Source: Sporopachydermia quercuum (lineage: Eukaryota). From it: DNA of 64,000 nucleotides. The stretch is from positions 770,470 to 834,469 of the forward strand of contig BCGN01000007.1 in assembly GCA_001599295.1 (NCBI GenBank). The letters are read 5' to 3'. Positions 1 to 64,000 of the stretch are shown here, piece after piece. The translations under genes were made by a program, and so were the position numbers. The notes under the pieces are model-generated. The model saw only the letters and a program-made list of their open reading frames with translations. It was not told where the DNA came from and searched no databases. Each line of letters starts with the position of its first letter. Positions within the stretch are counted from its first letter, which is position 1.

Positions 1-185
1 CTAAGCCAACGACTAAGACCTACACTGTCACCACTTGTGACAAGGGTACTTGCACTGAAATCACCAAGACTTCGACCGGTCATGAAACTCCGGCTACTAA
101 GCCAACGACTAAGACCTACACTGTCACCACTTGTGACAAGGGTACTTGCACTGAAATCACCAAGACTTCAACCGGTTATGAGACT
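1..185 (+). repeat. Intragenic 96-bp (32-aa) tandem repeat, ~2 copies visible
   Basis: ctaagccaacgactaagacctacactgtcaccacttgtgacaagggtacttgcactgaaatcaccaagacttc starts at 1 and again at 97. Confidence 0.95.
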
Positions 186-356
186 TCTGGCAAGCCAACT
201 ACCAACCCAGATACCAAGCCAACTTCTGAACCCGCTCCTTCACCATCAACTTCTACGTCAACCGTGACAGCTGAAACTTATACTGGTGGCAGTAACAAGT
301 TAGCTCTTTCTTCTTCACTTCTTGCTTTGGGTAGTTTCTTCTTCATGCTCGTTTAA
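3..356 (+). CDS. 3' end (5'-truncated by window) of a Ser/Thr-rich GPI-anchored cell-wall protein/adhesin with flocculin-type TxTTC-x4-C repeats
   Basis: Frame 3 is absent from the ORF track (no start codon in window). It reads KPTTKTYTVTTCDKGTCTEITKTSTGHETPAT, a second near-identical copy, a Pro/Ser/Thr stretch, then ETYTGGSNKLALSSSLLALGSFFFMLV* (TAA 354-356). The end is a typical omega-site plus hydrophobic GPI signal. Confidence 0.85.
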   Translation, partial: KPTTKTYTVTTCDKGTCTEITKTSTGHETPATKPTTKTYTVTTCDKGTCTEITKTSTGYETSGKPTTNPDTKPTSEPAPSPSTSTSTVTAETYTGGSNKLALSSSLLALGSFFFMLV

Positions 357-1932
357 TGTGTTTATAATATTACAATATAGTTTAGCTTTATGTTAAGGCT
401 ATAACTGACCCTTCAGTTCTTAGTACTTACATTTTTCAAAGATTTATGCCTTCTGAATCTGAATCTACATTAAATAAATCGTCTTGTAGATATATATTCC
501 ATTGCGCGTGTTCATCTTGATTGAAAGAGTAAGAAGTAACCGATAAGAAAAGAGCTAAAAGATAAAAAAAAGGCCCGATTCCTTTTCTACTCAAAATTCT
601 ATTTACAGAGATAAATTCTACTGCGTCAGTGCCACAATATAAACAATAGTTACCAAATAACACTAACATGATCAAATCTCCAATTTCAAGGGGTTTGTGA
701 TATATGTTTAAGATTTGATATGCTGTAATCACATGCATCAATTATGTTGTACAAACCAGCTAATTCCAAAGCTTACGTTCTCTCATCATCTCGTTAATAG
801 AGCTGCACGTGCTTTTATTTCTGAATACTAACTAAGACCCCCCGTTACACACTTTCTTCTTCCTCTTGATTCATGCTCACTTCACTATACACCAAGATAG
901 CGTAATATTATTCTTATATATCCTCAAATTCTCATAATTTTTGAATGCGGACCTATCGGATTTTACTTACTAATATCGCCCTAAATTCTCTATTCTGTCA
1001 AATGTCCATCTCAAAATCACCGATTCTGATTCAAAAATTCATCCCATCCGGACATTTCNCACCTAATCACCACACACTGAACCATTGTCCAGACTTATCA
1101 GCTGGTTTGATCCACCATAATATGACTCCTCCGGACTTATCTCTCCTCGCAATAATCCGCCATTCTCCAAAACTTTATTTCCTCGCTGATTTCATTTATC
1201 ATCTTCAAGCTCTTTAATGAGTGGTATATATGGCTGGTTATTGCCACCATAAATCTCCTTGAAGAACAATCAGAGAAAGTTCTTGAGGAGATGAGTAAAA
1301 GCTTGGCAATCGATGATAGAAGCAGAGGTGAAATTGAAAATACTAGTTGTATAGAGCATCAGACTGGTCAGAAGAGTATTCTGCATTGATAGCCTTTTAT
1401 CCCATCACCGCATCATCAAGACTAATTTCCATTTAGCACGTGACAGGAATAAATCTANTGAGATAGAAAAAAATTATAAGAAGACGAAATATCTTAAGGA
1501 CCGGTGATATACAGCAGCTGAATGATTCAATTGCTTTGGTGTTCCTGATTAAATGATAGTAAAGAGGTGAAGGTAGATCAAAGATAACCATAGGAGCAGT
1601 AGGAAGAAAAGAGTTAGAGTAAAAGAAGAGAGAGAAAGTGGCATAGAGGAAAATCAGGACGATTGATAAATCCAGGAACATATCTCTATGATCTACTGTT
1701 ATGCACTTTGAAGGTAGAGCATCTTTTCACCATTAAGTGCTAGCCATACAAAAGGAAGAACAGTGCCCAGTGTATTCAAACAGCAAGAAGGTTCTATCGC
1801 ACCTTCAGATTAGCAAGATTTAACTCTTAGGGTGTCACTCTGGTACTCACTATCCACCGCACAATTGATGGTCTACTATTCAAACCAGTATCAACTTGCA
1901 AAACAATTGCATCTATATCAGAATAATTGACC

Positions 1933-4900
1933 ATGAAAGACGGCAAAGAACCCGCTTTGGAAGAAGTTTCTCTTTCCAAATCAAGTAATTCTTCTTCTGA
2001 GATATCAACAGTCCCATCTGTACCGGAAAGGAAAAAGAAGGTTCTTAGTTTTATCTTTGGAACAAAAGTCCCACCAAGACGAAAGGAAAGACGAACAGAC
2101 CCTTTCCCCCTTAATAATGCCAATTATTTTTCATTGTTAACTTTCTGGTGGGTAACACCAGTAATGAGAACAGGCTATTTCCGTACCATCGAACTGAACG
2201 ATTTATGGGAAGTTCAGGGCCGGTATGCAGTAGAAGAGCTGAACGAAAGATTTGAAGCTCATTTGAAGCAAAGAGTTGATAACGGGAGAACTAGACAGAT
2301 CAAACAGAGGCAGAAGAAGTTTGTAAAGCTTTCAAAGAAGGGGCTCAAACCAGAGATCAAAACCGAGACTGTAGTTGACTTTTATGGTAAAGAAACGACC
2401 AGGGAACAGTACTATTTGGGAGATATACCTTTGAATAATGATAAAACTTCTATACGAACAGATGATATTATGAAAAAGTATCCTAAATATGCAGTTATGC
2501 TGGCATTGTATGATACATTCAAACGAACATTCTATTATTCTGCTATTTGTAAAGTGATTTCAGAAACTGTATTGACTCTACAACCGTTATTATCAAGGCA
2601 TATGATTTCCTTTGTTGAGAATAGAATTATTGAACTTCCAAATACTTTTATCGGCCAAGGTATTGGTATGGCTATTGGCTTAGCTCTTATGATGATGCTT
2701 TCTTCAATCACTATGCACCAATACTTTTTTTGGGCTATGATCAATGGAGCACAAGCTAAAGCTGCCCTACATGATGCTATATATAGAAAGTACTTCAGTT
2801 TATCACTAGAATCGAAAGCAAGTTTTCCGGCTGGAAAATTAACAAATTTAGTTGGTGGTGATGTCTCCAGAGTTGACATGGCATTTGCGTTCTTTCATTT
2901 CACTTGGTCTTTCCCTATACCTCTTGGAGTTGCCTTAGTATTGGTTGTAGTCAATCTTGGGGCAGGAGCTCTTTCGGGTTTTGCTATTGTTGTTTGCGTG
3001 ATGACTGTAGCGTTTTTATCAGCCAAAAAAATGGGGTCCCTTAGATCTAAATCCAATAAAGCAACTGATAGTAGAGTAAGTGGTATTAAAGAAGTCTTAC
3101 AGTCTATGGGTATTTTGAAGTTTTATGCATGGGAAACCCCTTACTCAAATCTATTATCAGGACTCAGGAAGGTTGAAATGAAAACTATTCTCAATCTACA
3201 AATATTGAGAAGTTGTGTTCTGAGTTTTGTTATATCAGTGCCAGTACTGGCATCATGCATAGCATTAATTGTTGTTTTCTATACAAATGATTCGTTAACC
3301 CCTGCTAACATTTTCCCATCTATTGCTTTGTTTAATCTCATTAGAATGCCGTTGATGCTGTTGCCTAGAGGTTTGAGTTCTTTGGCTGACGGATTGGTCG
3401 CNTTAGAAAGAATAACTGCCTTCTTGGAAGCGGGGGAGAAAACTGACAACAATTCAGAGGGAGATGATACTAAAAGTATTGGCTTGATTGAGGAGAACCA
3501 CAGCAGCTTTGATGACGATGAAGATGCTGATGAAAAGCTATCAGATGATTATTCAATTGTGCTCTCTGATGCTTCGTTTACGTGGGGAAATCCTGTTGAT
3601 GTATTTGACGAATTGTCAAAGAAAAGGCTATCGAAAAAGAAGAGTAAGAATGTAAAAACGGAGAAAATGGAAAAAACGGAGAAGAAAGACGAAGACTCAA
3701 CGAAACCTGCAGCCAATTTGTCCTGGCTTAAAAATCTCGACATAAGAATCAAAAAGGGTGAATTCATTATCATCACAGGTCCTATTGGATCTGGTAAGAG
3801 TAGTTTTCTATCTGCTCTAGCCAACCAGATGCCAAAGCAGTCAGGCGAAATGCTTTTAAAGGGAGAAGTTGCTTATAGTGGTACTCCTTGGGTTCAGAAC
3901 AGCACGGCTCAAGAGAATATTCTATTTGGTAGTCCACTCAATCGTAAAAAGTATGAAAAAGTTATTTCAGTATGCTGTCTAGAACCAGATTTCAAACAAT
4001 TTTTTGCTGGAGACCAAACCGAACTCGGAGAAAGAGGTGTTACCCTTTCTGGGGGTCAAAAAGCAAGATTGAGTTTAGCTAGAACTGTGTATCATAAGAG
4101 AGATATAATTCTTCTCGATGATGTATTATCAGCAGTTGATGCACGTGTTGGAGAAAAAATCATGGATGAATGTATATGTGGATACATTTCAGATTGTACA
4201 AGGGTTTTGGCTACTCATCAGCTGAGTTTTGTTGAAAAAGCTGATAGAATCATTTACATTGATGGCAATGGTGAGTATATTTTTGGCACGTACGATGAAG
4301 TGATTGAAGGCTCTGTAGGATTCCAAGAGCTCATGAAAATGAACAATAATAAAGAGGATGAGACAATTGAAGAACTAGAAGATGAAGTTATATATGATAT
4401 TGTTGGAGATGATATGAGCGATGTGTATGAAGATTATGACATCTATGAACAAGGAGAACACCTAGAGATCAAATCTATAAAAACAAGAGCCACGGAGGTG
4501 TCTGAATTACCACCGGGTAGCGTTTCCCGTACTAATAGCATCGGTAACCCTGGTGGTGATAATTACAATGCGATTAAACCCAAGGATGACAATGAGCTAG
4601 GTAAGATTATTATTGCTGAAGATAAAGCCCAAGATGCTTTAGGATTGGCTGTTTATTATAAATTCTTCCTGCTTGGTGGAGGTGAGCATGCTTTCATTGT
4701 TTTCCCCACATTTTTCTCAGCAGTGATGGTTCTTGGTACCATGATCTTCTTTTCTAACATTTGGATTACCTACTGGATCGGTGACCAATTCAACAAATCT
4801 GACTCTTTCTATGTGGGCATATATGCTTTCCTTTCTTGTATGTGTGTATTCGGGTTTTATGTCGTATTTCTTATGCTTGGTCGTATTGTAACAAAAGCTT

Positions 4901-6411
4901 CTTTACGACTATACAACAAATCAGTGGAAACTTTACTACAAGCTCCAATGTCATTTTTTGATACAACACCAATGGGTAGAGTATTGAACAGATTTACAAA
5001 AGATACTGATGCTATCGATAACGATCTGTTGGATCCCCTACGATTGCTTCTGCAAGGCGTTGTGATGGTTGTAGGTATTCTTGTTTTATGCATTTGTTAC
5101 ATGCCTTGGTTTGCTATAGCCGTACCAATACTAGGGGTCATTCTCTACTGTCTTGCCACATACTATCAAGCATCGGGTAGAGAAATCAAACGACAAGAAG
5201 CTCTAAGCAGAAGTTTCTTATATTCACATTTCAGTGAATCGTTGAATGGTGCTTCTGTAATTCAATGTTACAACAGACAAGATGCTTTTATTGAACAGTT
5301 CAAGACTCTAATTGACAATGTAAGCGCCTCCTACTACTTTACAATTGCCAACCAACGTTGGATTGCTGTGAAGCTGGATTCAATTGCTGCTGGTATCGTT
5401 TTCCTTATTTCTATTCTATGTATGACTCGTACCTTCAACATCAACGCTGCTGATACTGGTTTACTATTAACATATGTTATCCAACTTGGTGCTATGATTT
5501 CTATGACCATTAGATCATACACATTGGTCGAAAATGATATGAATTCTGTTGAACGATTGTATCATTATGCTTACGAAACGGAAACTGAAGGCCCTTTCCG
5601 TATTGAAAACTGCGTTCCAGAAAGTTGGCCTGACCAAGGAACAATAGAATTTCAAAATGTTGCTCTGAGATATAGACCTGGATTACCATTGGTATTAAAC
5701 GGATTGAGTATGAGTATTAACCCTTCAGAAAAGATTGGCATCTGCGGTAGAACAGGAGCAGGTAAATCAAGTATCATGACTGCACTATATAGAATCAGTG
5801 AACTTGCTGGAGGTAAGATTGTCATTGATGGTGTNGATACATCAAAGGTCGGTTTGCATGATTTACGTTCCAGACTGTCAATCATTCCTCAGACACCAGT
5901 TTTGTTTAAAGGTTCTATCAGAAGCAATCTGGACCCTTTCAATAAATGCACTGACTATGACTTATGGGAAGCTTTAAAGAAAAGTTGGTTAGTTGAATCT
6001 GATACACCTGCTAGCAACCATAAGTTCCACCTAGACCAGGAAGTTAAAGAAGAAGGATCTAACTTCTCATTGGGAGAACGTCAATTACTGGCACTAGCAA
6101 GGGCTTTGGTTCACAAATCCAAGATTCTCATATTGGATGAAGCTACATCAAGTGTCGATTACGAAACAGATGCAAAAATTCAAACTACAATTAAGCGAGA
6201 ATTCGATGACTGTACGATTTTATGCGTTGCTCATAGANTAAAGACAATCTTAGGATATGATCGTATCATTGTTTTGGAAGCAGGTAAAGTCTTAGAATTT
6301 GATTCTCCTTGGAATTTGTTTAATAGGGATGGTGGTATGTTTAGACAGATGTGTGATAAATCAAATATTGGAGTAAATGATTTCAGAGATGCTGGTTTGG
6401 AAATTCAATGA
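1933..6411 (+). CDS. YOR1: ABCC/MRP-family full-size ABC exporter, Yor1-like
   Basis: First ATG at 1933 (the track uses TTG 1927). TMD-NBD-TMD-NBD layout without TMD0. NBD1 has [17 protein letters not shown] and [13 protein letters not shown]2 has [20 protein letters not shown] and [15 protein letters not shown]-terminal FPLxxANxFSxxTFWWV..GY.RTI..NDL is Yor1-like. Confidence 0.88.
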
Positions 6412-7638
6412 TATCACATAAGTGTAGGATATCATATAGTAATATTAAGACTGGATGGACGATATTACAGTTTTTGAAAACGGAAAAGCAGAGGAGAAAA
6501 GAGAGAACAGATAAAAAAGTATGAGGAACAGAAAAGAAAAGAAAGAAGATTAGTTTTAGTTGATTTTGTATAGACTTTAATATATATTAATTTACTTATT
6601 TTGGCAATGTAGCGTGTCATTAGTCACGGAGTAAGCCTGGCCCGGTTCACTAGTTTAATAAACCATATAGTACAAGAAGCAACCTCAACTTGGTTCAAAG
6701 TATAGATAGCTGGAGGCTTTTCTCTAAAGAACCAGAGATTTTACATGCTCTTGTTCTGTAAGGAAACCTTGGGCAAGGCTCATCACAAATGTCAGAAAAA
6801 TAGACATTAGTTGGGGTGTAGCACTTATAACCAATGCTTAGCTTTACGAAGAATTATGTTCNAGTTCTGAAACATATGCTGGTAAACTGAAGTCATGGAA
6901 TCAGTGAACTAATCTTTTTTATAATCCATGTTCTCNATTGAAATTGAAATCCAATCAATCAAACAAAACTCAGAATTGAAGCTGTTGCATGTACCAACTC
7001 GAAGTTTTGCCAGCATTTCAACTTCCTTTTACGGACTTGAGTCCGAAACTAGTAGAACCTTAAATTTAACTGTTCTTTCTGTTTTTAACGTCCTTACCTA
7101 CATACAGGCTTATATGGTAAGCTGCTTCAATATATAGTCCAATATTCATGCAATATTTACGGTTCTTATTGATTCTACAGTTTAACTGCTGTTTAGAAAT
7201 GTACTATTTATGTAATATTTCACTCGAAAAAAGAAGCAGCAGCACAATCAATGTAACAAAAATGGTATGATTCCTTTCCTTATCTCTGCACTTACCTGGT
7301 AATCAGTAACATAATTACGATGTCTGACGGGGTAAATCGTGTTTTGGTCCGAAGTAGCAAATGGAAAAGTTCATCCACTAATATGAACCTTCAAACCAAC
7401 GTGAGATCCATAAGCCGTTCTAGAGAAGCATTAAGGATGATACGAAACTAGACTAATGCAGATTAACTGGAAGCTAAAAGCTATTCCATATTTCCAAGTA
7501 CTTTCTACGATAGGACTAAGTTTTAATAAAACATCTACAAAACTCAATAAATATACTCATATCGTCATAAATTCAAAAAGATATCTATATAGAATACATA
7601 AATCAAGAAAGATCTAATAAAACTGTATAGAATCTTTT

Positions 7639-8868
7639 TTAAACAACCGTAGGCCCAAAGAATTCTAGATTCACCTTTTCGACACCATTAGCAGTCAAAG
7701 TTGTCTTTACAAAATCCATNTATTCAACAGGGCCTGTAGTGTANACTTCATAATCACCATTAATATGCTTCAAGTCATCCGCAGTTAACCTATTATCTTC
7801 AGAACTAAAATATTCCTTAACTTGGAAAGAGTTTGGGTATTTAGCAGCAGTGTCATTAAGCCATTGGTGGAATGGCTCTGTCTTAATTGATTGATTGGAA
7901 TATAAAAGTTCAACTTGCTTACCTTGCTCTAAAGCAGCTTCGGCCATCGTGATTAAAGGTGTGATACCAATTCCACCAGCTAATAAAGCAACTTTCTCTT
8001 TCTTGTTTTCAAGGTTGTAAGTAAACTTTCCAACTGGTGCAAGAACTTTTAAAACATCTCCAACCTTCAAATCGTTATTAGCATAAGTTGAAATCTTACC
8101 ATCGGGAATAAGTCTAACTGAGATTCTGAATTCGTTTCCTTCTAATGGCTTAGAAATAGAATATTCCCTAGACTCTTCTTCTTTGCCAGGAACTTGCCAT
8201 CTTAGACCTAAGTATTGACCTGGCGTAGGCGCTTTCAAGACTGTTCCATCAACTGGAGTCAAATAGATAGATGTGACATTATCACATTCCTTTTCAAGTT
8301 TGGTAACCTTGAACTCCTTGAATCCTCTCCACTGTAAAGATTGATAGTATTCCTCTTCCGCATTGATTAACAACTGTGCAAGGTTTCCATAAGCCTTACC
8401 TAAAGTTGCCACAAATTTTTCGTCAGCAGCAGGTCCTAAAACTTCCTTGAAAGCATGAACTAGACAAGTTCCTACTATTGGGTATTGGTCAGGACTGATA
8501 TTTAAACCACAATGCTTAATAACAATTTGACGAACAAAATCAGCAATTGGAGTTAAATCATCTAAATGTGAAATATAGGCATACAAAGANAAAGCTAAAA
8601 CTTTTGGTTGCCTCTTGGTAAATTGATTTGTCATATTGAAGTATGGCTTAACTTCAGGGTGCGTCTTGAACATGTACTGGTACATGGTAGAAGTGATATT
8701 TACGCCATGTNCCTGAACAGCAGGTGCCAATGACTTTAGATAAGTTATCTCTTCATTAGTTAAAGGAACAATATCAAATAGTTGCTTTGCAGCAGTAGTT
8801 TGAGCCCTGGTTTGCGACATATTAAGAAATTTGCTTGCGAATGTTGATGCTTTGGGCACTCGAAACAT
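7639..8868 (-). CDS. YHB1: Flavohemoglobin (nitric oxide dioxygenase) with N-terminal extension
   Basis: Globin domain (YFNMTNQ..RQPKVLA, VIKHCGL..PDQYPIVG), FAD domain (REYSIS) and NAD domain (AGGIGITP, EFFGP). First ATG is 8868 with a second in-frame ATG at 8820; the track start 8886 is TTG. Confidence 0.95.
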   Translation of the reverse strand: MFRVPKASTFASKFLNMSQTRAQTTAAKQLFDIVPLTNEEITYLKSLAPAVQXHGVNITSTMYQYMFKTHPEVKPYFNMTNQFTKRQPKVLAXSLYAYISHLDDLTPIADFVRQIVIKHCGLNISPDQYPIVGTCLVHAFKEVLGPAADEKFVATLGKAYGNLAQLLINAEEEYYQSLQWRGFKEFKVTKLEKECDNVTSIYLTPVDGTVLKAPTPGQYLGLRWQVPGKEEESREYSISKPLEGNEFRISVRLIPDGKISTYANNDLKVGDVLKVLAPVGKFTYNLENKKEKVALLAGGIGITPLITMAEAALEQGKQVELLYSNQSIKTEPFHQWLNDTAAKYPNSFQVKEYFSSEDNRLTADDLKHINGDYEXYTTGPVEXMDFVKTTLTANGVEKVNLEFFGPTVV

Positions 8869-11685
8869 ATCGGTAGTAGAATACAACTGATAGATGGGTT
8901 CGGGTAGGAATAGTGATTACTCTTCNTGTGATAGAATAGAACAAAATGGAATAAAATAAATAAGAAAAAAAAAAAATAGGATATATAAATGAGTAATCGT
9001 CGTTTATTTAAGTGGTATTCTTCAGCTATTTATTCATTTTTCATAACTACTATATGAAGACACAGTAGATGACAAACTGTTGTACTATCATTGGCTGCCA
9101 CTGGCAGAAACAATACACTCTCTGTTGTTCCTGAACCTGTTTCATGGGTTAGTAGCTATTTGCACACACGNGTTCAAACACTATTGTCAGAAAGTTCTGA
9201 AAAGGTTAAATTGTATTATAATGGCGTGATCCATTATAGAATCCCTTTCCCATGAGTTTTCTTGTTAATCCTTCAACGGCAAGGTACATAAAAATGGAAC
9301 ATTACATTGAAGAAAACAAATAAGGTTTCGAGAAGACACATTATTTGCTGACTATCACGGTATTTACCTAGGAACAAGAGGTGAATAGCGAACGTTAAAA
9401 CCATATTCGGAAAACAAATCCGTACTAACTTAATTTNGATGCATAAATATGCAATCTATTTAAGGTTTGAAAATCTTATTGTAATAGATCGTTGAAAACA
9501 TCGAATCAATCATTAAGAAGCTGTTAGTGCCTCATCTATTTAGGATATTATACAGATTCACTATATAGCCTCCCTTTAAGCCAAGAGATTTGATGGAACT
9601 GATGTGAAATTGGAAAATCAAAGTAGCCATTACTATTAACTAACTACTGCACAGTATTATTAACACAGTTACTGAAACCTACAATATAGTATGACTTATT
9701 CTTTATATTGGAACTCAATTATCTCATTCNTACTGTTATTCATTAGAGCCTTGGATATTACACAGTGATGGCTCCCGATTTTTCGCGAACCGTCACAGGA
9801 TCGGTGATGTTCGTTCGAGAAAGCTAGACAAGTACCTTTTATTTTTCTTTTACTCATTCATAGACGAAGAATTCAATTTCTCAATAAGGAAATGGCACAT
9901 AATTAAACTAGTAATAGAACGGCTTTATTGTCACCAATAGTAACAAATTACAGNTACAGTAACAGCAAATCGTATTCTCTGTTGAACAATACTATTGTTC
10001 ACATATTAGTAGCCAACGGTGAATAAATACTATAGTGTGGGCAATAACTGTTTTTTCTTAATCTTTCACAGTTTCAGTTATCTAACTATTGACTTGGAGC
10101 CAAAGGCCAATCTTTATTTATTAGTTCTTTGCTGTGAATAATTCACATGGCCTTGTTTAATAATGGCCTGTTCTCAATATCCTATACAATTCAAACAAGA
10201 CAATTTGAAAGCATGATGAAACTAATGATTGCTTGATGGAATTTTGGTAATACAATAGCATTGCAAATGAGTTTGACAGAAAAAGAAGAACAACTAATCA
10301 AGGCATATATATTTTATTCAATATGTATAGTACAATCTATTAGTAAGTCTGAAAGCTCTTTAAACTGGAGTTGGTATTATATGTAGTGAAGCATCTTTCT
10401 ATAACTTCAACAAAGCTTGAAGTGGTTATTACATCTTGCACGCTGATGATTTGATTTGTTGGTCTATTGCTTGACTGTTCATATTATTAGCCAGTCAATT
10501 TATACGGGATTATATGTGGATATAGAGATTTTCAGCTGGCGGCATCTCTTAATTAAGGGAATAAATAGTTGTAGTTGAGTTGGATTAAGTTGACCATTTG
10601 TTCTCATTTAAGATGCTCCTTTGGCAGGTTATTCTCGAACATACGATGTGCATAGTAGTTCTAGGCAATGTGCCATTTTCTTTAAATGATATGAACCAAA
10701 TTTAGGGCTGAAATTTGATTTGTTTTGAAATAGCGTTTTGATTTTTTGTGGGTGTACATGCATGTTTCAGTAGAAAAGCAATATTGCCTTTCATCAATCA
10801 TTCGATATATGTAAGAGCAGGATATGGAGCGGTGGAACGGTTTGAAGCGGCAAACTTGGGAGTACGTTTTCTTTTTTGGGTCTTTTTTCTACTAAGAGAT
10901 GCATTACATGGTCATTGCATAGAAAGGAAATATCCTGAATTTATCCTGAATTATCCTTCGTGGAACAATTATTTTTTTGTTTTTCATAATGAGCGGAATC
11001 ACTATCAACATCCACGAAACATNAAGTATATCATTGGCGCCAGAAGTAACATATTATTTGATTCGTCATAGAACTCGTAGATTTACTCTTACGACACCAT
11101 CATTCAACCCACATAATCCCAATATTTGATCTGAAATCAGCCATTAATCCATTATAGTAGCAATAACAGTAATGGATTAATATAGTATCTACTTCTTTTG
11201 GCAAGTATCATCCTATTGGCGCTAAGACAAGCTTTTCCCGGCGGGCTTACTTGATGAGGTTTCACTGTACCAACGGCTTTTCTCACACAGGATCATCTTT
11301 GTAGTTAAATAAGGTTTCCAATTTCAAATTTGTGAAGATGAATTACTTAAAACAGACACAACTCATTTAACCTTAACCTTAGGTTAAATGCTATTCCATC
11401 AACACACAAATGATGTTCCCGAATTTTTCCCTGATATTATCATGAACATTATATTGTGATGAACAGTTTAAGAATTGATTCTTATTGAATTTTTAAAAAT
11501 AACTTGTTTTCAAGTTATAACAGTGAGGTTGATATTCATGCAATGTGACGATCTCAAGAGTCTGATATCTCTANATTCTTCCTGACCGGAGTTTGGGACT
11601 TGTTCTTCAAAGCCCTTCTCTTTGAGTCTTACCATCGATTCAACTCACTCGCTTCGTTTACTTAACTATTAGAATTCTCAGACTA

Positions 11686-11688
<3 letters not shown>

Positions 11689-11745
<57 letters not shown>
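11689..11745. repeat. (ATT)~18 trinucleotide microsatellite, intergenic
   Basis: Uninterrupted att run from 11691 to 11744. Confidence 0.97.
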
Positions 11746-14700
11746 GTATCTGCAGTGGTTTTACTATAGGTAGAGCAATTTTCATAGTTTTTATTTTTAC
11801 AATTGCAACATTTAGCATGAAAATTTGCTGGTTCATGTCGCTTCATCTAGTTATGAACTCCTTATGATAAATCGAAAGCTCATAAAATATATCCACGCTA
11901 ATTACTGTTATTTCATCATCAGATGTGTTTGATGAATTTGATTAATATCCTTGCTAGTACTGTTAATATACTGTTAATATAAAAGCCCTCGTTTATATAA
12001 ACGCAACAGAACGTAGAGACTATTACTGCCAAGACAACTTTTTTTCATTTCTGACTAAGGGTAATAATGAAATCGGTTGAGCCAATCCATTAACTTAACT
12101 TGAAAGATAAGCTGAAAGAGCGTGCTTCACAAGAATTGTTCTAAGATTATGACTTACTTCATTTGAACGAATCATGACTAGTTGTATGAAATCCTCTAAC
12201 AATCATAGATGTCAAATTTGTAAATGAGGTCAATAATGTATTCTTGGTGTTGAACAAAAAACGTTCTCTTTAATATCTGTCTGATCAAAAGATTGGGATT
12301 ATTTGCTAATGCGTTAAAGTAATTTCTTTAAATACTGATTGTGAAGGAAAGAGAATAAGTTTCCGTGAGCTAGGGAATTCACCATAGGAAAATGCATTTC
12401 TAGTTTACTCTTCAGTGCACGTAGTACGCGATTACGAACATCAATATAGACTGTCTCATACTTAGTTATGTCTTAACGATATACAAATCGTCGTAGAAAT
12501 TTGATTTTTTGTTCAATCTAAACAGTCATAGATCTGCTAAAAGATGAAAGAATGAGGCGGATTAACTACAATCCAACATAATTTGTATGAAGTTAGTTGA
12601 AATGCAGTGGCCTAATCTCATTTTTGTCAGTCAACAGATTAAATTCTGCATAGTTGATCAAATGCAACAGCATTCGAAGCATATACTTCTTAAAATGACT
12701 AACGAACTTCGGAAAATCATTTGAGTTTTTCACTTGCCTCTTTCAGTTAAACCTTAATTTAGGTTGAGCGAAGCTCAAGTTTATATGGAAGTATAGAAGG
12801 AGTTTCAATAAAGAAAACCAAATTCGATTAGCATCAAACTAAAAATATTTAAAGATAGTTTGCACTTAGTCAATGTAACAGAAAGAAATAAATGTTCAAA
12901 AAAACAACTTATCTTCATTCGAGTATCTACAGTTTGATGAGAGGCAACCTAACTTGACAGACTTATTTAACTTACCAAAAGCCTAAGTAAGGTTTCACTA
13001 GAGATTGAATTTTCACATGGAACTGGCTATAGTAATTNAGAGATGAGCATATCTCTATTTTCAATAATAAAGGACAACCTAGCAATTTGTGAGTATAAGA
13101 AAAGTAAACAGTTACATAGAACTTGCACTGTATTTGGCTTGCAATGATGCTGATTACTGCAGTTTCTGTATTTTTTCTACTCCCATTCGGAGAAGAAATC
13201 CCCATTTTCGGGCAGCTTCAGTAACTGTGTATTTTGGGTCTTGTTACAGTTTCTTATACTTGTTTATTTTTATCAGGAAAAAGATCGATTTCTTTTTTGA
13301 GAAAGCTTTATTCATATCTATTGATGATCTACTACCTCCAACTTCTGCTTTAGTGAAATTGTTATACTAAGAGCACCACTCTTTCTGGAGACTCTTTCTG
13401 CGGCTACTCATCCAAACAAGATTCTCCTGCCTACTAAACACAATCATCAATTTTTCTTTCTATGCTTTGCTCATAAGTGTCTCATTCAGAAAGAGCATAC
13501 GAGATTTTAATCGCGAAAGCTGATAACAAATTTTAATCTATAGCATCAATTTAAGTTCACTCACCCATATCAGACGACTGTCATATCTACATCAATTCGT
13601 TCACAACTCCTTATATGAATGAAGTAGCATTCGTAAAATATCAGACGAGAGAAGAGAAAAAGATAGAAAGCTATTAGTTTAATAGTACAGCTCATTGAGG
13701 ATAAATGTAATTTTTTATCCTTAAAGATCACTCCTTGCACTACCGGGCAAAGTTAGTATTAAGCAAAGTATAGAACCAATTTTGATTATTAATGGGTTAT
13801 CACTCATTAATAGTATCACCTGAATGTTTATATAATTCTAGGGTTTGAAGATCTTAGATTTTATTAGCTAGATATAAAATAGAACGATCTAGTATTTTAC
13901 CTTTTATGTGTATCAAGAAATCACGTTCATAACACGAAAGATAATAGAAAGTACAGATCGGCCTCTCAACTGGACACATACGTTCCTACTTATTCTCAGG
14001 GAACAATACCACCCAGAATCGGTAGAATCTACGGTGAAGTCGTACTTGACTGTCCTATAATATTAAAAAAATAGTATTTCTAACAAAAATATTGCTTCTC
14101 GTTTACCTTCCATGCCAGTCCCTCTTTTTCCAAATCTGAAATGAGAAAAAGAAGAAGCTTGTTACATGCACCGATAAGGCTAATTCACTATCTCAAAATT
14201 AATAGCTATCTGCCTAATTGATAACACTATATTATATTATTTTTAAAGTTTGATAGCAATCTTAAGTCTAGTTCAAATAAGTAAAAACTCATGGATTAAT
14301 GAAGGAAGGTAAATACTTATCATTGGCCTTCATGGTCTGTTTTGAGAGATAGAGCAACAGAGGTCATTGGATCTTATGATCTATTGAAATTGATAGGGCT
14401 CAAGACTCAGCAGCAAGCGATAAAATCTCTATCAATGGGTTTCTGGAGCAGATTTAAATTAAAATTGTTTGTTAGAATATAAGTTACTTAACTGATATTG
14501 AGCGAATGCCTTTGCATATGGAGAATATTGAAACTCTTTACAAAACCACAGTGGTCACTACAGGATAATGTTTTTACCTCACAATTAGCTGGTAGTAGTC
14601 ACAAGTTATAAGTTAAGTGTATTTTCCCGTACTTATTGAGTTTTGTTAATTTTGTAGTAAAGCAACCTATAATTTTCAAGCGTAGCATCATTGATTGCAT

Positions 14701-15124
14701 GCTTGTTCAGTTGAAGATAGCCTATGAAACGTTTTTCCACAGTCGAAGAAAGAATGTTTTCACTCGAATGTTCTATTTAGTTTTCATAGAACTAAGTAAA
14801 AAGTTAACATTTCAAAGGAAACCAACTGAATATTTGATTTTCAGTTTTATCATAAGTAAAATCCCGGCTTTTCTTAGACTGATTGACCAGTTTACGTTTG
14901 GTAGAGCCCCTTCATATCAAGGGAAAGAATAATTTTTGAAAGTATTTGTATCTCATTGGCTCCAAAATNAAAGATAATACCTGATATCCCACTTGTTCCA
15001 AAAATAAGTTCTAAGACTAGCGACTTATGATCACTACGCTACATTGTCAAAATATTAAAAGATCTAATTAAACTTAGAATAATAGAAACAAAGACTCAAA
15101 ATGAAACAAAAATAATGAAATTAC

Positions 15125-16768
15125 TTAATTTGGCTCGTTATTGATCTCTGACAAAAAAGCGTAGTATCTTGGAGCACACTTTGCTCTCCATGATTTACCC
15201 CAAATGATCATTGGAATGGCCATTCCTACGCTAGCTAAAACTAGCATTCCAAAGCAGAAAATAGCCCAGCCATATCCTGAAGTGTTAATGAAAGGTTGAA
15301 CTGAATAACTGATTGCAAAGTTGATCATGGACGAGCACATTGCCAATACAACAACTAATTCACCAGAGATACCTCTGAAAGAGTCCATAGCATAACTTGT
15401 GGCAATACCACAAGCTGAAACTTGATGAGCAATCATGAAACATAATCCGACGGCAACAACTGGCCAGGAAGCACCTGCTTGAGCTCCCCATCCATACATC
15501 ATATAGCCTAATGCTGCGTAAATAAATGAGAAGGCCAGTGTATATAGTCTCATCTCTGGCTCTTTAATACCATTATTTCTCTTAGCAAGAAAGATAACAA
15601 CATAATCGGAAACAAAACCTGTAAGCCAACCAATAATATTACCAATAAAGGCTCCAAAACAAATCAAACCGGTAGTAGTAGTTGAAAANTTGTATGGATT
15701 GTCCGTGAGAATTTCAGAAATCGTGTTAAAGGAAACAATTCCTGCAGTGCAACCGAAAGCAAAAATGAATCCAGAGATAACAACATTGGGGAAAGTCCAT
15801 AAGAAGAAAGGTCTTCTGAAATACCGCCAGTAGGTTGTTCGGTCTTCAGGGAAATAAACCCAGAGTTTTAACATTTCTCTATAAGATCTCTTAGGGAATA
15901 ATGAACCATTTGATACCTTTTCACTTACATCAACAGCAGCTTTTGACTTCTCTTTATTGTTCAGGCTACTGTCGCTAGTACTATCGATAGTAAGAACTAT
16001 ATTTGAAGAAGTGTTGTCCAATAATTCTCCAGTTTGAGCATTGAATAAAAATCTAGGGAATAAAGTTTCCTCGAAAGTAAAAAAAAGCAAGAAAAGGACG
16101 ACCCCGTCGATAATAGCTACAATGTATTGGGACCATCTCCATCCGACAGCATCTGCAATTTTTCCACCGGAAATCAAACCAATAACGGAACCAAGTTGCT
16201 GACCAAATAAGTATACGGAGATCATTCTACCTCTTTCGTGAACAAAAAACATATCAAAAACAGCTAATTGAATTACTGCTTGGTAAGCACTTGTTCCGAA
16301 ACCGTTCAATACCATAGCTAAAAACCATTGAGCAACACCAGTGAATCTACCTAACCAGATGCCGGCACCTAAGCAGAGCAATGTTGTAGCAATGAAGACA
16401 GGACGCCTACCGATTTTCATGGCTGCTGGAATCCAAAATATATTAACAAATCCTAATAACAAATAATTCAAAGCAGATCCACCATTCATTTTGTCAATTG
16501 ACACTCCTGTTTCTTCAGAAACAGTTGTCCAAGCAGCACCAAGAGTATTCTCACCAAATGAAAATGCGCAGGCATATAAAGCCACTAAAAATAGCTGATA
16601 GTATTTCTTCCATTTTGGCCATGTGAGTGTATCACTTCCACAAGTAGTTGGCGCTGGAATGAGGATAATTTCTGAATTGTCATTTGCATGTTTAGCCAGT
16701 GAACTGTGGTTTAAATCAACCAAATATTCAGAACCAGGAACGCCATCAACGTATTCTACCTTGTTCAT
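15125..16768 (-). CDS. MFS transporter, Hol1-like (DHA1-related) family
   Basis: 547 aa with ~12 hydrophobic segments. Motifs ILIPAPT..D.LTWPKWKK, KIGRRPVF, DMFFVHERG, GWRW, FEETLF and RNNGIKEPEMRL are typical of fungal Hol1-like MFS. Confidence 0.85.
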   Translation of the reverse strand: MNKVEYVDGVPGSEYLVDLNHSSLAKHANDNSEIILIPAPTTCGSDTLTWPKWKKYYQLFLVALYACAFSFGENTLGAAWTTVSEETGVSIDKMNGGSALNYLLLGFVNIFWIPAAMKIGRRPVFIATTLLCLGAGIWLGRFTGVAQWFLAMVLNGFGTSAYQAVIQLAVFDMFFVHERGRMISVYLFGQQLGSVIGLISGGKIADAVGWRWSQYIVAIIDGVVLFLLFFTFEETLFPRFLFNAQTGELLDNTSSNIVLTIDSTSDSSLNNKEKSKAAVDVSEKVSNGSLFPKRSYREMLKLWVYFPEDRTTYWRYFRRPFFLWTFPNVVISGFIFAFGCTAGIVSFNTISEILTDNPYXFSTTTTGLICFGAFIGNIIGWLTGFVSDYVVIFLAKRNNGIKEPEMRLYTLAFSFIYAALGYMMYGWGAQAGASWPVVAVGLCFMIAHQVSACGIATSYAMDSFRGISGELVVVLAMCSSMINFAISYSVQPFINTSGYGWAIFCFGMLVLASVGMAIPMIIWGKSWRAKCAPRYYAFLSEINNEPN

Positions 16769-17533
16769 CTTGTATTAATAGTTGAACTAGTAGCAATAAG
16801 TTCTAAAATGAAACTTCAGAGTCTAGTAATGTAGTTGACTGTAAGTTATAATATTGATAGAGTGCTCTATGCATAATAGCTAGCTACTGTCCAGTCTATA
16901 CTCAAAACTTAGTGAAGAGTATGAATGAAGAGTAACAACTGCGAAGTTAAAAAAAAATTATGTTGGAGAAATCCTTTCGTTTATAAATGTCATCAATGTC
17001 AGTGATGGTACTTCAATTTGTTCATCAGGCACAATAAAGCCCTAATGGTGAACTAACAAAAACACTAATGGCGCATTAAGTACTAGCTAATCTTCGATCA
17101 AACTTATTCTCCGTAGATTAGATTGGAATTAGATTTAGAGATATTTCAGGCCTTTCAATAGTGACCATAATAGGGAACAACATTAAATGTCACTATTTCC
17201 GATCAAAGGTATAAAGCTACATACTGTTGAAGAGTTTCTAAGAAAGGACCATTGAGCTTATCTATCAAACGAATTATGTGAATACTAGCATATTGATCGT
17301 CGATAACGCATCTAGTTCATGAACTGTTGTGAACTTAGAAAATTCAAATACAAATCGCTATCTTATCAATATGTTTTGACTACAATAAGAATTAACTTCT
17401 TTAAGTTTCACATAAGTCATCGCTTCATGAAGAAATCTACAGTGATCCAGGGGAATCATAAATCAGTGGAAGGTCGACCCGTAAAAAAGTTTGGGCAACG
17501 AAACACACTGTATGGAAAATCGCATAAGTAGGT

Positions 17534-18288
17534 TCAGCCGATTAGTAAATCTTGTTAAATTGGTAGAACAATTACTCTTCAAAATACCGAAGATGGTTAT
17601 CAAAGGTCGTTAAGGTTAAAGTTCACATTAAGGTTTTGATTTTCAACCGATTTGTCCAGAAAAATAAACTTTTCGGGTTTTATCTCTTAACCCTCTGTTT
17701 TAGTGCCTCTAATCAAGCATCTTAGAGTATGAGTGGGTTAGTAAAGGTCTGTTTCTCGGTATCAACCGATTAGTTAAATTGGTAACGGGTTTGAGCAATT
17801 ATAACCAAACGATTATTCCGTGCGCACATTTTAATTCAACAAAACTGGAGAAGGTGCTTCCTTGATTTTTGGGGACAGGATTAGCTGTTTATCATTAAAA
17901 CGGTCTATCAAGTAAGGTTAGAGCGCGGTTTACTCGGATAGGAAATTTGAGACTTAAGTTTTAACTAAGACTATTTAGCCAAAGACAAGCCTCAATAAGA
18001 AATAAACCATATCGGGAGAACACAAGTTATTACTCCATTCTCTACCTTGAGCGAAACGGATTTGAGTGATGGAAGGTGAATCCTTTTCAGTGGATAGATT
18101 GTTATTAAATAAAGCTCATTTCTTCTTATTATTCAAAGAGAGAAAGTAATATCACCATACTATGAGATCATGGCTTGATCTACCACACGATCAAGATTGG
18201 AAAAGGAGTATTCTCCAATTGGNTTTGCATTCTAGACGCATTTGTTTATTAAGTCGTTTTACTAATTCATTGTCAATCGGCTGACTCA
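17534..18288. promoter_or_regulatory. Repeated TCARCCGATT elements and a Gcn4-type TGACTCA site in the MFS/FAOD divergent promoter
   Basis: tcagccgatt 17534, tcaaccgatt 17643 and 17762, reverse complement aatcggctga 18275; TGACTCA at 18282-18288. Confidence 0.5.
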
Positions 18289-18588
18289 TCAGTAACTATA
18301 GCATATTTTTACCCTGTTTCCTCGTTAGCAGTTAATTGCGTTCTGTTCCCAGAGAATATAAANACATTGGATCATGTTATTATTAAACCTGTCTAGTTAC
18401 CGTTTGAATTGTTCAACTACAGTACATGTGCATTAGAAAAATATAAATACCGAGAACACAGACTTATCAACTACTCTATTGATATTTAAACGTATATATC
18501 ACTCAACCAATCAAAAATATGATAATAGAGTCAAAGGACCAATTCGATAACAACAACCCTACACTATTTCTTGCAAGAGGATTTACCT

Positions 18589-19893
18589 ATGTCAACTGAT
18601 AAAAACAGTAGCATTTTGATCATTGGTGCAGGCACCTTTGGTTTATCATCTGCTTTGCATTTAGCAAGAGATGGTTATACTAACATTACCTGCTTTGACA
18701 AATATCCAGTGCCTTCTCCAATCTCTGCTGGTAACGACAGCAACAAGATGGTAGATTATGAATACTATTCACCTGGCGAGAAAATTCCTGCAACTGATAG
18801 AATAAGAATGGAGGCCAAGGATCTATGGGGATCTGATCCTGTTTTCAAACCGTACTACCATCCAGTTGGATTCATTTTTGCTGCTTGTTCTGACGAAGTG
18901 TTGAATAGTAGAGAGAGGGCAAGGAATATTGTTTCGGCTAAGGGAACCAAATATGAATATTTGAATACTCAAGAAGGGTTCAAGAAGCATCTACCTGTGT
19001 TAAGCGGACCTTTATCTGGCTGGAAGGGATATTTGATGAATGATGATGATGGATGGTTGCATGCTAGAGACTCTCTGATATCTGCGTATAAAGAGTGTTT
19101 AAAGTTTGGTGTTAAATTTGTTTTCGGAGAAAATGAAGGAGAAATTGAAAAATTAGAAAAGGCCGGCAGCAAAGTTGTTGGAATAGTTTCAAAGTCTGGT
19201 ATTTTATACAAAGGAGACAAAGTAGTAGTATGCGCAGGAGCTAATGCTGTCAAAATCTTGGATTTCAAGCTTCAGCTACAAGCCAAGGCTTTCACTGTCG
19301 CCCATGTTCAATTGACAAAGGAAGAAGCGGAAACATTCAAAGATCAGCCTGTTTTATTCAACGTTGAAAGAGGTTTCTTCTTTGAACCCGATGAGAATAT
19401 TGAATTGAAGATCTGTAACGAGTTTCCTGGTTATACTAATCTTGACGAAAATGGAGATTCCATCCCATTGTTTACCGATGAGATCCCATTAGAGGCAGCG
19501 AATGCTATCAGAGATTTACTGAGAGAGACAGTTCCCGAATACGCCGATAGACCTTTTGTTAAGACAAGAAGCTGCTGGTGCACTGATTCACCTGATCGTG
19601 AGCTCATTTTATGCGAGCATCCTGAATATACAAATTTGGTGCTGGCCTCGGGTGACTCGGGTATGGGTTTCATGTTGATGCCAGTTATTGGAAAGTATGT
19701 CACCAAGCTTGTTAAAGGAGGCGAAGCGGAATTCACCGAAGAAGAAAGAAATGTCTGGAAATGGAGGCCAGAAACTTCCTCTAGCAGAGATAACGTTCAA
19801 AAGAGATTTGGAGGTAAAGGAGTTGTTACTGATATTAGAAGCATCAAAGAATGGGTGTCTGCTTCAAACCCTGAACCCCATTCTATCTTCTAA
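18589..19893 (+). CDS. Fructosyl-amino-acid oxidase (amadoriase, FAOD/FAOX; MSOX family flavoprotein)
   Basis: ATG 18589. GAGTFGLS dinucleotide fold, PVPSPISAGNDSNK, GWLHARD, GFFFEP, KICNEFPG, CWCTDSPD (flavinylation Cys motif), WKWRPET and RFGG. Closely resembles yeast fructosyl-amine oxidases as recalled. Confidence 0.88.
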   Translation: MSTDKNSSILIIGAGTFGLSSALHLARDGYTNITCFDKYPVPSPISAGNDSNKMVDYEYYSPGEKIPATDRIRMEAKDLWGSDPVFKPYYHPVGFIFAACSDEVLNSRERARNIVSAKGTKYEYLNTQEGFKKHLPVLSGPLSGWKGYLMNDDDGWLHARDSLISAYKECLKFGVKFVFGENEGEIEKLEKAGSKVVGIVSKSGILYKGDKVVVCAGANAVKILDFKLQLQAKAFTVAHVQLTKEEAETFKDQPVLFNVERGFFFEPDENIELKICNEFPGYTNLDENGDSIPLFTDEIPLEAANAIRDLLRETVPEYADRPFVKTRSCWCTDSPDRELILCEHPEYTNLVLASGDSGMGFMLMPVIGKYVTKLVKGGEAEFTEEERNVWKWRPETSSSRDNVQKRFGGKGVVTDIRSIKEWVSASNPEPHSIF

Positions 19894-20953
19894 TGCCGAA
19901 TAAAAAGAAGGAAACAAACAGTACAAGAAGATCATCCATTGTTTAAATGCAATAAAAAGAAGGGAATCTTGTCCGACTAATCATTTTTACATTCCTGTAA
20001 TAGTTATAGATGTAATGATTTTCAACCAATCATAAGCCATAAACTTCTGTAGGACGGTAACTCGTGCTTTAGATTTCTGAATCTTTTCAGAGCTTTAGAC
20101 ATCTCAAGCTCGGTAATTCATCAAATCCTACTGAAATACAACTTAAGCCTACCGGAATGTAGAAATCCCATTGCCATTATTGCTGTCATTTACAGTAAGT
20201 CATTGGAAATAGAAAGACCGAAATCTGGCCTTTCCGCTGAAGCACCTAAGATTTTATTCTGATTATTCTATCATCACGTGCTATGGTTACATGTAACATA
20301 TAAGGTTTGAGTATTTTTTGTGGTTTTTTCGCTTACAATTTTTACCTGCCTAATTGGGAAATGACTGGTGAAATATTTCTGAAGTATCTACCATACTTGT
20401 TCGTTCAAATCCTTAATAGAGACTAAAGCACTGAATCCTTATTGTAGATAGTCTTCTACAAAAAATCATTATTCTTTGACTATCTAGGGTTTCATTGACA
20501 ATAGCCTTCCACTTGACAAAGGAATTTATGGATGTTCACTATGTTTCATATATCGCTAAAATTACTACAGTATTCTAATCTCCAGTATTACGTATTGAAG
20601 ACCAAAGAACAAATATCAGTGAGCCTATTTCTTAAGATATGATTTGGTTTATTCTTATACGATGCTTACATCTTAAAAATTTCAGCAAATTATTCGCTAT
20701 GATCTCTCTTGCATGGGCTACCCATTCTCATTTTTGCAGTTTTTGCTTTGCAATTTCCAACCCTTTCTCAACAATTTGCTTCCCCAATAGAGCAACCGAT
20801 TTCATTAATGTTAAATTTGACTCTTCAGGAATGTCCAATCAAATACACATGCTCAATGAAAAAACAAAATAGCAACAACCTTCAGACGCAATATAAAATG
20901 ATGGAATACCCTTTTTCTTCCCCGATGAACATTAACCCTGTCAAACACAAGTT

Positions 20954-23219
20954 TTAATTGCTGCCCCAATCAGCCAACAGACGATCTTGAATATGTCTTG
21001 TTTCCCATCCACAACTCTCTTTTACTCTTTTCAGAAGCCTTATAATCGTGCTCTGCTTCACCTTACTGTCAACCAACTGACCAGCTACTACTGTTAGTAA
21101 AATAATCTAAGTACAAATAATCTTCTATCAACCGTCATATCATTTCCTATTACTCTAAAAATACTTACCAGCATGAAGAAAATGAATGGAAAGAAGAGCA
21201 GGAGATTCCTCTTCACAACATAAGCTTATTCCTATTATTTTATCACATTCACTAGATAGTGATTGTTTCAACTGTTTACAGTATTGTAAAACATTCAATC
21301 CTCTTGGAACTGGCTTTTTCATCATTATCATTATCTTACAGGTATAGAAACATTGCATTGCTACTCCAGCTTCTGCAGGATGATAATAATAATGCACCAG
21401 CCCATGCTCATCTTCACCAGCCCATAAGGGTTCAAACTTTTGACTAACTTTTGACCTCCAAGCTTCAAGGTAATTCAACAACTCATCAGCTCGTGAATTC
21501 ATTTCTTCGTATTCATTATTATGCTCTTGAGAACAGTAATTAGTAACAAGTCCCCATATATATATGATATAGTTAGCGGCATCTCCTACACTCCATGGTG
21601 GCTCATTCATCCAATTAGAAACATCTACTTTCCATAAACTAGGATCAAATGCTAATGTATTACCTAATAACATAGATTTAGCAACTTCTTGTCTAGCAAA
21701 ACTCCAGAAAGCAGTTCTCATTGCTCCTTGTGCTTCATTGCTTATTCCTAACGTTATTGCTTGAGACATGGCACCTTTCAAGTGGCATTGCCATTCGAAA
21801 TCTGCTGGCTCAAGCATTTCGTATGCTGATAATACAACGGTAGCTATAAATGCTCGGTGCGATGATAACAGATCTGTTTTCGCTAAGGAAGTTCTAACTT
21901 GTTTTAATGTATCATTATAATACTTGATAGCAATGTTATAATCAGAATTAGATATCAACGATAACTGTTTTGCAGATATCGCCAAAAGAGATTTCAAGAT
22001 AGTTTGGTCAAAAAAAGCCATTCGAGTCACTTCTTTAGTATAATGTTTATGATCATCAAAGAGATCAAACCAAGGTCCAATACGCTCTTCAAAGTTCTGA
22101 ATTAGAAGGAGTTCATCGTATGATATTGGAATATTTAACCCATTGGACAATGAAAATTTCTGTCGTATAAGAGGTAACTTGATATTGTTATTAGGTCTTT
22201 CCAATAGATTTGATATAGCTAATCTGGACAAAGGTGAAGGATGATCTAGCTCTTGCAAAGCGGGTATTTCGAAAGGTATATCAAGATCAGGATGAGATAT
22301 TGGAATATCGTGGTTCTCATCAGGAGATGTATTCGTCAAGGATACAGCATGATCTGATGACCAATGAGTCTGTATAGATGTGCTTGATGTACTGTTGGTG
22401 GGACTGGGTGTAGATGAACCATTGGTATTAGCATTGTTATTGCTGGTAGTACTATTAGCAGTATTGGATGAGGAAAGCTCAGCTGGGCTAACTAATGGAC
22501 TGTTCAGTTCACTCGGTAATAATGTGCTATCACGATTAAGCTGATTTTCATGCCGTGATAGTCTTGTTAATTCATTTGTTATACCATCAGCGTCAATTAC
22601 CTCAAGCTCTACTATACTTGAAGGTGGTCTAGGAATGACACTGGCGGTAAGAACACCCGTAGTAGTGACAGAAGCAGTAGAAGATTTGGAAATAGGCTTA
22701 TGATCTTCCTTTAGCTTTATATTATGAACTTCATCATTCTTATTAATATTGCTTTCTCCCCTGATGCTCGCATTAGAATCTCTGACTTTATCTTTATCGC
22801 CCTCTTTGGGCTTTTCCTTATCATTATCATTTTCTTTATTCTTATCCCTGTTCTTATTCCTACTATTCTCTTTCTCTTTACCAATGCTATGAGACATGTG
22901 CCTGAAAAAGAAATCACTAGGGCGATATTGACATCTCCTGTTTGATTTAGAGCAATTTCCACATTTTGGCTTCAATTCATCACATTTCACATGACGCTGT
23001 TTACAGGTTATGCTAGCGAAATGTTAATAATGGTCATAGAAGTATATACACATCCTAGGGATCGTAGTCTTCTTACTCAGTCAAAATAGGTACTTACCAT
23101 CCTGTTCTCACACGCGTTGTACTTAATCTCTTCATCACTGGGACTCTAGTGCTTGTAGTATTGATACTACTCAAGGCGGAAATGCTATTAGTAGCGTTTC
23201 CATTATGTATACTAGTCAT
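20954..23219 (-). CDS. Zn(II)2Cys6 transcription factor (3 exons)
   Basis: Exons 23219-23098, 23012-21169 and 21084-20954. Introns are GTAAGT...ATTAAC..TAG (23097-23013) and GTAAGT...TACTAAC..TAG (21168-21085). The spliced protein gives [33 protein letters not shown], a fungal-specific TF domain (WFDLFD, AFWSFARQEV) and C-terminal HAAGQLV...GWET...LADWGSN*. Confidence 0.9.
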
Positions 23220-26200
23220 CTCAATAGATCACTTGATGCTAGTTATGATGCATGCGATGAAGGGCGGTTAAGGTGAAATGACTATTAAAGTTGAAACTAG
23301 AGACAAATAAAAAAGAGAAAAGAAACAAAGCAATAAGTTTTGACCTATCACAATATGTTGCTGATGTTAAGTATTTGTTAGAACCATCAAACAACGATAT
23401 ACTTGAAAATGAAGCGTTGGGGATGGAAATAGAAAACAGCAACAAGCTGAAAGAAAAGGTGAAATAAAGTGAGAAGGAAAAGAAGGTTTATTTGTGAGGA
23501 GAGAAAAAAAATGCGATAATGCTTAAATTACGCAGGATTATACATGATTTATGCAGATAGTCTGCAAATGAAATGAAGAGTTGATTAATTTTTAACGATG
23601 GATTTAATTAAGCAATAGGCTATTTTATTCAAAAATGGGGTAAATTGAGGATTGGTGATAAGTGATTTTGATTCAATAAAAATAAAAAGATAAGGAAAAG
23701 ACGTTTTATCGTAATTTAGCGGCGGTGGAGAATGAAATGAATGAGAAGAAGAGGAGGTGTGAGTGTTGAGCACATACAATAGATTATTCTAACAGGACAG
23801 CTTTTAGCTTTCAAGATTACTTGAATATGTTAAATATATTGTAGTAAAACAAAAAAAAGTCATCTCCCAAACGTAGACAATGCTATCTCAACACATAAAT
23901 TTACCTGAAAATCGTTACTGTCACTTATCATATGCTTAGTTCATGCAAATATCATGTATTAGAACTTCAGCTTCATTCAGGGTGGAAAGGACAAATTATA
24001 GTTTAAACCTTACTCATCTAAAACCCTACTAAATTAGAGTTTATTCCTGATGTTCACTAATACCAGAACTTTAAAAGTGCGGGGCTCCTCTTTTCAATTA
24101 CATCAAAATTTTTGCATGAAACCTTTTTTCTCGATGGCGTAACTTGTGTTTAAGGTCAAAATGATCTGAGACTCGGAGGAACAAAAAGGTGAACGTTGAC
24201 ACCGACTGATTGCCAGTAGTGGATAATAGGGTTTAGAGAGCTATCTAAAACACTACAGGAACTTCTGTTTATGATATTTAGTGCTATTGGCAGTGAAATA
24301 TTTTTGGAAGATGTAAAGATGGTTTAATGCTAAGGAAAATAATCTATCAACTTCTAGGGCGATAGAAAATTTTGAGTGTTCTAGTGAGAATCTATTGCAT
24401 GTATCGATGAAGGAAAGGAGTGTAAGGTTGCAGACTACTGAAAGTAAATACAGGAAATTTCATATGCTCGAANTAAACAGAGTATGTCTTGCCTTGCTGT
24501 ACCTGATTTTCTTTTCTCCGAAGCACGTGATGTAGTATAAATCACGTTGGTACTAAGTTTAGGCCAATCCTCTGAACCATCAATGTTCTGAGCTGAACAT
24601 AAATCGTTTTACAATATCAATTAAATCTTTAATGAGGACATGTAACAATATAAAATAATTATTCTTTATTGAAAAGCTTTGATCGAAAATAATCATTTGT
24701 TGAGAGCGGTCCATCCAAAGTCACCTTTGCANTATGCGGAATCGTCCACAACCTGGAATGATTGATCAAATATCAAAAAGTGTATACAATTCAATTTAAC
24801 AGTTAAAGCATTTAGTTTGTTTAATTAAAGATCTTGAGAATAATGGGGGGTGGTTTTGTTTCCAATGCCTCAGCCCCGTGAACAACAGTTGAATCAGCTC
24901 AAAAATTTCCTCCAGAACGTCCCAAGTTATTAGTCTAAACCATCTATATTAATGAGCTTGTAGAAGATGATTCATCCATTGGTAACAGCTAGGACATACA
25001 GCAGCACCAAAAGGATTTAAGAATTATATATTCATACGTAGTTACTATGAAAATGGCAGAAACGACTATCCTTGTTATCGTTTACGCTACCTCTTCAGGC
25101 TCCGTAGAATGAAAAAATGGTCAAAACTAGAACAATGTGAACCAATAAACCATCAACCAAACAAAAAAATAATTGTTATGAACAAAAGGTAATCATAACT
25201 GTAATAGCCAATCATCGTAAATGAGTAGCTTGCGATACTTACCAAACAAACAAAGAGTATCAGAAAAAGACACTGTTCCCTAGTGAGCAAGCACCCAACA
25301 GCTGAGGAGAACAGTGTCGGCAATAATTACATTATCATTGCCATTAAACATACAATGAATACGGAAGTGTAATAAATAGCAGTATTATGAAGCTCAAGTG
25401 ACTCCCAGCTTTCAACTCTAACCCGAGCAAGTAGGCAAACTTTCCAGTCGAAGTCGTCTAAAAGGATCACTTGCAGCCTCTTTGGACGGTCTTTAACAAT
25501 TTGCTCAATACTAATCTTAAATTTAGATTATCAGCCTTANAAGGCTATACAAAAGCTTACAAATAATGAAAAAATAATTTTAAAACATCATTCTACAAGG
25601 CTATATTGTAGGAAGACGAACGTAGCAAGTATACACGGTGTGCAAGTGCAAATAACATTCCGTAACCAGAGACTCGAACATTCCTTTTTTCCACTTCACT
25701 ACAGATTGCAATTTTACTATTACCCNTAACTGGATTTCAATACTGTTATACCCTCTGTTGGAGTTTTATAGTAGCATTTTCGAATAATTTGACTACAAAA
25801 CAATATAAAACAATCAACTTCGGATCATGCAACAGAATCAGTATAAAAATAAAGTTTAAAAAGGTTCCCAAGTACTAAACTCTAAAGTTAGTATAGAAAG
25901 GACGTTTATACCAATACTACTAATAAGGCAAGCATTACGAGCATCAAACTCATTCTTCTTTCATAACTTGATTTTCAGGAAGTAATCTTTAATCTTCGTA
26001 TTGAGTTCCAACACTATCAATCAATATTCTTTTCAGCCCTTTTATCAGCCGTTTGAGAAACCCTAGAGATATTTAAATTCACTTGGTGAGAGCGGATGAT
26101 TACTAATATTGAACTATATTAACATCGTTACTATTAATGCACATGAGAGATATACTATAAAGCATGATGTATTCATTTACTGTCTTGACAAGGATGATAA

Positions 26201-26850
26201 GCTTAAAAATCCCCTCCTTTTACAGCTTATCCTTGGAATCTTATTGCTATTTTTTTTCTTCCTGTGGTTTGCTTTTATAAAGTTTCTTTAATGGTCGGTC
26301 GTACATTCATTTCAATTCTTGAAAGTCTTGAACGACAGACGGAGAATGATTTTTTGTCAGAAAAATCGTAATGGGCTACCGAGTCTTTCAAATATTTAAA
26401 TCATGTAATCAAACTCATAGATTCAAATTGAAAGGCTTGGATCTTTTTATTACTTTTACTATTAACTTGTTTTATACTTTATATAGAAAAAGTAATTATT
26501 GTATCCGAGAGCTAAATTCTACTTGTTGACAGAGAACAGAAAAAGTCTCCACCACAACTGTTCCTTATTTTACTAGACCAAAGCGAAACATAGTCAAATA
26601 ACTCAACTTCAATAAAGATCGGTAAAAAAAAATCAAATATGCTTAACCAATAGCCTTCACTTATCTGTATAAGCTTATTAATTAATCGCTTTTTGGTTTC
26701 AAATCGAATAAAATACAATAGAACCCAACTTGCTAGAATTCTAGGGTATCATCTACTTACATAAACATATATTAATATTAGTAATATTAATCTCTTTCAT
26801 TCTATATATTCTATAGCATTATCACATATATAATATAAATTCTATCACAT

Positions 26851-28019
26851 TTATTGGGGTCCCTTAATAACAGTTTTCATACCTCTTCCTTCTTTGACAG
26901 CATCAAAAGCTTCTTGAGCNTTATCAAAGTCAACGATATCGCTAACCAAGCATTTAACATTGATAATACCAGCTTCAACCAAAGAAATTGCCTTTTCAAA
27001 ATCTCCTTTGTTGTATCTAAAACATCCTTTGAAATCAATTTCTCTAATGCAGATACTAGCCACAGGAAGTTCTGCAGTATCTTTACCCATACCAGTTTGA
27101 ATGAAAACACCTCTGGGTCTCAAAGCATTTAAACCAACTTGCATACAATATTGAGCACCTGTAGCTTCAAATGTGTACTCAAAACCTCTTTCTTCCTCTA
27201 AGCCGTATTTCTGGACTAGGAATTCAGCCATTTCGGCAGCAGATTTTCCTTTGATTGATTTCTCAGTTAGAACACCGAAGTTCTTTCTAGCGAATTCAAG
27301 TCTGTCATCATTGATATCAACAACAACAACGGTTTTAGCGGAGCAAGCATTCTTTGCAATAGCAGCAATCAACACACCAACAGTGCCAGCACCAAATACC
27401 AATACTGATGATCCGTGTCTGACACCTGCTTGCTTTTCAGCATGAACAGAAACAGCTAATGGTTCCATCAAAGCACCTTCCAACAAGGACATGTTTTCTG
27501 GTAATTTATATACAAAAGTTTCAGTGCTTTTGAAGTACTTTGTTAAAGTTCCATCGACAGGAGGAGCAGCTGCAAATCTCATCTCAGCACAGTGGTTGTA
27601 TTGACCACTCAAACATTGTGCGCATTTGAAACAAGGAACACCAGGTTCTACGCATACATGATCCCCAATTTTGAATTTTGTTACATCAGAGCCGACATCA
27701 ACAACGATTGCGGATGATTCATGTCCCAGTATTAGAGGCTTTTTCACAATGAAACTCCCAATCGAACCATGCTGGTAGAAATGGACATCGCTACCGCAGA
27801 TACCTGTGTACTTAATTTCTAATAAAACATCTTTTCCGTTAGTGATATTTGGGACAGGGCGATCTTCATAAGACAAATCTTCGATCTTTTGAAGAACAAA
27901 AGAATGGTTCTATCAAATTGCACAATGTTAGTATACAGATATATTGGAATGCAGCTAATCTAGAAAAGGATTTCCTTTGAAACCATTTAAAATCATACCT
28001 GGGAAGCAGTTGGTGACAT
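26851..28019 (-). CDS. Zn-dependent NAD(H) polyol dehydrogenase (sorbitol/xylitol dehydrogenase family, MDR), 2 exons
   Basis: Exon 1 is 28019-27999 (MSPTASQ), the intron 27998-27910 (GTATGA...TACTAAC...TAG), and exon 2 starts at 27909 (NHSFVLQKIEDLSYE). Motifs: GICGSDVH, GHES, structural-Zn CFKCAQC...C, EPLAVSVH, GAGTVG, VVDIND (NAD type), GCFRY. Confidence 0.92.
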
Positions 28020-28274
28020 CGTAAAATATTTTGGTTGAATGGAGTTCAATGGAAAAAATTGGTATACTTGTTGAAAATATTAGAATGAAGAAAATTCGGG
28101 GCGATCAAGAGTCGATTGTCTATCTTTTACTAGTAAATTTCTGTAAAAGAAGACGATGTATGGTTTATATAGATTGTCGACAATCCATATCTGAACGTTG
28201 AATTTCGAAGTATATACGTATGTTTAGTTCAGTATTTATCCAGATTTTATCAACAAAGAAATAAATTTATCTCG

Positions 28275-31270
28275 ATTGTGGGGAAATTGTGTGGAGTACC
28301 AAGTCTTGAAAAGTCATTAACGAATTTTCATATTTTTATTTGTCATTTTCCTCGTATCAATTACCTGGTTTAGACATACTTACGTTGATACTCGACAACG
28401 CTGCCAAAAGCGTGTTTTTCAGAATCATAAATTTCCCCTGTTTTTCTTGATTTGGAGTTGATGTTTAGAATCCGAAAACCGTTTCACTAAAATATATACC
28501 TAAACTTAAAGTTTAGGTTTTATATTATGAAATTAGTACATGAAATTTCCGGATTTTTTTCTCGTAATACATACTTTAATAAGTAACTCCATCCTTTCTC
28601 CAGATTCTCCATCTCTTCTCTACTTCATTACAAGAAAATAAAAGTTTTCTCATCGTACTCACTATCTGAATTCAAGGGTTCCCCATCTCTTTGAACTGAA
28701 ACAATTGGAACACAAAGTTTTNCCCCCACAATTTCTATTGTTCATATCAGTCGTTTCAATTACCTTCTTCGTCGGGTTTTCTTCTTCGTCCAGTTTTACG
28801 TACCCCAGATTCAGATTTAGGAAGATATTTCTGGTTCAACTTCCGAGTCTTAACTCTATCTCCTCGCCTTCAGAATTGTGGGTTGGTGGCTATTTTACTT
28901 CGGAGTTCTGTTATATTTGTGGAAACTTAAATCTCGTGTTTGCCTCAGGACATAAAATAGACTATTGTTGGTAGAAGCGTGACAATCAGTGAAGAAAAGG
29001 AAACGCGAAGATGCTGAATCAACTGTCAATTACTTATTCTGATATTATTCAACTAGTACTCAATATTTACCAACCTCAAGGTTTATCTTGGTGCTCATTT
29101 CTTTTCAATGAAGTGCATTCTATGCGTTTCCTTCAAACACACCATATCCAATATAATTAGAACTTCCCATTCTACTTTAAGTATAATCTATCTAAAGTGT
29201 ATTGAGTTTATTCAAACTATCTATGTGCACTAAAAAAACAAATAAACATCAACCAAAACACATACATTCATTTCTCATTCAATATCTGTATATTCATCCT
29301 TAAAGCTAATTGGCTTCTTCAATCTCCTTTGCAAGAATCTCACGAGTAAGACCATCATATTTAACAAAGGTAGCAATTGCATCTTTAATTCTGAAAGTTG
29401 CAATTTCATTAGCAGCAATAGCTTTCTCAAGCTTGGTATCATCATCCATATAAGTTTGCTTTGGTGGAGCGTCCTTAACATCAACTTTAGCTGGAAGGGC
29501 AGGCCTGTAATCAGCAGGAGCAGGAGTGTTGATGAGTTTTTCTAAACATGGGATAGGGATGGTCATACCGTCAATACCACTGAGACCTTCAGTTACTTTA
29601 ACACTAATCATAGCGGCAGCAATGTTTTCACACTTGATACCATATGCTCTGTAATAGTTATGTAAATCTCTAGTTAAGGCCCAGCCATAGTTATCTTCAA
29701 GATTATCGTACTCCTTCAATAAGGATAAATCAATGTTTGCTGCTAATTCATCAACATAAGTAGAAATAGCATGACAACCAGCTTCAGCAGCGGCAATTCC
29801 TTGAGGAACTGAATGAACCATGGTACCAAGAGTCTTAATTCCCTTAGTCTTGAGGATTTGAGCAGCCTTTAAACCAGGATAAGTAGAAGGAACTTTGATA
29901 ATGACCTTGTCAGTGGGGACATCAAGATTGTTATAAGCCTTAATATAAGCTTCGGCAGCAGCAACAGTCTTTTCAGTATCATACGCAAAACCAGGATAAG
30001 TTTGAGTTAATGAGTGTCCCTTAACAACCTTCAACATATTCNTACCGAGGATAGCTGAGATGTAATTGATAACGGCATCAACAAAACCATCTTTACCATC
30101 TTTCTCGATTGAGTGGCCAAATTGCTTAGCATATTGGATAGCTTGCTTAGCTAAAGTAGGATCTTTGTTTAACATAAACCAAATGTGAAATTGGTTAGAG
30201 GTAGCATTATCAAAGTATCCAGCTGGCTTAATAGCTAAAGCACCCTCAGGCCACATGGTATCAACACTGATAGTGGTGTGTTCGGCAATAGCGTCGAGTA
30301 AGGTGATAGTCATTTTGAAAGAATATTGAATGGCTGCTAGTTCACAAGTAGTGGTACTGGGACGTGTAGTGAGCGGTAAATGAAGTGGTGTTTGTTTTTA
30401 ATTAACTACGTTATGTAATAAAGCCAAGAAATGAAAATATAGAGGAAATATGAATGAAAAACTGGGATCGAAGTGTTTCTTATAGTAGCTATCTATGGTT
30501 TCCAGATTGAACTTCTCTGTGCGGAGAAATCACCAGATTTGGTTACCTTTCCTTAAGATTAGAAGTGAGAAAATCAATAATAAGTACTCTATCTAAAGCT
30601 TGATTGAAAGAATGAAGATAAAATTCTTCAATTAAGCTTCAACAGAATACTTTAAAATATTCAATAAGGGATAGACGGGCTCCTGAAAAATTGATCAGTA
30701 CCAAGTCGTACCATGTTGCCTGAATGGGAATGAAATACGATGTCAAATCTCCAGATTCCCCACAATTCGGAAAGATAGCCAAAGTGGGTACTACGAGTTA
30801 TCCGAGTGATTGCTCTTTAAAGGAATATGAATACGAGTTATGCGAACAACTCTTTTACTGGCAAGTGAAACTGGAACTTAATCTTATCACTATTGCATCC
30901 TTCTGCGGGGAAATTTCTTTTTANTACGTTATGATAATCGTGTTTCTATTATTGCTTTACTTTGTTCTTGTTTAGTAAAAATCCTTTCGCTAATGACTGC
31001 GAAAACAGTCAGAGAAACTTCAAAACTTAACTTTTCTCATGCTATACTTAACCCTGGAATAAGACACAATTACGTACACTAATATCCATTTCTTGGCTTG
31101 ATGTTGAAACAACCACATTTAATTTCATATTCTCCCTAAAAGCAATATTGAATATTCAAAACAACTCAAACAGTTCCAATTAAAATAAAACTGTTCTATA
31201 TTTTTATTTTTCTTCAATAATTTCAGGAATTCATCTCACAGGGTATTCAATAAAAATTTCCCCACATTTA
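28275..31270. promoter_or_regulatory. Cluster of Mig1/CreA-type glucose-repression sites (AT-box + SYGGRG) upstream of dehydrogenase, aldolase and porter
   Basis: attgtgggg 28275-28283, ccccacaatt 28724, ctccagatt ~28598 and ~30749, ccccacaatt 30758, gcgggg 30905, ccccacattt 31260. Confidence 0.55.
29306..30313 (-). CDS. Transaldolase/fructose-6-phosphate-aldolase-fold class I aldolase with FSA-type active site and no phosphate-binding residues
   Basis: 335 aa. VDT (D18), ATSNQ (N40), AYDTEKTV, IIKVPSTYPG (Schiff-base K140), GIKTLGT, QGIAAAEAG and LSGIDGMTI match the transaldolase family. Q104, Y186, E189, A234 and I236 differ from true transaldolases. Confidence 0.88.
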   Translation of the reverse strand: MTITLLDAIAEHTTISVDTMWPEGALAIKPAGYFDNATSNQFHIWFMLNKDPTLAKQAIQYAKQFGHSIEKDGKDGFVDAVINYISAILGXNMLKVVKGHSLTQTYPGFAYDTEKTVAAAEAYIKAYNNLDVPTDKVIIKVPSTYPGLKAAQILKTKGIKTLGTMVHSVPQGIAAAEAGCHAISTYVDELAANIDLSLLKEYDNLEDNYGWALTRDLHNYYRAYGIKCENIAAAMISVKVTEGLSGIDGMTIPIPCLEKLINTPAPADYRPALPAKVDVKDAPPKQTYMDDDTKLEKAIAANEIATFRIKDAIATFVKYDGLTREILAKEIEEAN

Positions 31271-31501
31271 ACTTTTACTTAACCTTAAACCTTAAAATTT
31301 TAAAAACATCATCACAAAACTATAAAAACGAGACTTGATCCACCAAATAAATAATTTACCTCTCCCAACATTCCTTTTCATCTATTGCTTAATCTTTATA
31401 ATCAAGCAAGGAAGAGTGAGAGTAATAACAAAAACAACACATTAATACTCAGTTTAAACTAGAGAATTTAGTGGAGACTGATAACCAACTCTCTACTCAT
31501 T

Positions 31502-33088
31502 ATGGCGGACCGAAAATATATTGGAGGTTCGGGCCAAAAGCTCAATTTCTACTTAACATTTGCAACATGTACTGTGCTTGCATTCTATGGTTATGACCAA
31601 GGTGTCTTTGGTGGTGTTATTATTGGAGATAGCTTTCTCAAACAATTTGGCTACCCTAATGAGGATGTCATTAGTGAGTTGACCTCAGTTTATAATCTTG
31701 GTTGTTTTGCTGGTGCTGTTGCTTGTATGTTCGTTGGAGACTGGTTAGGAAGACCACGTACTCTTATTACTGGTACCTCCTGGATTCTGGTTGGTGCTAT
31801 TATTCAATCAGCTTCTTATTCACAAGCACAAATGTACGTTGGCAGAGTTGTTGCTGGTGTTGGTACTGGTATGAATACTTCAACAGCTGGTATTTTCCAG
31901 AGCGAAACCGCAAAATTCAGCTCTCGTGGTCAGTTGGTTATTCTTCAAATGGCTATGTGTATTGCTGGTTTCAGTCTTTCCAATTGGTTGACTTTCGGAT
32001 TTTCTTACGTCAGCGGTCCAGCTTCCTGGAGGTTCCCATTAGCATTTCAAGTCGTCTTCTGTTTCATGATTTACGCTATTTGCCCATTTTTACCTGATTC
32101 TCCAAGATTATTGGTTCGTAAGGGTAAGACAGACGAGGCTTTGAATGTACTTTCAAAACTTGCTGGAAAAGATGTTCCAAAGGAGGATGAAGAAGTTCAA
32201 AATACTTATAAGAATATCATTGCTGTTCATGAATTAGAAGAAGAAAACAAGGTGTCTTGGATGGACTTGCTACGTGGTAGAGGACCAGTTGGTTCAATGA
32301 GAAGAGTGGTTCTTGGTATGGGAATGCAAGCTATGAATCAGTTAAGTGGTATCAATATTACATCATACTATTTTGCTTGGGTCTTAATTAATGCTGTTAA
32401 CACGTCAGAAGAACTATCAAGAATTCTATCCTGTGCTGGATCAGTTGTTTATTTATGTTCTTCTTTATGTTCTTACTGGACTATTGAAAGATTTGGTAGA
32501 CGTAGAATGATGATGATCTCTTCTGCTGGTATATGCTCTTGTTTCATTGGTATTACTGTCTGTTTATCCTTGATTGGTAAGAATGGGGGAAGCAATGACC
32601 ATGGCCTTGGTGTTGGTGCTACATTCTTTTTCTTCTTATTCTTTGCATTATTTGGTATTGGTTGTCTTGGTGTCCCATGGTTATATCCCTCCGAAATTAA
32701 CAGTTTGGAGTTAAGAACAAAAGGTGCTGCTTTGGCTACAGCTACCAACTGGATTACTAATTACATGGTTGTAAGAGTCACGCCTCCAGGTATTGCTAAC
32801 CTTGGATGGAAATTTTGGATTGTGTGGATTTCTATCAGTGCTTCCTTCATCGTTTTCACTTACTGTTTCTATCCTGAAACTGCTGGTAGAACTCTTGAAG
32901 ATATCGATACCTTGTTCAACAGAGATTTACCTGTTTTCGTTTTCAGGGAAAAACTCGCCGTCCAATTAAAGAGACCTCAAGAGTTCATTGATCAAGAGAA
33001 TGAAAATAATCACTACACCGAAACTGACGAAAAAGACGTGTCAGTTGTCCATGAGGAGGAAACATCTACAAATTCAAAAAGCGTTTAA
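31502..33088 (+). CDS. Sugar-porter MFS, Stl1-like (polyol/sugar:H+ symporter clade)
   Basis: GYDQGVFGG, DWLGRPR, GRVVAGVG.G, WRFPLAFQ, PDSPR, QAMNQLSGIN, ERFGRR, PWLYPSEI..L..R.KG, ATNWITN and YPETAGRTLE. Confidence 0.9.
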   Translation: MADRKYIGGSGQKLNFYLTFATCTVLAFYGYDQGVFGGVIIGDSFLKQFGYPNEDVISELTSVYNLGCFAGAVACMFVGDWLGRPRTLITGTSWILVGAIIQSASYSQAQMYVGRVVAGVGTGMNTSTAGIFQSETAKFSSRGQLVILQMAMCIAGFSLSNWLTFGFSYVSGPASWRFPLAFQVVFCFMIYAICPFLPDSPRLLVRKGKTDEALNVLSKLAGKDVPKEDEEVQNTYKNIIAVHELEEENKVSWMDLLRGRGPVGSMRRVVLGMGMQAMNQLSGINITSYYFAWVLINAVNTSEELSRILSCAGSVVYLCSSLCSYWTIERFGRRRMMMISSAGICSCFIGITVCLSLIGKNGGSNDHGLGVGATFFFFLFFALFGIGCLGVPWLYPSEINSLELRTKGAALATATNWITNYMVVRVTPPGIANLGWKFWIVWISISASFIVFTYCFYPETAGRTLEDIDTLFNRDLPVFVFREKLAVQLKRPQEFIDQENENNHYTETDEKDVSVVHEEETSTNSKSV

Positions 33089-34597
33089 ATGAGAAATGAA
33101 TTGTTTTATTTTAGTTACGTCAAAGTATAGTTAAAATTGTTTTAATAAATTATTAAGTAATATGTATGAAAGGAGTTGACTTAGTAAGAGTNGGAAAGCA
33201 AATCTAGCGAAACTATCTTCGGTTAGCGGTATACCACGGCTGAGAATAACAGCAAGAGAAAACACCAATGATATTGTGGCATGACTATAAAATACGATCG
33301 ACAAACGGGCTTAATTAGCTAGAAGTTTTATTGAAGAACTGATTTGATTTCGAACAACTGTAGAAGAAAACATTCTGACTCATTTTGTTCCATATCTCCA
33401 AATAACGCATAACTGTTGAGAGTGAGACGTAGGCCTCANTNGACCACGTGACATAGAGGGAACTTTTCTCCACTTGGCCTCTTGATTTATTTGTTCCCGT
33501 ACAAGAACGCTGTTCTAGAGAAGAAGTGGCTCTTCGAAGGTCAGCCGCCAGAATGATTTCTTTTCCTGACTCAAGCGAATAGCTTGTTATTCGCTGCAAT
33601 AATTAATAATAATTATTATTATTCAACTATTCGTATTTCTCGCCAAATAACTATTTATTCTCCAAGAGTATCTTTCTTTCTATCACCTACTTCAATTTGA
33701 TCCCGACGATAATGCATGTCAGGTTCATGAGTAATTTTCTTGATGTATCAAAATAGACTTGTATAGTGACTGATGTTGAATAGTATGCTAATAAAGCACA
33801 CTACTTACTCATCATGGCATTAATGCTGTCACACATTGTCATTATCCATTATCCTCATAAGGTATAAAGTTAATCTATTTTAACAAGGTTTCAACCTTAA
33901 CTTTGTTTTTCTTTTATCCCTACCGAAAGATGCAAAACTCCTGCGTCTTAGAAAAGACTGCCCGTAGGTATGAATTAGACTCTTCGTTCAGCACGAAAGG
34001 TTCCAAGAAAATGAGATCCAATATTGCTCACCATTTGAAGTTTGAAGGTCGAAACTTCCGCAATTTAATTTGAAGGACTCTAGGTTAGCTCATGATCAAA
34101 TCTTCGCCAAATTTTCCCGGTGAAAAATTTGCCTAAAAGCCTGTGATTATCATTAATAAGAAACCATATATGCTACTGACAAAAACCTAAACATGAATAT
34201 GCTCAATAATTCCTCCGGATAGTAAGTGAAAATTCGTCCAGTGCAAAGATCGAAAATTAATGGGTAGTATAATGAANTTTTTCAGACTATAGTAAAAATA
34301 ATTGTGAATTATAATAAATGTGAATTATATTAGGGGTGAATCCGTGTTATAACTAATAAGAAGATTCATTACTTGCACTAAGTGTTCGAATAAACCAATC
34401 AGTTTTTTTCTCTTCCATAGCAAAAATGAAATAAAATAAAAATGAAAGAAGATCAACATTCTCCTTGACCAGAAATTTTATNTAAATATAAATTGTATCA
34501 AATCAAACAAAAAACTAGAGTAATGTGTCCTGCACATTATTAACTGAATAAACGTAGTAAAATAAATCTATATCAATTATCTAGAGGTGAATCAGGT

Positions 34598-36307
34598 CTA
34601 ATTCTTGTTTTTTTCTTCAACAAGCTCCTCAGCATCTTCGGCCCCTTCACTATCACTTTTGGTTGGTGCAATCTTTTCAACATCTCTCACGAAAACCTTT
34701 CGTTTGGTATTGTTACAGAAAAGTGTAACCCAGATATTTGGGTCTTCGTTCTTTTCTTCAAAAATCTGTTCAATATCTTCTAAACTGAAACCGATAGTTT
34801 CAGGGTAAACAAAGTAAACCCACACCAAGATGAATAAGAGAACAAAGACGTAGACCAAGTAATATTTCCAGCCAATCTTATCAATGGCAATAGAATTAAC
34901 AAAATTATTAAAAATGGCAAAGATAGAGTAACCGTTCAATGAAAAAGCAACACCTTTTGCTCTAAGATCAAATGAGAAAATTTCAACAGGATAAGAAGTT
35001 GACATTGGAGTGTAAGCAACATCATAGAAACCAAAGAAAACATATAGGAACGGGATAACAGCAGTAGCAGCTCCATTATTACCATGGATTTGGAATTGAG
35101 CAGTTAAGGCAGTGACTAAAACGAATGAAACAAGCATACCAAAAGTTGAAATGAGGAACAAAGGTCGTCTACCGAATCTGGAAATCGCCCAAGAACCAGC
35201 AAGAGCAAAGAAAATGTTCCATAATTGTAAACAGCCATTGATCAATGTTTGATCAGTGATATCAGTGATACCAATACTATTAAGCATATCAACCAAATAA
35301 TAAGAGATAATTGAATTACCGCAAATGGCTGTGAAGATACCTAGTGAATAGGCAATAACAGATCTATGAATATTAGCTTTGCTTTTGAATAAATCTTTCC
35401 ATGATGATGCATTCGTTTGTTCCATAGAAATACTTTCCTGTAATTCTTTCATTTCAACATCAATGAGGGCGTCATATCTTGGGTCACCACCACCATGGTG
35501 TTTCAGTAAGACGGCACGAGCTTTATCAATTTCACCTCTACCTACTAACCAACGAGGACTTTCAGGAACGAAAAAGAAAATTATCACAAGACCAATTCCT
35601 GGGAAAACGACTTGTAATAANGTTAATAGTCTCCAACTCCAGTTGCCAGTCATATTTCTAATTCCATATGTGATCCAGGCACCGAAGAATGATCCAATAT
35701 AGTAAAAACCTAAGAAAATGGAAGATAAGAAACTTCGGTGAGAAGGATAAGCATTTTCCGTGATTGCAACAACTGCCTCATTACCAGCAACAATACATAA
35801 ACCTTGTAGGATTCTGAAAGCAGTAAACATTCCAACATTTTGAGAAAAAGTTTGAATAATACCGAATACAATAAGTAAGGTACAGAATAAAATAGCAGTC
35901 CATCTTCTACCCAAATGATCACAACATGGTGGTCCAACGAACAAAGCAAGGAAACTACCAAATGCAGAAGCACCAATAATAAAACCTTTATATCCACCAG
36001 TTGGATTTCCAATGAAATCCATGAATGCTGTAAATGCTTGACAGTTGTTCAACAATGAATCAACATATCCATAAGCAGCGGCCAACATGCAAAGTCCTAA
36101 AATTCCAAAATTCAATTTGGCGAGATGAGGTAGCTTATACCATGGCTTAGTATCTAATGGAATAACTGCTGCAATAGCACTTCCAAGAGTCTTTTCGTAT
36201 TCCTTGTATTTTTGAAACTGTTTCTCGGTCAAATTTCCAGGAAATTCTCTTGAAGTTGAAGCACTTGTAGCTACTTCATAGACTTCAGCATTTACTTCCT
36301 CCTTCAT
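34598..36307 (-). CDS. Sugar-porter MFS, Lac12/cellodextrin-transporter-like (beta-glycoside permease)
   Basis: KPWYKLPHL.KLN, DHLGRR, E.AYP.HR, WSWR, PESPRWLV, GNSIISYYL, FGRRPLF, YTPM...YPVEI...LRAKG, IGWKYY and YPET.G.SLE. Divergent from a GH3 gene. Confidence 0.85.
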   Translation of the reverse strand: MKEEVNAEVYEVATSASTSREFPGNLTEKQFQKYKEYEKTLGSAIAAVIPLDTKPWYKLPHLAKLNFGILGLCMLAAAYGYVDSLLNNCQAFTAFMDFIGNPTGGYKGFIIGASAFGSFLALFVGPPCCDHLGRRWTAILFCTLLIVFGIIQTFSQNVGMFTAFRILQGLCIVAGNEAVVAITENAYPSHRSFLSSIFLGFYYIGSFFGAWITYGIRNMTGNWSWRLLXLLQVVFPGIGLVIIFFFVPESPRWLVGRGEIDKARAVLLKHHGGGDPRYDALIDVEMKELQESISMEQTNASSWKDLFKSKANIHRSVIAYSLGIFTAICGNSIISYYLVDMLNSIGITDITDQTLINGCLQLWNIFFALAGSWAISRFGRRPLFLISTFGMLVSFVLVTALTAQFQIHGNNGAATAVIPFLYVFFGFYDVAYTPMSTSYPVEIFSFDLRAKGVAFSLNGYSIFAIFNNFVNSIAIDKIGWKYYLVYVFVLLFILVWVYFVYPETIGFSLEDIEQIFEEKNEDPNIWVTLFCNNTKRKVFVRDVEKIAPTKSDSEGAEDAEELVEEKNKN

Positions 36308-38613
36308 TTTAGTAACCGTAATGTGTGATATATTAAAGCAACTCTCTTCAAAAAGCAGAGTAAATTAAAGATAGTTGATGTAGGAATGTAAGAAAGCCTT
36401 GATTAGTAAAGATATAAGCCGAACAATGAAATAAGTACCAACTCAGAGGAAGCAAATAAACAGGCTACCCGAGTATTTATATCTTGATGAGATTGACCAC
36501 TTGGGAGATGTTTAATGTCAGGTTTCAGAAATTATCTCTCGATATAAGTTTTCTAAACCTATCACTAGTTTGACTAATTAATGCTTTCCTCTTTATCAAA
36601 TGAACTGGTTTTGATTCTTTAGCAGGAAGTTTTACGTTATCTTTAAAAGCTGAATGGAAATCGTTCAAATCTCCAACATAGTTTCAGTAAGATAGTGAAT
36701 GATAAGATCTATCAATTCTGTAAATCAATCTTGGCCCAAAANAAACAACTGGTAATTATAACCAATTGAAGAAAACATTCAGATGACTTGAGGGAATCTT
36801 ACGAAAAGACTTAATCAAAAGAAAAGAAGATTCAACAATTTAAATCAAACATAAAGGAACTTTTCTAGTCGAGTTTTATAAAAGCAGTAAGGGAAAGAAG
36901 ACATTTTGTTAGTTGGATAGAAATCGGTTGATTAGATATAACCTTGAAAAAATAAGCTTCGCGTTTGGCGTAACTTTATTTAAATCGAATTTTGAACCCT
37001 ATTAAGGTTCAAGAGTCAAAAGTTACACAACAGCTCAATTGGGAAAGAGGTTTAACAATCTTTAATTGACAGTGCTATTTTCCTCTCCGTTTTCTCTTTT
37101 CCCGTTATTTAAAAGGGCAAGATAGATCAGAAGATGATTTAATACCGTAAATGCTAACTGGGGTATCAAAGCTTCCTTGTTATAGAGTTGAAATGTCACA
37201 TTGCTTCTAACGCCTTCCCGTATTTTTATCCTGTAATTCATTGTAATGGATAATGGAGACTCACATTGAGCTGACAGNTAATACATCTTTGATTTATAGT
37301 TTGTGAATAATTAAAGTTTAACTGAAAACTCTATATAGCACAGTAATTATCACTTAGGTTTCAGCCAAATAACCAAGACCCAGCAAACCGGAACTGATCC
37401 CAATTTGAAGTCTTGATCTCTTGCTCCACTGTTGTGCTAAAAGCTTATGTAGATATTTCTGCTACCAGGAAGGATTATAAGCTTTTGTAACCGTACTTCT
37501 TTCTATAATATATTTTTTGGAACATCAATCTCTGATAAGTTAACAGGATCGTAAAATAAAAGATGGACTANGAACTAGGAACCTGACGAAGAAATTAGTA
37601 AATCAAGTGATTAATCTTAGCTCGCAATTAAATGGAATAGTTCCAACTAAAAATACATAGGGTTTTATGTAAATCCATAAGAGGAAGGAGATAGGTAGCG
37701 ATTTGAAAATGTTACAGTTTCAACAATCTATCTATCAAATTCAAACTTAGAGTTTCTCCATTCTTATGAGTGTGCGTAGAGGTCTCCAACTCCCTGTTGT
37801 GACTGTATTTGAGCATGTCAGAACAATTTTTTCTCTCTGACAATAAACAAAAACTAGAAAACAACAGTTAAAAAAACATTTAAGGACGTAGAGAAGCAAT
37901 ATCATGTTTTATTCGCTAAAATCTTCCCCTTTCCTGGGAAAATTGTTAGTTTTACCATTTTAAAGGTGAGGTTCTCAAATTGTAGACTTTGAAAACCAAC
38001 NGTTAAGGTTTGGCTAATATTTCATATTAGGAAAGCCATTGGTCACTATTTTATGGCAACCGGAATAAAGTATCAACGGTTTTATGGTTAGTTCAAGCAT
38101 AGTTTTCGAATAGCTTATCTTAGCTGCCAGGCACAAGATAATAGATTGTAGAAGCACCGAACTAGGACAATCAAATATTTCCCTTTTCCTCAATTCTCAT
38201 CATTCGTTTTAAGCTTTCATCACTGCAGTAGATGGGTTTCTTTTTTTTTAGTAAATTTGGGGATCATTGCTTTCCTTAAATGTCTAAGAACTCCCCAAGT
38301 GGATATAGAAATAGACATATTACTTTGCCATGCTTGATGCCTATTGAAGTGGATTTGTATTGACTTACTTAGCTTCCTTCTAGTTAAAGGAGGGTCAAGG
38401 TTTTGGGTTCTTTTATTCACTGGGATTGTTTCTAACATTTTACTAAGACTTTTGGATTATATATAGTTGTCACTCAGACGCGGAACTATCTCTATCTCAT
38501 CCTTTGTCAGGTTTCATTCCGTTGTGAAATCCAAAGCTCAAATAGTATTGCGAATTAGTAGCGTTTACCAAATATCCTACAATATCAACCTACTAATAAA
38601 GAATCGGTGAAAA

Positions 38614-41112
38614 ATGGTCGAATTAACTCCAGAAGAAATTGTCAAGCAGTTGACACTTCAAGAGAAAATCCAATTGTCAGCTGGTAAAGATTGGTGGCAT
38701 ACCTACCCAGTCCCAAGACTTGGTGTTCCATCTATTAGATTATCTGATGGTCCTAATGGTGTCAGAGGCACTCAATTCTTTGATTCTGTGAGATCTGCTT
38801 GTTTTCCCTGTTCAACAAGTTTAGGCGCTTCTTTTGATAAAGAGTTCTCCTTTAAAGCCGGTGAATTGATGGCTAAAGAAGCCAAAGCAAAGGGTGTTCA
38901 CGTCATTCTTGGCCCTACTCTTAATATCGTCAGAAACCCTCTAGGGGGTAGAGGTTTTGAATGTTTCTCAGAAGACCCAACTCTTACCGGCATCCTTGGT
39001 GGAGAAATAATCAGAGGTATGCAAAAGCATGGAATTGCTGCCTGTGTAAAGCATTATATATGCAATGAAATTGAAAATCATAGATTATCATCAAACTCAA
39101 TTTTGACTGAAAGGGCTTTAAGAGAGGTTTATATTCGTGCTTTTGAAGTAGCTATCAAAATCGGTGATCCTAAAACTCTTATGACTTCCTACAACAAAAT
39201 GAATGGTATTCATTGCTCTCAAGATAAAAGATTAATCAATATAGCAAGAAAAGAATTAGGTTTTAATGGTGCCATTATGTCTGACTGGGGTGGAACTTTT
39301 TCTGTTGAACAAGCCTATGATGCTGGTCTTGACATAGAAATGCCAGGATCTCCCAGATTCAGAAAAGTTGATGTTGTAGAGCATTTATATTCATCTCATG
39401 AAACTAATGAAGAGTTGATTGAGGAAGCTGCTTTGAACGTTTTGAAGCTTGTTGAATATGCAAAGAAGAATTCTGGAGTACCTGAAGATGCCCCAGAGAC
39501 AACAGATAACAACACTCCTGAAACATCAGCTAAGTTACGAGAACTAACAGCCAGTGGAATTGTTTTACTAAAGAATGAGAATAATTTATTACCTTTCAGC
39601 AAGAAAGACAAATTGGCTATCATTGGACCAAATTCTAATTACATTACAACTTCGGGTGGTGGTTCTGCTGCGTTGAGACCTTATTATAATGTTACACCCA
39701 TTCAAGCTTTTACTGAGGTACTAGAGAACGCTCCTTTATCTCATAAAGGTTGTTATAATCATAAGAAAATCCCAGAAACTCTTTTAATCAATCCGGAAAC
39801 CGGCAAGCCTGGAGCTTCAATGAAAATCTTCTTAGAATCTCATTCTTCTGCTTCCAGAACGTTGGTTGACCAAAGAGTTCTTGACTCAACTCATTTTAGT
39901 ATGTATGATTACTATCATGAAAAGATATCTGATTTTAAGTTCTATGCTGATATTGAAGGCTATTTTGTACCAGAATCTACCGGTACATATGAATTTGGTA
40001 TTGGCAATTTTGGTGCTGCTAATTTGTTCATTAACAATGAAATGATTATTAAAAATGATGATAATGAAAATCCTTTCAGTGCCTTATTGACAGAAGATTA
40101 CCCCGAGAGACATGCTCAAGTAGATCTCGTGAAAGGTGAAAAATACTTGGTGAAAGTTGAATTTGCATCTGCTCAAACATTAGAGATACCACCTTCTAAA
40201 GAAGCTGGTGGTGGTGCTGTTAATTTTGGTTGTTTCCAAGTGGTTGATCCAATTGATATGATCAATGAAGCTTGTGATGTCGCCAAGAGTGCTGAGAAAG
40301 TTGTTCTTGTTATAGGATTGAATAAAGATTGGGAATCTGAGGGTTATGATAGAAAGGATATGAAATTACCTGGCTATACTGACAAACTTGTTGAAGAAGT
40401 ATTGAAAGCCAATAGCAATACCGTTATTGTTAACCAATCCGGTACTCCTGTTGAAATGCCATGGATTAAAGAAGCTCCTGCTGTTCTACAAACTTGGTTT
40501 GGGGGATTAGAAGGTAATAGAGCTATTACTGATGTCATATTTGGTGAAGTCAATCCTTCTGGTAAATTACCTGTGACATTTCCTCTTAAAACTGAAGATA
40601 ACGCCAGTTATCTTACGTTCCATACTGATGGAGGTAATGTTATTTATGGTGAAGATATTTTCGTTGGATATAAATATTTCGATGGTCATAAGAAAGAAGT
40701 GTTATTCCCGTTTGGCTATGGTTTGTCTTACAGTAGTTTTGCTGTTTCTAACTTGAAGATTGCTGATAAAGGAGAAACTGTCCATCTTACTGTTGACGTT
40801 GAAAACACTAGTGATGTTGATGGTGCTGAAGTTGTTCAAGTTTATATTTCTGCACCTGAAGTTGAAGATGTTCCTAGACCTGTTAAACAACTGGTTGATT
40901 TTAACAAGGTTGCTGTTAAGAGCAAGGAAAAAAAGGTAGTTACATTTGCTATTGATAAACAAGACTCTACAAAATATTGGGATGGTTGGACCAATTCCTG
41001 GTGTAGTCTTGAAGGGGAATACAAGCTATTGGTTGGAACTTCAAGTCAGGATCTTGAACTAGAAGCTGTTTTCAAACTGGACGAAACTTTGCGTTTTTAT
41101 AGCCCCAAGTAA
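38614..41112 (+). CDS. Intracellular GH3 beta-glucosidase with PA14-type insert and C-terminal FnIII-like domain
   Basis: SDGPNGVRG, RNPLGGRGFECFSEDP, CVKHY, MTSYNK, MSDWGG (nucleophile Asp), IVLLKN, WESEGYDR (acid/base Glu), PSGKLPVTFP, YGEDIFVGYKY and FPFGYGLSY. No signal peptide. Confidence 0.95.
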   Translation: MVELTPEEIVKQLTLQEKIQLSAGKDWWHTYPVPRLGVPSIRLSDGPNGVRGTQFFDSVRSACFPCSTSLGASFDKEFSFKAGELMAKEAKAKGVHVILGPTLNIVRNPLGGRGFECFSEDPTLTGILGGEIIRGMQKHGIAACVKHYICNEIENHRLSSNSILTERALREVYIRAFEVAIKIGDPKTLMTSYNKMNGIHCSQDKRLINIARKELGFNGAIMSDWGGTFSVEQAYDAGLDIEMPGSPRFRKVDVVEHLYSSHETNEELIEEAALNVLKLVEYAKKNSGVPEDAPETTDNNTPETSAKLRELTASGIVLLKNENNLLPFSKKDKLAIIGPNSNYITTSGGGSAALRPYYNVTPIQAFTEVLENAPLSHKGCYNHKKIPETLLINPETGKPGASMKIFLESHSSASRTLVDQRVLDSTHFSMYDYYHEKISDFKFYADIEGYFVPESTGTYEFGIGNFGAANLFINNEMIIKNDDNENPFSALLTEDYPERHAQVDLVKGEKYLVKVEFASAQTLEIPPSKEAGGGAVNFGCFQVVDPIDMINEACDVAKSAEKVVLVIGLNKDWESEGYDRKDMKLPGYTDKLVEEVLKANSNTVIVNQSGTPVEMPWIKEAPAVLQTWFGGLEGNRAITDVIFGEVNPSGKLPVTFPLKTEDNASYLTFHTDGGNVIYGEDIFVGYKYFDGHKKEVLFPFGYGLSYSSFAVSNLKIADKGETVHLTVDVENTSDVDGAEVVQVYISAPEVEDVPRPVKQLVDFNKVAVKSKEKKVVTFAIDKQDSTKYWDGWTNSWCSLEGEYKLLVGTSSQDLELEAVFKLDETLRFYSPK

Positions 41113-41722
41113 AAGGCGATGGGATAAATAGATATACACCTTGGTGACGTACTAAGTTAGAGATCAGTTTGGACAATAGTACTATAATATGTTATATCTT
41201 CAAAGCTCCATAGTAGGAAGTAATATTTTGACAGAAAATTAGTTCAAGTTGTATTTCAAGTAGTATCGCAGATCTGTAATTAGGAGCTTCTTATTCATGA
41301 TGAGAGCAAAATGAGATTCAGCTGAAACAGTGTAATGCTTTAGTAGGTTTAAACTGTTTATAATAAGTCAACTGATTCCACTACAACTCGGTATCAAATA
41401 ACTTTCGGTAGTTTGGTTCATTATAGAACTTTTCGGCAAGCACAGCTACTATTGATGTTCTTCATGAGGTTGATGCATTGCGTTCACAGACGATAGATAG
41501 AAATATGCTCAGTTAATCGTGTGATTCGTTCATTTGAATTATTATACTGATAGTTCAATTAGGATTACCATTTTTAATTTATTTCTGTCGTTACATTTGA
41601 CTGTATTATTTATATATTAGGAAAGAAAGTTCATCACTGAGACATTTTAGTTAACCATTCATTACATATTTTTACTCTAATTTGTATCTTCCTCTTACTA
41701 GCTTTTAGTTTCTTACCTGTCA

Positions 41723-43632
41723 CTATAGGACACCAATCTCATAACCAAGCTCTGAATATCTTCTGCTCACTAACTCTTGCATACTCTCGCCATTTTTCCT
41801 GCATTCTCGACAAACATAAACAACTAAAATAATATTAGCACATTTACAATTATCAAAAATTCTTGAGGCCACTTTATCAAATTCTCTTCCATTGTTAACC
41901 AATTCTCCATCATCTTCTGAATTTCTTGCTCTTGAACTGAACACCGAGAAAGCCCAAAGCGGTTGGAGAGAAACAGCGGTCCAATAATGAATTTGCGACA
42001 TCAGGGATAAATATTGAATAGATAGCTTTTCAAATATTAGTTGATAATTATTTGGTTTAACAACCATACAAGTTTCTGCCATAGCAGCAATTGACCATAT
42101 TTTAGCGACTGTCAATCTAAATAAATAATTTTGATTGGCTCCAAAATCATTGTTAGCAGTCGTTTGCAGGTCATTCAAATCATCAGGAAGAAAAGAATCA
42201 TAATCAATCAGTTTACTCTTCATTCTATTGAAATAATTATCTCTCTCAGTAATTGACTCAAAATTAAAGCCATTTCTTTTGATTTCAAATTTTAATAATG
42301 CCAAATCATAAATACAGGAGAGAACTTGAACAGGACAGCCAACTACTTTCAACTGCTTGATTTGATCTTCTCCGTTTAGTTGGATATCCTTCTTACGACA
42401 ATATGGCTTTCTATATGAAGACGAAGAAACTGCCAATATAATATCTGTATAATAAATTTGTTGAGTGAAATAAATTATATGCGGAATATTATAGTTTTTA
42501 TCCAACCTTTGAGACGTCAGAACCATTAGCTTCATGAACGGATTGATGAAAATATTCAATGGACCTCTGAATAAACAGAATAGTAAGTTCATGTAAAGGA
42601 ATATAAGTAGCAGAAACAGCTTTGAAGATTTCTTTGGGTTAGGTGACCGGGTTGACCTAGGGCTTGAAGTAGGCGTAGTTTCTTTTCCACCATTTGAGCT
42701 AGAAACCAACAGCTCGTTAATAGGACTATTCGAGTCCTTTTTGCTTTTGGTACTTTCATTTCTGTCTTCGACATCTCTTGACTCTTGTTCTTCTTGCTCG
42801 TCTTCACCCTCATGTTCTTCTACTTCTAGTCTATCTAGAAAGGATATAGCTTTACTCATAATTAATGAAACTTCATTTTCAGATTCGACGTGGAAAAATT
42901 GGGATAAATCATCACCAAATATATCCAATATTTTGGAGTTCATTAGCTCAAATTTTTTGTTTGCTAGTTCCTTGTATTCTGATTGCCATTGATGATTGTA
43001 AATATGCACTGCTGACAAAGCAATACACCAATTATTAAGTAATTCTTCATCACATAGCTTCATTCCCAACTCGTACCACGCATTTGAAGGCTCATTATCA
43101 ATCACCTTGATGATTGAATTGTAGAAATAAGCTACCAACCCTTGATCTGTTTTTACTAGATCCGGCGAAACCGCATTGAAATCTGTAAACAAATCCTTAT
43201 CTCTTTGCTGAAGTATCGTATCAAAAATACCAACTTCATTCTGCTTCCTTAAAAAGAACCCTTCAAAGGACTCTTTCCGTCGTTTCCATGAATTACTCAG
43301 TCTTTTAGGAATCCCTCTATATCCAACTTTCAGCTCTCCTTTTTCACTGAAGCTAATGAATTGCTTTGGATTATTAGAATCAGTATCAAATACCAATCTT
43401 GTATCATAACCTTCACATTTTCTACCCGATGAAACACATTGAGAGCAAGCGGGCTTCACACCATCACATTTCTTCTTCCTGGAAAGTTGTACGTTAGGAG
43501 TCAGAAGACACCAGCTATGGTGGTAATCAGCTAAAACCACAATATACACTCAAATGATTTTATCACATGAGGAAACTAAAATAAAACATACCTGGCTCTA
43601 CATGTCCAACACCTTAATGATTTCCTGCCCAT
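41723..43632 (-). CDS. Zn(II)2Cys6 transcription factor (2 exons)
   Basis: Exon 1 is 43632-43592 and the intron 43591-43479 (GTATGT...CCTAAC...CAG). The spliced N-terminus MGRKSLRCWTCRARKKKCDGVKPACSQCVSSGRKCEGY has all six Cys. A divergent fungal TF domain follows (ALSAVH, YTDII, VGCP, QPLWA). Confidence 0.88.
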
Positions 43633-45917
43633 TGTGAACGATGTATGTAATGAAAGATCTGTTAGGGATGTACAGCATCAAGAATTAGGTGGATGTAACA
43701 ATGAGCAGTTTGTTAACTTCGATGATATGAGAAACTGAGGGGAAACGAATAACTGGCAGCAAGCTGAAAATTGGTAAACAACCATTAAATTTGTTCTGCC
43801 AACATTTGACATTGACGTTAACAATTAGGGCTTTCAAAGGGCTCTCAATCTGGTTAGATCAATATCAATTGTGATAGTACATTTTGTTAGTAATCAATGC
43901 TTGATGACTTATAGAAGTGATTCAGACAAGTGATACCTTTCTGATAGACCAGAAAAAGTTAAAGAAAACGAGTTTGGTTAATTATTTCCCGATGCAGAAC
44001 AAGAGATTATGCTTAAAATTTTAAGTTTGAACCTAAATGAAGTTTGGAGCAACTTAATATTGGACTGATTCTATTTTTCAGTTTTTGTCTTGTTATTTTT
44101 TCTTTAAACAAAACAGAAGTTTCAGAAAATGGATAAAATTCTAGTAATCGGATATTTCTATCAAAATATGCTCGATTCACTTTACCTTTACGTATATTTT
44201 TCTTCTTCTGATAATGTGAGGCTAACTGAAGTTAGGTAAGGTAACTTAACGACTCCATCAAAAGAGGCTCACTTTCACATAATCGCAGTTTTCCGGAAAT
44301 AATAAGCCAGTTTCTTTTCCGCTTTTTCGTTTTTATTCCTTCTTCGGATCTTCTCTTATTATTTCTCGTCTTTTGATCATTCATTAGTCTTATCTATTTA
44401 TTATTATGGAACTCTATTAATACTTATCTTTTATCCATAAACGAAGAAAATATTCGAATGGAAGTTCTGAGGTTTGATTCGTACTTTAGATTTGGTTGCA
44501 TTTTTGGAGGAATTATAACTAAGTCTGTTGTAAGGGATCCTGTGATTATAGTGATTGATTTCAATATGCCCAGAGCTATCAAAGGTAAGCCTCATCGTAC
44601 TGCATGATTGGTTGGATACAATGTATTGGAATGTCAGATGCACTCCAATTTGGGTGGGATATTACCTCTTAGATGTATCTAGAGGAAAGGATATATGATT
44701 TGCTGTCTGTCCTGAGCTCTGTCTTGAGCTCCTGTCGGCTCTATCATCACTATAGAGCCATTCGAACTATTTTCATGTTCTGTTTATATTTCTTCAATTT
44801 GCATTAATCTGACATTTATATTTTCTAGGCGTTTTGATTGAATGGTAAGCCTATTAGAATTATCTTGTATGAATAACATATAATGCTCATCAAATGGTCA
44901 TCAGGTCTATTTCCATGCAATTTACTGCGGTCGTTGTTTTTCCTTTTACATTCTAACATCTGAAAGTGATCCTTCAATCAAAGCTTTGATTGTCAAAATC
45001 GATGCAGACAAGAACATGCATGATATCATAATCGAAGTATGTATTTTCATAAATACCTTTCGTTGGAAAATCCTGCCGTGTTTCGCGAGGTCTATAAGAA
45101 TGAAAGAATATTCTTTCCTTAGTTTTACTGACAAACATAGGATTTGGATGACACACATCTACTAATTGATAGCTCAAAAGTCGATAAAGTGAAGTTTGAA
45201 TTAGATAGGCTATTAGCTGAGAACACATATAATCCACTAGATGACGAGCAAGAGGTGTGAATTCAAAAACCAACAAAGAAACAGGACAATGACGCGGTAA
45301 TCGTTATGAATAAGAGCGTTGTTGCTTTGCGCTCTTATGAAGCACAGGATATAGGACCGAGCTGTTTAAATTGCAAGTTGTGAACTATTCATGAAACAGA
45401 AATTATAGAGAGAAATATTCAGCATTAGCTACCCCCATTTCCACTTGGTCTTGTCAAGATTCTGGAAATTAGTACCGAATATATGATGCGAGGTGCTTGT
45501 TGCTTGTTAGAATCTCTATACATTATCTCATACATGCTGCTTCGTGGAAAGTACGTTGTGGTCTAACATAGTTTAACATACCAAGAGTTGATGGTTTCAA
45601 TGTTTGTTCGATCATTATTTTGTCATTACAGGACATACTGATATGAAAACAAGAGCATAGCAGAACAATCACCAAGAAAATGTCTTTGGATCTGGACACT
45701 TTCAATAATGAAAGCTGTAAATTCATTCGTTATTGATCTCATGTCTAACTGATTTCAATAATGAATACTGATTATTAGATAACCATGGAAGTAGTTACGT
45801 TGATGACTGAGTTTATAATTTAATGATTACTGATTCGTTGCTCTTACGGTCACTCACTCAGGTATCTAATACACTATATGAAGTATATCTAAGGATCTTC
45901 ATTATCGATCTACATAT

Positions 45918-48900
45918 TTACAACTGTTGACCTTCTGATAAGCTCAAGCCTTGCACATCTTCCTCCAGAGAATCTAGAACATCGCTCTCTTTTCCCTCTT
46001 GCTCTTCCTCCAAAACTGGTTCTCTCACTTGTTCTTTATCATCAGTTGATAACTTACCCATAATATCAGTAATCCATACTACTAAAGCATCTACTTCCAT
46101 CACATCTTGCATCTTCTCTTTGTCTTCAGAATTGACAATCGAAGCGACCATGTCATTATAATAATGCTCATATATTTGAACAACCAATTCCTATACCGTT
46201 AGTATAACTGGACACATCATAAGCATGTAATTAAACGTTGCCTTTGAAAGTTCACATCCTACCTCAATTTATACAGCTTTAATCAAAAATTAACACTTAC
46301 TTGTATTCCATCCATTAGAACGTCAACTATCTTGTAATCTGTGAAAAACTGTTCAATTTGATGTTTCAATTCAGGAATAACAACCATACAGTCGTTAAAC
46401 AGCTGCTGAGTGTCTTCTTTCACAGTAGCCAACGATGGTTCATGCTCTGGTGTTTTAATAATGCTTTTAACAACTTTGTGCGCTGATTCTGCCGTGAATT
46501 CATGAATAGAGTTACGCAACATTGTTTGGAGTTCCTGTAACATTTGTTAATATTGGAATAAGTCATCAAAATGGAGATAAAGGAGGCTTTAGCATTTCAG
46601 CGGAGTGAGATGGTCGTAGACAATGCACTATTCCTGTACACCATTGAGTCAATTTCTTTCCGATAGCTTGTTGTGTTTTGCCCGTCGATTTTACACTGTA
46701 TGCTAATCCCACATGTTTCTTTCTCTCTAACAGGAAGTCATAATTAGATGGCCTCATCCTATCAAAATTTATCAATTAGCCGAACATGAGAACATTTAAA
46801 AATGCGATTGCTGTCCTACTAAGAATAATCATACTAGAAATTATCCTCAAACTGTTCTCATGCCAATCTTCTAAAACCAAACTCTCTCAAAACCAGCAAC
46901 TCATCTAATAAATATACTAAAAAATCTTCCTCAAGTACATCAATTTTATACTTACAGCCTTCGCATCAATCATATCATTAACAACTCTAGGCACAGATTC
47001 CATTGCTAGTTTGAACAATCCATCCTGAGTGAAAATAGTAGACATTCCTTGCGTTTTAATAGTATTATAAATATCATTAAACCCAGAAAAATCTACTCTT
47101 ACATCAGATCGGAAGTAGTCAGAATATTCAATATCAAATGATTGAATTTGATCCTTCAAAAACACCATATGCTTGATAAGAAACAAATACGCATCGGTTG
47201 ACCCCACCTTGGTAGAATAGAGCTTGTATGCTTTGTTCAAAGCCATGATAGATGCATGAACAATCTGATGAGCCAAATCATCAAAAACAGAAGACTGGGA
47301 ATAGAAAACGTTAGCAGTTGCAACTAAGGTAAGCAAGGATTCTTGGATAGAACATAATCACTCAAAAAAAGGGAAATCAACACAAAATAAAACACTTACA
47401 TTAACCAATTGATAAATGCTTGATAATAGTGACAACGCCAGCGACATTGGAGGATACCAACCTTGAAATAACTGCATGGAATCTAGAGATGCAACATCAG
47501 CAACCGAATCGTGTCTATTAGTGGAAAGCTTTGCCAATTGGGAACTGCTGCCATTCTCAGAATTCTTATTTGAGACAGTCGAATTCTTTCGTCCTCCTAA
47601 ACGTAAATCTTCCATTTTGGGCTCATACTTCCATATGTTCTCATCAACAAAAGCTTGAACTCGGAATACTAGCCTGCCTTGCACGTCTTGATACACTACA
47701 GTAAACACATCGCCGTATTTGATACTGGGACGCTCTTCTAAAGCATATTCTGCCATATCCTCATCGTCCTGAATGATCCGTTGTAAAATTGATGTCAATT
47801 CACATAAGGAAGAAACTTTTGACTCCCGGATAATCCTATTACGTAGAGCATCTGTCAGCGGTTCGGCCAAATGGTAATACAGTTTGTACAGCTCGGATTC
47901 ACCCTTAGTGAAGAACATAAAGAATAAGTCATACTCATCTTTACAGATCTTCATAGTATAGTTGATACCTTTCTGAGCAAATAGTACCAAAGATGTAGGA
48001 TTTGCGTTCGCCGTTTCAGTAACCGTCCTCTTAATAATAGGGATCAAAAGCCTGCTTCTTATACCTATGTACAGGTCATAGTACTCATTCAGCAGGCTTT
48101 CGTATTCATCAGACTCCTCAGCTCGTAGAATCATCTCACCAGTTAATCTATGTATCGCAGGTGCCTGCGGCGACGAGGAAAAAGTTGTATACAACAAAGC
48201 ATCCTGCGCAGTAGCATTTCCTTGCCTCACAGTCTTCAGTTTGTTCGTTACTTCATTTCCAAGCTTTTTCAACGCATTGGATACATACGTATATATCAAT
48301 GACAATGCACGAGTCATGCATTGGCGGAATCTCATTGTATACAAATCAATATGCTTATAATTAGGATGCTGGGACAAAAAATCCAAGCATTCGTCTAATT
48401 GGCTTAAGAGGGTCTTGAAATTATCAGTAGTGACAAAAGACGATCCTGGTGCATTCAGCTGTTTTACCATACCATCTAGTCTATCGAAATACTTCAATTG
48501 TTCAGACAATTCTCTATTCAGAGTGTTCAAACTCTCTTGATCACGAAGAAGTTTCCCAGACACTGATTGGAACTCTTCCGTCCCTTTATACACTTTTTCA
48601 AATTTGTGTGACAGCATATTCAAGACAGATTGTATATCACCAGTCTGTCGCAACAGAGCATCGCAAAGGTCAGAATTAACAGATGTGAACTCAGTGAATT
48701 TATTCCATGGTTCAAATTCAATGCTGAAGCTTTTTTCCATATCAACTTCATTCCAAAGCTCACCATGTGTTGATGGTAGCATGTCATGTTTAGACAAAAG
48801 ATATTCTTCTTCTATAAGTGTGAAAGGATAAAGGATGGTGGTTGAAGATGGGATTAAGTTCTTACTCGATGATTTCTTGATATTCAATAGGGCGGTAGTA

Positions 48901-49164
48901 TCAATTGACTCTGCGCGTTGCTTTCTTGTTTTTGCTGGTTGGATTGAAACCTCCTGTAGCATTTTGTTAGTGATTAGATCATAAGAAGTACATATGAGAT
49001 ATGAACAAATTGATGATACATACATTGTTAATCGAGGCATTCAAAGCAATGCTTTGTAGAATTGACTGACCTCTAGAACGACGTTTATGGTGATGAGTAT
49101 AAACAGCAGGCGTTGTAGGTGTTGCTGGTGAGCCATTGGTGGCATATGAGTAATCATCAAACAT
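45918..49164 (-). CDS. COG3: Conserved oligomeric Golgi complex subunit 3 (Sec34), 5 exons
   Basis: Exons 49164-49024, 48953-47400, 47294-46956, 46534-46301 and 46190-45918, all phase 0 with GTAAGT/GTATGT donors and CTAAC/TTAAC branch points. Motifs: LDECLDFL..HPNYK...Y..RFRQCMTRAL, LRNRIIRE, QDVQGRLVFR, WYPP, N|SSVFDDLAH, LFLIKH, PRVVNDMIDAKA|EL. Confidence 0.93.
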
Positions 49165-50046
49165 TGTATTGAATTGTATTGTCTTTTTTATAGATCCCTA
49201 TACACATGATTAGATGACGCTTCATGTCACCAATGGAACTTTGCTTGGATTAATACCAATGAACAACAGGCGATATGTCTGTGACTGTGAGTGTAAAAGA
49301 CAGATGGAAGGAATACAACCAATAAGTAGCCAACTGAGAAATAGAATCCAGGGACAAATATACGGGCCCTATGTAGCGGTTCGAATATAAGTCATAACAG
49401 ATACGTTGGTGACCGGTGACTGATGATTAAATATGAAAGCATAAGCATAGAAAGCTTTGTAATGATTCAATCGCCAGTGCTTTGTGTAGAGGAGTTCAAA
49501 CATAAGATTTAAGGATTACAGATAACTTGCATAAGGTTTGGAAACCTTGAATATTTGGGAGGGCTACGGGAGGTTTTAAATTTTTATGATTATATAATCC
49601 AAATGCATTCATATGTAGGTAGAGTGTATCATCAGCCATTATTTAACAAAATAACCATTATAACAACACATTGAAGACAGTACTCGTTCAATAAGACCAT
49701 TCCCAGCATTTTGTCGTTTTCTCATGGTACCAGAATGATCGGAAACTAATATCACTAACGTATATCCAACAGATGAGAAAATGGCATACGGTAGAATACA
49801 CCATACATATGTTATCGTCCTACCTTCAACTCTGATTTTCACCAAAAAATGTTGCACTAGTAAGTTTCGTAATCCTTATATTGAGTCTACTGCAATATCA
49901 TCGTCACGCGTGTGATCCAAGGTGATGTACCTAGCTAATTTCACAAGCCTAAACGTTGGTGCTCTACATATAATTAGTGTAGCATGGTCAAGTTCCGTTT
50001 TCGTATACCAAAAACAGGTAGCTCCAAATTTATCTTCAGAAGAGAT

Positions 50047-51431
50047 TTATCGTCGTTTATATATACAAGGCTTCAACAACCATTCTCCCTCAGCTTTCAC
50101 TCTTCTCTTTCTCTCGAGGGCTTCTACAGTATCATCGTCATCACCATCAATGAACTTACTCTTACTCTTCTCTTTAGCTCGTCGTTCATTCAATATATCC
50201 ATAGGTGGCTTGAAGAACTCGAATCTAATAAACATCTTGTTGCTATTATCAGTTTTCTTATGGAAAAAGCCAAATTTCTTCAAAACGTCAATAAATTCGG
50301 TACCTTCTTCATCAGAAAAACGTGATTTGATCTCAGCAATCCATAACTCTCCTCGTGGGTTTAAAATTCTCCATGCTTCTTTTATGAAATCAAGGAAGTT
50401 AGTACCCATAAGAGCTAAACAAAAGATAACTATTGAACAGCTGTTATCTTGTAAAGGGACATTCTTAATATCAGCCACTGTGATTCTCCTATTGACAGCT
50501 TTTAGATCAAAGCTATGTACAACCAGTCTGATAGGTCTCTTCTTTCTATCTTTCTTAATCTTTGCATTGAATTCCTTGATTGCTTTATCTACATCTAGAG
50601 CAAACATAGCTTCACCACAACCCATATCAGCTATCACCACTTCTTTTGAAGGAATACATGGTAATCCACCAGGAGCTCCAACAGGTTTCTCAGTCCTTTC
50701 TTTCACTAAATTCACAAACGTGTCAACAGGATTTTCAGGCCATGAATGAACTTGGTTTCTGAATCCATTATGATACTAGATTCTTTTGTTAATACATTTC
50801 CTCTTGACTCATCATAATGATACCAATGAAGATATATTCCAAGTTTAACCAACAAATTTTCACTTACTTCGTCAAACAAATTTGGTTGTTCCTTAACCAA
50901 CTTCATTGCATTTTCAGAGCTTGAGGTATACAGTTGTTCGTTAATCCATCTGAATCTTGATCCTGATAGCTTAGCTAGCATCTTCTGTTGTAATGGTGTC
51001 AATTTACTAGTATCAAAAATTTGCTCTGTACTTTCAGAGCCAGTTGATTTGTTTGCCTCTCGCCCACCTTTGGTTTTTCCTTTGCTATTTTCTTCACTCT
51101 TCTTAGCCTTTTTGAATTTTTGTGAAGAGTTTGTTGCTTGTTCTTTGAAACTATCGTTTACTTCCTCTTCCTCTTCCTCTTCCTCTTCCTCTTCTTTATC
51201 TACTGGTTTCCTCTTTTTCTGAGAGTTATTTTCCTGCTCCGGACTTCCTACATCAATTTTATTATTATTGTGATCCAGTAATGCTCTTTCTTCTATCTCT
51301 GTGTCAACTTCGGTTTCAATGCTCTTCCTTTTGTTTTTTTTATCCTTCTTACTCTTCTTCTTGTTCTTTTTGGCTTCTCCTACTGCAATTTTGGATGGCA
51401 ATTTCCATCCATCTACTTGAAACAAAGCCAT
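50047..51431 (-). CDS. RRP8: 25S rRNA m1A methyltransferase / ribosomal RNA processing protein 8, 2 exons
   Basis: Exon 1 is 51431-50868, the intron 50867-50776 (GTAAGT...ATTAAC...TAG), exon 2 50775-50047. Motifs: MALFQVDGW, LTPLQQKMLAKLSGSRFRWINEQLYT, FDE|YHNGFRNQVHSWPENPV, IADMGCGEA, FCLALMGTN, AEIKSRF, LLKPCIYKRR*. Confidence 0.96.
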
Positions 51432-51866
51432 GATATTGTATTTTCTTGAAACTGGAAGAATTTTAAACCAGATTTAAGTTAATTATCTTTTATTGAGATA
51501 GCTTTTGATCTTCAATTATTCTTTCTGTTGGGGATTTTGTTGGAGAGAAGGAGGAAGATTTTTTATGCTTCACATGAGAAACGAAAAAAATTATTACTAT
51601 GAGAATAGATCCTCCTTACATAATTACATAATATGAAGAGGATAAAAGTCTTCTATTCTTTTTGAAAATGAGCGAAAAAGTAAAAACGAAATAAATAATT
51701 ATTAACTATTTTATTAGAATCAACAAAGAACAATATTTATATAAATATTCTTAAATATTAATATACTAACGAAAGAAATGAGGAGTAAAGTAGATATAAT
51801 GGAGGGAAGGGAGGACGTGTAATATATCAATACATAGTGTATGATTAAGCTAAATTGTCTGAAAAT

Positions 51867-51964
51867 GTCCCGGTGGCCGAGTGGTTAAGGCGACGCCCTG
51901 CTAATATTGGATGTGGTTTAGGCGTTGGGTTTTACCTGCGCAGGTTCGAATCCTGTCCGTGACG
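51867..51964 (+). tRNA. tRNA-Ser(GCU) with 16-nt intron (51904-51919)
   Basis: GTCCCGGTGGCCGAGTGGTTAAGGCG (A box), anticodon stem ACGCC/GGCGT with GCT at 51900-51902, long variable arm, GGTTCGAATCC (B box), acceptor ...GTGACG, followed by a T-rich Pol III terminator. Confidence 0.96.
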
Positions 51965-52668
51965 CCATTTCTTTTTTATTTTTCAATTACTTCTTTTTTT
52001 AATTGCACTTTTTAACTATTTAGTACATTAACCTGCTGAATAGTTCAGTAAATGATTGAGAATTATTCCATAATGGTGTAAGAAAAAGAAATGGGATTCT
52101 ACTGGTCTCAATTTTGCAGAGTCGGTCCTAACCGTAGTATATTGATTGATACCTTATTCTCATTGTTGCCGCTATTTGATGATGATTGATTTCATCGTTG
52201 ACTAGTTCATAGTAGTTCTTCAAGTAAGAACAATAAAAATCTATCTTATAGTAAAATAAGGAAGTAATCGTTTATAGGCTAATACTATTTAGGTTTTATA
52301 AACAGGGCGGTCTATAATCATTGAAATCTTACAACGATCAAATACTATACCTTCCATTGAGTTTATCTCCCATTTGAGCATCATTTCCGCTATTTCCTCC
52401 CAAATCAATTATTTCCTTTTTGAGAAACTTCTCGGGGATATCCGACTACCTCTCAAGTCGGCAAAATATTCATTTCTTTTCTTCTGCGTAACCATTTGCT
52501 TATCAAGAGTGCTTGATATTTGATTAATCCAGAGAATCCTCCGACGAAAGTCTCTATAATTTTGTCTACTTATTTGAATACAAAAAGCCTGCTTCAGCTA
52601 CAGAAGTAGATAAACCGACATCAAAGCTAACAAGAACGGTTGGAAACTATTAGCAAAAGTCAGTTATC

Positions 52669-53133
52669 ATGTCGGTAGATTTCATTACATGCCACATCCT
52701 AGATACAACAAGAGGAAAACCAGCTTCTGGTGTTTCCTGTGCCATTTATAGATTAGGTGATGAGGTAACTGGACTTGCAGATGTAACCAATTTGTCGACA
52801 TCAAATGAGCCATTTGGTACTGCTGTTACCAATGATGATGGAAGAATAGGTAAATGGAAGTTGGCTAGGGAATCACCTGAAGCTGGTGTATATAGTAGTG
52901 ATGGAACTCTACAGTGGAGCGATTTGAAACCTGGTGTTTATAAGGTGAAGTTTCAGACTTTAGCTTATTTCAAATCATTGGCAGTAAATGGAGACGAATC
53001 AGCTAAGGCTAGAGCAAAGACATTTTTTCCTTTCGTTGAAGTGCATTTCATTGTAGCAAATCCTGCTGATAAGCATTATCATATACCTTTGTTGCTATCG
53101 AACTTCAGTTTCAGTACCTACCGAGGTAGTTAG
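52669..53133 (+). CDS. 5-hydroxyisourate hydrolase (transthyretin-like protein), purine catabolism
   Basis: ITCHILDTTRGKPA, TNDDGR, GVYKVKF, FFPFVEV, HYHIPLLLS and the diagnostic C-terminal YRGS. Confidence 0.95.
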   Translation: MSVDFITCHILDTTRGKPASGVSCAIYRLGDEVTGLADVTNLSTSNEPFGTAVTNDDGRIGKWKLARESPEAGVYSSDGTLQWSDLKPGVYKVKFQTLAYFKSLAVNGDESAKARAKTFFPFVEVHFIVANPADKHYHIPLLLSNFSFSTYRGS

Positions 53134-54882
53134 GTGTTATGTATGAAATGATATAAAGTAAATGAAGGTTAATTTGAAAGGGTTGATTGTATGATGGATT
53201 CATATTCTTCTTCATAAGTACTAAGGACTATTGAATAGCAAGAAGGCTTATGTTGAATTGAGGAATACTATATAACTTAAGAGGGCTAATAATACCTTTC
53301 ATACTTTTATGATTATATATTGATTCAATTATACATATTAGATATTCCCAAACTGTGGTTATTCTTATTTAGCAATCATTGTTCAATCACCCCGGAGCAG
53401 CAAAATATCTGTTCAGTAATTCTCTCTTTCATATGATATGAAGACTTTGCTGTCTTCACAACTTAGTTATGGACAGTTACGTAATGTCAGTTATGGAATG
53501 AGTAACTGGACTACACACAGAAAAAAAACCAAGGGTATGCTCCTTTATGCTAAAAAAGTCTCTNTTTCAAAAATTATATTCGTATCAGTGCAATCATGTT
53601 TACCTTCTTTAATCCCAAGAACAACGACTAATAGTTAGTTTGTAGTCTTCTATCATCAAGCAGAAGACCTAATCTCAATTGACACTGTCCATTAAGAAGA
53701 AAACCAGAAAAGTGATACTTTGTACCACGTGATAAACACTACAGTTGTCCGAAGTACGCTACATTTCAAGTTGCAACAATATCATAATAAATCAACAGAA
53801 AAATTAGAAATTGGCCTCAATTCATCAGGTACATGATTTCAATTTGATTCGAGTACTATTTGTCTTTAATCTGTCTTCAATATCTAAAACAAACAAATTT
53901 ACAAATCCTAACAAAAGAGCAGATTCAACTAGCCCATCTCCAGTATACCCCGCAAATTTGTGGTGTATCCAACCTAACGCGAACCTAGCAGATTTATTAT
54001 TGGGAAATCAACACAACACTATTCACAAACGAAACAAAACACATAGCTCAACTCTTGGAAGGCCTTTCTGTACCTTCTAGTCATTCAATCTGCAGTTGAA
54101 GATTTTAATTAGTTTTATAGAGGTTGGCACTGAGGCTTCATCGCAGTCTCTCTTCCTGGCTTATTCATCATACGGAAGATCTCTTTAACTTATTTACCTG
54201 ACTATAGAGCAAACAGTGTAACGAATCTCTCTCTTTCATGAAAGAATGCAGCATATGCTACCGTTTTTGATATGAAAATCAGAAAATGAAGATTTTAGGA
54301 AAGAGGGCAAAACATGGAGAAAGTAAAACTTCAGCTACTTTGATCCTGGAAATCTACTAGTAAGATTGCCATATCGACTATTAACTCTTGTACTCAACAA
54401 AAAAGCTGTTCAACTCTCCAAATCCTATTATAGTGCAAGTGCTATATTACAGAGGTTCTGGTAACCGCGCTTGTTAGCATATTCCTAGTTCAATGGGGAA
54501 GAAGATAAGAGAAAGAGAAAGAGAAAACGAGAGTATAGACAAGATTCAGTAGCCCTAACTTGATACAGGTATACCCAGCTGGGCAGTAACAATATATCGT
54601 TAGTAAGTAATTATTAGTTCAATAGGAGTCTTTGCTGCAATAGTTCAAAGGCCACCAACAGCTAAACACGTATCTCAAACTAACAGAGCTACAACATCAG
54701 CATAACAGTGTTTGAATACTATTACAGTTGCTGTTACAATTCGACAGTACAATTCCAGACAGGGTAGCTTAGCTTCATTAGTATACTGTCAGTGTATCTC
54801 AACAACAAATGTCTAATACATCCACTTCAAAGCTGTCAGCACTTTCTATTTATCAACTTCCAAAGACTTGAAAAACAAGACA

Positions 54883-57800
54883 ATGTCGTACACGATTCAA
54901 GTTAAAAATACCCATTATGAAGCATACAAACAACGCTATGTCGCTTTTGAAGTCAACCTTGCTAATTGTCTTTATCTCTACCGATATCTGCCCAATGGTC
55001 TAAACATATCACTATCAGCATCGCTAGAAAATTCTCTACCTACCCAGACTATTCAATTTTACTATCCAGGCTTATTTCAACAACATCTAACGTGCAACTC
55101 GTCCATTCCTTTGCCAATGCTTATTAGAGACGTTCTAAAATGCAGAGCTTTCAATCATATTTATCTCAAATGTTTACTGGACCATACCCTATCTTCCACC
55201 ACCGGTTCTTCAAGTTTTCAGATAAAACTATTGAAACAGGACATTAATCAAGAGATCAAGAGAATATGTGGAAATAATGCTATTACCTCCAATACTACCA
55301 ATACAACTACAACATTTATGTTTCTCAATCATCCTATCAAATTAATATCAGTAGTTGGTATAGTTGTCAGCACTAAAGTTCTATGGGATAAACATGAAGA
55401 ATCTATTGGATGTGTAATAGAGATTGACGACTCCTCGGGAGAGACAATCAATTGTTATCTGTCAGGAAGAGTTTGGAATGATTTGAAAGATAAATTGAGG
55501 ATAAGACGAAATATTAGTAGTAATGACAATATATTATCACTAGTTAATATGACAGTTATGGTAAAAGGGACATTACAATATTCATTCCAGGTACAGATGT
55601 TTCTCAAGGAAATGTTAGGTGAAAAAGAGAGAGAAGTTGAAAGAAAAAATGAAAGCAAGGAGGAAAAAAAGAACTCTGGTGATTTGGTGAATGGTAAGAA
55701 TAAAAGTAGGAATGATGGCCCTAACAATGACGGAGTCATCGATCTTAGTACTACCGTTATAGATGAAAACACCACTGAAACTCTACTCAATGAAAGAAAG
55801 ATAACTCGTTTGAAGGTGCAATCAAAAGAAGAACATAATTGCATTCAACATAGGAACATTCTTGAATTTCATGATTATTTATTCAATTCTGCTCAGAAAA
55901 TCAAAGCTGTCGAAGTATGTGTTAAGGAAATTGATTTAGTAGACAACTGGAGAATAAACAACAGAAACATTGCTGGTATCAACAACTACTGCAACTCTTC
56001 AATTCCTGCAAATGCTGCTGCAAAAGTTTCCAACCGAGTCAGTCCGTATGAAATTCCAACAATGTCTACATTTTCNTCAAGTAATCCTTCCAATATTCAC
56101 CTATCATCTGCTACTATTACTGCCACTGTTAGGTCTAATCGTATTCCACCTCCTAGCTTCAAGAATCCATCCAACTTGACAGATTTAACATTAGAGCTAT
56201 TACACTGGAAAACAAGCTTGCAAATCAGAGCTCAAATTCTAACTAAGCCTTGGGTTTTCGATTTGCCCATCTTGAAGATAACCAATTTAACATTCTCTAC
56301 TCAGAGTCATTCTTTCAAACTGAATAAGTCAACCGAGTGGACAAGGAAAAGAAGACTAAGGGAGATTAACGATAAGGGGAGGAGGAGCAATAGTAACTAC
56401 GTAGATAGTAGTGGAGATCACAATAGGAGTGATTATGAGAATGTAGATGGTAGATTTACCAATGATGTTCGCAGTAATAATACTAGAATCAAGCACACAA
56501 TCGGAAACTCATGCAAAGAAAGTTTCAATGAATTTAACGATGGTGTTTCAATCGTAAAGTCTCCTGAGAGAAATAAGAAAAGTGCTGTTAGAAGCATTGG
56601 AGCTAGCACTCCTAGAATATATAATGAGAGCGATGATGATATTACTATTTTTGCTACTGATAGTGCTATTGATGACCATTCTGGCAATACAGCTGTTGAC
56701 TCTTATGATGATAGCATCAACAGAAACACACAACTGTTTGAATTTGAAGGNCACAGAGAAAAGAGTTGGAAACAAACTGTCGATAATGACGTCAATAGCA
56801 ACAGTATCAGTTCAGGAATTGATGATAATCACAATGTCAATGCTTCTTCCATTCCCTGTGAAAAGAACCATAATCCACCATTTATTACTACTAACCTTCG
56901 ACATATGTTATCTGAGAATGAAAAGTTAATCGCCAGTATTCTGCAACTCCCAAATGAAGCTATTGAGGAACGAGTCAAAGAGGCCTTTGATATAAAGAAT
57001 GAAGAAGAAGAGGAGGAATATAAAAGCTATGATAACAATGATGACAGGAATTACTTTGGTGATAGAACTGGCGGTAGTAATAAACCTTTCGANAATAATA
57101 CTANCATGCCTAGAAATGAACCCACTATGATTGATAGTTCAAGCGATAACGACAGCGTTGTTATGGTAAATATTATCAGTAGTGAAACAGAGGAAGAAAT
57201 TGAAAATTGCTCAGCAGAAGATGTAGCTCATATCGGGAGTATTGGTAGCAATGTTGATGAAAAAGATGATAGTATTTATAATGGCATCGCTACTAATTAT
57301 GATATGACTAGAACTATAGCTGGAATTAGTCAGCTCAATGCTTCTCCTAGTAGAGAGGATGATATTATAAGCAAACACAGGAAGGTGAATGATACGAGTG
57401 ATGATACGTTTAACGATGATTGTTTACTACCATCTGCTACTGGGAATAGTTTAAATTTAGTTGCTACTTGCCAGAACGTCATAAAAAACAATGCTTTAGG
57501 CGATACTGATACTCCTACTAGTGATAGTACTATTAGAGATTCTGGTGACAGTAATAGTATCAATAACATCTGTATTAGTATCAGTACTCGCAATGATAGT
57601 TCACACAACCAACAATCTAACTGTTTGTCTTTATCTTCAAACAAGTCGGTATCAACAGTTGCTTCTTGTTCTACTTTAACCGATACTTCTATTGATGTCT
57701 CACTACCTAATTCAATAACTACACGCAGAAGCTTTTCTTTGTCTCCTGCTAATAATAGCAACCCTATTATTAATACGTCGACGGCAAGATCGATAATATC

Positions 57801-58707
57801 AAATAAACCAATTGAGATTGATTCAGATGCTTCCGATAGTTATTCCTCATCACCAGTGCAATTTACTGATATTTCTACTCAATCAAATAGTGACATCAAC
57901 ATTGAACCCGTTAATACAGCAATACAGTTGTTTGTCAATTGGATTTATAAGAAAAAGTATCGCCGGTTTGCAATGGGAGATATTCTGCATGAGAATGAAT
58001 TAACGGTACTCAAGGGGGGTCATTGTACTAGTCAGACCACTGGAAATACCTCTAGAAACACCTTACAAAGTTCCAATAACAAGCCTTCTGTGATTCAGTG
58101 TTTATCCTGTTTACTGAAGACTGGAATNATTCAGAAACTACCCATTAGTGACATCGATAATAGTGGTAGTGGTAGTAGTACTAAGACTGTGAGTAATATT
58201 TATACGAGTCATGGTGCTCGCAACAATGGTAGAGGTACTACCAACATGTGCCGATATAATGGTTTTACAGCTACTGGTAACAGCCCAGACGATAATGTAG
58301 GGAAANCACCCCGTTATCAACCAGTTCCTTATGAGTGTCCTCTATCGGAACTGAGGAATGAAGCAACGAATATATCGACTGCTCATTTAGATCAATGGTT
58401 TTCAGCTGAAAGACTATGGAAACTAATCGAAGGTACCAAACTCGTAAGCAGTAGGCTTCATTCAGAGACTCGTGCTAACGAAACGATGTTTATTAGTAAT
58501 GGGAAGCTTGTTAGGTTTATTACTGAATATATTGAATTAGAAGTCAGCACTATGGATTATTGGCTGATCAGCTTCTTAGTGAAAGATGTTATATTACTGC
58601 TGAACAGTACTGGAAATAATGACCGTGATTTGGTTCTTGATGATGAAGGAAACTGGTGTGTGGAGAGAGAGGAGGAAAACAGACAAGACTATGTGATAGA
58701 TGATTGA
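54883..58707 (+). CDS. STN1: Stn1-like telomere-capping (CST) OB-fold protein, greatly expanded with low-complexity inserts (~1274 aa)
   Basis: ATG 54883. FYYPGLF...PMLIRDV, FLNHPIKLISVVGIVV, EIDDSSGETINC and ELLHWK...IRAQILTKPW match the fungal Stn1 N-terminal OB-fold pattern as recalled. The remainder is N/S/D-rich. Confidence 0.7.
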   Translation: MSYTIQVKNTHYEAYKQRYVAFEVNLANCLYLYRYLPNGLNISLSASLENSLPTQTIQFYYPGLFQQHLTCNSSIPLPMLIRDVLKCRAFNHIYLKCLLDHTLSSTTGSSSFQIKLLKQDINQEIKRICGNNAITSNTTNTTTTFMFLNHPIKLISVVGIVVSTKVLWDKHEESIGCVIEIDDSSGETINCYLSGRVWNDLKDKLRIRRNISSNDNILSLVNMTVMVKGTLQYSFQVQMFLKEMLGEKEREVERKNESKEEKKNSGDLVNGKNKSRNDGPNNDGVIDLSTTVIDENTTETLLNERKITRLKVQSKEEHNCIQHRNILEFHDYLFNSAQKIKAVEVCVKEIDLVDNWRINNRNIAGINNYCNSSIPANAAAKVSNRVSPYEIPTMSTFXSSNPSNIHLSSATITATVRSNRIPPPSFKNPSNLTDLTLELLHWKTSLQIRAQILTKPWVFDLPILKITNLTFSTQSHSFKLNKSTEWTRKRRLREINDKGRRSNSNYVDSSGDHNRSDYENVDGRFTNDVRSNNTRIKHTIGNSCKESFNEFNDGVSIVKSPERNKKSAVRSIGASTPRIYNESDDDITIFATDSAIDDHSGNTAVDSYDDSINRNTQLFEFEXHREKSWKQTVDNDVNSNSISSGIDDNHNVNASSIPCEKNHNPPFITTNLRHMLSENEKLIASILQLPNEAIEERVKEAFDIKNEEEEEEYKSYDNNDDRNYFGDRTGGSNKPFXNNTXMPRNEPTMIDSSSDNDSVVMVNIISSETEEEIENCSAEDVAHIGSIGSNVDEKDDSIYNGIATNYDMTRTIAGISQLNASPSREDDIISKHRKVNDTSDDTFNDDCLLPSATGNSLNLVATCQNVIKNNALGDTDTPTSDSTIRDSGDSNSINNICISISTRNDSSHNQQSNCLSLSSNKSVSTVASCSTLTDTSIDVSLPNSITTRRSFSLSPANNSNPIINTSTARSIISNKPIEIDSDASDSYSSSPVQFTDISTQSNSDINIEPVNTAIQLFVNWIYKKKYRRFAMGDILHENELTVLKGGHCTSQTTGNTSRNTLQSSNNKPSVIQCLSCLLKTGXIQKLPISDIDNSGSGSSTKTVSNIYTSHGARNNGRGTTNMCRYNGFTATGNSPDDNVGKXPRYQPVPYECPLSELRNEATNISTAHLDQWFSAERLWKLIEGTKLVSSRLHSETRANETMFISNGKLVRFITEYIELEVSTMDYWLISFLVKDVILLLNSTGNNDRDLVLDDEGNWCVEREEENRQDYVIDD

Positions 58708-59820
58708 AGGTCTGCTGAAAATCTTGGTGGATTCATATAATAATGCATGTATTATAGATATNTTGGGATGACAGGGANAGGGAAATATAGCGGTCTAATT
58801 CACTCCAGCGTTTATACAGCAAATGTATGTTCTTACTATGACCATAACTGTATAACGATACAATAAGTGAGTAGAATATAAACATAGGGATACACCTTGA
58901 GCACCCTGCTCTTACTTCCTATTTACTGAAAATGTAAGCTGGAAATGTTAATGAATAGTATTAGAAGCTATTGCAAAGAATCTGCAGATTTAGATATAAC
59001 ATTTTCTAATCACGTGATAAGTAATGAATGNGCAAAATGGTAAACTCTATTTTAAGACAGTATATTACGAGAAATTCCCCCATAACAGTCGTGGGAAAAC
59101 GGAGATGATGAAAAAGTTGGAAGGTATCATCATATCCTGTATTGCTTATCTGTATACCTCTGTTCTGTTAGACGNACTAGAATATGGTTGAATTTAGATG
59201 AAAAAAGGTAAAAAAGCAAAACAATCTTGTATCTCCCACTTAGTACTTTCAGAGTTAACATTTTATTCATTCCATATCAACACATGATTACTATAACACT
59301 ATGACTCCCCATCATACCATTCCCCTTACTCATTTATCTCACTATCATTTCCGGTTTAGCGCCTGTCAGGACAACTCCTACACTCCTCCTCGTATAAGAC
59401 ACTCTTCACTTATATCTCATCTCTTTAGTCAGGCAAGAGGGAGGACGATAAACAGACACTTAGAAACATCAAGAAAAACATGAAATTCATCTCCATTACT
59501 GATTTTGGAGACAATCTATTCATAGCAGACGTCAGTTAGGATAATTGTGTTTTCTAACACGTAGGTTAGGCAGAAGGATACACTACATACCTTTTATACA
59601 TTCAGAACTGGATGCACACTGAACAATGAGTTAGCATCAACATTTCGTCATTGTAAAGACAACCATAGCAATATAACGAAAGATTGAACTAAGGATTTCA
59701 GTAAAAAGCTGAGATATGAATTTTTATGGATGAAGATTAAAAGAACTATAGGAAAACAACAACCAATTGGTAGTGGTCTATNTCAGATTATGTGGCACTT
59801 GATTCTGTATTAGTTACACA

Positions 59821-62800
59821 ATGAGCAATTCTACTAGTGATACTGAACTTGGAGCAAAAGCAAAAATGAAGACAGAAGATACAGAGAAAACAGCGAAGCT
59901 GTCAGCTGAATATTTAGCTGTAGATAGTAGTAATTCCGAAGTTGTTCCTGAAAGTAGCTCGGAGGAAGACAAACCAGAAGACAGATCAGGAACTCTAACC
60001 GAAATAGAGACTGAACCGGAACTGACCAAGAAAGGAAGCTTACAGTTGGAAAACGGCAGAAATACAAGTATGCAAGGCAAGACGGAATCGGAAACTTCTG
60101 CCGCAGAGGAAGAAGTTACTGGAACAAATCCCAAATCTGAACCGGAATCTGAAACCCAACCTGAATCGANTGATCAGGAAACCCAGCCAGGTGATAATGA
60201 GGAATTAGATAATGAAGCCGAAGATGAATCAGATGCTTCTGATGCTTTAACCTCATCATCTGATTCGTCTTCAGCTTCATCCNCGGCTTCTATTGTGGAA
60301 CCTAGATTAAAATACACCCGCCTTACATCTCTTCCACCATCGTTTTTCACACGAGATCCCGTGTCCGCCTGCTTGATCCACGAGTCAATTTTTGCTTTTG
60401 GAACGCACTCTGGTACCTTACATCTAATGAAACCAGATATGACACCCATAAGGACAGTAAAGGTCCACCGAGCTTCTATTTTATCTATATCTACCGACGG
60501 ACATTACATTGCCTCAGCTTCAATAGATGGGACAGTGGTCATTGGGTCCATCAATGACCCATATGATATTATCGCTAGCGATTTTAAGCGTCCTATACAT
60601 AGCATAGCTTTAGACCCAAATTACCGTACAACTAAAGCATTTATTTCCGGTGGGATGGCGGGAAAAGTTGTATACTCTCAGAGATCCTGGATGGGATCCC
60701 GAACGGACACTACGATTTACGCAACGGATGACCCAATTGTTGGCGTCGTCTGGAATTCGGATGATTTGATTATGTGGATGTGTGATTCTGGAATTCATGT
60801 TTTCAGCTTGAATATGAGGAATACAATCCTGGTTATTCCGAGACCTTCCGGTTCCCCGAGATCCGATTTATACTGGCCAAATACTCATTTTGCAGAAACA
60901 AATTTGGTCCTAGTAGCGTGGGGTGATAGAATATGGAGTATACGAATAACCAATGTTGCGCAATCTGAATCTGCTTACAGTAGAATTTCTTCTGCAGCAT
61001 CATTCCGTGCTCCGCCAACAGAAAAAAAAGCTGCTGTGGAAAAACTACTACAGGTTGACTCTCTCGTCGCAGGAATTGCATCTTTAAGCGATGATATGAT
61101 CATGCTTTTAACTTATCTTCCGCCGCGCAAATCTCGTAGACGAGGAAGAAGTAAAGCAGTTCCACCGGAACTACGACTTGTTAGATTAGACACAGGAGAA
61201 GAAGTATCAGCTGATCAGTTAACGCTCACCGGTTATGAATCTCTTGGATTAAATGATTACCATTTAGGTCAATATATGGGTGATAGCTCAAAGGATAAAA
61301 AGTTCTTTATAGTGTCTGCACGTGATGGAATAATAGCACGAGAACGAGATATACATGATAAACTGAAATGGCTACTACAGCAGGAGAAGTTTGTAGCTGC
61401 TTGGGAAATGTGTGGGAACATTGTAGATAGTGATAGACGTCGTGAAATAGGCATTCAGGCTGTTGATAAGCTTATTCAACGATCTGAATGGCAAGAAGCA
61501 GCTGAATTCTTATCTAAAGTGTTGGGGGAGAGTCGCGATACAGAAGTAGACAAAGAACAGGGAGAAGGATTGGGACAAAAGTTATTTGATAGGAAAGAAC
61601 CAAACAAAACATTATCTGATACCTCTTCTGAGAGAGATACCAGATTGGGTCACAACATAACAAGTAATATGTCCATTNCTGATTACCCTAACATTATTAA
61701 GGAAGAGTGGGAGCGATGGATTTGGATCTTTATACATTCAAAACACATCAAAGAAATAGGCTCAGTTTTGCCTACCGATCCTAATCTATTACTGGATATT
61801 TCGATCTATAATTTGGTCTTGAAATACTATTTATCTAATAACTACACCCTACAGTTCTTAGATGCTATCTCCTCATGGGACAGAAGCTTGTATGATAGCA
61901 ATAGCATCAAACTATTACTCGAAGAGAAAGTTGGAGTAGAAAACGATGCAGAACTACGGAAATGTTTAGTTCAACTATATATTGATACAGGACAACCGAC
62001 GTTAGCTGTGCCACATTTGATGAAGCTTAAGGATAATAACCTATTATCATTCTTAAAGCAGTATCACTTGCTATCTACATTTTCAGATAAACTGCCTGAG
62101 ATCCTTTCGATGAATGTTGAAGGATTAAGTGATAATATAGAAGACAATGTGAATACAAACTCGGAAAAACCATCAGAACATATCTCTCCTACTTTCGAGA
62201 ATTCTAACGTTCCATTATCATCACCATCGTCAGTAGCAGAAATTCAGGCTCAAATCGAACCGTACATCAACATCCTCATTGATGCCAAACATGAACTTAT
62301 ACCTAGTAAAGCCATAGAAATTCTTCAGTCAGCAAGCAAAAAAGATCATAAGTATCATGCTCTGTTGTATATTTACATTGAAAAGCTCTCTAAAGTGGAG
62401 CCTTTTTTAACAAGAGGCTTAGGAAATCTGCAACTACAATTATACGCTGAATTCAATCGCCAGAAGCTTTTGGAATTCATCAAACGTGGAAATGTATATT
62501 TTGACATCGAACAGGCTATCAAAGTATGCGAAAAGAACCATTTCACACAAGAGTTAGTATATCTTTTAGGCAAAGTAGGTCAGAATAAAAAAGCTCTAAT
62601 GCTGATTATAGATGAACTTGGCGATCCTGAGCAAGCTATTGCGTTTGCTCATAACCAGAAGGATAAAGACTTATGGCAAGATTTAATAAGTTACAGTATG
62701 GACAAACCTAAGTTTATTAAAGCATTGATTGATCATGCTGGTGGAGGGATTGATGCTCTTGAAGTAATCAATGGTATTCAAGACGGCCAAGAGATTCCTG

Positions 62801-63147
62801 GACTGAAAAGCACCTTGCAAGAAATTTGTCAGAAGTATGAATTAGAGCTTAATACTAATAGTACTATTTTACAAGTAATCAAAACAGATGTACTAGCAAT
62901 AGGACAAGAACTAAGATCTATCAGGCAGAAAGGATTCAGTTTTGACGAGGAAAAATGGATTAATGAATATGGAGAAGATGANACTGTTGTCAAGGACTCT
63001 TCAGGNAATGAGATGACAGAAATGGCATTGCTAGGTGAGAATTATGTGTGGAATAAAGGAGAAGTAAGAGACAGAGACAATTTAGGATATAAAATTCAGC
63101 ATCTAAAGTACTTGATTGAAAGGTTGAATGTTACGAAAGGAAGGTAG
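59821..63147 (+). CDS. VPS41: HOPS complex subunit Vps41
   Basis: Acidic N-terminus, then EPRLKYTRL, FAFGTHSG, ASASIDGTV, DFKRPIHSIALDPNY, FISGGMAG, LGLNDYHL and a clathrin-repeat-like region (LYAEFNR.KLL.F, ELVYLLGKVGQNKKAL.LI, DLWQDLISYS.DKP.FI). Confidence 0.95.
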   Translation: MSNSTSDTELGAKAKMKTEDTEKTAKLSAEYLAVDSSNSEVVPESSSEEDKPEDRSGTLTEIETEPELTKKGSLQLENGRNTSMQGKTESETSAAEEEVTGTNPKSEPESETQPESXDQETQPGDNEELDNEAEDESDASDALTSSSDSSSASSXASIVEPRLKYTRLTSLPPSFFTRDPVSACLIHESIFAFGTHSGTLHLMKPDMTPIRTVKVHRASILSISTDGHYIASASIDGTVVIGSINDPYDIIASDFKRPIHSIALDPNYRTTKAFISGGMAGKVVYSQRSWMGSRTDTTIYATDDPIVGVVWNSDDLIMWMCDSGIHVFSLNMRNTILVIPRPSGSPRSDLYWPNTHFAETNLVLVAWGDRIWSIRITNVAQSESAYSRISSAASFRAPPTEKKAAVEKLLQVDSLVAGIASLSDDMIMLLTYLPPRKSRRRGRSKAVPPELRLVRLDTGEEVSADQLTLTGYESLGLNDYHLGQYMGDSSKDKKFFIVSARDGIIARERDIHDKLKWLLQQEKFVAAWEMCGNIVDSDRRREIGIQAVDKLIQRSEWQEAAEFLSKVLGESRDTEVDKEQGEGLGQKLFDRKEPNKTLSDTSSERDTRLGHNITSNMSIXDYPNIIKEEWERWIWIFIHSKHIKEIGSVLPTDPNLLLDISIYNLVLKYYLSNNYTLQFLDAISSWDRSLYDSNSIKLLLEEKVGVENDAELRKCLVQLYIDTGQPTLAVPHLMKLKDNNLLSFLKQYHLLSTFSDKLPEILSMNVEGLSDNIEDNVNTNSEKPSEHISPTFENSNVPLSSPSSVAEIQAQIEPYINILIDAKHELIPSKAIEILQSASKKDHKYHALLYIYIEKLSKVEPFLTRGLGNLQLQLYAEFNRQKLLEFIKRGNVYFDIEQAIKVCEKNHFTQELVYLLGKVGQNKKALMLIIDELGDPEQAIAFAHNQKDKDLWQDLISYSMDKPKFIKALIDHAGGGIDALEVINGIQDGQEIPGLKSTLQEICQKYELELNTNSTILQVIKTDVLAIGQELRSIRQKGFSFDEEKWINEYGEDXTVVKDSSXNEMTEMALLGENYVWNKGEVRDRDNLGYKIQHLKYLIERLNVTKGR

Positions 63148-63280
63148 ATAATATAATAGTTTCAAACTAATATAAATATTAGTATAGGTAGCCTTAGGAT
63201 GTAAAAACGTAATAGTAACAGAACTTCTCAGGTCTCTGCAGGACCCATCCATCACCCATTACATAAAAATTCCTACAATC

Positions 63281-63300
63281 AAAAAAAAAAAAAAAAAAAA
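63281..63300 (+). repeat. poly(A)20 tract downstream of VPS41
   Basis: 20 consecutive A. Confidence 0.95.
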
Positions 63301-64000
63301 ACCAGAATTACCAAACATATTATAGATAAACTCATATATTAACTATACGGAGTCCATATTTCTATTCCTAATAATTAAACATAGTATATATAAAGAAAAT
63401 TTCATCTAATATAATAAATAAACCAGAGATCACATCATACATTATCAATACAACTCACATCATCTAATTGGTTTCTTTGAATAAGTATAGTTGAACAGAA
63501 AAAAGGGAATTTCGTTAAATGAATGAGAATCAAGCTTTTAAGAAGATAACTATTGATTTGAGCTGATTAGAATGATGAAAGTAAGATCTCATGCAAGAAC
63601 TGGTAGAGCCTCTAGTAAAACATAAGTCTAATAGCAATGAGAACACTATCACCCATTGAACCTTTAATCATTAGATGTATCACAGAGCAAGACATCAGAA
63701 AAGAATCAAATGAGTAACCTCAAAACATCAAACTTCGCTAGTTAAGCATTTATTCTCTTCATATAAAATCTTGCTTAAATATATGATAATATATTGGTAA
63801 TCAGCAATAGCTCAGACGTACTAATAGCAATCAAACATGTTGTAATCTAATCATAGATATATCACCAAATACCAAAGAATCAGATACCTCTAACATAGTT
63901 AATGTTGCATATGAAAAATACAATTAGTAATAGTGCGACTCTTAGAATGAACAACTTAAAAGCTTCTAGTATGCAAACAGCCTTCAACGGTTCGTCGCGA

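Follow-up and report, generated by a model that had tools for sequence, protein, structure and literature searches.

According to the accessible part of one study (PMC3962226), phosphate is held in transaldolase TalB by two Arg and one Ser, the F178Y variant is a dihydroxyacetone (DHA)-dependent aldolase with 3S,4R stereoselectivity, R181E improves the affinity for unphosphorylated D-glyceraldehyde, and Ser at TalB position 176 favours DHA as the donor. Such variants are found in the PDB, where by title 3kof is TalB F178Y/R181E and 4rz6 is TalB E96Q/F178Y. DHA aldolases are wanted as biocatalysts, by which rare sugars could be made from dihydroxyacetone and cheap aldehydes. For the fructose-6-phosphate aldolase (FSA) of E. 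coli we know of no accepted physiological role. Our literature search found no paper on a fungal long-form FSA-like aldolase and none on a yeast route leading from a polyol through a ketose to aldol cleavage.

Here we analyze a 64-kb stretch of Sporopachydermia quercuum DNA (the window), in which the original prediction had placed a kinase-free polyol cluster consisting of a porter, a phosphate-blind aldolase and a polyol dehydrogenase. The reading that we prefer, with a probability of roughly 0.45, is that these genes form a conserved catabolic cluster of three, repressed by glucose, whose substrate is a neutral polyol or the corresponding 2-ketose.

Results

Gene organization

The features of the locus are listed in Table 1. 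Three adjacent genes had been proposed, with the porter and the aldolase diverging from a common promoter of about 1.19 kb (1188 bp as measured) and an NAD-type SDH/XDH gene 3′ of the aldolase; the sequence, its open reading frames and the Pfam matches agree with this arrangement. The open frame of the dehydrogenase has no ATG at its start. The spliced product is 359 aa long, and its N-terminus matches those of the orthologues in length and position. The dehydrogenase ATG follows the aldolase stop on the same strand after 1286 bp. Single N letters at 26920 and 30042 give X in the dehydrogenase translation and at residue 91 of the aldolase, respectively.

Table 1. Features of the porter, aldolase and dehydrogenase locus (positions in the window)
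Feature	Positions	Strand	Description	Basis
Porter gene	31502..33088	+	528-aa MFS sugar/polyol porter (Sugar_tr)	Pfam Sugar_tr E 1.3e-92
Divergent promoter, aldolase/porter	30314..31501	.	1188 bp; TGTGGGGAA at 30756..30764 and 31258..31266; CCCCGC at 30905	
Aldolase gene	29306..30313	-	335-aa TAL/FSA-fold protein; predicted phosphate-independent dihydroxyacetone aldolase	Pfam TAL_FSA
Dehydrogenase upstream / aldolase downstream region	28020..29305	.	TGTGGGGAA at 28277..28285; CCCCDC at 28278 and 28724	
Dehydrogenase exon 1	27999..28019	-	21 nt, ATG and 6 codons, MSPTASQ	Read from sequence
Dehydrogenase intron	27910..27998	-	89 nt, GTATGA ... TACTAAC ... TAG; frame kept	Read from sequence
Dehydrogenase exon 2	26851..27909	-	352 codons and stop; NAD-type sorbitol/xylitol-dehydrogenase family	Open frame, Pfam ADH_N and ADH_zinc_N

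The window had also been said to hold no sugar kinase, and none of its 50 distinct ORFs (17 that begin with ATG and have 150 aa or more, and 33 others read from stop to stop with 75 aa or more, a scan that exons of fewer than 75 codons escape) matches a Pfam kinase family; the absence of a kinase across 64 kb says little. There is no Zn2Cys6 motif in the six frames of the window, and therefore no obvious cluster regulator was found. Exact look-up of seven window proteins returned no identical entry in the sequence collection. Among sequencing runs, three DNA runs and no RNA run were listed for this sequence. A 32-nt imperfect repeat 3′ of both the aldolase and the porter stops was dropped, since its occurrence was estimated to be at chance level for AT-rich DNA.

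The two cluster promoters make up 3.9% of the window and contain 5 of its 15 CCCCDC (Mig1/CreA-type) sites. They also contain three of the four window copies of TGTGGGGAA, for which a count of 0.34 is expected in the whole window. By these counts both promoters are enriched in putative glucose-repression-type motifs.

The aldolase

The aldolase scores 119.9 bits (E 1.8e-34) with Pfam TAL_FSA (PF00923), whose cut-off is 27, and its piece of the window matched TAL_FSA clusters in a protein atlas. It has the classical long transaldolase fold: the AlphaFold model (pLDDT 97.6, pTM 0.94) superimposes on TalB, Francisella TalA, human TAL and Nqm1 with TM scores of 0.81-0.87. Ten longer relatives carry the TAL_FSA domain alone, without any fusion.

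Residues were mapped by HMMER alignments to NQM1 and TalB and by a MAFFT alignment of 130 relatives. TalB residues D17, N35, E96, K132, N154, T156, S176, F178, R181, S226 and R228 correspond, in this order, to D18, N40, Q104, K140, L162, T164, S184, Y186, E189, A234 and I236 of the aldolase. Lys140 is thus aligned with the Schiff-base Lys of TalB, and the active-site Asp, Asn and Thr are also kept; D18, N40, K140 and T164 do not vary among 50 relatives with the Gln/Tyr (Q+Y) pair. The E96, F178 and N154 of canonical transaldolase (EC 2.2.1.2) are absent, their places being taken by Q104, Y186 and L162. Q104 and Y186 make up an FSA-type pair, which we take to be equivalent to the corresponding residues in FSA's own numbering. 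The phosphate site is absent as well, with E189, A234 and I236 replacing R181, S226 and R228. The phosphate-blind aldolase of the original prediction therefore holds at the level of residues, where a lost phosphate site and FSA-type catalytic residues point to such an activity.

Among the 130 full-length relatives, 71 carry Q+Y and 43 the Glu/Phe (E+F) pair of transaldolases. In the latter R181 is kept in 43/43, R228 in 42/43 and Asn154 in 41/43, and overall E96, N154, F178 and the three phosphate ligands are each kept in 39-43 of the 43. In the Q+Y proteins R181 and R228 are each kept in 3/71, and position 154 is Leu in 68/71. A single clade of 76 sequences (tree support 0.99) holds 68 of the 71 Q+Y proteins. 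Judged from these alignments, the Q+Y signature lacking a phosphate site is a family trait. Scanning metagenomes with an alignment of the close aldolase clade gave 35 loci, all 24-31% identical, mostly on short contigs and uninformative about the cluster; the same scan of prokaryote genomes gave 13 pattern matches and no relatives among them. The window aldolase ends in EEAN and a relative from O. philodendri also has no SKL end. The peroxisomal Tal2 of methylotrophic yeasts, which has SKL and true transaldolase function, was rejected as the identity of the family.

It is a real possibility, short of even odds, that fungi possess a large clade, so far uncharacterised, of TAL-fold proteins of the long form that are natural phosphate-independent DHA aldolases. 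One of them would be the core of a Lipomycetaceae-type cluster that cleaves a polyol-derived or rare ketose directly, without passing through the pentose phosphate pathway or needing a sugar kinase.

The dehydrogenase and the porter

The dehydrogenase matches Pfam ADH_N (E 1.7e-27) and ADH_zinc_N (E 4.6e-19). Its best PDB match is xylitol dehydrogenase 7y9p (E 5.5e-84), followed by 1e3j (2.1e-78) and human SDH 1pl6 (7.7e-74); the match to L-arabinitol 4-dehydrogenase 3m6i is weaker (E 2.8e-58). The protein contains GICGSD, LGHES, GAGTVG, VVVVDIND and a four-Cys CxxCxxCx7C motif, to which we assign, presumably correctly, the zinc-binding and Rossmann-fold roles usual in the family. The Asp of VVVVDIND we take to be the mark of NAD-type members of the MDR family. 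These matches, together with GAGTVG and VVVVDIND, agree with the NAD-type assignment made earlier, and the SDH/XDH-type identity appears genuine.

Cluster dehydrogenases form a separate clade of 8 among 124 sequences (support 0.88, or 0.97 with a copy from a Logan contig), apart from the remaining XDH-type sequences, among them a paralogue from Lipomyces tetrasporus. In the accessible part of a study of L. starkeyi (PMC6593508), two other xdh genes respond to xylose, and xdh 66535, which is of the cluster type, changes little and according to the authors has no CCCCDC motif.

Among the 120 listed homologues of the porter, 17 (53-57% identity) are named 'sugar transporter STL1' by the automatic annotation of their sources. 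STL1-related fungal porters carry polyols, as stated in the available portions of two papers (PMC3913770, PMC13323096).

Conservation in Lipomycetaceae

The best homologues of the three genes have consecutive accessions, in the same order, in five species of Lipomycetaceae. Listed as porter/aldolase/dehydrogenase, these are Dipodascopsis uninucleata (KAK9458417/18/19), Limtongia smithiae (KAK9450516/15/14), Lipomyces starkeyi (KAK9327294/95/96 and ODQ69368/69/70), L. doorenjongii (consecutive in three assemblies) and L. kononenkoae (KAK9235392/93/94). Since these homologues are neighbours in five other species, the adjacency of the trio appears to exceed chance. In L. starkeyi the coordinates show porter and aldolase to be divergent, with a 481-bp spacer, and the dehydrogenase to be co-oriented with the aldolase. 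The arrangement has survived divergence to 57-73% protein identity, with order and orientation unchanged. Each of the three genes has its best matches in one and the same set of species, with a clear gap in identity to the next among the matches listed. Synteny was scored on homologues of the trio alone. The original prediction had named a lack of conserved synteny as grounds against it, and the synteny is conserved in the five species.

All the syntenic genomes belong to one family, and the window aldolase nests within that clade. D. uninucleata has a second locus in which a porter and an aldolase are neighbours (KAK9455016/17); no cluster-type dehydrogenase from its contig is found among the 120 matches listed. 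D. tothii and L. tetrasporus have proteins among the matches listed, none of them a cluster-type aldolase or dehydrogenase. The distant Q+Y aldolases of Ogataea, Saccharomycopsis, Brettanomyces and Debaryomyces (35-40% identity) give no sign of co-location with a dehydrogenase or porter among the best 120 matches of each. Locus tags and accessions of the L. starkeyi genes occur in none of the main texts searched, and the three protein IDs are absent from five supplementary files of the paper on a Lipomyces genome-scale model.

Expression of the L. starkeyi orthologues

For L. starkeyi, a published time course limited to glucose and xylose was used to compare mean RPKM at glucose of at least 7 g/L with that after exhaustion. 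Transcripts of all three orthologues are present. Upon glucose exhaustion the porter rises from 4.2 to 66 RPKM, the dehydrogenase from 12.4 to 27.8 and the aldolase from 159 to 215. The aldolase is found at 39-135 RPKM on glucose and peaks at 505-545 RPKM before glucose is exhausted. Porter and dehydrogenase are correlated (r 0.81); the values for aldolase with porter and with dehydrogenase are 0.23 and 0.32. With porter and dehydrogenase, two genes from outside the trio reach correlations (r 0.68-0.85) comparable to that between the pair; these data therefore show general glucose derepression and not a specific regulon.

Discussion

The trio is kept together in related yeasts and may therefore serve to break down a sugar alcohol without prior phosphorylation. 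The porter would import a polyol or ketose. The NAD-dependent SDH/XDH-type dehydrogenase would, by the chemistry of its family, oxidize the polyol at C2 to a 3S,4R ketose, candidates for which are D-xylulose, D-fructose, L-sorbose, sedoheptulose and deoxy analogues. Lys140 of the aldolase would form a Schiff base with this ketose, which, as the residues and the engineered TalB variants suggest, would be split into dihydroxyacetone and a short unphosphorylated aldehyde. Because Gln104 and Tyr186 stand in place of the Glu and Phe of transaldolase, the dihydroxyacetone would probably be released rather than transferred. Phosphorylation would be deferred to the triose level and left to enzymes encoded elsewhere. 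The substrate, the direction of flux and the physiological role of the cluster are what we infer from this combination of genes.

Dihydroxyacetone needs a kinase to enter glycolysis, so the term 'kinase-free' of the original prediction stands for the ketose step and fails for the route as a whole, which depends on a kinase elsewhere. For xylulose and fructose, yeasts are already equipped with kinases, and with such common substrates the route would therefore be redundant. The predicted passage from polyol through ketose to DHA and aldehyde is consistent with the aldolase residues, the synteny, the SDH/XDH identity, the stereochemistry and the promoter motifs; the weak co-expression of the aldolase in L. 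starkeyi (r 0.23 and 0.32) goes against it. As to the stereochemistry, the usual ketose products of SDH/XDH enzymes are 3S,4R, the configuration reported for FSA and TalB F178Y in the accessible text of PMC3962226.

The three genes could be explained in other ways. The second Dipodascopsis locus consists of an adjacent porter and aldolase, and therefore the imported compound may be a ketose and not a polyol, porter and aldolase being the core and the dehydrogenase merely feeding the matching polyol into the pool or balancing redox. A common divergent promoter of porter and aldolase, both in the window and in L. starkeyi, agrees with this, as does the lack of a cluster-type dehydrogenase from the second D. 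uninucleata contig among the 120 matches listed; the STL1-type porter GlpC of A. niger, in the part of the report available, also carries hexoses including fructose (PMC13323096). We nevertheless consider such a porter-aldolase core unlikely, since the dehydrogenase adjoins the pair in five of five cluster-bearing species and the L. starkeyi porter follows the dehydrogenase and not the aldolase. Low odds are likewise given to an aldolase that is no catabolic lyase at all, and either works in synthesis (DHA and aldehyde to ketose to polyol, for aldehyde detoxification or as a compatible solute) or transfers DHA between unphosphorylated sugars. FSA-type enzymes and TalB F178Y are in fact used as synthetic DHA aldolases (PMC3962226, accessible part), glycerol, a DHA precursor, is imported by STL1-type porters (PMC3913770, PMC13323096, available portions), and the L. 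starkeyi aldolase, with its level on glucose and its early peak, does not behave like a tightly repressed catabolic gene. However, the NAD-type signature of the dehydrogenase would favour oxidation in vivo, the Gln/Tyr pair is the signature of an aldolase and not of a transferase, and the glucose-repression-type motifs and the rise of the porter at glucose exhaustion fit catabolism.

Adjacency might also have been inherited within one yeast family by three genes with unrelated roles in alternative-carbon metabolism. The confinement of synteny to Lipomycetaceae, with the window aldolase inside that clade, would be expected in this case, and so would the weak co-expression of the aldolase, the equal correlation of outside neighbours with porter and dehydrogenase, and the absence of co-location signs for the distant Q+Y aldolases (best 120 each). 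It is made improbable by an order and orientation that survive at 57-73% identity, by a porter-aldolase pair that is still adjacent after duplication in D. uninucleata, and by motifs common to both cluster promoters. Among the matches listed, the single best-match species set with its identity gap, and the listing of D. tothii and L. tetrasporus without cluster-type aldolase or dehydrogenase, argue in the same direction. It is very improbable that the cluster consists of standard genes of the pentose pathway, namely an ordinary transaldolase and the XYL2 xylitol dehydrogenase of xylose catabolism. Pfam does assign the TAL_FSA and zinc-ADH families, a xylitol dehydrogenase is the best PDB match to the dehydrogenase, and L. 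starkeyi expression rises in the xylose phase, but the aldolase is without E96, N154, F178 and all three phosphate ligands. In addition, two further xdh genes of L. starkeyi respond to xylose, 66535 being singled out as not dynamic (PMC6593508, accessible part), and the true peroxisomal transaldolase of O. polymorpha, Tal2, ends in SKL (PMC6052537, accessible part) whereas the window protein ends in EEAN.

If the catabolic reading is true, a natural dihydroxyacetone aldolase would have a physiological role, and yeasts would have an additional way of breaking down polyols or ketoses without sugar phosphorylation. Eukaryotic carbohydrate catabolism would gain a new route, and the TalB F178Y/R181E biocatalyst a natural counterpart; evolution would have arrived at the three substitutions that engineers made for unphosphorylated substrates. 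Lipomyces are oleaginous yeasts under development for biomass conversion, and their metabolic models would be affected if dihydroxyacetone, glycolaldehyde or glyceraldehyde were made or consumed by a reaction not yet recognised.

Comparison with known systems

The fungal oxidoreductive route of polyol and pentose breakdown, in which xylitol or sorbitol dehydrogenase is followed by xylulokinase or hexokinase, shares with the cluster the family of the first enzyme and the expected ketoses. In the cluster, however, the next gene is an aldolase without a phosphate site and not a kinase, and the dehydrogenase belongs to a separate clade which in L. starkeyi is not the xylose-responsive xdh (PMC6593508, accessible part). 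The Tal2 of O. polymorpha carries SKL and is able to complement tal1, as far as the available text of PMC6052537 goes, whereas the window aldolase is without SKL. Among solved structures the best sequence match is Nqm1 (PDB 3cq0, E 4.4e-26, TM 0.87), a protein of similar length class; compared with Tal1 and Nqm1 the window aldolase has both the catalytic Glu/Phe and the phosphate site replaced.

FSA shares with the window aldolase the Pfam family and the Gln/Tyr signature, from which a lyase is predicted for the window protein. The FSA chain is shorter (220 aa against 335 aa), and the window aldolase is nearer to Nqm1 (E 4e-26) and TalB (E 1e-23) than to FSA (E 2e-9). The natural substrate of FSA is phosphorylated, and FSA has Ala at the donor-selecting position where the window aldolase has Ser. 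The bacterial sulfo-transaldolase BmSF-TAL is, we assume, a TAL-family enzyme with a non-phosphate sugar donor and a dedicated catabolic gene set. It is a weak PDB match (8bc3, E 4.3e-4) and a transferase of the short form whose substrate is an anionic sulfonate, whereas the window aldolase is of the long form, has an acidic residue where the anion-binding Arg would be, and carries a lyase signature. A precedent is the non-phosphorylative L-rhamnose (LRA) cluster of yeasts, a clustered route whose final step is the aldol cleavage of an intermediate that carries no phosphate. Unlike the cluster described here it has sugar acid intermediates, a pyruvate aldolase of another fold and no polyol at its start.

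The engineered TalB variants 3kof and 4rz6 have a fold like that of the window aldolase over its whole length (TM 0.84-0.85), and the substitutions E96Q, F178Y and R181E made in them correspond to the natural Q104, Y186 and E189. The window aldolase differs in being a natural protein, 21-24% identical to them, and in carrying the further replacements of N154 by Leu, S226 by Ala and R228 by Ile.

Organization of the cluster and its surroundings

Open reading frames and Pfam matches placed the sugar porter, the predicted aldolase (a protein of the TAL/FSA fold) and the NAD-type sorbitol/xylitol dehydrogenase at the positions originally predicted for all three genes. Porter and aldolase are divergent, with a spacer of 1188 bp; the dehydrogenase is on the aldolase strand, its ATG 1286 bp past the aldolase stop. 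The open frame of the dehydrogenase lacks a start ATG, which is supplied by a 21-nt first exon (28019..27999); an 89-nt intron, marked by GTATGA, TACTAAC and TAG, separates the two. The spliced product is 359 aa long and its N-terminus aligns with those of its orthologues. Its single CTG codon stands where the LGHE motif has its conserved Leu, an indication that the standard genetic code is used. The window has a G+C content of 35% and contains 58 isolated single N positions (e.g. 26920, 28722, 30042, 30924); two are inside cluster coding regions, giving one X in the dehydrogenase and one in the aldolase. None of the 50 distinct window ORFs scanned matched a kinase family, in line with the earlier statement that the window holds no sugar kinase.

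Features of the window and the orthologous cluster of Lipomyces starkeyi (scaffold_16; coordinates from the RPKM table in the PMC6593508 supplement)
Feature	Position	Strand	Remarks
ABC transporter, full-size	1933..6411		upstream neighbour
Flavohaemoglobin	7639..8868		globin + FAD + NAD domains; upstream neighbour
MFS_1 transporter	15125..16768		upstream neighbour
DAO-family FAD oxidoreductase	18589..19893		upstream neighbour
580-aa ORF	21155..22897	-	low-complexity N-terminus, no Pfam match
Dehydrogenase, open frame	26851..27909	-	Pfam ADH_N + ADH_zinc_N
32-nt element past aldolase stop	29251..29282
Aldolase	29306..30313	-	335 aa; TAL_FSA 119.9 bits, cut-off 27
Porter	31502..33088	+	528 aa; Pfam Sugar_tr E 1.3e-92
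32-nt element past porter stop	33085..33116
Second Sugar_tr porter	34598..36307	-	569 aa
GH3 beta-glucosidase	38614..41112	+	832 aa; PA14 insert
446-aa ORF	41723..43063	-	weak Fungal_trans_2 match, E 0.0018
COG3 gene	46920..49040	-	broken by in-frame stop at 47358..47360
tRNA	51867..51964	+	Rfam, 45.5 bits, 98 nt
L. starkeyi porter	scaffold_16 451531-453560	-
L. starkeyi aldolase	scaffold_16 454042-455096	+
L. starkeyi dehydrogenase	scaffold_16 457023-458149	+

The second porter and the GH3 beta-glucosidase form a divergent pair directly adjoining the cluster. They probably serve uptake and hydrolysis of beta-glucosides or cellobiose, and the region therefore looks like a small carbohydrate-utilisation island. 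The 580-aa and 446-aa ORFs, on either side of the sugar genes, may encode regulators; the Zn2Cys6 motif is absent from every frame of the window. For the four upstream neighbours no connection with the cluster is apparent. Just past the aldolase and porter stops there is an imperfect 32-nt element (78% match, 14-nt identical core), which was dismissed as a meaningful feature, being by our own estimate at about chance level in AT-rich DNA. In the COG3 gene, COG3_N and the larger part of COG3_C lie in the ORF 47358..49040, and the contiguous frame 46920..47357 has the remainder of COG3_C (E 1.1e-20); a broken gene, a sequence error or a short intron could explain the interruption. The tRNA probably contains an intron, since the Rfam match spans 98 nt; ARAGORN in bacterial mode detected no tRNA in the window.

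Catalytic residues and missing phosphate site of the predicted aldolase

Among solved structures, the aldolase matches long transaldolases best (Nqm1, E 4.4e-26; TalB, about 1e-23), whereas the match to the 220-aa FSA is far weaker (E 2e-9). An AlphaFold model obtained with 50 relatives as input was very confident (pLDDT 97.6) and superposed full-length on TalB, Nqm1 and human transaldolase (TM 0.81-0.87). HMMER alignments and a MAFFT alignment of 130 full-length relatives gave concordant residue maps, in which TalB positions correspond to the window aldolase (in brackets) as follows: D17 (D18), N35 (N40), E96 (Q104), K132 (K140), N154 (L162), T156 (T164), S176 (S184), F178 (Y186), R181 (E189), S226 (A234) and R228 (I236). 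Thus, the aldolase retains the lysine of the Schiff base together with the Asp, Asn and Thr that bind the sugar, has the Gln/Tyr of FSA-type lyases in place of the transferase-specific Glu/Phe, and has lost all three phosphate ligands.

According to a review of aldolase engineering (PMC3962226), the phosphate ligands of TalB are two Arg and one Ser, F178Y by itself turns TalB into a DHA-dependent aldolase, and R181E has the best affinity for unphosphorylated D-glyceraldehyde. The same source describes 3S,4R products from FSA and TalB F178Y, and a preference for DHA rather than hydroxyacetone as donor when position 176 is Ser. By their PDB titles, 3kof is TalB F178Y/R181E and 4rz6 is TalB E96Q/F178Y. 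The window aldolase naturally combines the same changes that were engineered into TalB, which supports, as a prediction from sequence, the proposal that it is phosphate-blind.

An exhaustive profile search detected 1049 relatives at E up to 1e-3, 14 of them at 1e-30 or better. At TalB positions 96 and 178 the 130 aligned full-length proteins have the lyase pair Q+Y in 71 cases, the transaldolase pair E+F in 43 and a mixed pair in 16. The E+F proteins keep R181 (43/43) and R228 (42/43); in the Q+Y proteins each of these is kept in 3/71, position 181 is Glu in 45/71 or Asp in 5/71, and position 154 is Leu in 68/71. A single clade of 76 (support 0.99) includes 68 of the 71 Q+Y proteins, and its named members are fungal without exception. 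Judged by these residues, the lyase signature without a phosphate site is a family trait and not peculiar to the window aldolase. No paper describing this clade was found in the literature searched. The peroxisomal Tal2 of Ogataea polymorpha, described as having an SKL end and complementing tal1 (PMC6052537), was rejected as the identity of the Q+Y aldolases, which have no SKL-type end.

Conservation of the cluster in Lipomycetaceae

The same Lipomycetaceae species supply the best homologues of each of the three genes, and these stand well apart from the next matches listed: 62-73% identity against 40% or less for the aldolase (the 62% match being a Logan-contig copy), 57-61% against 54% or less for the dehydrogenase, and 67-73% against 61% or less for the porter. 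Synteny, proposed in the original prediction as a check, was found in five species, in each of which the best porter, aldolase and dehydrogenase homologues have consecutive NCBI accessions: Dipodascopsis uninucleata (KAK9458417/18/19), Limtongia smithiae (KAK9450516/15/14), L. starkeyi (KAK9327294/95/96 and ODQ69368/69/70), L. doorenjongii (in three assemblies) and L. kononenkoae (KAK9235392/93/94). These genomes all belong to one family, which limits what the adjacency can show. In L. starkeyi the layout is that of the window, with porter and aldolase divergent and the dehydrogenase co-oriented with the aldolase. One aldolase and one dehydrogenase homologue also share a Logan contig size of 6908 bp.

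The window aldolase is nested within the Lipomycetaceae clade of the tree. The cluster dehydrogenases form their own clade (8 of 124 XDH-type sequences; support 0.88, or 0.97 with the Logan copy added), from which a Lipomyces tetrasporus paralogue is distant. Among the matches listed, D. tothii and L. tetrasporus have other proteins and no cluster-type aldolase or dehydrogenase, a hint, not proof, that the two genes are jointly present or absent across species. At a second D. uninucleata locus a porter adjoins an aldolase (KAK9455016/17), and no cluster-type dehydrogenase from that contig is among 120 matches listed.

Expression and promoter motifs

Expression was taken from an L. starkeyi time course of 15 samples in two media (RPKM; PMC6593508 supplement), MMPCS being taken as corn-stover hydrolysate medium and MMGX as glucose-xylose medium. 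Porter (88504) values were 2-7 before glucose exhaustion and 205 and 94 (MMPCS) or 19-27 (MMGX) after it; those of the dehydrogenase were 9-20 before and 19-37 after. The aldolase (protein 7020) started at 39-135, peaked at 505-545 as glucose fell and stood at 89-364 after exhaustion. On log values porter and dehydrogenase correlated with r 0.81, and the aldolase with r 0.23 (porter) and 0.32 (dehydrogenase); two genes outside the trio reached r 0.68-0.85 with porter and dehydrogenase. Hence transcripts of all three orthologues are present, with clear glucose repression of the porter, and no trio-specific regulon was seen in this glucose/xylose time course. The flanking scaffold_16 genes 7017, 108030 and 7023 were also derepressed at glucose exhaustion, and 7023, downstream of the dehydrogenase, reached about 2000 RPKM. 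In PMC6593508 the cluster dehydrogenase (66535) is listed as the third of three xdh genes; it lacks the CCCCDC motif and "does not change much", the dynamic xylose genes being xdh 3740 and xdh 72797.

The 9-mer TGTGGGGAA occurs four times in the window (0.34 expected), with three copies (at 28277, 30756 and 31258) lying 236-451 bp upstream of the three start codons of the trio. As it was picked by searching for words common to both cluster promoters (the divergent spacer and the region upstream of the dehydrogenase), its statistics are post hoc. These promoters share eight 11-mers against 2.4 expected. The published motif 5'-CCCCDC-3', described as enriched in L. starkeyi genes rising on glucose depletion and compared to Mig1/CreA sites (PMC6593508), provides an independent test: the whole window has 15 sites against 18.5 expected, without overall excess, and the two cluster promoters account for 3.9% of the window and for five of these sites.

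Proposed pathway and comparison with known systems

Enzyme families, residues, synteny and transcription were observed directly, and from here we infer substrate and direction of flux: uptake of a polyol or ketose, C2 oxidation and aldol splitting of the ketose, in our view the likeliest reading, though a tentative one with a probability of about 0.45. Import of a neutral polyol, or of the corresponding ketose, would fall to the porter; fungal porters related to STL1 are described as carrying glycerol, sorbitol, mannitol, xylitol, ribitol, arabitol and galactitol, and one of them hexoses too (PMC3913770, PMC13323096). The dehydrogenase would oxidise the polyol at C2; among solved structures it most resembles xylitol dehydrogenase, ketose reductase and sorbitol dehydrogenases, with L-arabinitol 4-dehydrogenase a weaker match. 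The usual products of this family, D-xylulose, D-fructose and L-sorbose, are all 3S,4R, the configuration formed and cleaved by FSA-type enzymes. Cleavage of the ketose by the aldolase would then yield dihydroxyacetone and glycolaldehyde or a glyceraldehyde. Dihydroxyacetone enters glycolysis via a kinase, so the route is not kinase-free overall; that description, used in the original prediction, would hold for the ketose step alone.

A ketose as the actual substrate, with porter and aldolase forming the core, is unlikely. We regard as similarly doubtful that the aldolase runs in the synthetic or transfer direction, and give no greater weight to an inherited adjacency of three genes that share no common pathway. 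That they are ordinary pentose-pathway genes is highly improbable, being contradicted both by the aldolase residues and by the other xdh genes of L. starkeyi.

FSA and engineered TalB already perform the chemistry of the proposed polyol pathway, whose dehydrogenase and porter are of ordinary families. What appears to be undescribed in the literature searched is a natural eukaryotic clade of long-form transaldolase fold with the lyase signature and without the phosphate site, the conserved clustering of this aldolase with genes for a porter and a polyol dehydrogenase, and the pathway that the three genes imply.

Follow-up and report, generated by a model that had tools for sequence, protein, structure and literature searches.

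Does a fungal gene that passes for a transaldolase encode an aldolase? The question is raised by a minus-strand gene (29306..30313, stop included) in a 64,000-nucleotide stretch of Sporopachydermia quercuum DNA (contig BCGN01000007.1; hereafter the window), which codes for a TAL_FSA protein of 335 aa with a classical transaldolase scaffold. A preliminary description, made by eye, saw in it a transaldolase that nature had rewired into an aldolase for unphosphorylated ketoses. The residues named there, the parallel with engineered enzyme variants and the expected mislabelling stand, whereas a singular rewiring, an adaptive serine at position 184 and high expression do not. With slightly better than even confidence, we regard the protein as a retro-aldolase, which splits free D-threo ketoses derived from imported polyols into dihydroxyacetone (DHA) and an aldehyde.

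The reading frame is unbroken from ATG to stop, and its one X, at residue 91, corresponds to a single N at 30042. Two DNA assemblies (2016 and 2023) agree throughout the frame and differ only at 29232 and 29257, both 3' of the stop. The protein matches Pfam PF00923 (TAL_FSA) with 119.9 bits at a gathering score of 27 (E = 1.8e-34). An AlphaFold2 model (pTM 0.92, mean pLDDT 95.2) and Foldseek TM-scores of 0.82-0.90 with TalB, human TAL and yeast NQM1 confirm the long-form TIM-barrel transaldolase fold. The best sequence match in the PDB is yeast TAL1/NQM1 (3cq0), a protein of the same fold and length that aligns with residues 56-317 (E = 4.4e-26). A reading as a decaying pseudogene was rejected in view of the unbroken frame, the invariant catalytic set and a residue pattern that is consistent family-wide. 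Codon usage had been taken to indicate a highly expressed rather than a decaying gene; the second half of this claim holds, but high expression is no more than possible. Wright's Nc (38.0, the second lowest among 14 ORFs of the window) is close to that of the adjoining cluster genes (37.6-40.8). A peroxisomal transaldolase isozyme occurs in methylotrophic yeasts; such an assignment was rejected for the S. quercuum protein, which ends in ...EIEEAN and has no SKL-type PTS1 tripeptide.

The active site was compared with those of E. coli TalB and FsaA in a MAFFT alignment (sequences from NC_000913.3), and HMMER alignments against PDB chains gave matching residue equivalences; all equivalences proposed by eye are thereby borne out. 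Retained are the Schiff-base lysine K140 (TalB K132, FsaA K85), D18 (D17, D6), N40 (N35, N28) and T164 (T156, T109), as well as S184, which preserves the TalB state (S176; A129 in FsaA). Three further residues are of the FsaA type, namely Q104 (TalB E96, FsaA Q59), L162 (N154, L107) and Y186 (F178, Y131). Finally, the three phosphate ligands are replaced: E189 stands for TalB R181 and FsaA R134, A234 for S226 and S166, and I236 for R228 and K168. Altogether, the protein departs from TalB at 6 of 11 active-site residues. An acidic pair, Asp188-Glu189 (G180D and R181E with respect to TalB), occupies the former phosphate site, and A234 and I236 lend the acceptor pocket a partly hydrophobic character. 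The alignment with TalB and FsaA thus places Gln, Tyr and Glu, and not Glu, Phe and Arg, at the canonical positions. Yeast NQM1 differs in this respect from the S. quercuum protein, as five of its aligned positions show the canonical residues (Glu, Phe, Arg, Ser, Arg).

Several of these exchanges have been made in the laboratory. According to the available text of PMC3962226, the TalB phosphate site consists of two arginines and one serine, the exchange R181E improves the affinity for D-glyceraldehyde, and TalB F178Y is a DHA-dependent aldolase. The likeness to engineered TalB, noted previously, is real: PDB titles name the variants F178Y/R181E (3kof), E96Q/F178Y (4rz6) and F178Y (3cwn), and Q104, Y186 and E189 are the same three substitutions at the same positions. 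The scaffold is shared as well (Foldseek TM 0.85-0.89 with 3kof and 4rz6), and in a phmmer ranking 3kof, 9qpk and 4rz6 outrank wild-type TalB and come directly after yeast NQM1. Unlike the engineered variants, the S. quercuum protein occurs in nature, shares only about 23% identity with TalB, is further altered at N154L, S226A, R228I and G180D, and is encoded in a conserved gene cluster; its aldolase activity is a prediction. The preliminary description had also set S184 beside the FSA variant A129S. This exchange does improve the use of DHA (PMC3962226, in the part available), but S184 is no new change and represents the ancestral TalB S176.

E. coli FsaA, a member of TAL_FSA subfamily 5, is the predicted model for the type of reaction, with release of free DHA. 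The Gln/Leu/Thr/Tyr set and the motif 'TLGT' are identical, letter for letter, in both proteins. FsaA differs in its length (220 aa versus 335 aa), in its phosphate site (R134, S166 and K168 versus E189, A234 and I236) and in Ala129 in place of Ser184; moreover, unlike FsaA, the S. quercuum protein groups with the long transaldolases in trees.

With classical transaldolases (EC 2.2.1.2) the protein shares, besides the Schiff-base lysine, the equivalents of Asp17, Asn35, Thr156 and Ser176, and differs by the replacement of Glu96, Asn154 and Phe178 and of the whole phosphate site (Arg181, Ser226, Arg228). The common scaffold with its lysine, Asp, Asn, Thr and Ser would suit an enzyme that is still a transferase and moves a dihydroxyacetone unit from a free ketose to a free aldose without liberating DHA, and the loss of the phosphate site fits unphosphorylated substrates equally well in that case. 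Yet the acid/base Glu and the Phe that shields the intermediate are replaced by the FsaA pair in 66/66 rows of the family described below (a count that follows from the definition of the group), and F178Y by itself turns TalB into an aldolase (PMC3962226, as far as available), so that we hold a transferase to be quite unlikely. An ordinary pentose-phosphate isozyme, either a transaldolase or an F6P aldolase that holds phosphate by other residues, is far less probable still. Automatic annotation as transaldolase and the TalB fold speak for it, but all three phosphate ligands are replaced, with the acidic Asp188-Glu189 at their site, and the protein scores below the cut-offs of both relevant NCBIfam models (TIGR00874 talAB, 113.2 bits at an equivalog cut-off of 396.2; TIGR00875 fsa_talC_mipB, 65.6 bits at 245.95). 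The only basic residues that are invariant or nearly so in an alignment of 15 sequences, K140, R222, K227 and R308, match no known phosphate ligand; that another basic residue of the pocket compensates for the loss has a small residual probability.

The residue pattern is not peculiar to S. quercuum, and the notion of a singular natural rewiring has to be abandoned, as the gene belongs to a large fungal family. A residue table of 125 rows was compiled, comprising the S. quercuum protein and 124 relatives with lengths of 290-470 aa (43 rows outside this range were left out), in which a Gln/Leu/Tyr and a canonical Glu/Asn/Phe group were defined by these very residues and hence carry them in 66/66 and 40/40 rows, respectively. 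Among the Gln/Leu/Tyr rows, Arg or Lys occurs at position 189 in 0/66 and at position 236 in 2/66, and Glu or Asp is found at 189 in 48/66. The canonical rows have Arg at 189 in 40/40 and at 236 in 39/40, the remaining row being a gap. As judged from the alignment, absence of the phosphate site characterises the family and goes together with the presumed catalytic switch. The branch that separates the family, with 52 rows on one side and 24 rows including E. coli TalB on the other, received an SH-aLRT support of 99 and a FastTree support of 99, and the S. quercuum protein lies within nested supported sets of 5, 16 and 20 rows, every one of them Gln/Leu/Tyr. In the 15-sequence alignment, whose members are 29-73% identical to it, Q104, K140, L162, G163, T164, Y186 and A234 are invariant.

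All nameable members of the family are fungal; they represent budding yeasts, filamentous ascomycetes and mushrooms (basidiomycetes) and include Ogataea philodendri (OGAPHI_004939), Saccharomycopsis crataegensis (DASC09_040930), Brettanomyces nanus (FOA43_004405) and Kuraishia capsulata (KUCA_T00004569001) as well as Debaryomyces, Aureobasidium, Armillaria and Colletotrichum. A metagenome scan, in which 152 relatives were confirmed and 80 retained, yielded no Gln/Leu/Tyr member with flanking sequence; the retained loci, 80/80 canonical transaldolases, served as controls and keep E/N/F/S/R where the positions are covered, with R181 kept in 75/80 and Trp in the other 5. Six long members (P0159 with 864 aa, P0431 with 964 aa and four more) were inspected for fusion partners, and Pfam shows TAL_FSA alone.

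Some variation within the family bears on the substrate. Ser and Ala alternate at position 184, and a nested subclade of 5 rows carries Met/Leu/Phe in place of Gln/Leu/Tyr. The equivalent Ser/Ala position in FSA and TalB (A129 in FSA) governs the preference for DHA or hydroxyacetone (PMC3962226, available text). Together with the partly hydrophobic acceptor pocket, the alternation and the diversifying subclade would agree with a Schiff-base enzyme that acts on something else, such as deoxy-ketoses with hydroxyacetone as donor or a secondary-metabolite carbonyl, or even with a non-catalytic binding protein, the neighbourhood seen in Lipomycetaceae then being one lineage-specific use. A non-catalytic role is opposed by the invariance of the whole catalytic set in the yeast clade, and another substrate by the fact that both conserved neighbours are polyol-related; we therefore deem this explanation unlikely.

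These neighbours flank the aldolase-type gene in the window. Upstream, a divergent gene on the plus strand (31502..33088) encodes an STL1-like MFS sugar/polyol transporter of 528 aa (Pfam Sugar_tr, 1.3e-92), which shares 67-73% identity with proteins from Lipomycetaceae and about 55% with proteins named 'Sugar transporter STL1'. The 1.19 kb between the two genes (30314..31501) presumably form their shared promoter. On the other side, the minus strand encodes a Zn-dependent dehydrogenase of the xylitol/sorbitol (polyol) family in two exons. Exon 1 (27999..28019) supplies the N-terminus MSPTASQ, which resembles that of the relatives P0015-P0018, an 89-nt intron (27910..27998) bears the signals GTATGA ... 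TACTAAC ... AG, and exon 2 (26851..27909) codes for 352/359 aa with the Pfam domains ADH_N and ADH_zinc_N. The best PDB match of the dehydrogenase is a xylitol dehydrogenase (7y9p, 5.5e-84), and cluster-linked paralogues from Lipomycetaceae are 57-61% identical. The two intergenic regions contain no notable Zn2Cys6-type CGG repeats, and a tRNA scan across the window found none. Nearby genes for another sugar transporter and a beta-glucosidase of family GH3 are catabolic.

The order transporter, aldolase-type gene, dehydrogenase is found in the window and in five named species of Lipomycetaceae, where adjacency was inferred from consecutive GenBank accessions, assigned to contigs that agree in length, rather than read from DNA. 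Three-gene sets occur in Dipodascopsis uninucleata (KAK9458417-19), Lipomyces starkeyi (ODQ69368-70; KAK9327294-96), L. kononenkoae (KAK9235392-94) and Limtongia smithiae (KAK9450514-16), and L. doorenjongii has three such sets. One L. starkeyi assembly departs from this scheme, the transporter accession (KAK9334431) not being consecutive with KAK9334785/86, and at a second D. uninucleata locus the adjacency extends to the transporter and the aldolase-type gene alone (KAK9455016/17). The conserved context of polyol transporter and polyol dehydrogenase independently supports the idea of a putative aldolase for unphosphorylated ketoses, and the three-gene unit suggests a so far undescribed fungal breakdown of unphosphorylated sugars.

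From these features we infer the reaction type, its direction, the substrates and a coupling of the three genes. The protein would be a class I (Schiff-base) aldolase on a classical transaldolase scaffold, in which Lys140 forms an imine with a 2-ketose. Tyr186, Gln104 and Thr164 are placed as in E. coli FsaA and would allow the enamine to be protonated and free DHA to be released, whereas a transaldolase retains the enamine for transfer. Since the phosphate site is replaced by Asp188-Glu189, Ala234 and Ile236, the substrate probably carries no phosphate on its aldehyde half. The aldolase may take the middle place in a catabolic module of three genes: polyols would be imported by the STL1-like symporter and oxidised at C2 by the adjoining xylitol/sorbitol-dehydrogenase paralogue, giving a ketose of D-threo (3S,4R) configuration. 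The aldolase would cleave this ketose to DHA and glycolaldehyde or glyceraldehyde, or formaldehyde in the case of L-erythrulose. These products would then be passed to a dihydroxyacetone kinase and to aldehyde-handling enzymes encoded elsewhere. Xylitol/sorbitol dehydrogenases usually form D-xylulose, D-fructose and L-sorbose, all of 3S,4R configuration. The products of FSA and TalB F178Y are likewise 3S,4R (PMC3962226, available part).

The module might also run in the opposite sense, condensing DHA or hydroxyacetone with a reactive aldehyde to a ketose and onwards to a polyol, either for detoxification or to make a compatible solute. Aldol equilibria favour condensation, and the STL1-type carriers and polyols of yeasts are tied to osmotic physiology. 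FSA and TalB F178Y are also employed synthetically in this direction (PMC3962226, as above). Several features of the locus argue against it. An acidic residue follows the second Rossmann strand of the dehydrogenase ('VVVVDIND'), which points to NAD use and thus to the oxidative direction typical of catabolic polyol oxidation. The second sugar transporter and the GH3 enzyme nearby are catabolic, and the STL1-like transporter belongs to the sugar-porter family, to whose STL1 branch we assume the polyol transporters of Aspergillus niger to be related. Glycerol, mannitol, sorbitol and xylitol are taken up by A. niger transporters that were compared with fungal glycerol transporters of known function (PMC13323096, in the available text). 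On balance, we judge the condensing direction rather unlikely.

The favoured retro-aldolase reading has weaknesses of its own. Cleavage of D-xylulose or L-erythrulose would generate costly glycolaldehyde or formaldehyde, and the ordinary kinase routes for D-xylulose and D-fructose also count against it. Furthermore, the rule that Gln and Tyr make an aldolase rests on enzymes of bacteria and archaea and on mutants, and not on a fungal protein. In broader terms, the Gln/Leu/Tyr proteins may constitute a new, so far fungi-only family of DHA-releasing aldolases for free ketoses, which in Lipomycetaceae, together with the NAD-dependent polyol dehydrogenase and the STL1-like symporter, would provide a kinase-independent route from polyols to trioses; this we put forward tentatively, at somewhat less than an even chance. 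One option within such a route would be the conversion of erythritol via L-erythrulose to DHA and formaldehyde. Two papers refer to Nishimura et al. (2006) for the utilisation of erythritol by L. starkeyi, and one of them, in the part available, passes on the hypothesis that erythrulose phosphate is split into DHAP and formaldehyde. Nishimura et al. reportedly purified an erythritol dehydrogenase.

If the aldolase reading is true, fungi have evolved and kept the changes that TalB engineers introduced stepwise for unphosphorylated acceptors (F178Y, E96Q, R181E), and have gone beyond engineering in that the remaining phosphate ligands are gone as well. The family would then put the Glu/Phe versus Gln/Tyr rule, which divides transaldolases from aldolases, to a natural test, and would supply a panel of stable eukaryotic aldolases, using DHA (Ser184) or possibly hydroxyacetone (Ala184), for phosphate-free sugar synthesis. 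Polyol catabolism in fungi would gain a non-phosphorylative ketose-cleavage step.

In the full-text literature, with coverage of few subscription journals, neither a characterised fungal Gln/Tyr transaldolase-like protein nor this gene cluster was found. A survey of the transaldolase family (Samland et al. 2012) and a genome-mining study of DHA aldolases (ChemCatChem 2015) may bear on novelty. The suspicion that such proteins are labelled transaldolases proved justified, as sources do give relatives the name 'Transaldolase'. If the aldolase reading holds, this widespread label would have to be corrected, and metabolic models that count these proteins as pentose-phosphate-pathway isozymes would be wrong. 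For A. niger, a paper on sugar catabolism lists TalA and TalB as two predicted transaldolases (PMC6231085, in the available text). The ESM Atlas, queried with the homologue P0001, returned only clusters auto-named 'transaldolase', mostly from Ascomycota.

The aldolase-type gene is an uninterrupted open reading frame of 335 codons on the minus strand (window 29306..30313), in which one N at position 30042 yields the sole X of the protein (residue 91). This organism has two publicly filed DNA assemblies, possibly the source of the window DNA, which both cover the frame and show no difference inside it; no RNA run was found to contain the locus. The protein is assigned to the TAL_FSA family (Pfam, 119.9 bits), and it reaches neither the NCBI curated cut-off for transaldolase (113 versus 396 bits) nor that for fructose-6-phosphate aldolase (66 versus 246 bits). 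An AlphaFold2 model computed from a 15-sequence input (mean pLDDT 95.2) has TM-scores of 0.82-0.90 to yeast NQM1, human transaldolase and the transaldolase of E. coli (TalB), and the modelled scaffold is therefore that of a classical long transaldolase. Codon usage is moderately biased (Nc 38.0, the second lowest value among 14 window ORFs and not calibrated on highly expressed genes), and the neighbouring genes share this bias.

E. coli talB and fsaA (fructose-6-phosphate aldolase, FsaA) were taken from NC_000913.3 and aligned with the protein and twelve relatives. Five active-site residues of TalB are retained (D17, N35, K132, T156 and S176, corresponding to D18, N40, K140, T164 and S184), while six are changed (E96Q, N154L, F178Y, R181E, S226A and R228I). 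The substitutions E96Q, N154L and F178Y reproduce Q59, L107 and Y131 of FsaA, and the “TLGT” motif is letter-identical with FsaA. In contrast, the phosphate ligands, which FsaA keeps (R134, S166, K168), are gone (R181E, S226A, R228I). A phosphate-dependent isozyme appears highly improbable. The residue equivalences, originally read by eye, are borne out by this alignment and reproduced in HMMER alignments to PDB chains. The mutant background given in the preliminary description likewise agrees with the accessible text of the review PMC3962226, where TalB gains dihydroxyacetone (DHA)-dependent aldolase activity via F178Y, two Arg and one Ser constitute the phosphate site, R181E raises the affinity for D-glyceraldehyde, and A129S improves DHA use by FSA. 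The likeness of S184 to the latter variant is nothing new, since it is merely TalB Ser176 retained. Among PDB sequences, NQM1 (3cq0) ranks first, followed by three chains which by their titles are engineered TalB, namely 3kof (F178Y/R181E), 9qpk (E96Q/F178Y/R300E) and 4rz6 (E96Q/F178Y), all above wild-type TalB.

Judged by its sequence, the protein is a member of a family rather than an isolated oddity. A word-indexed search yielded 14 relatives, the closest of which (62-73% identity) are found in the Lipomycetaceae, i.e., Dipodascopsis uninucleata (two paralogues), Lipomyces species and Limtongia smithiae. Identity falls to 33-40% for relatives from Ogataea philodendri, Saccharomycopsis crataegensis, Brettanomyces nanus and Debaryomyces, and to 29% for one from Colletotrichum truncatum. 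When 1.84 billion representatives were searched exhaustively with HMMER, 1049 matches reached E <= 0.001, of which 14 also reached E <= 1e-30. The best 150 of the 1049 were aligned with the 14 word-search relatives (three ids overlap) and six cluster members, rows of 290-470 amino acids were retained (125 of 168; 43 fragments or long forms left out), and eleven active-site positions were read per row. At the positions of TalB E96, N154 and F178, 66 of the 125 rows thus drawn from the best matches and other relatives carry Gln/Leu/Tyr, 40 the canonical Glu/Asn/Phe and 19 other combinations. Within this set, Arg or Lys is present at position 189 in none of the 66 Gln/Leu/Tyr rows (41 Glu, 7 Asp) and at position 236 in two, as against Arg in 40/40 and 39/40 canonical rows, respectively, with one gap. 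The catalytic switch and the loss of the phosphate site thus go together almost perfectly in these rows. As a control, the family alignment was used to recover 80 metagenome loci, all of which were canonical, five with Trp at the R181 position.

One branch separates the Gln/Leu/Tyr rows, including a nested Met/Leu/Phe subclade, from the others (support 99, FastTree, 125 rows), and the same branch received an SH-aLRT of 99 (52 rows versus 24) when 76 rows, E. coli TalB among them, were analysed in a quick IQ-TREE run. All named members among ten representatives looked up are fungal (Kuraishia, Blastobotrys, Aureobasidium, Pseudovirgaria, Aspergillus nanangensis, Armillaria, Hohenbuehelia and Rhodofomes), and the family proteins are labelled “transaldolase” or “aldolase” in their sources. 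In the budding-yeast subclade Ser at the S226 position is absent from most rows, where Ala is usual, and kept in two. The nested subclade (database relatives P0160, P0177, P0213, P0233 and P0278; the one named member is from A. nanangensis) has Met/Leu/Phe at the Glu96/Asn154/Phe178 positions, hence neither Glu nor Gln/Tyr, and lacks the phosphate Arg residues too. Outside the fungal clade, six long-form relatives (P0230, P0286, P0236, P0269, P0183 and P0223) have Tyr in place of Phe178 together with a phosphate site that is intact (Arg, then Ser or Asn, then Arg; patterns ENYRSR, ELYRSR, ETYRSR, QIYRSR and QNYRNR), and could be natural long-form phosphate-dependent aldolases.

The gene context is evidence beyond the preliminary description. 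A Zn-dependent polyol dehydrogenase gene follows downstream, also on the minus strand, and was modelled as two exons (exon 1 28019..27999, MSPTASQ; exon 2 27909..26851) with an 89-nt intron bearing GTATGA ... TACTAAC ... AG signals. Its best solved relative is xylitol dehydrogenase 7y9p (5.5e-84); ketose reductase and human sorbitol dehydrogenase come next. Upstream and divergent is an STL1-like sugar/polyol transporter (31502..33088, plus). For all three proteins, the best matches in the databases appear, from the identical lengths of their contigs, to share Lipomycetaceae contigs. Adjacency is deduced from consecutive GenBank accessions, which place the aldolase-type gene between transporter and dehydrogenase: D. 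uninucleata KAK9458417/18/19; L. starkeyi ODQ69368/69/70 and KAK9327294/95/96; L. doorenjongii KAK9489585/84/83, KAK9427385/86/87 and KAK9349793/92/91; L. kononenkoae KAK9235392/93/94; and Limtongia smithiae KAK9450516/15/14. The aldolase-type gene and the dehydrogenase apparently also lie together on a 6908-bp contig (relatives P0006, P0020). Exceptions are one L. starkeyi assembly, where only these two are consecutive (KAK9334785/86; transporter KAK9334431), and a second D. uninucleata locus, where only transporter and aldolase-type gene are known neighbours (KAK9455016/17). The latter pair occurs twice in D. uninucleata, on different contigs (relatives P0001/P0290 and P0003/P0288/P0016), and the window protein is nearer to the copy without a known dehydrogenase neighbour (73% versus 65%). 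The window dehydrogenase is 57-61% identical to cluster-linked dehydrogenases versus about 47-51% to source-named D-xylulose reductases and 49% to the one other named Lipomyces match among those listed (L. tetrasporus). This difference suggests that the cluster contains a dedicated paralogue.

In the proposed mechanism, Lys140 would form a Schiff base with a 2-ketose, and the FsaA-like arrangement of Tyr186, Gln104 and Thr164 would allow the enamine to be protonated and free DHA to leave. Such a release would be the behaviour of an aldolase, not a transferase, and a transferase among free sugars seems quite unlikely. With Asp188-Glu189, Ala234 and Ile236 at the phosphate-binding place of TalB, the aldehyde partner would be expected to carry no charge. 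The neighbouring genes point to a possible pathway of polyol uptake, C2 oxidation by NAD and splitting of the ketose. We lean towards a catabolic aldolase acting on free ketoses; that the enzyme works in the condensing direction is rather unlikely. A. niger glycerol transporters are presumably relatives of STL1. According to the accessible part of PMC13323096, they carry glycerol, mannitol, sorbitol and xylitol.

D-xylulose, D-fructose and L-sorbose, typical products of sorbitol/xylitol dehydrogenases, are 3S,4R. The same stereochemistry is given for FSA and TalB F178Y in PMC3962226, as far as accessible. L-erythrulose from erythritol is a candidate fourth substrate. Erythritol utilisation enzymes of L. 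starkeyi are credited to Nishimura et al. 2006 in accessible passages of PMC10935855 and bioRxiv 10.64898/2026.07.28.741190, the latter also passing on the hypothesis that erythrulose phosphate is cleaved to DHAP and formaldehyde. A different class of substrate, or a different role, is unlikely.

The fold and the chemistry are already known. A full-text literature search, with most subscription journals outside its reach, returned no characterised fungal family member and no account of the cluster; the two A. niger TAL paralogues are counted as predicted transaldolases in the accessible text of a sugar-metabolism paper (PMC6231085). The searched literature does not describe the apparent combination, in which a long scaffold lacking the phosphate site carries FsaA-type catalysis, is conserved across fungi and forms part of a polyol cluster.

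A few kb beyond the dehydrogenase, a Zn2Cys6 transcription factor (21155-23023, minus) is a candidate cluster regulator, and an FAD-dependent oxidoreductase of the DAO family (18529-19893, plus) lies nearby. On the other side, a second sugar transporter (34598-36364, minus; Sugar_tr, 2.5e-76), a beta-glucosidase of family GH3 that also has PA14 and Fn3-like domains (38611-41112, plus) and a Zn2Cys6 transcription factor (41723-43549, minus) adjoin the cluster and look like a separate beta-glucoside/cellobiose utilisation unit. The window contains 58 isolated single N letters (about 1 per 1.1 kb; none between 38001 and 53564), which, at a guess, could mark masked heterozygous sites and a stretch of lost heterozygosity. 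A flavohaemoglobin-type ORF with globin, FAD and NAD binding domains (7639-8916, minus) and a large ABC transporter (1927-6411, plus) look ordinary.
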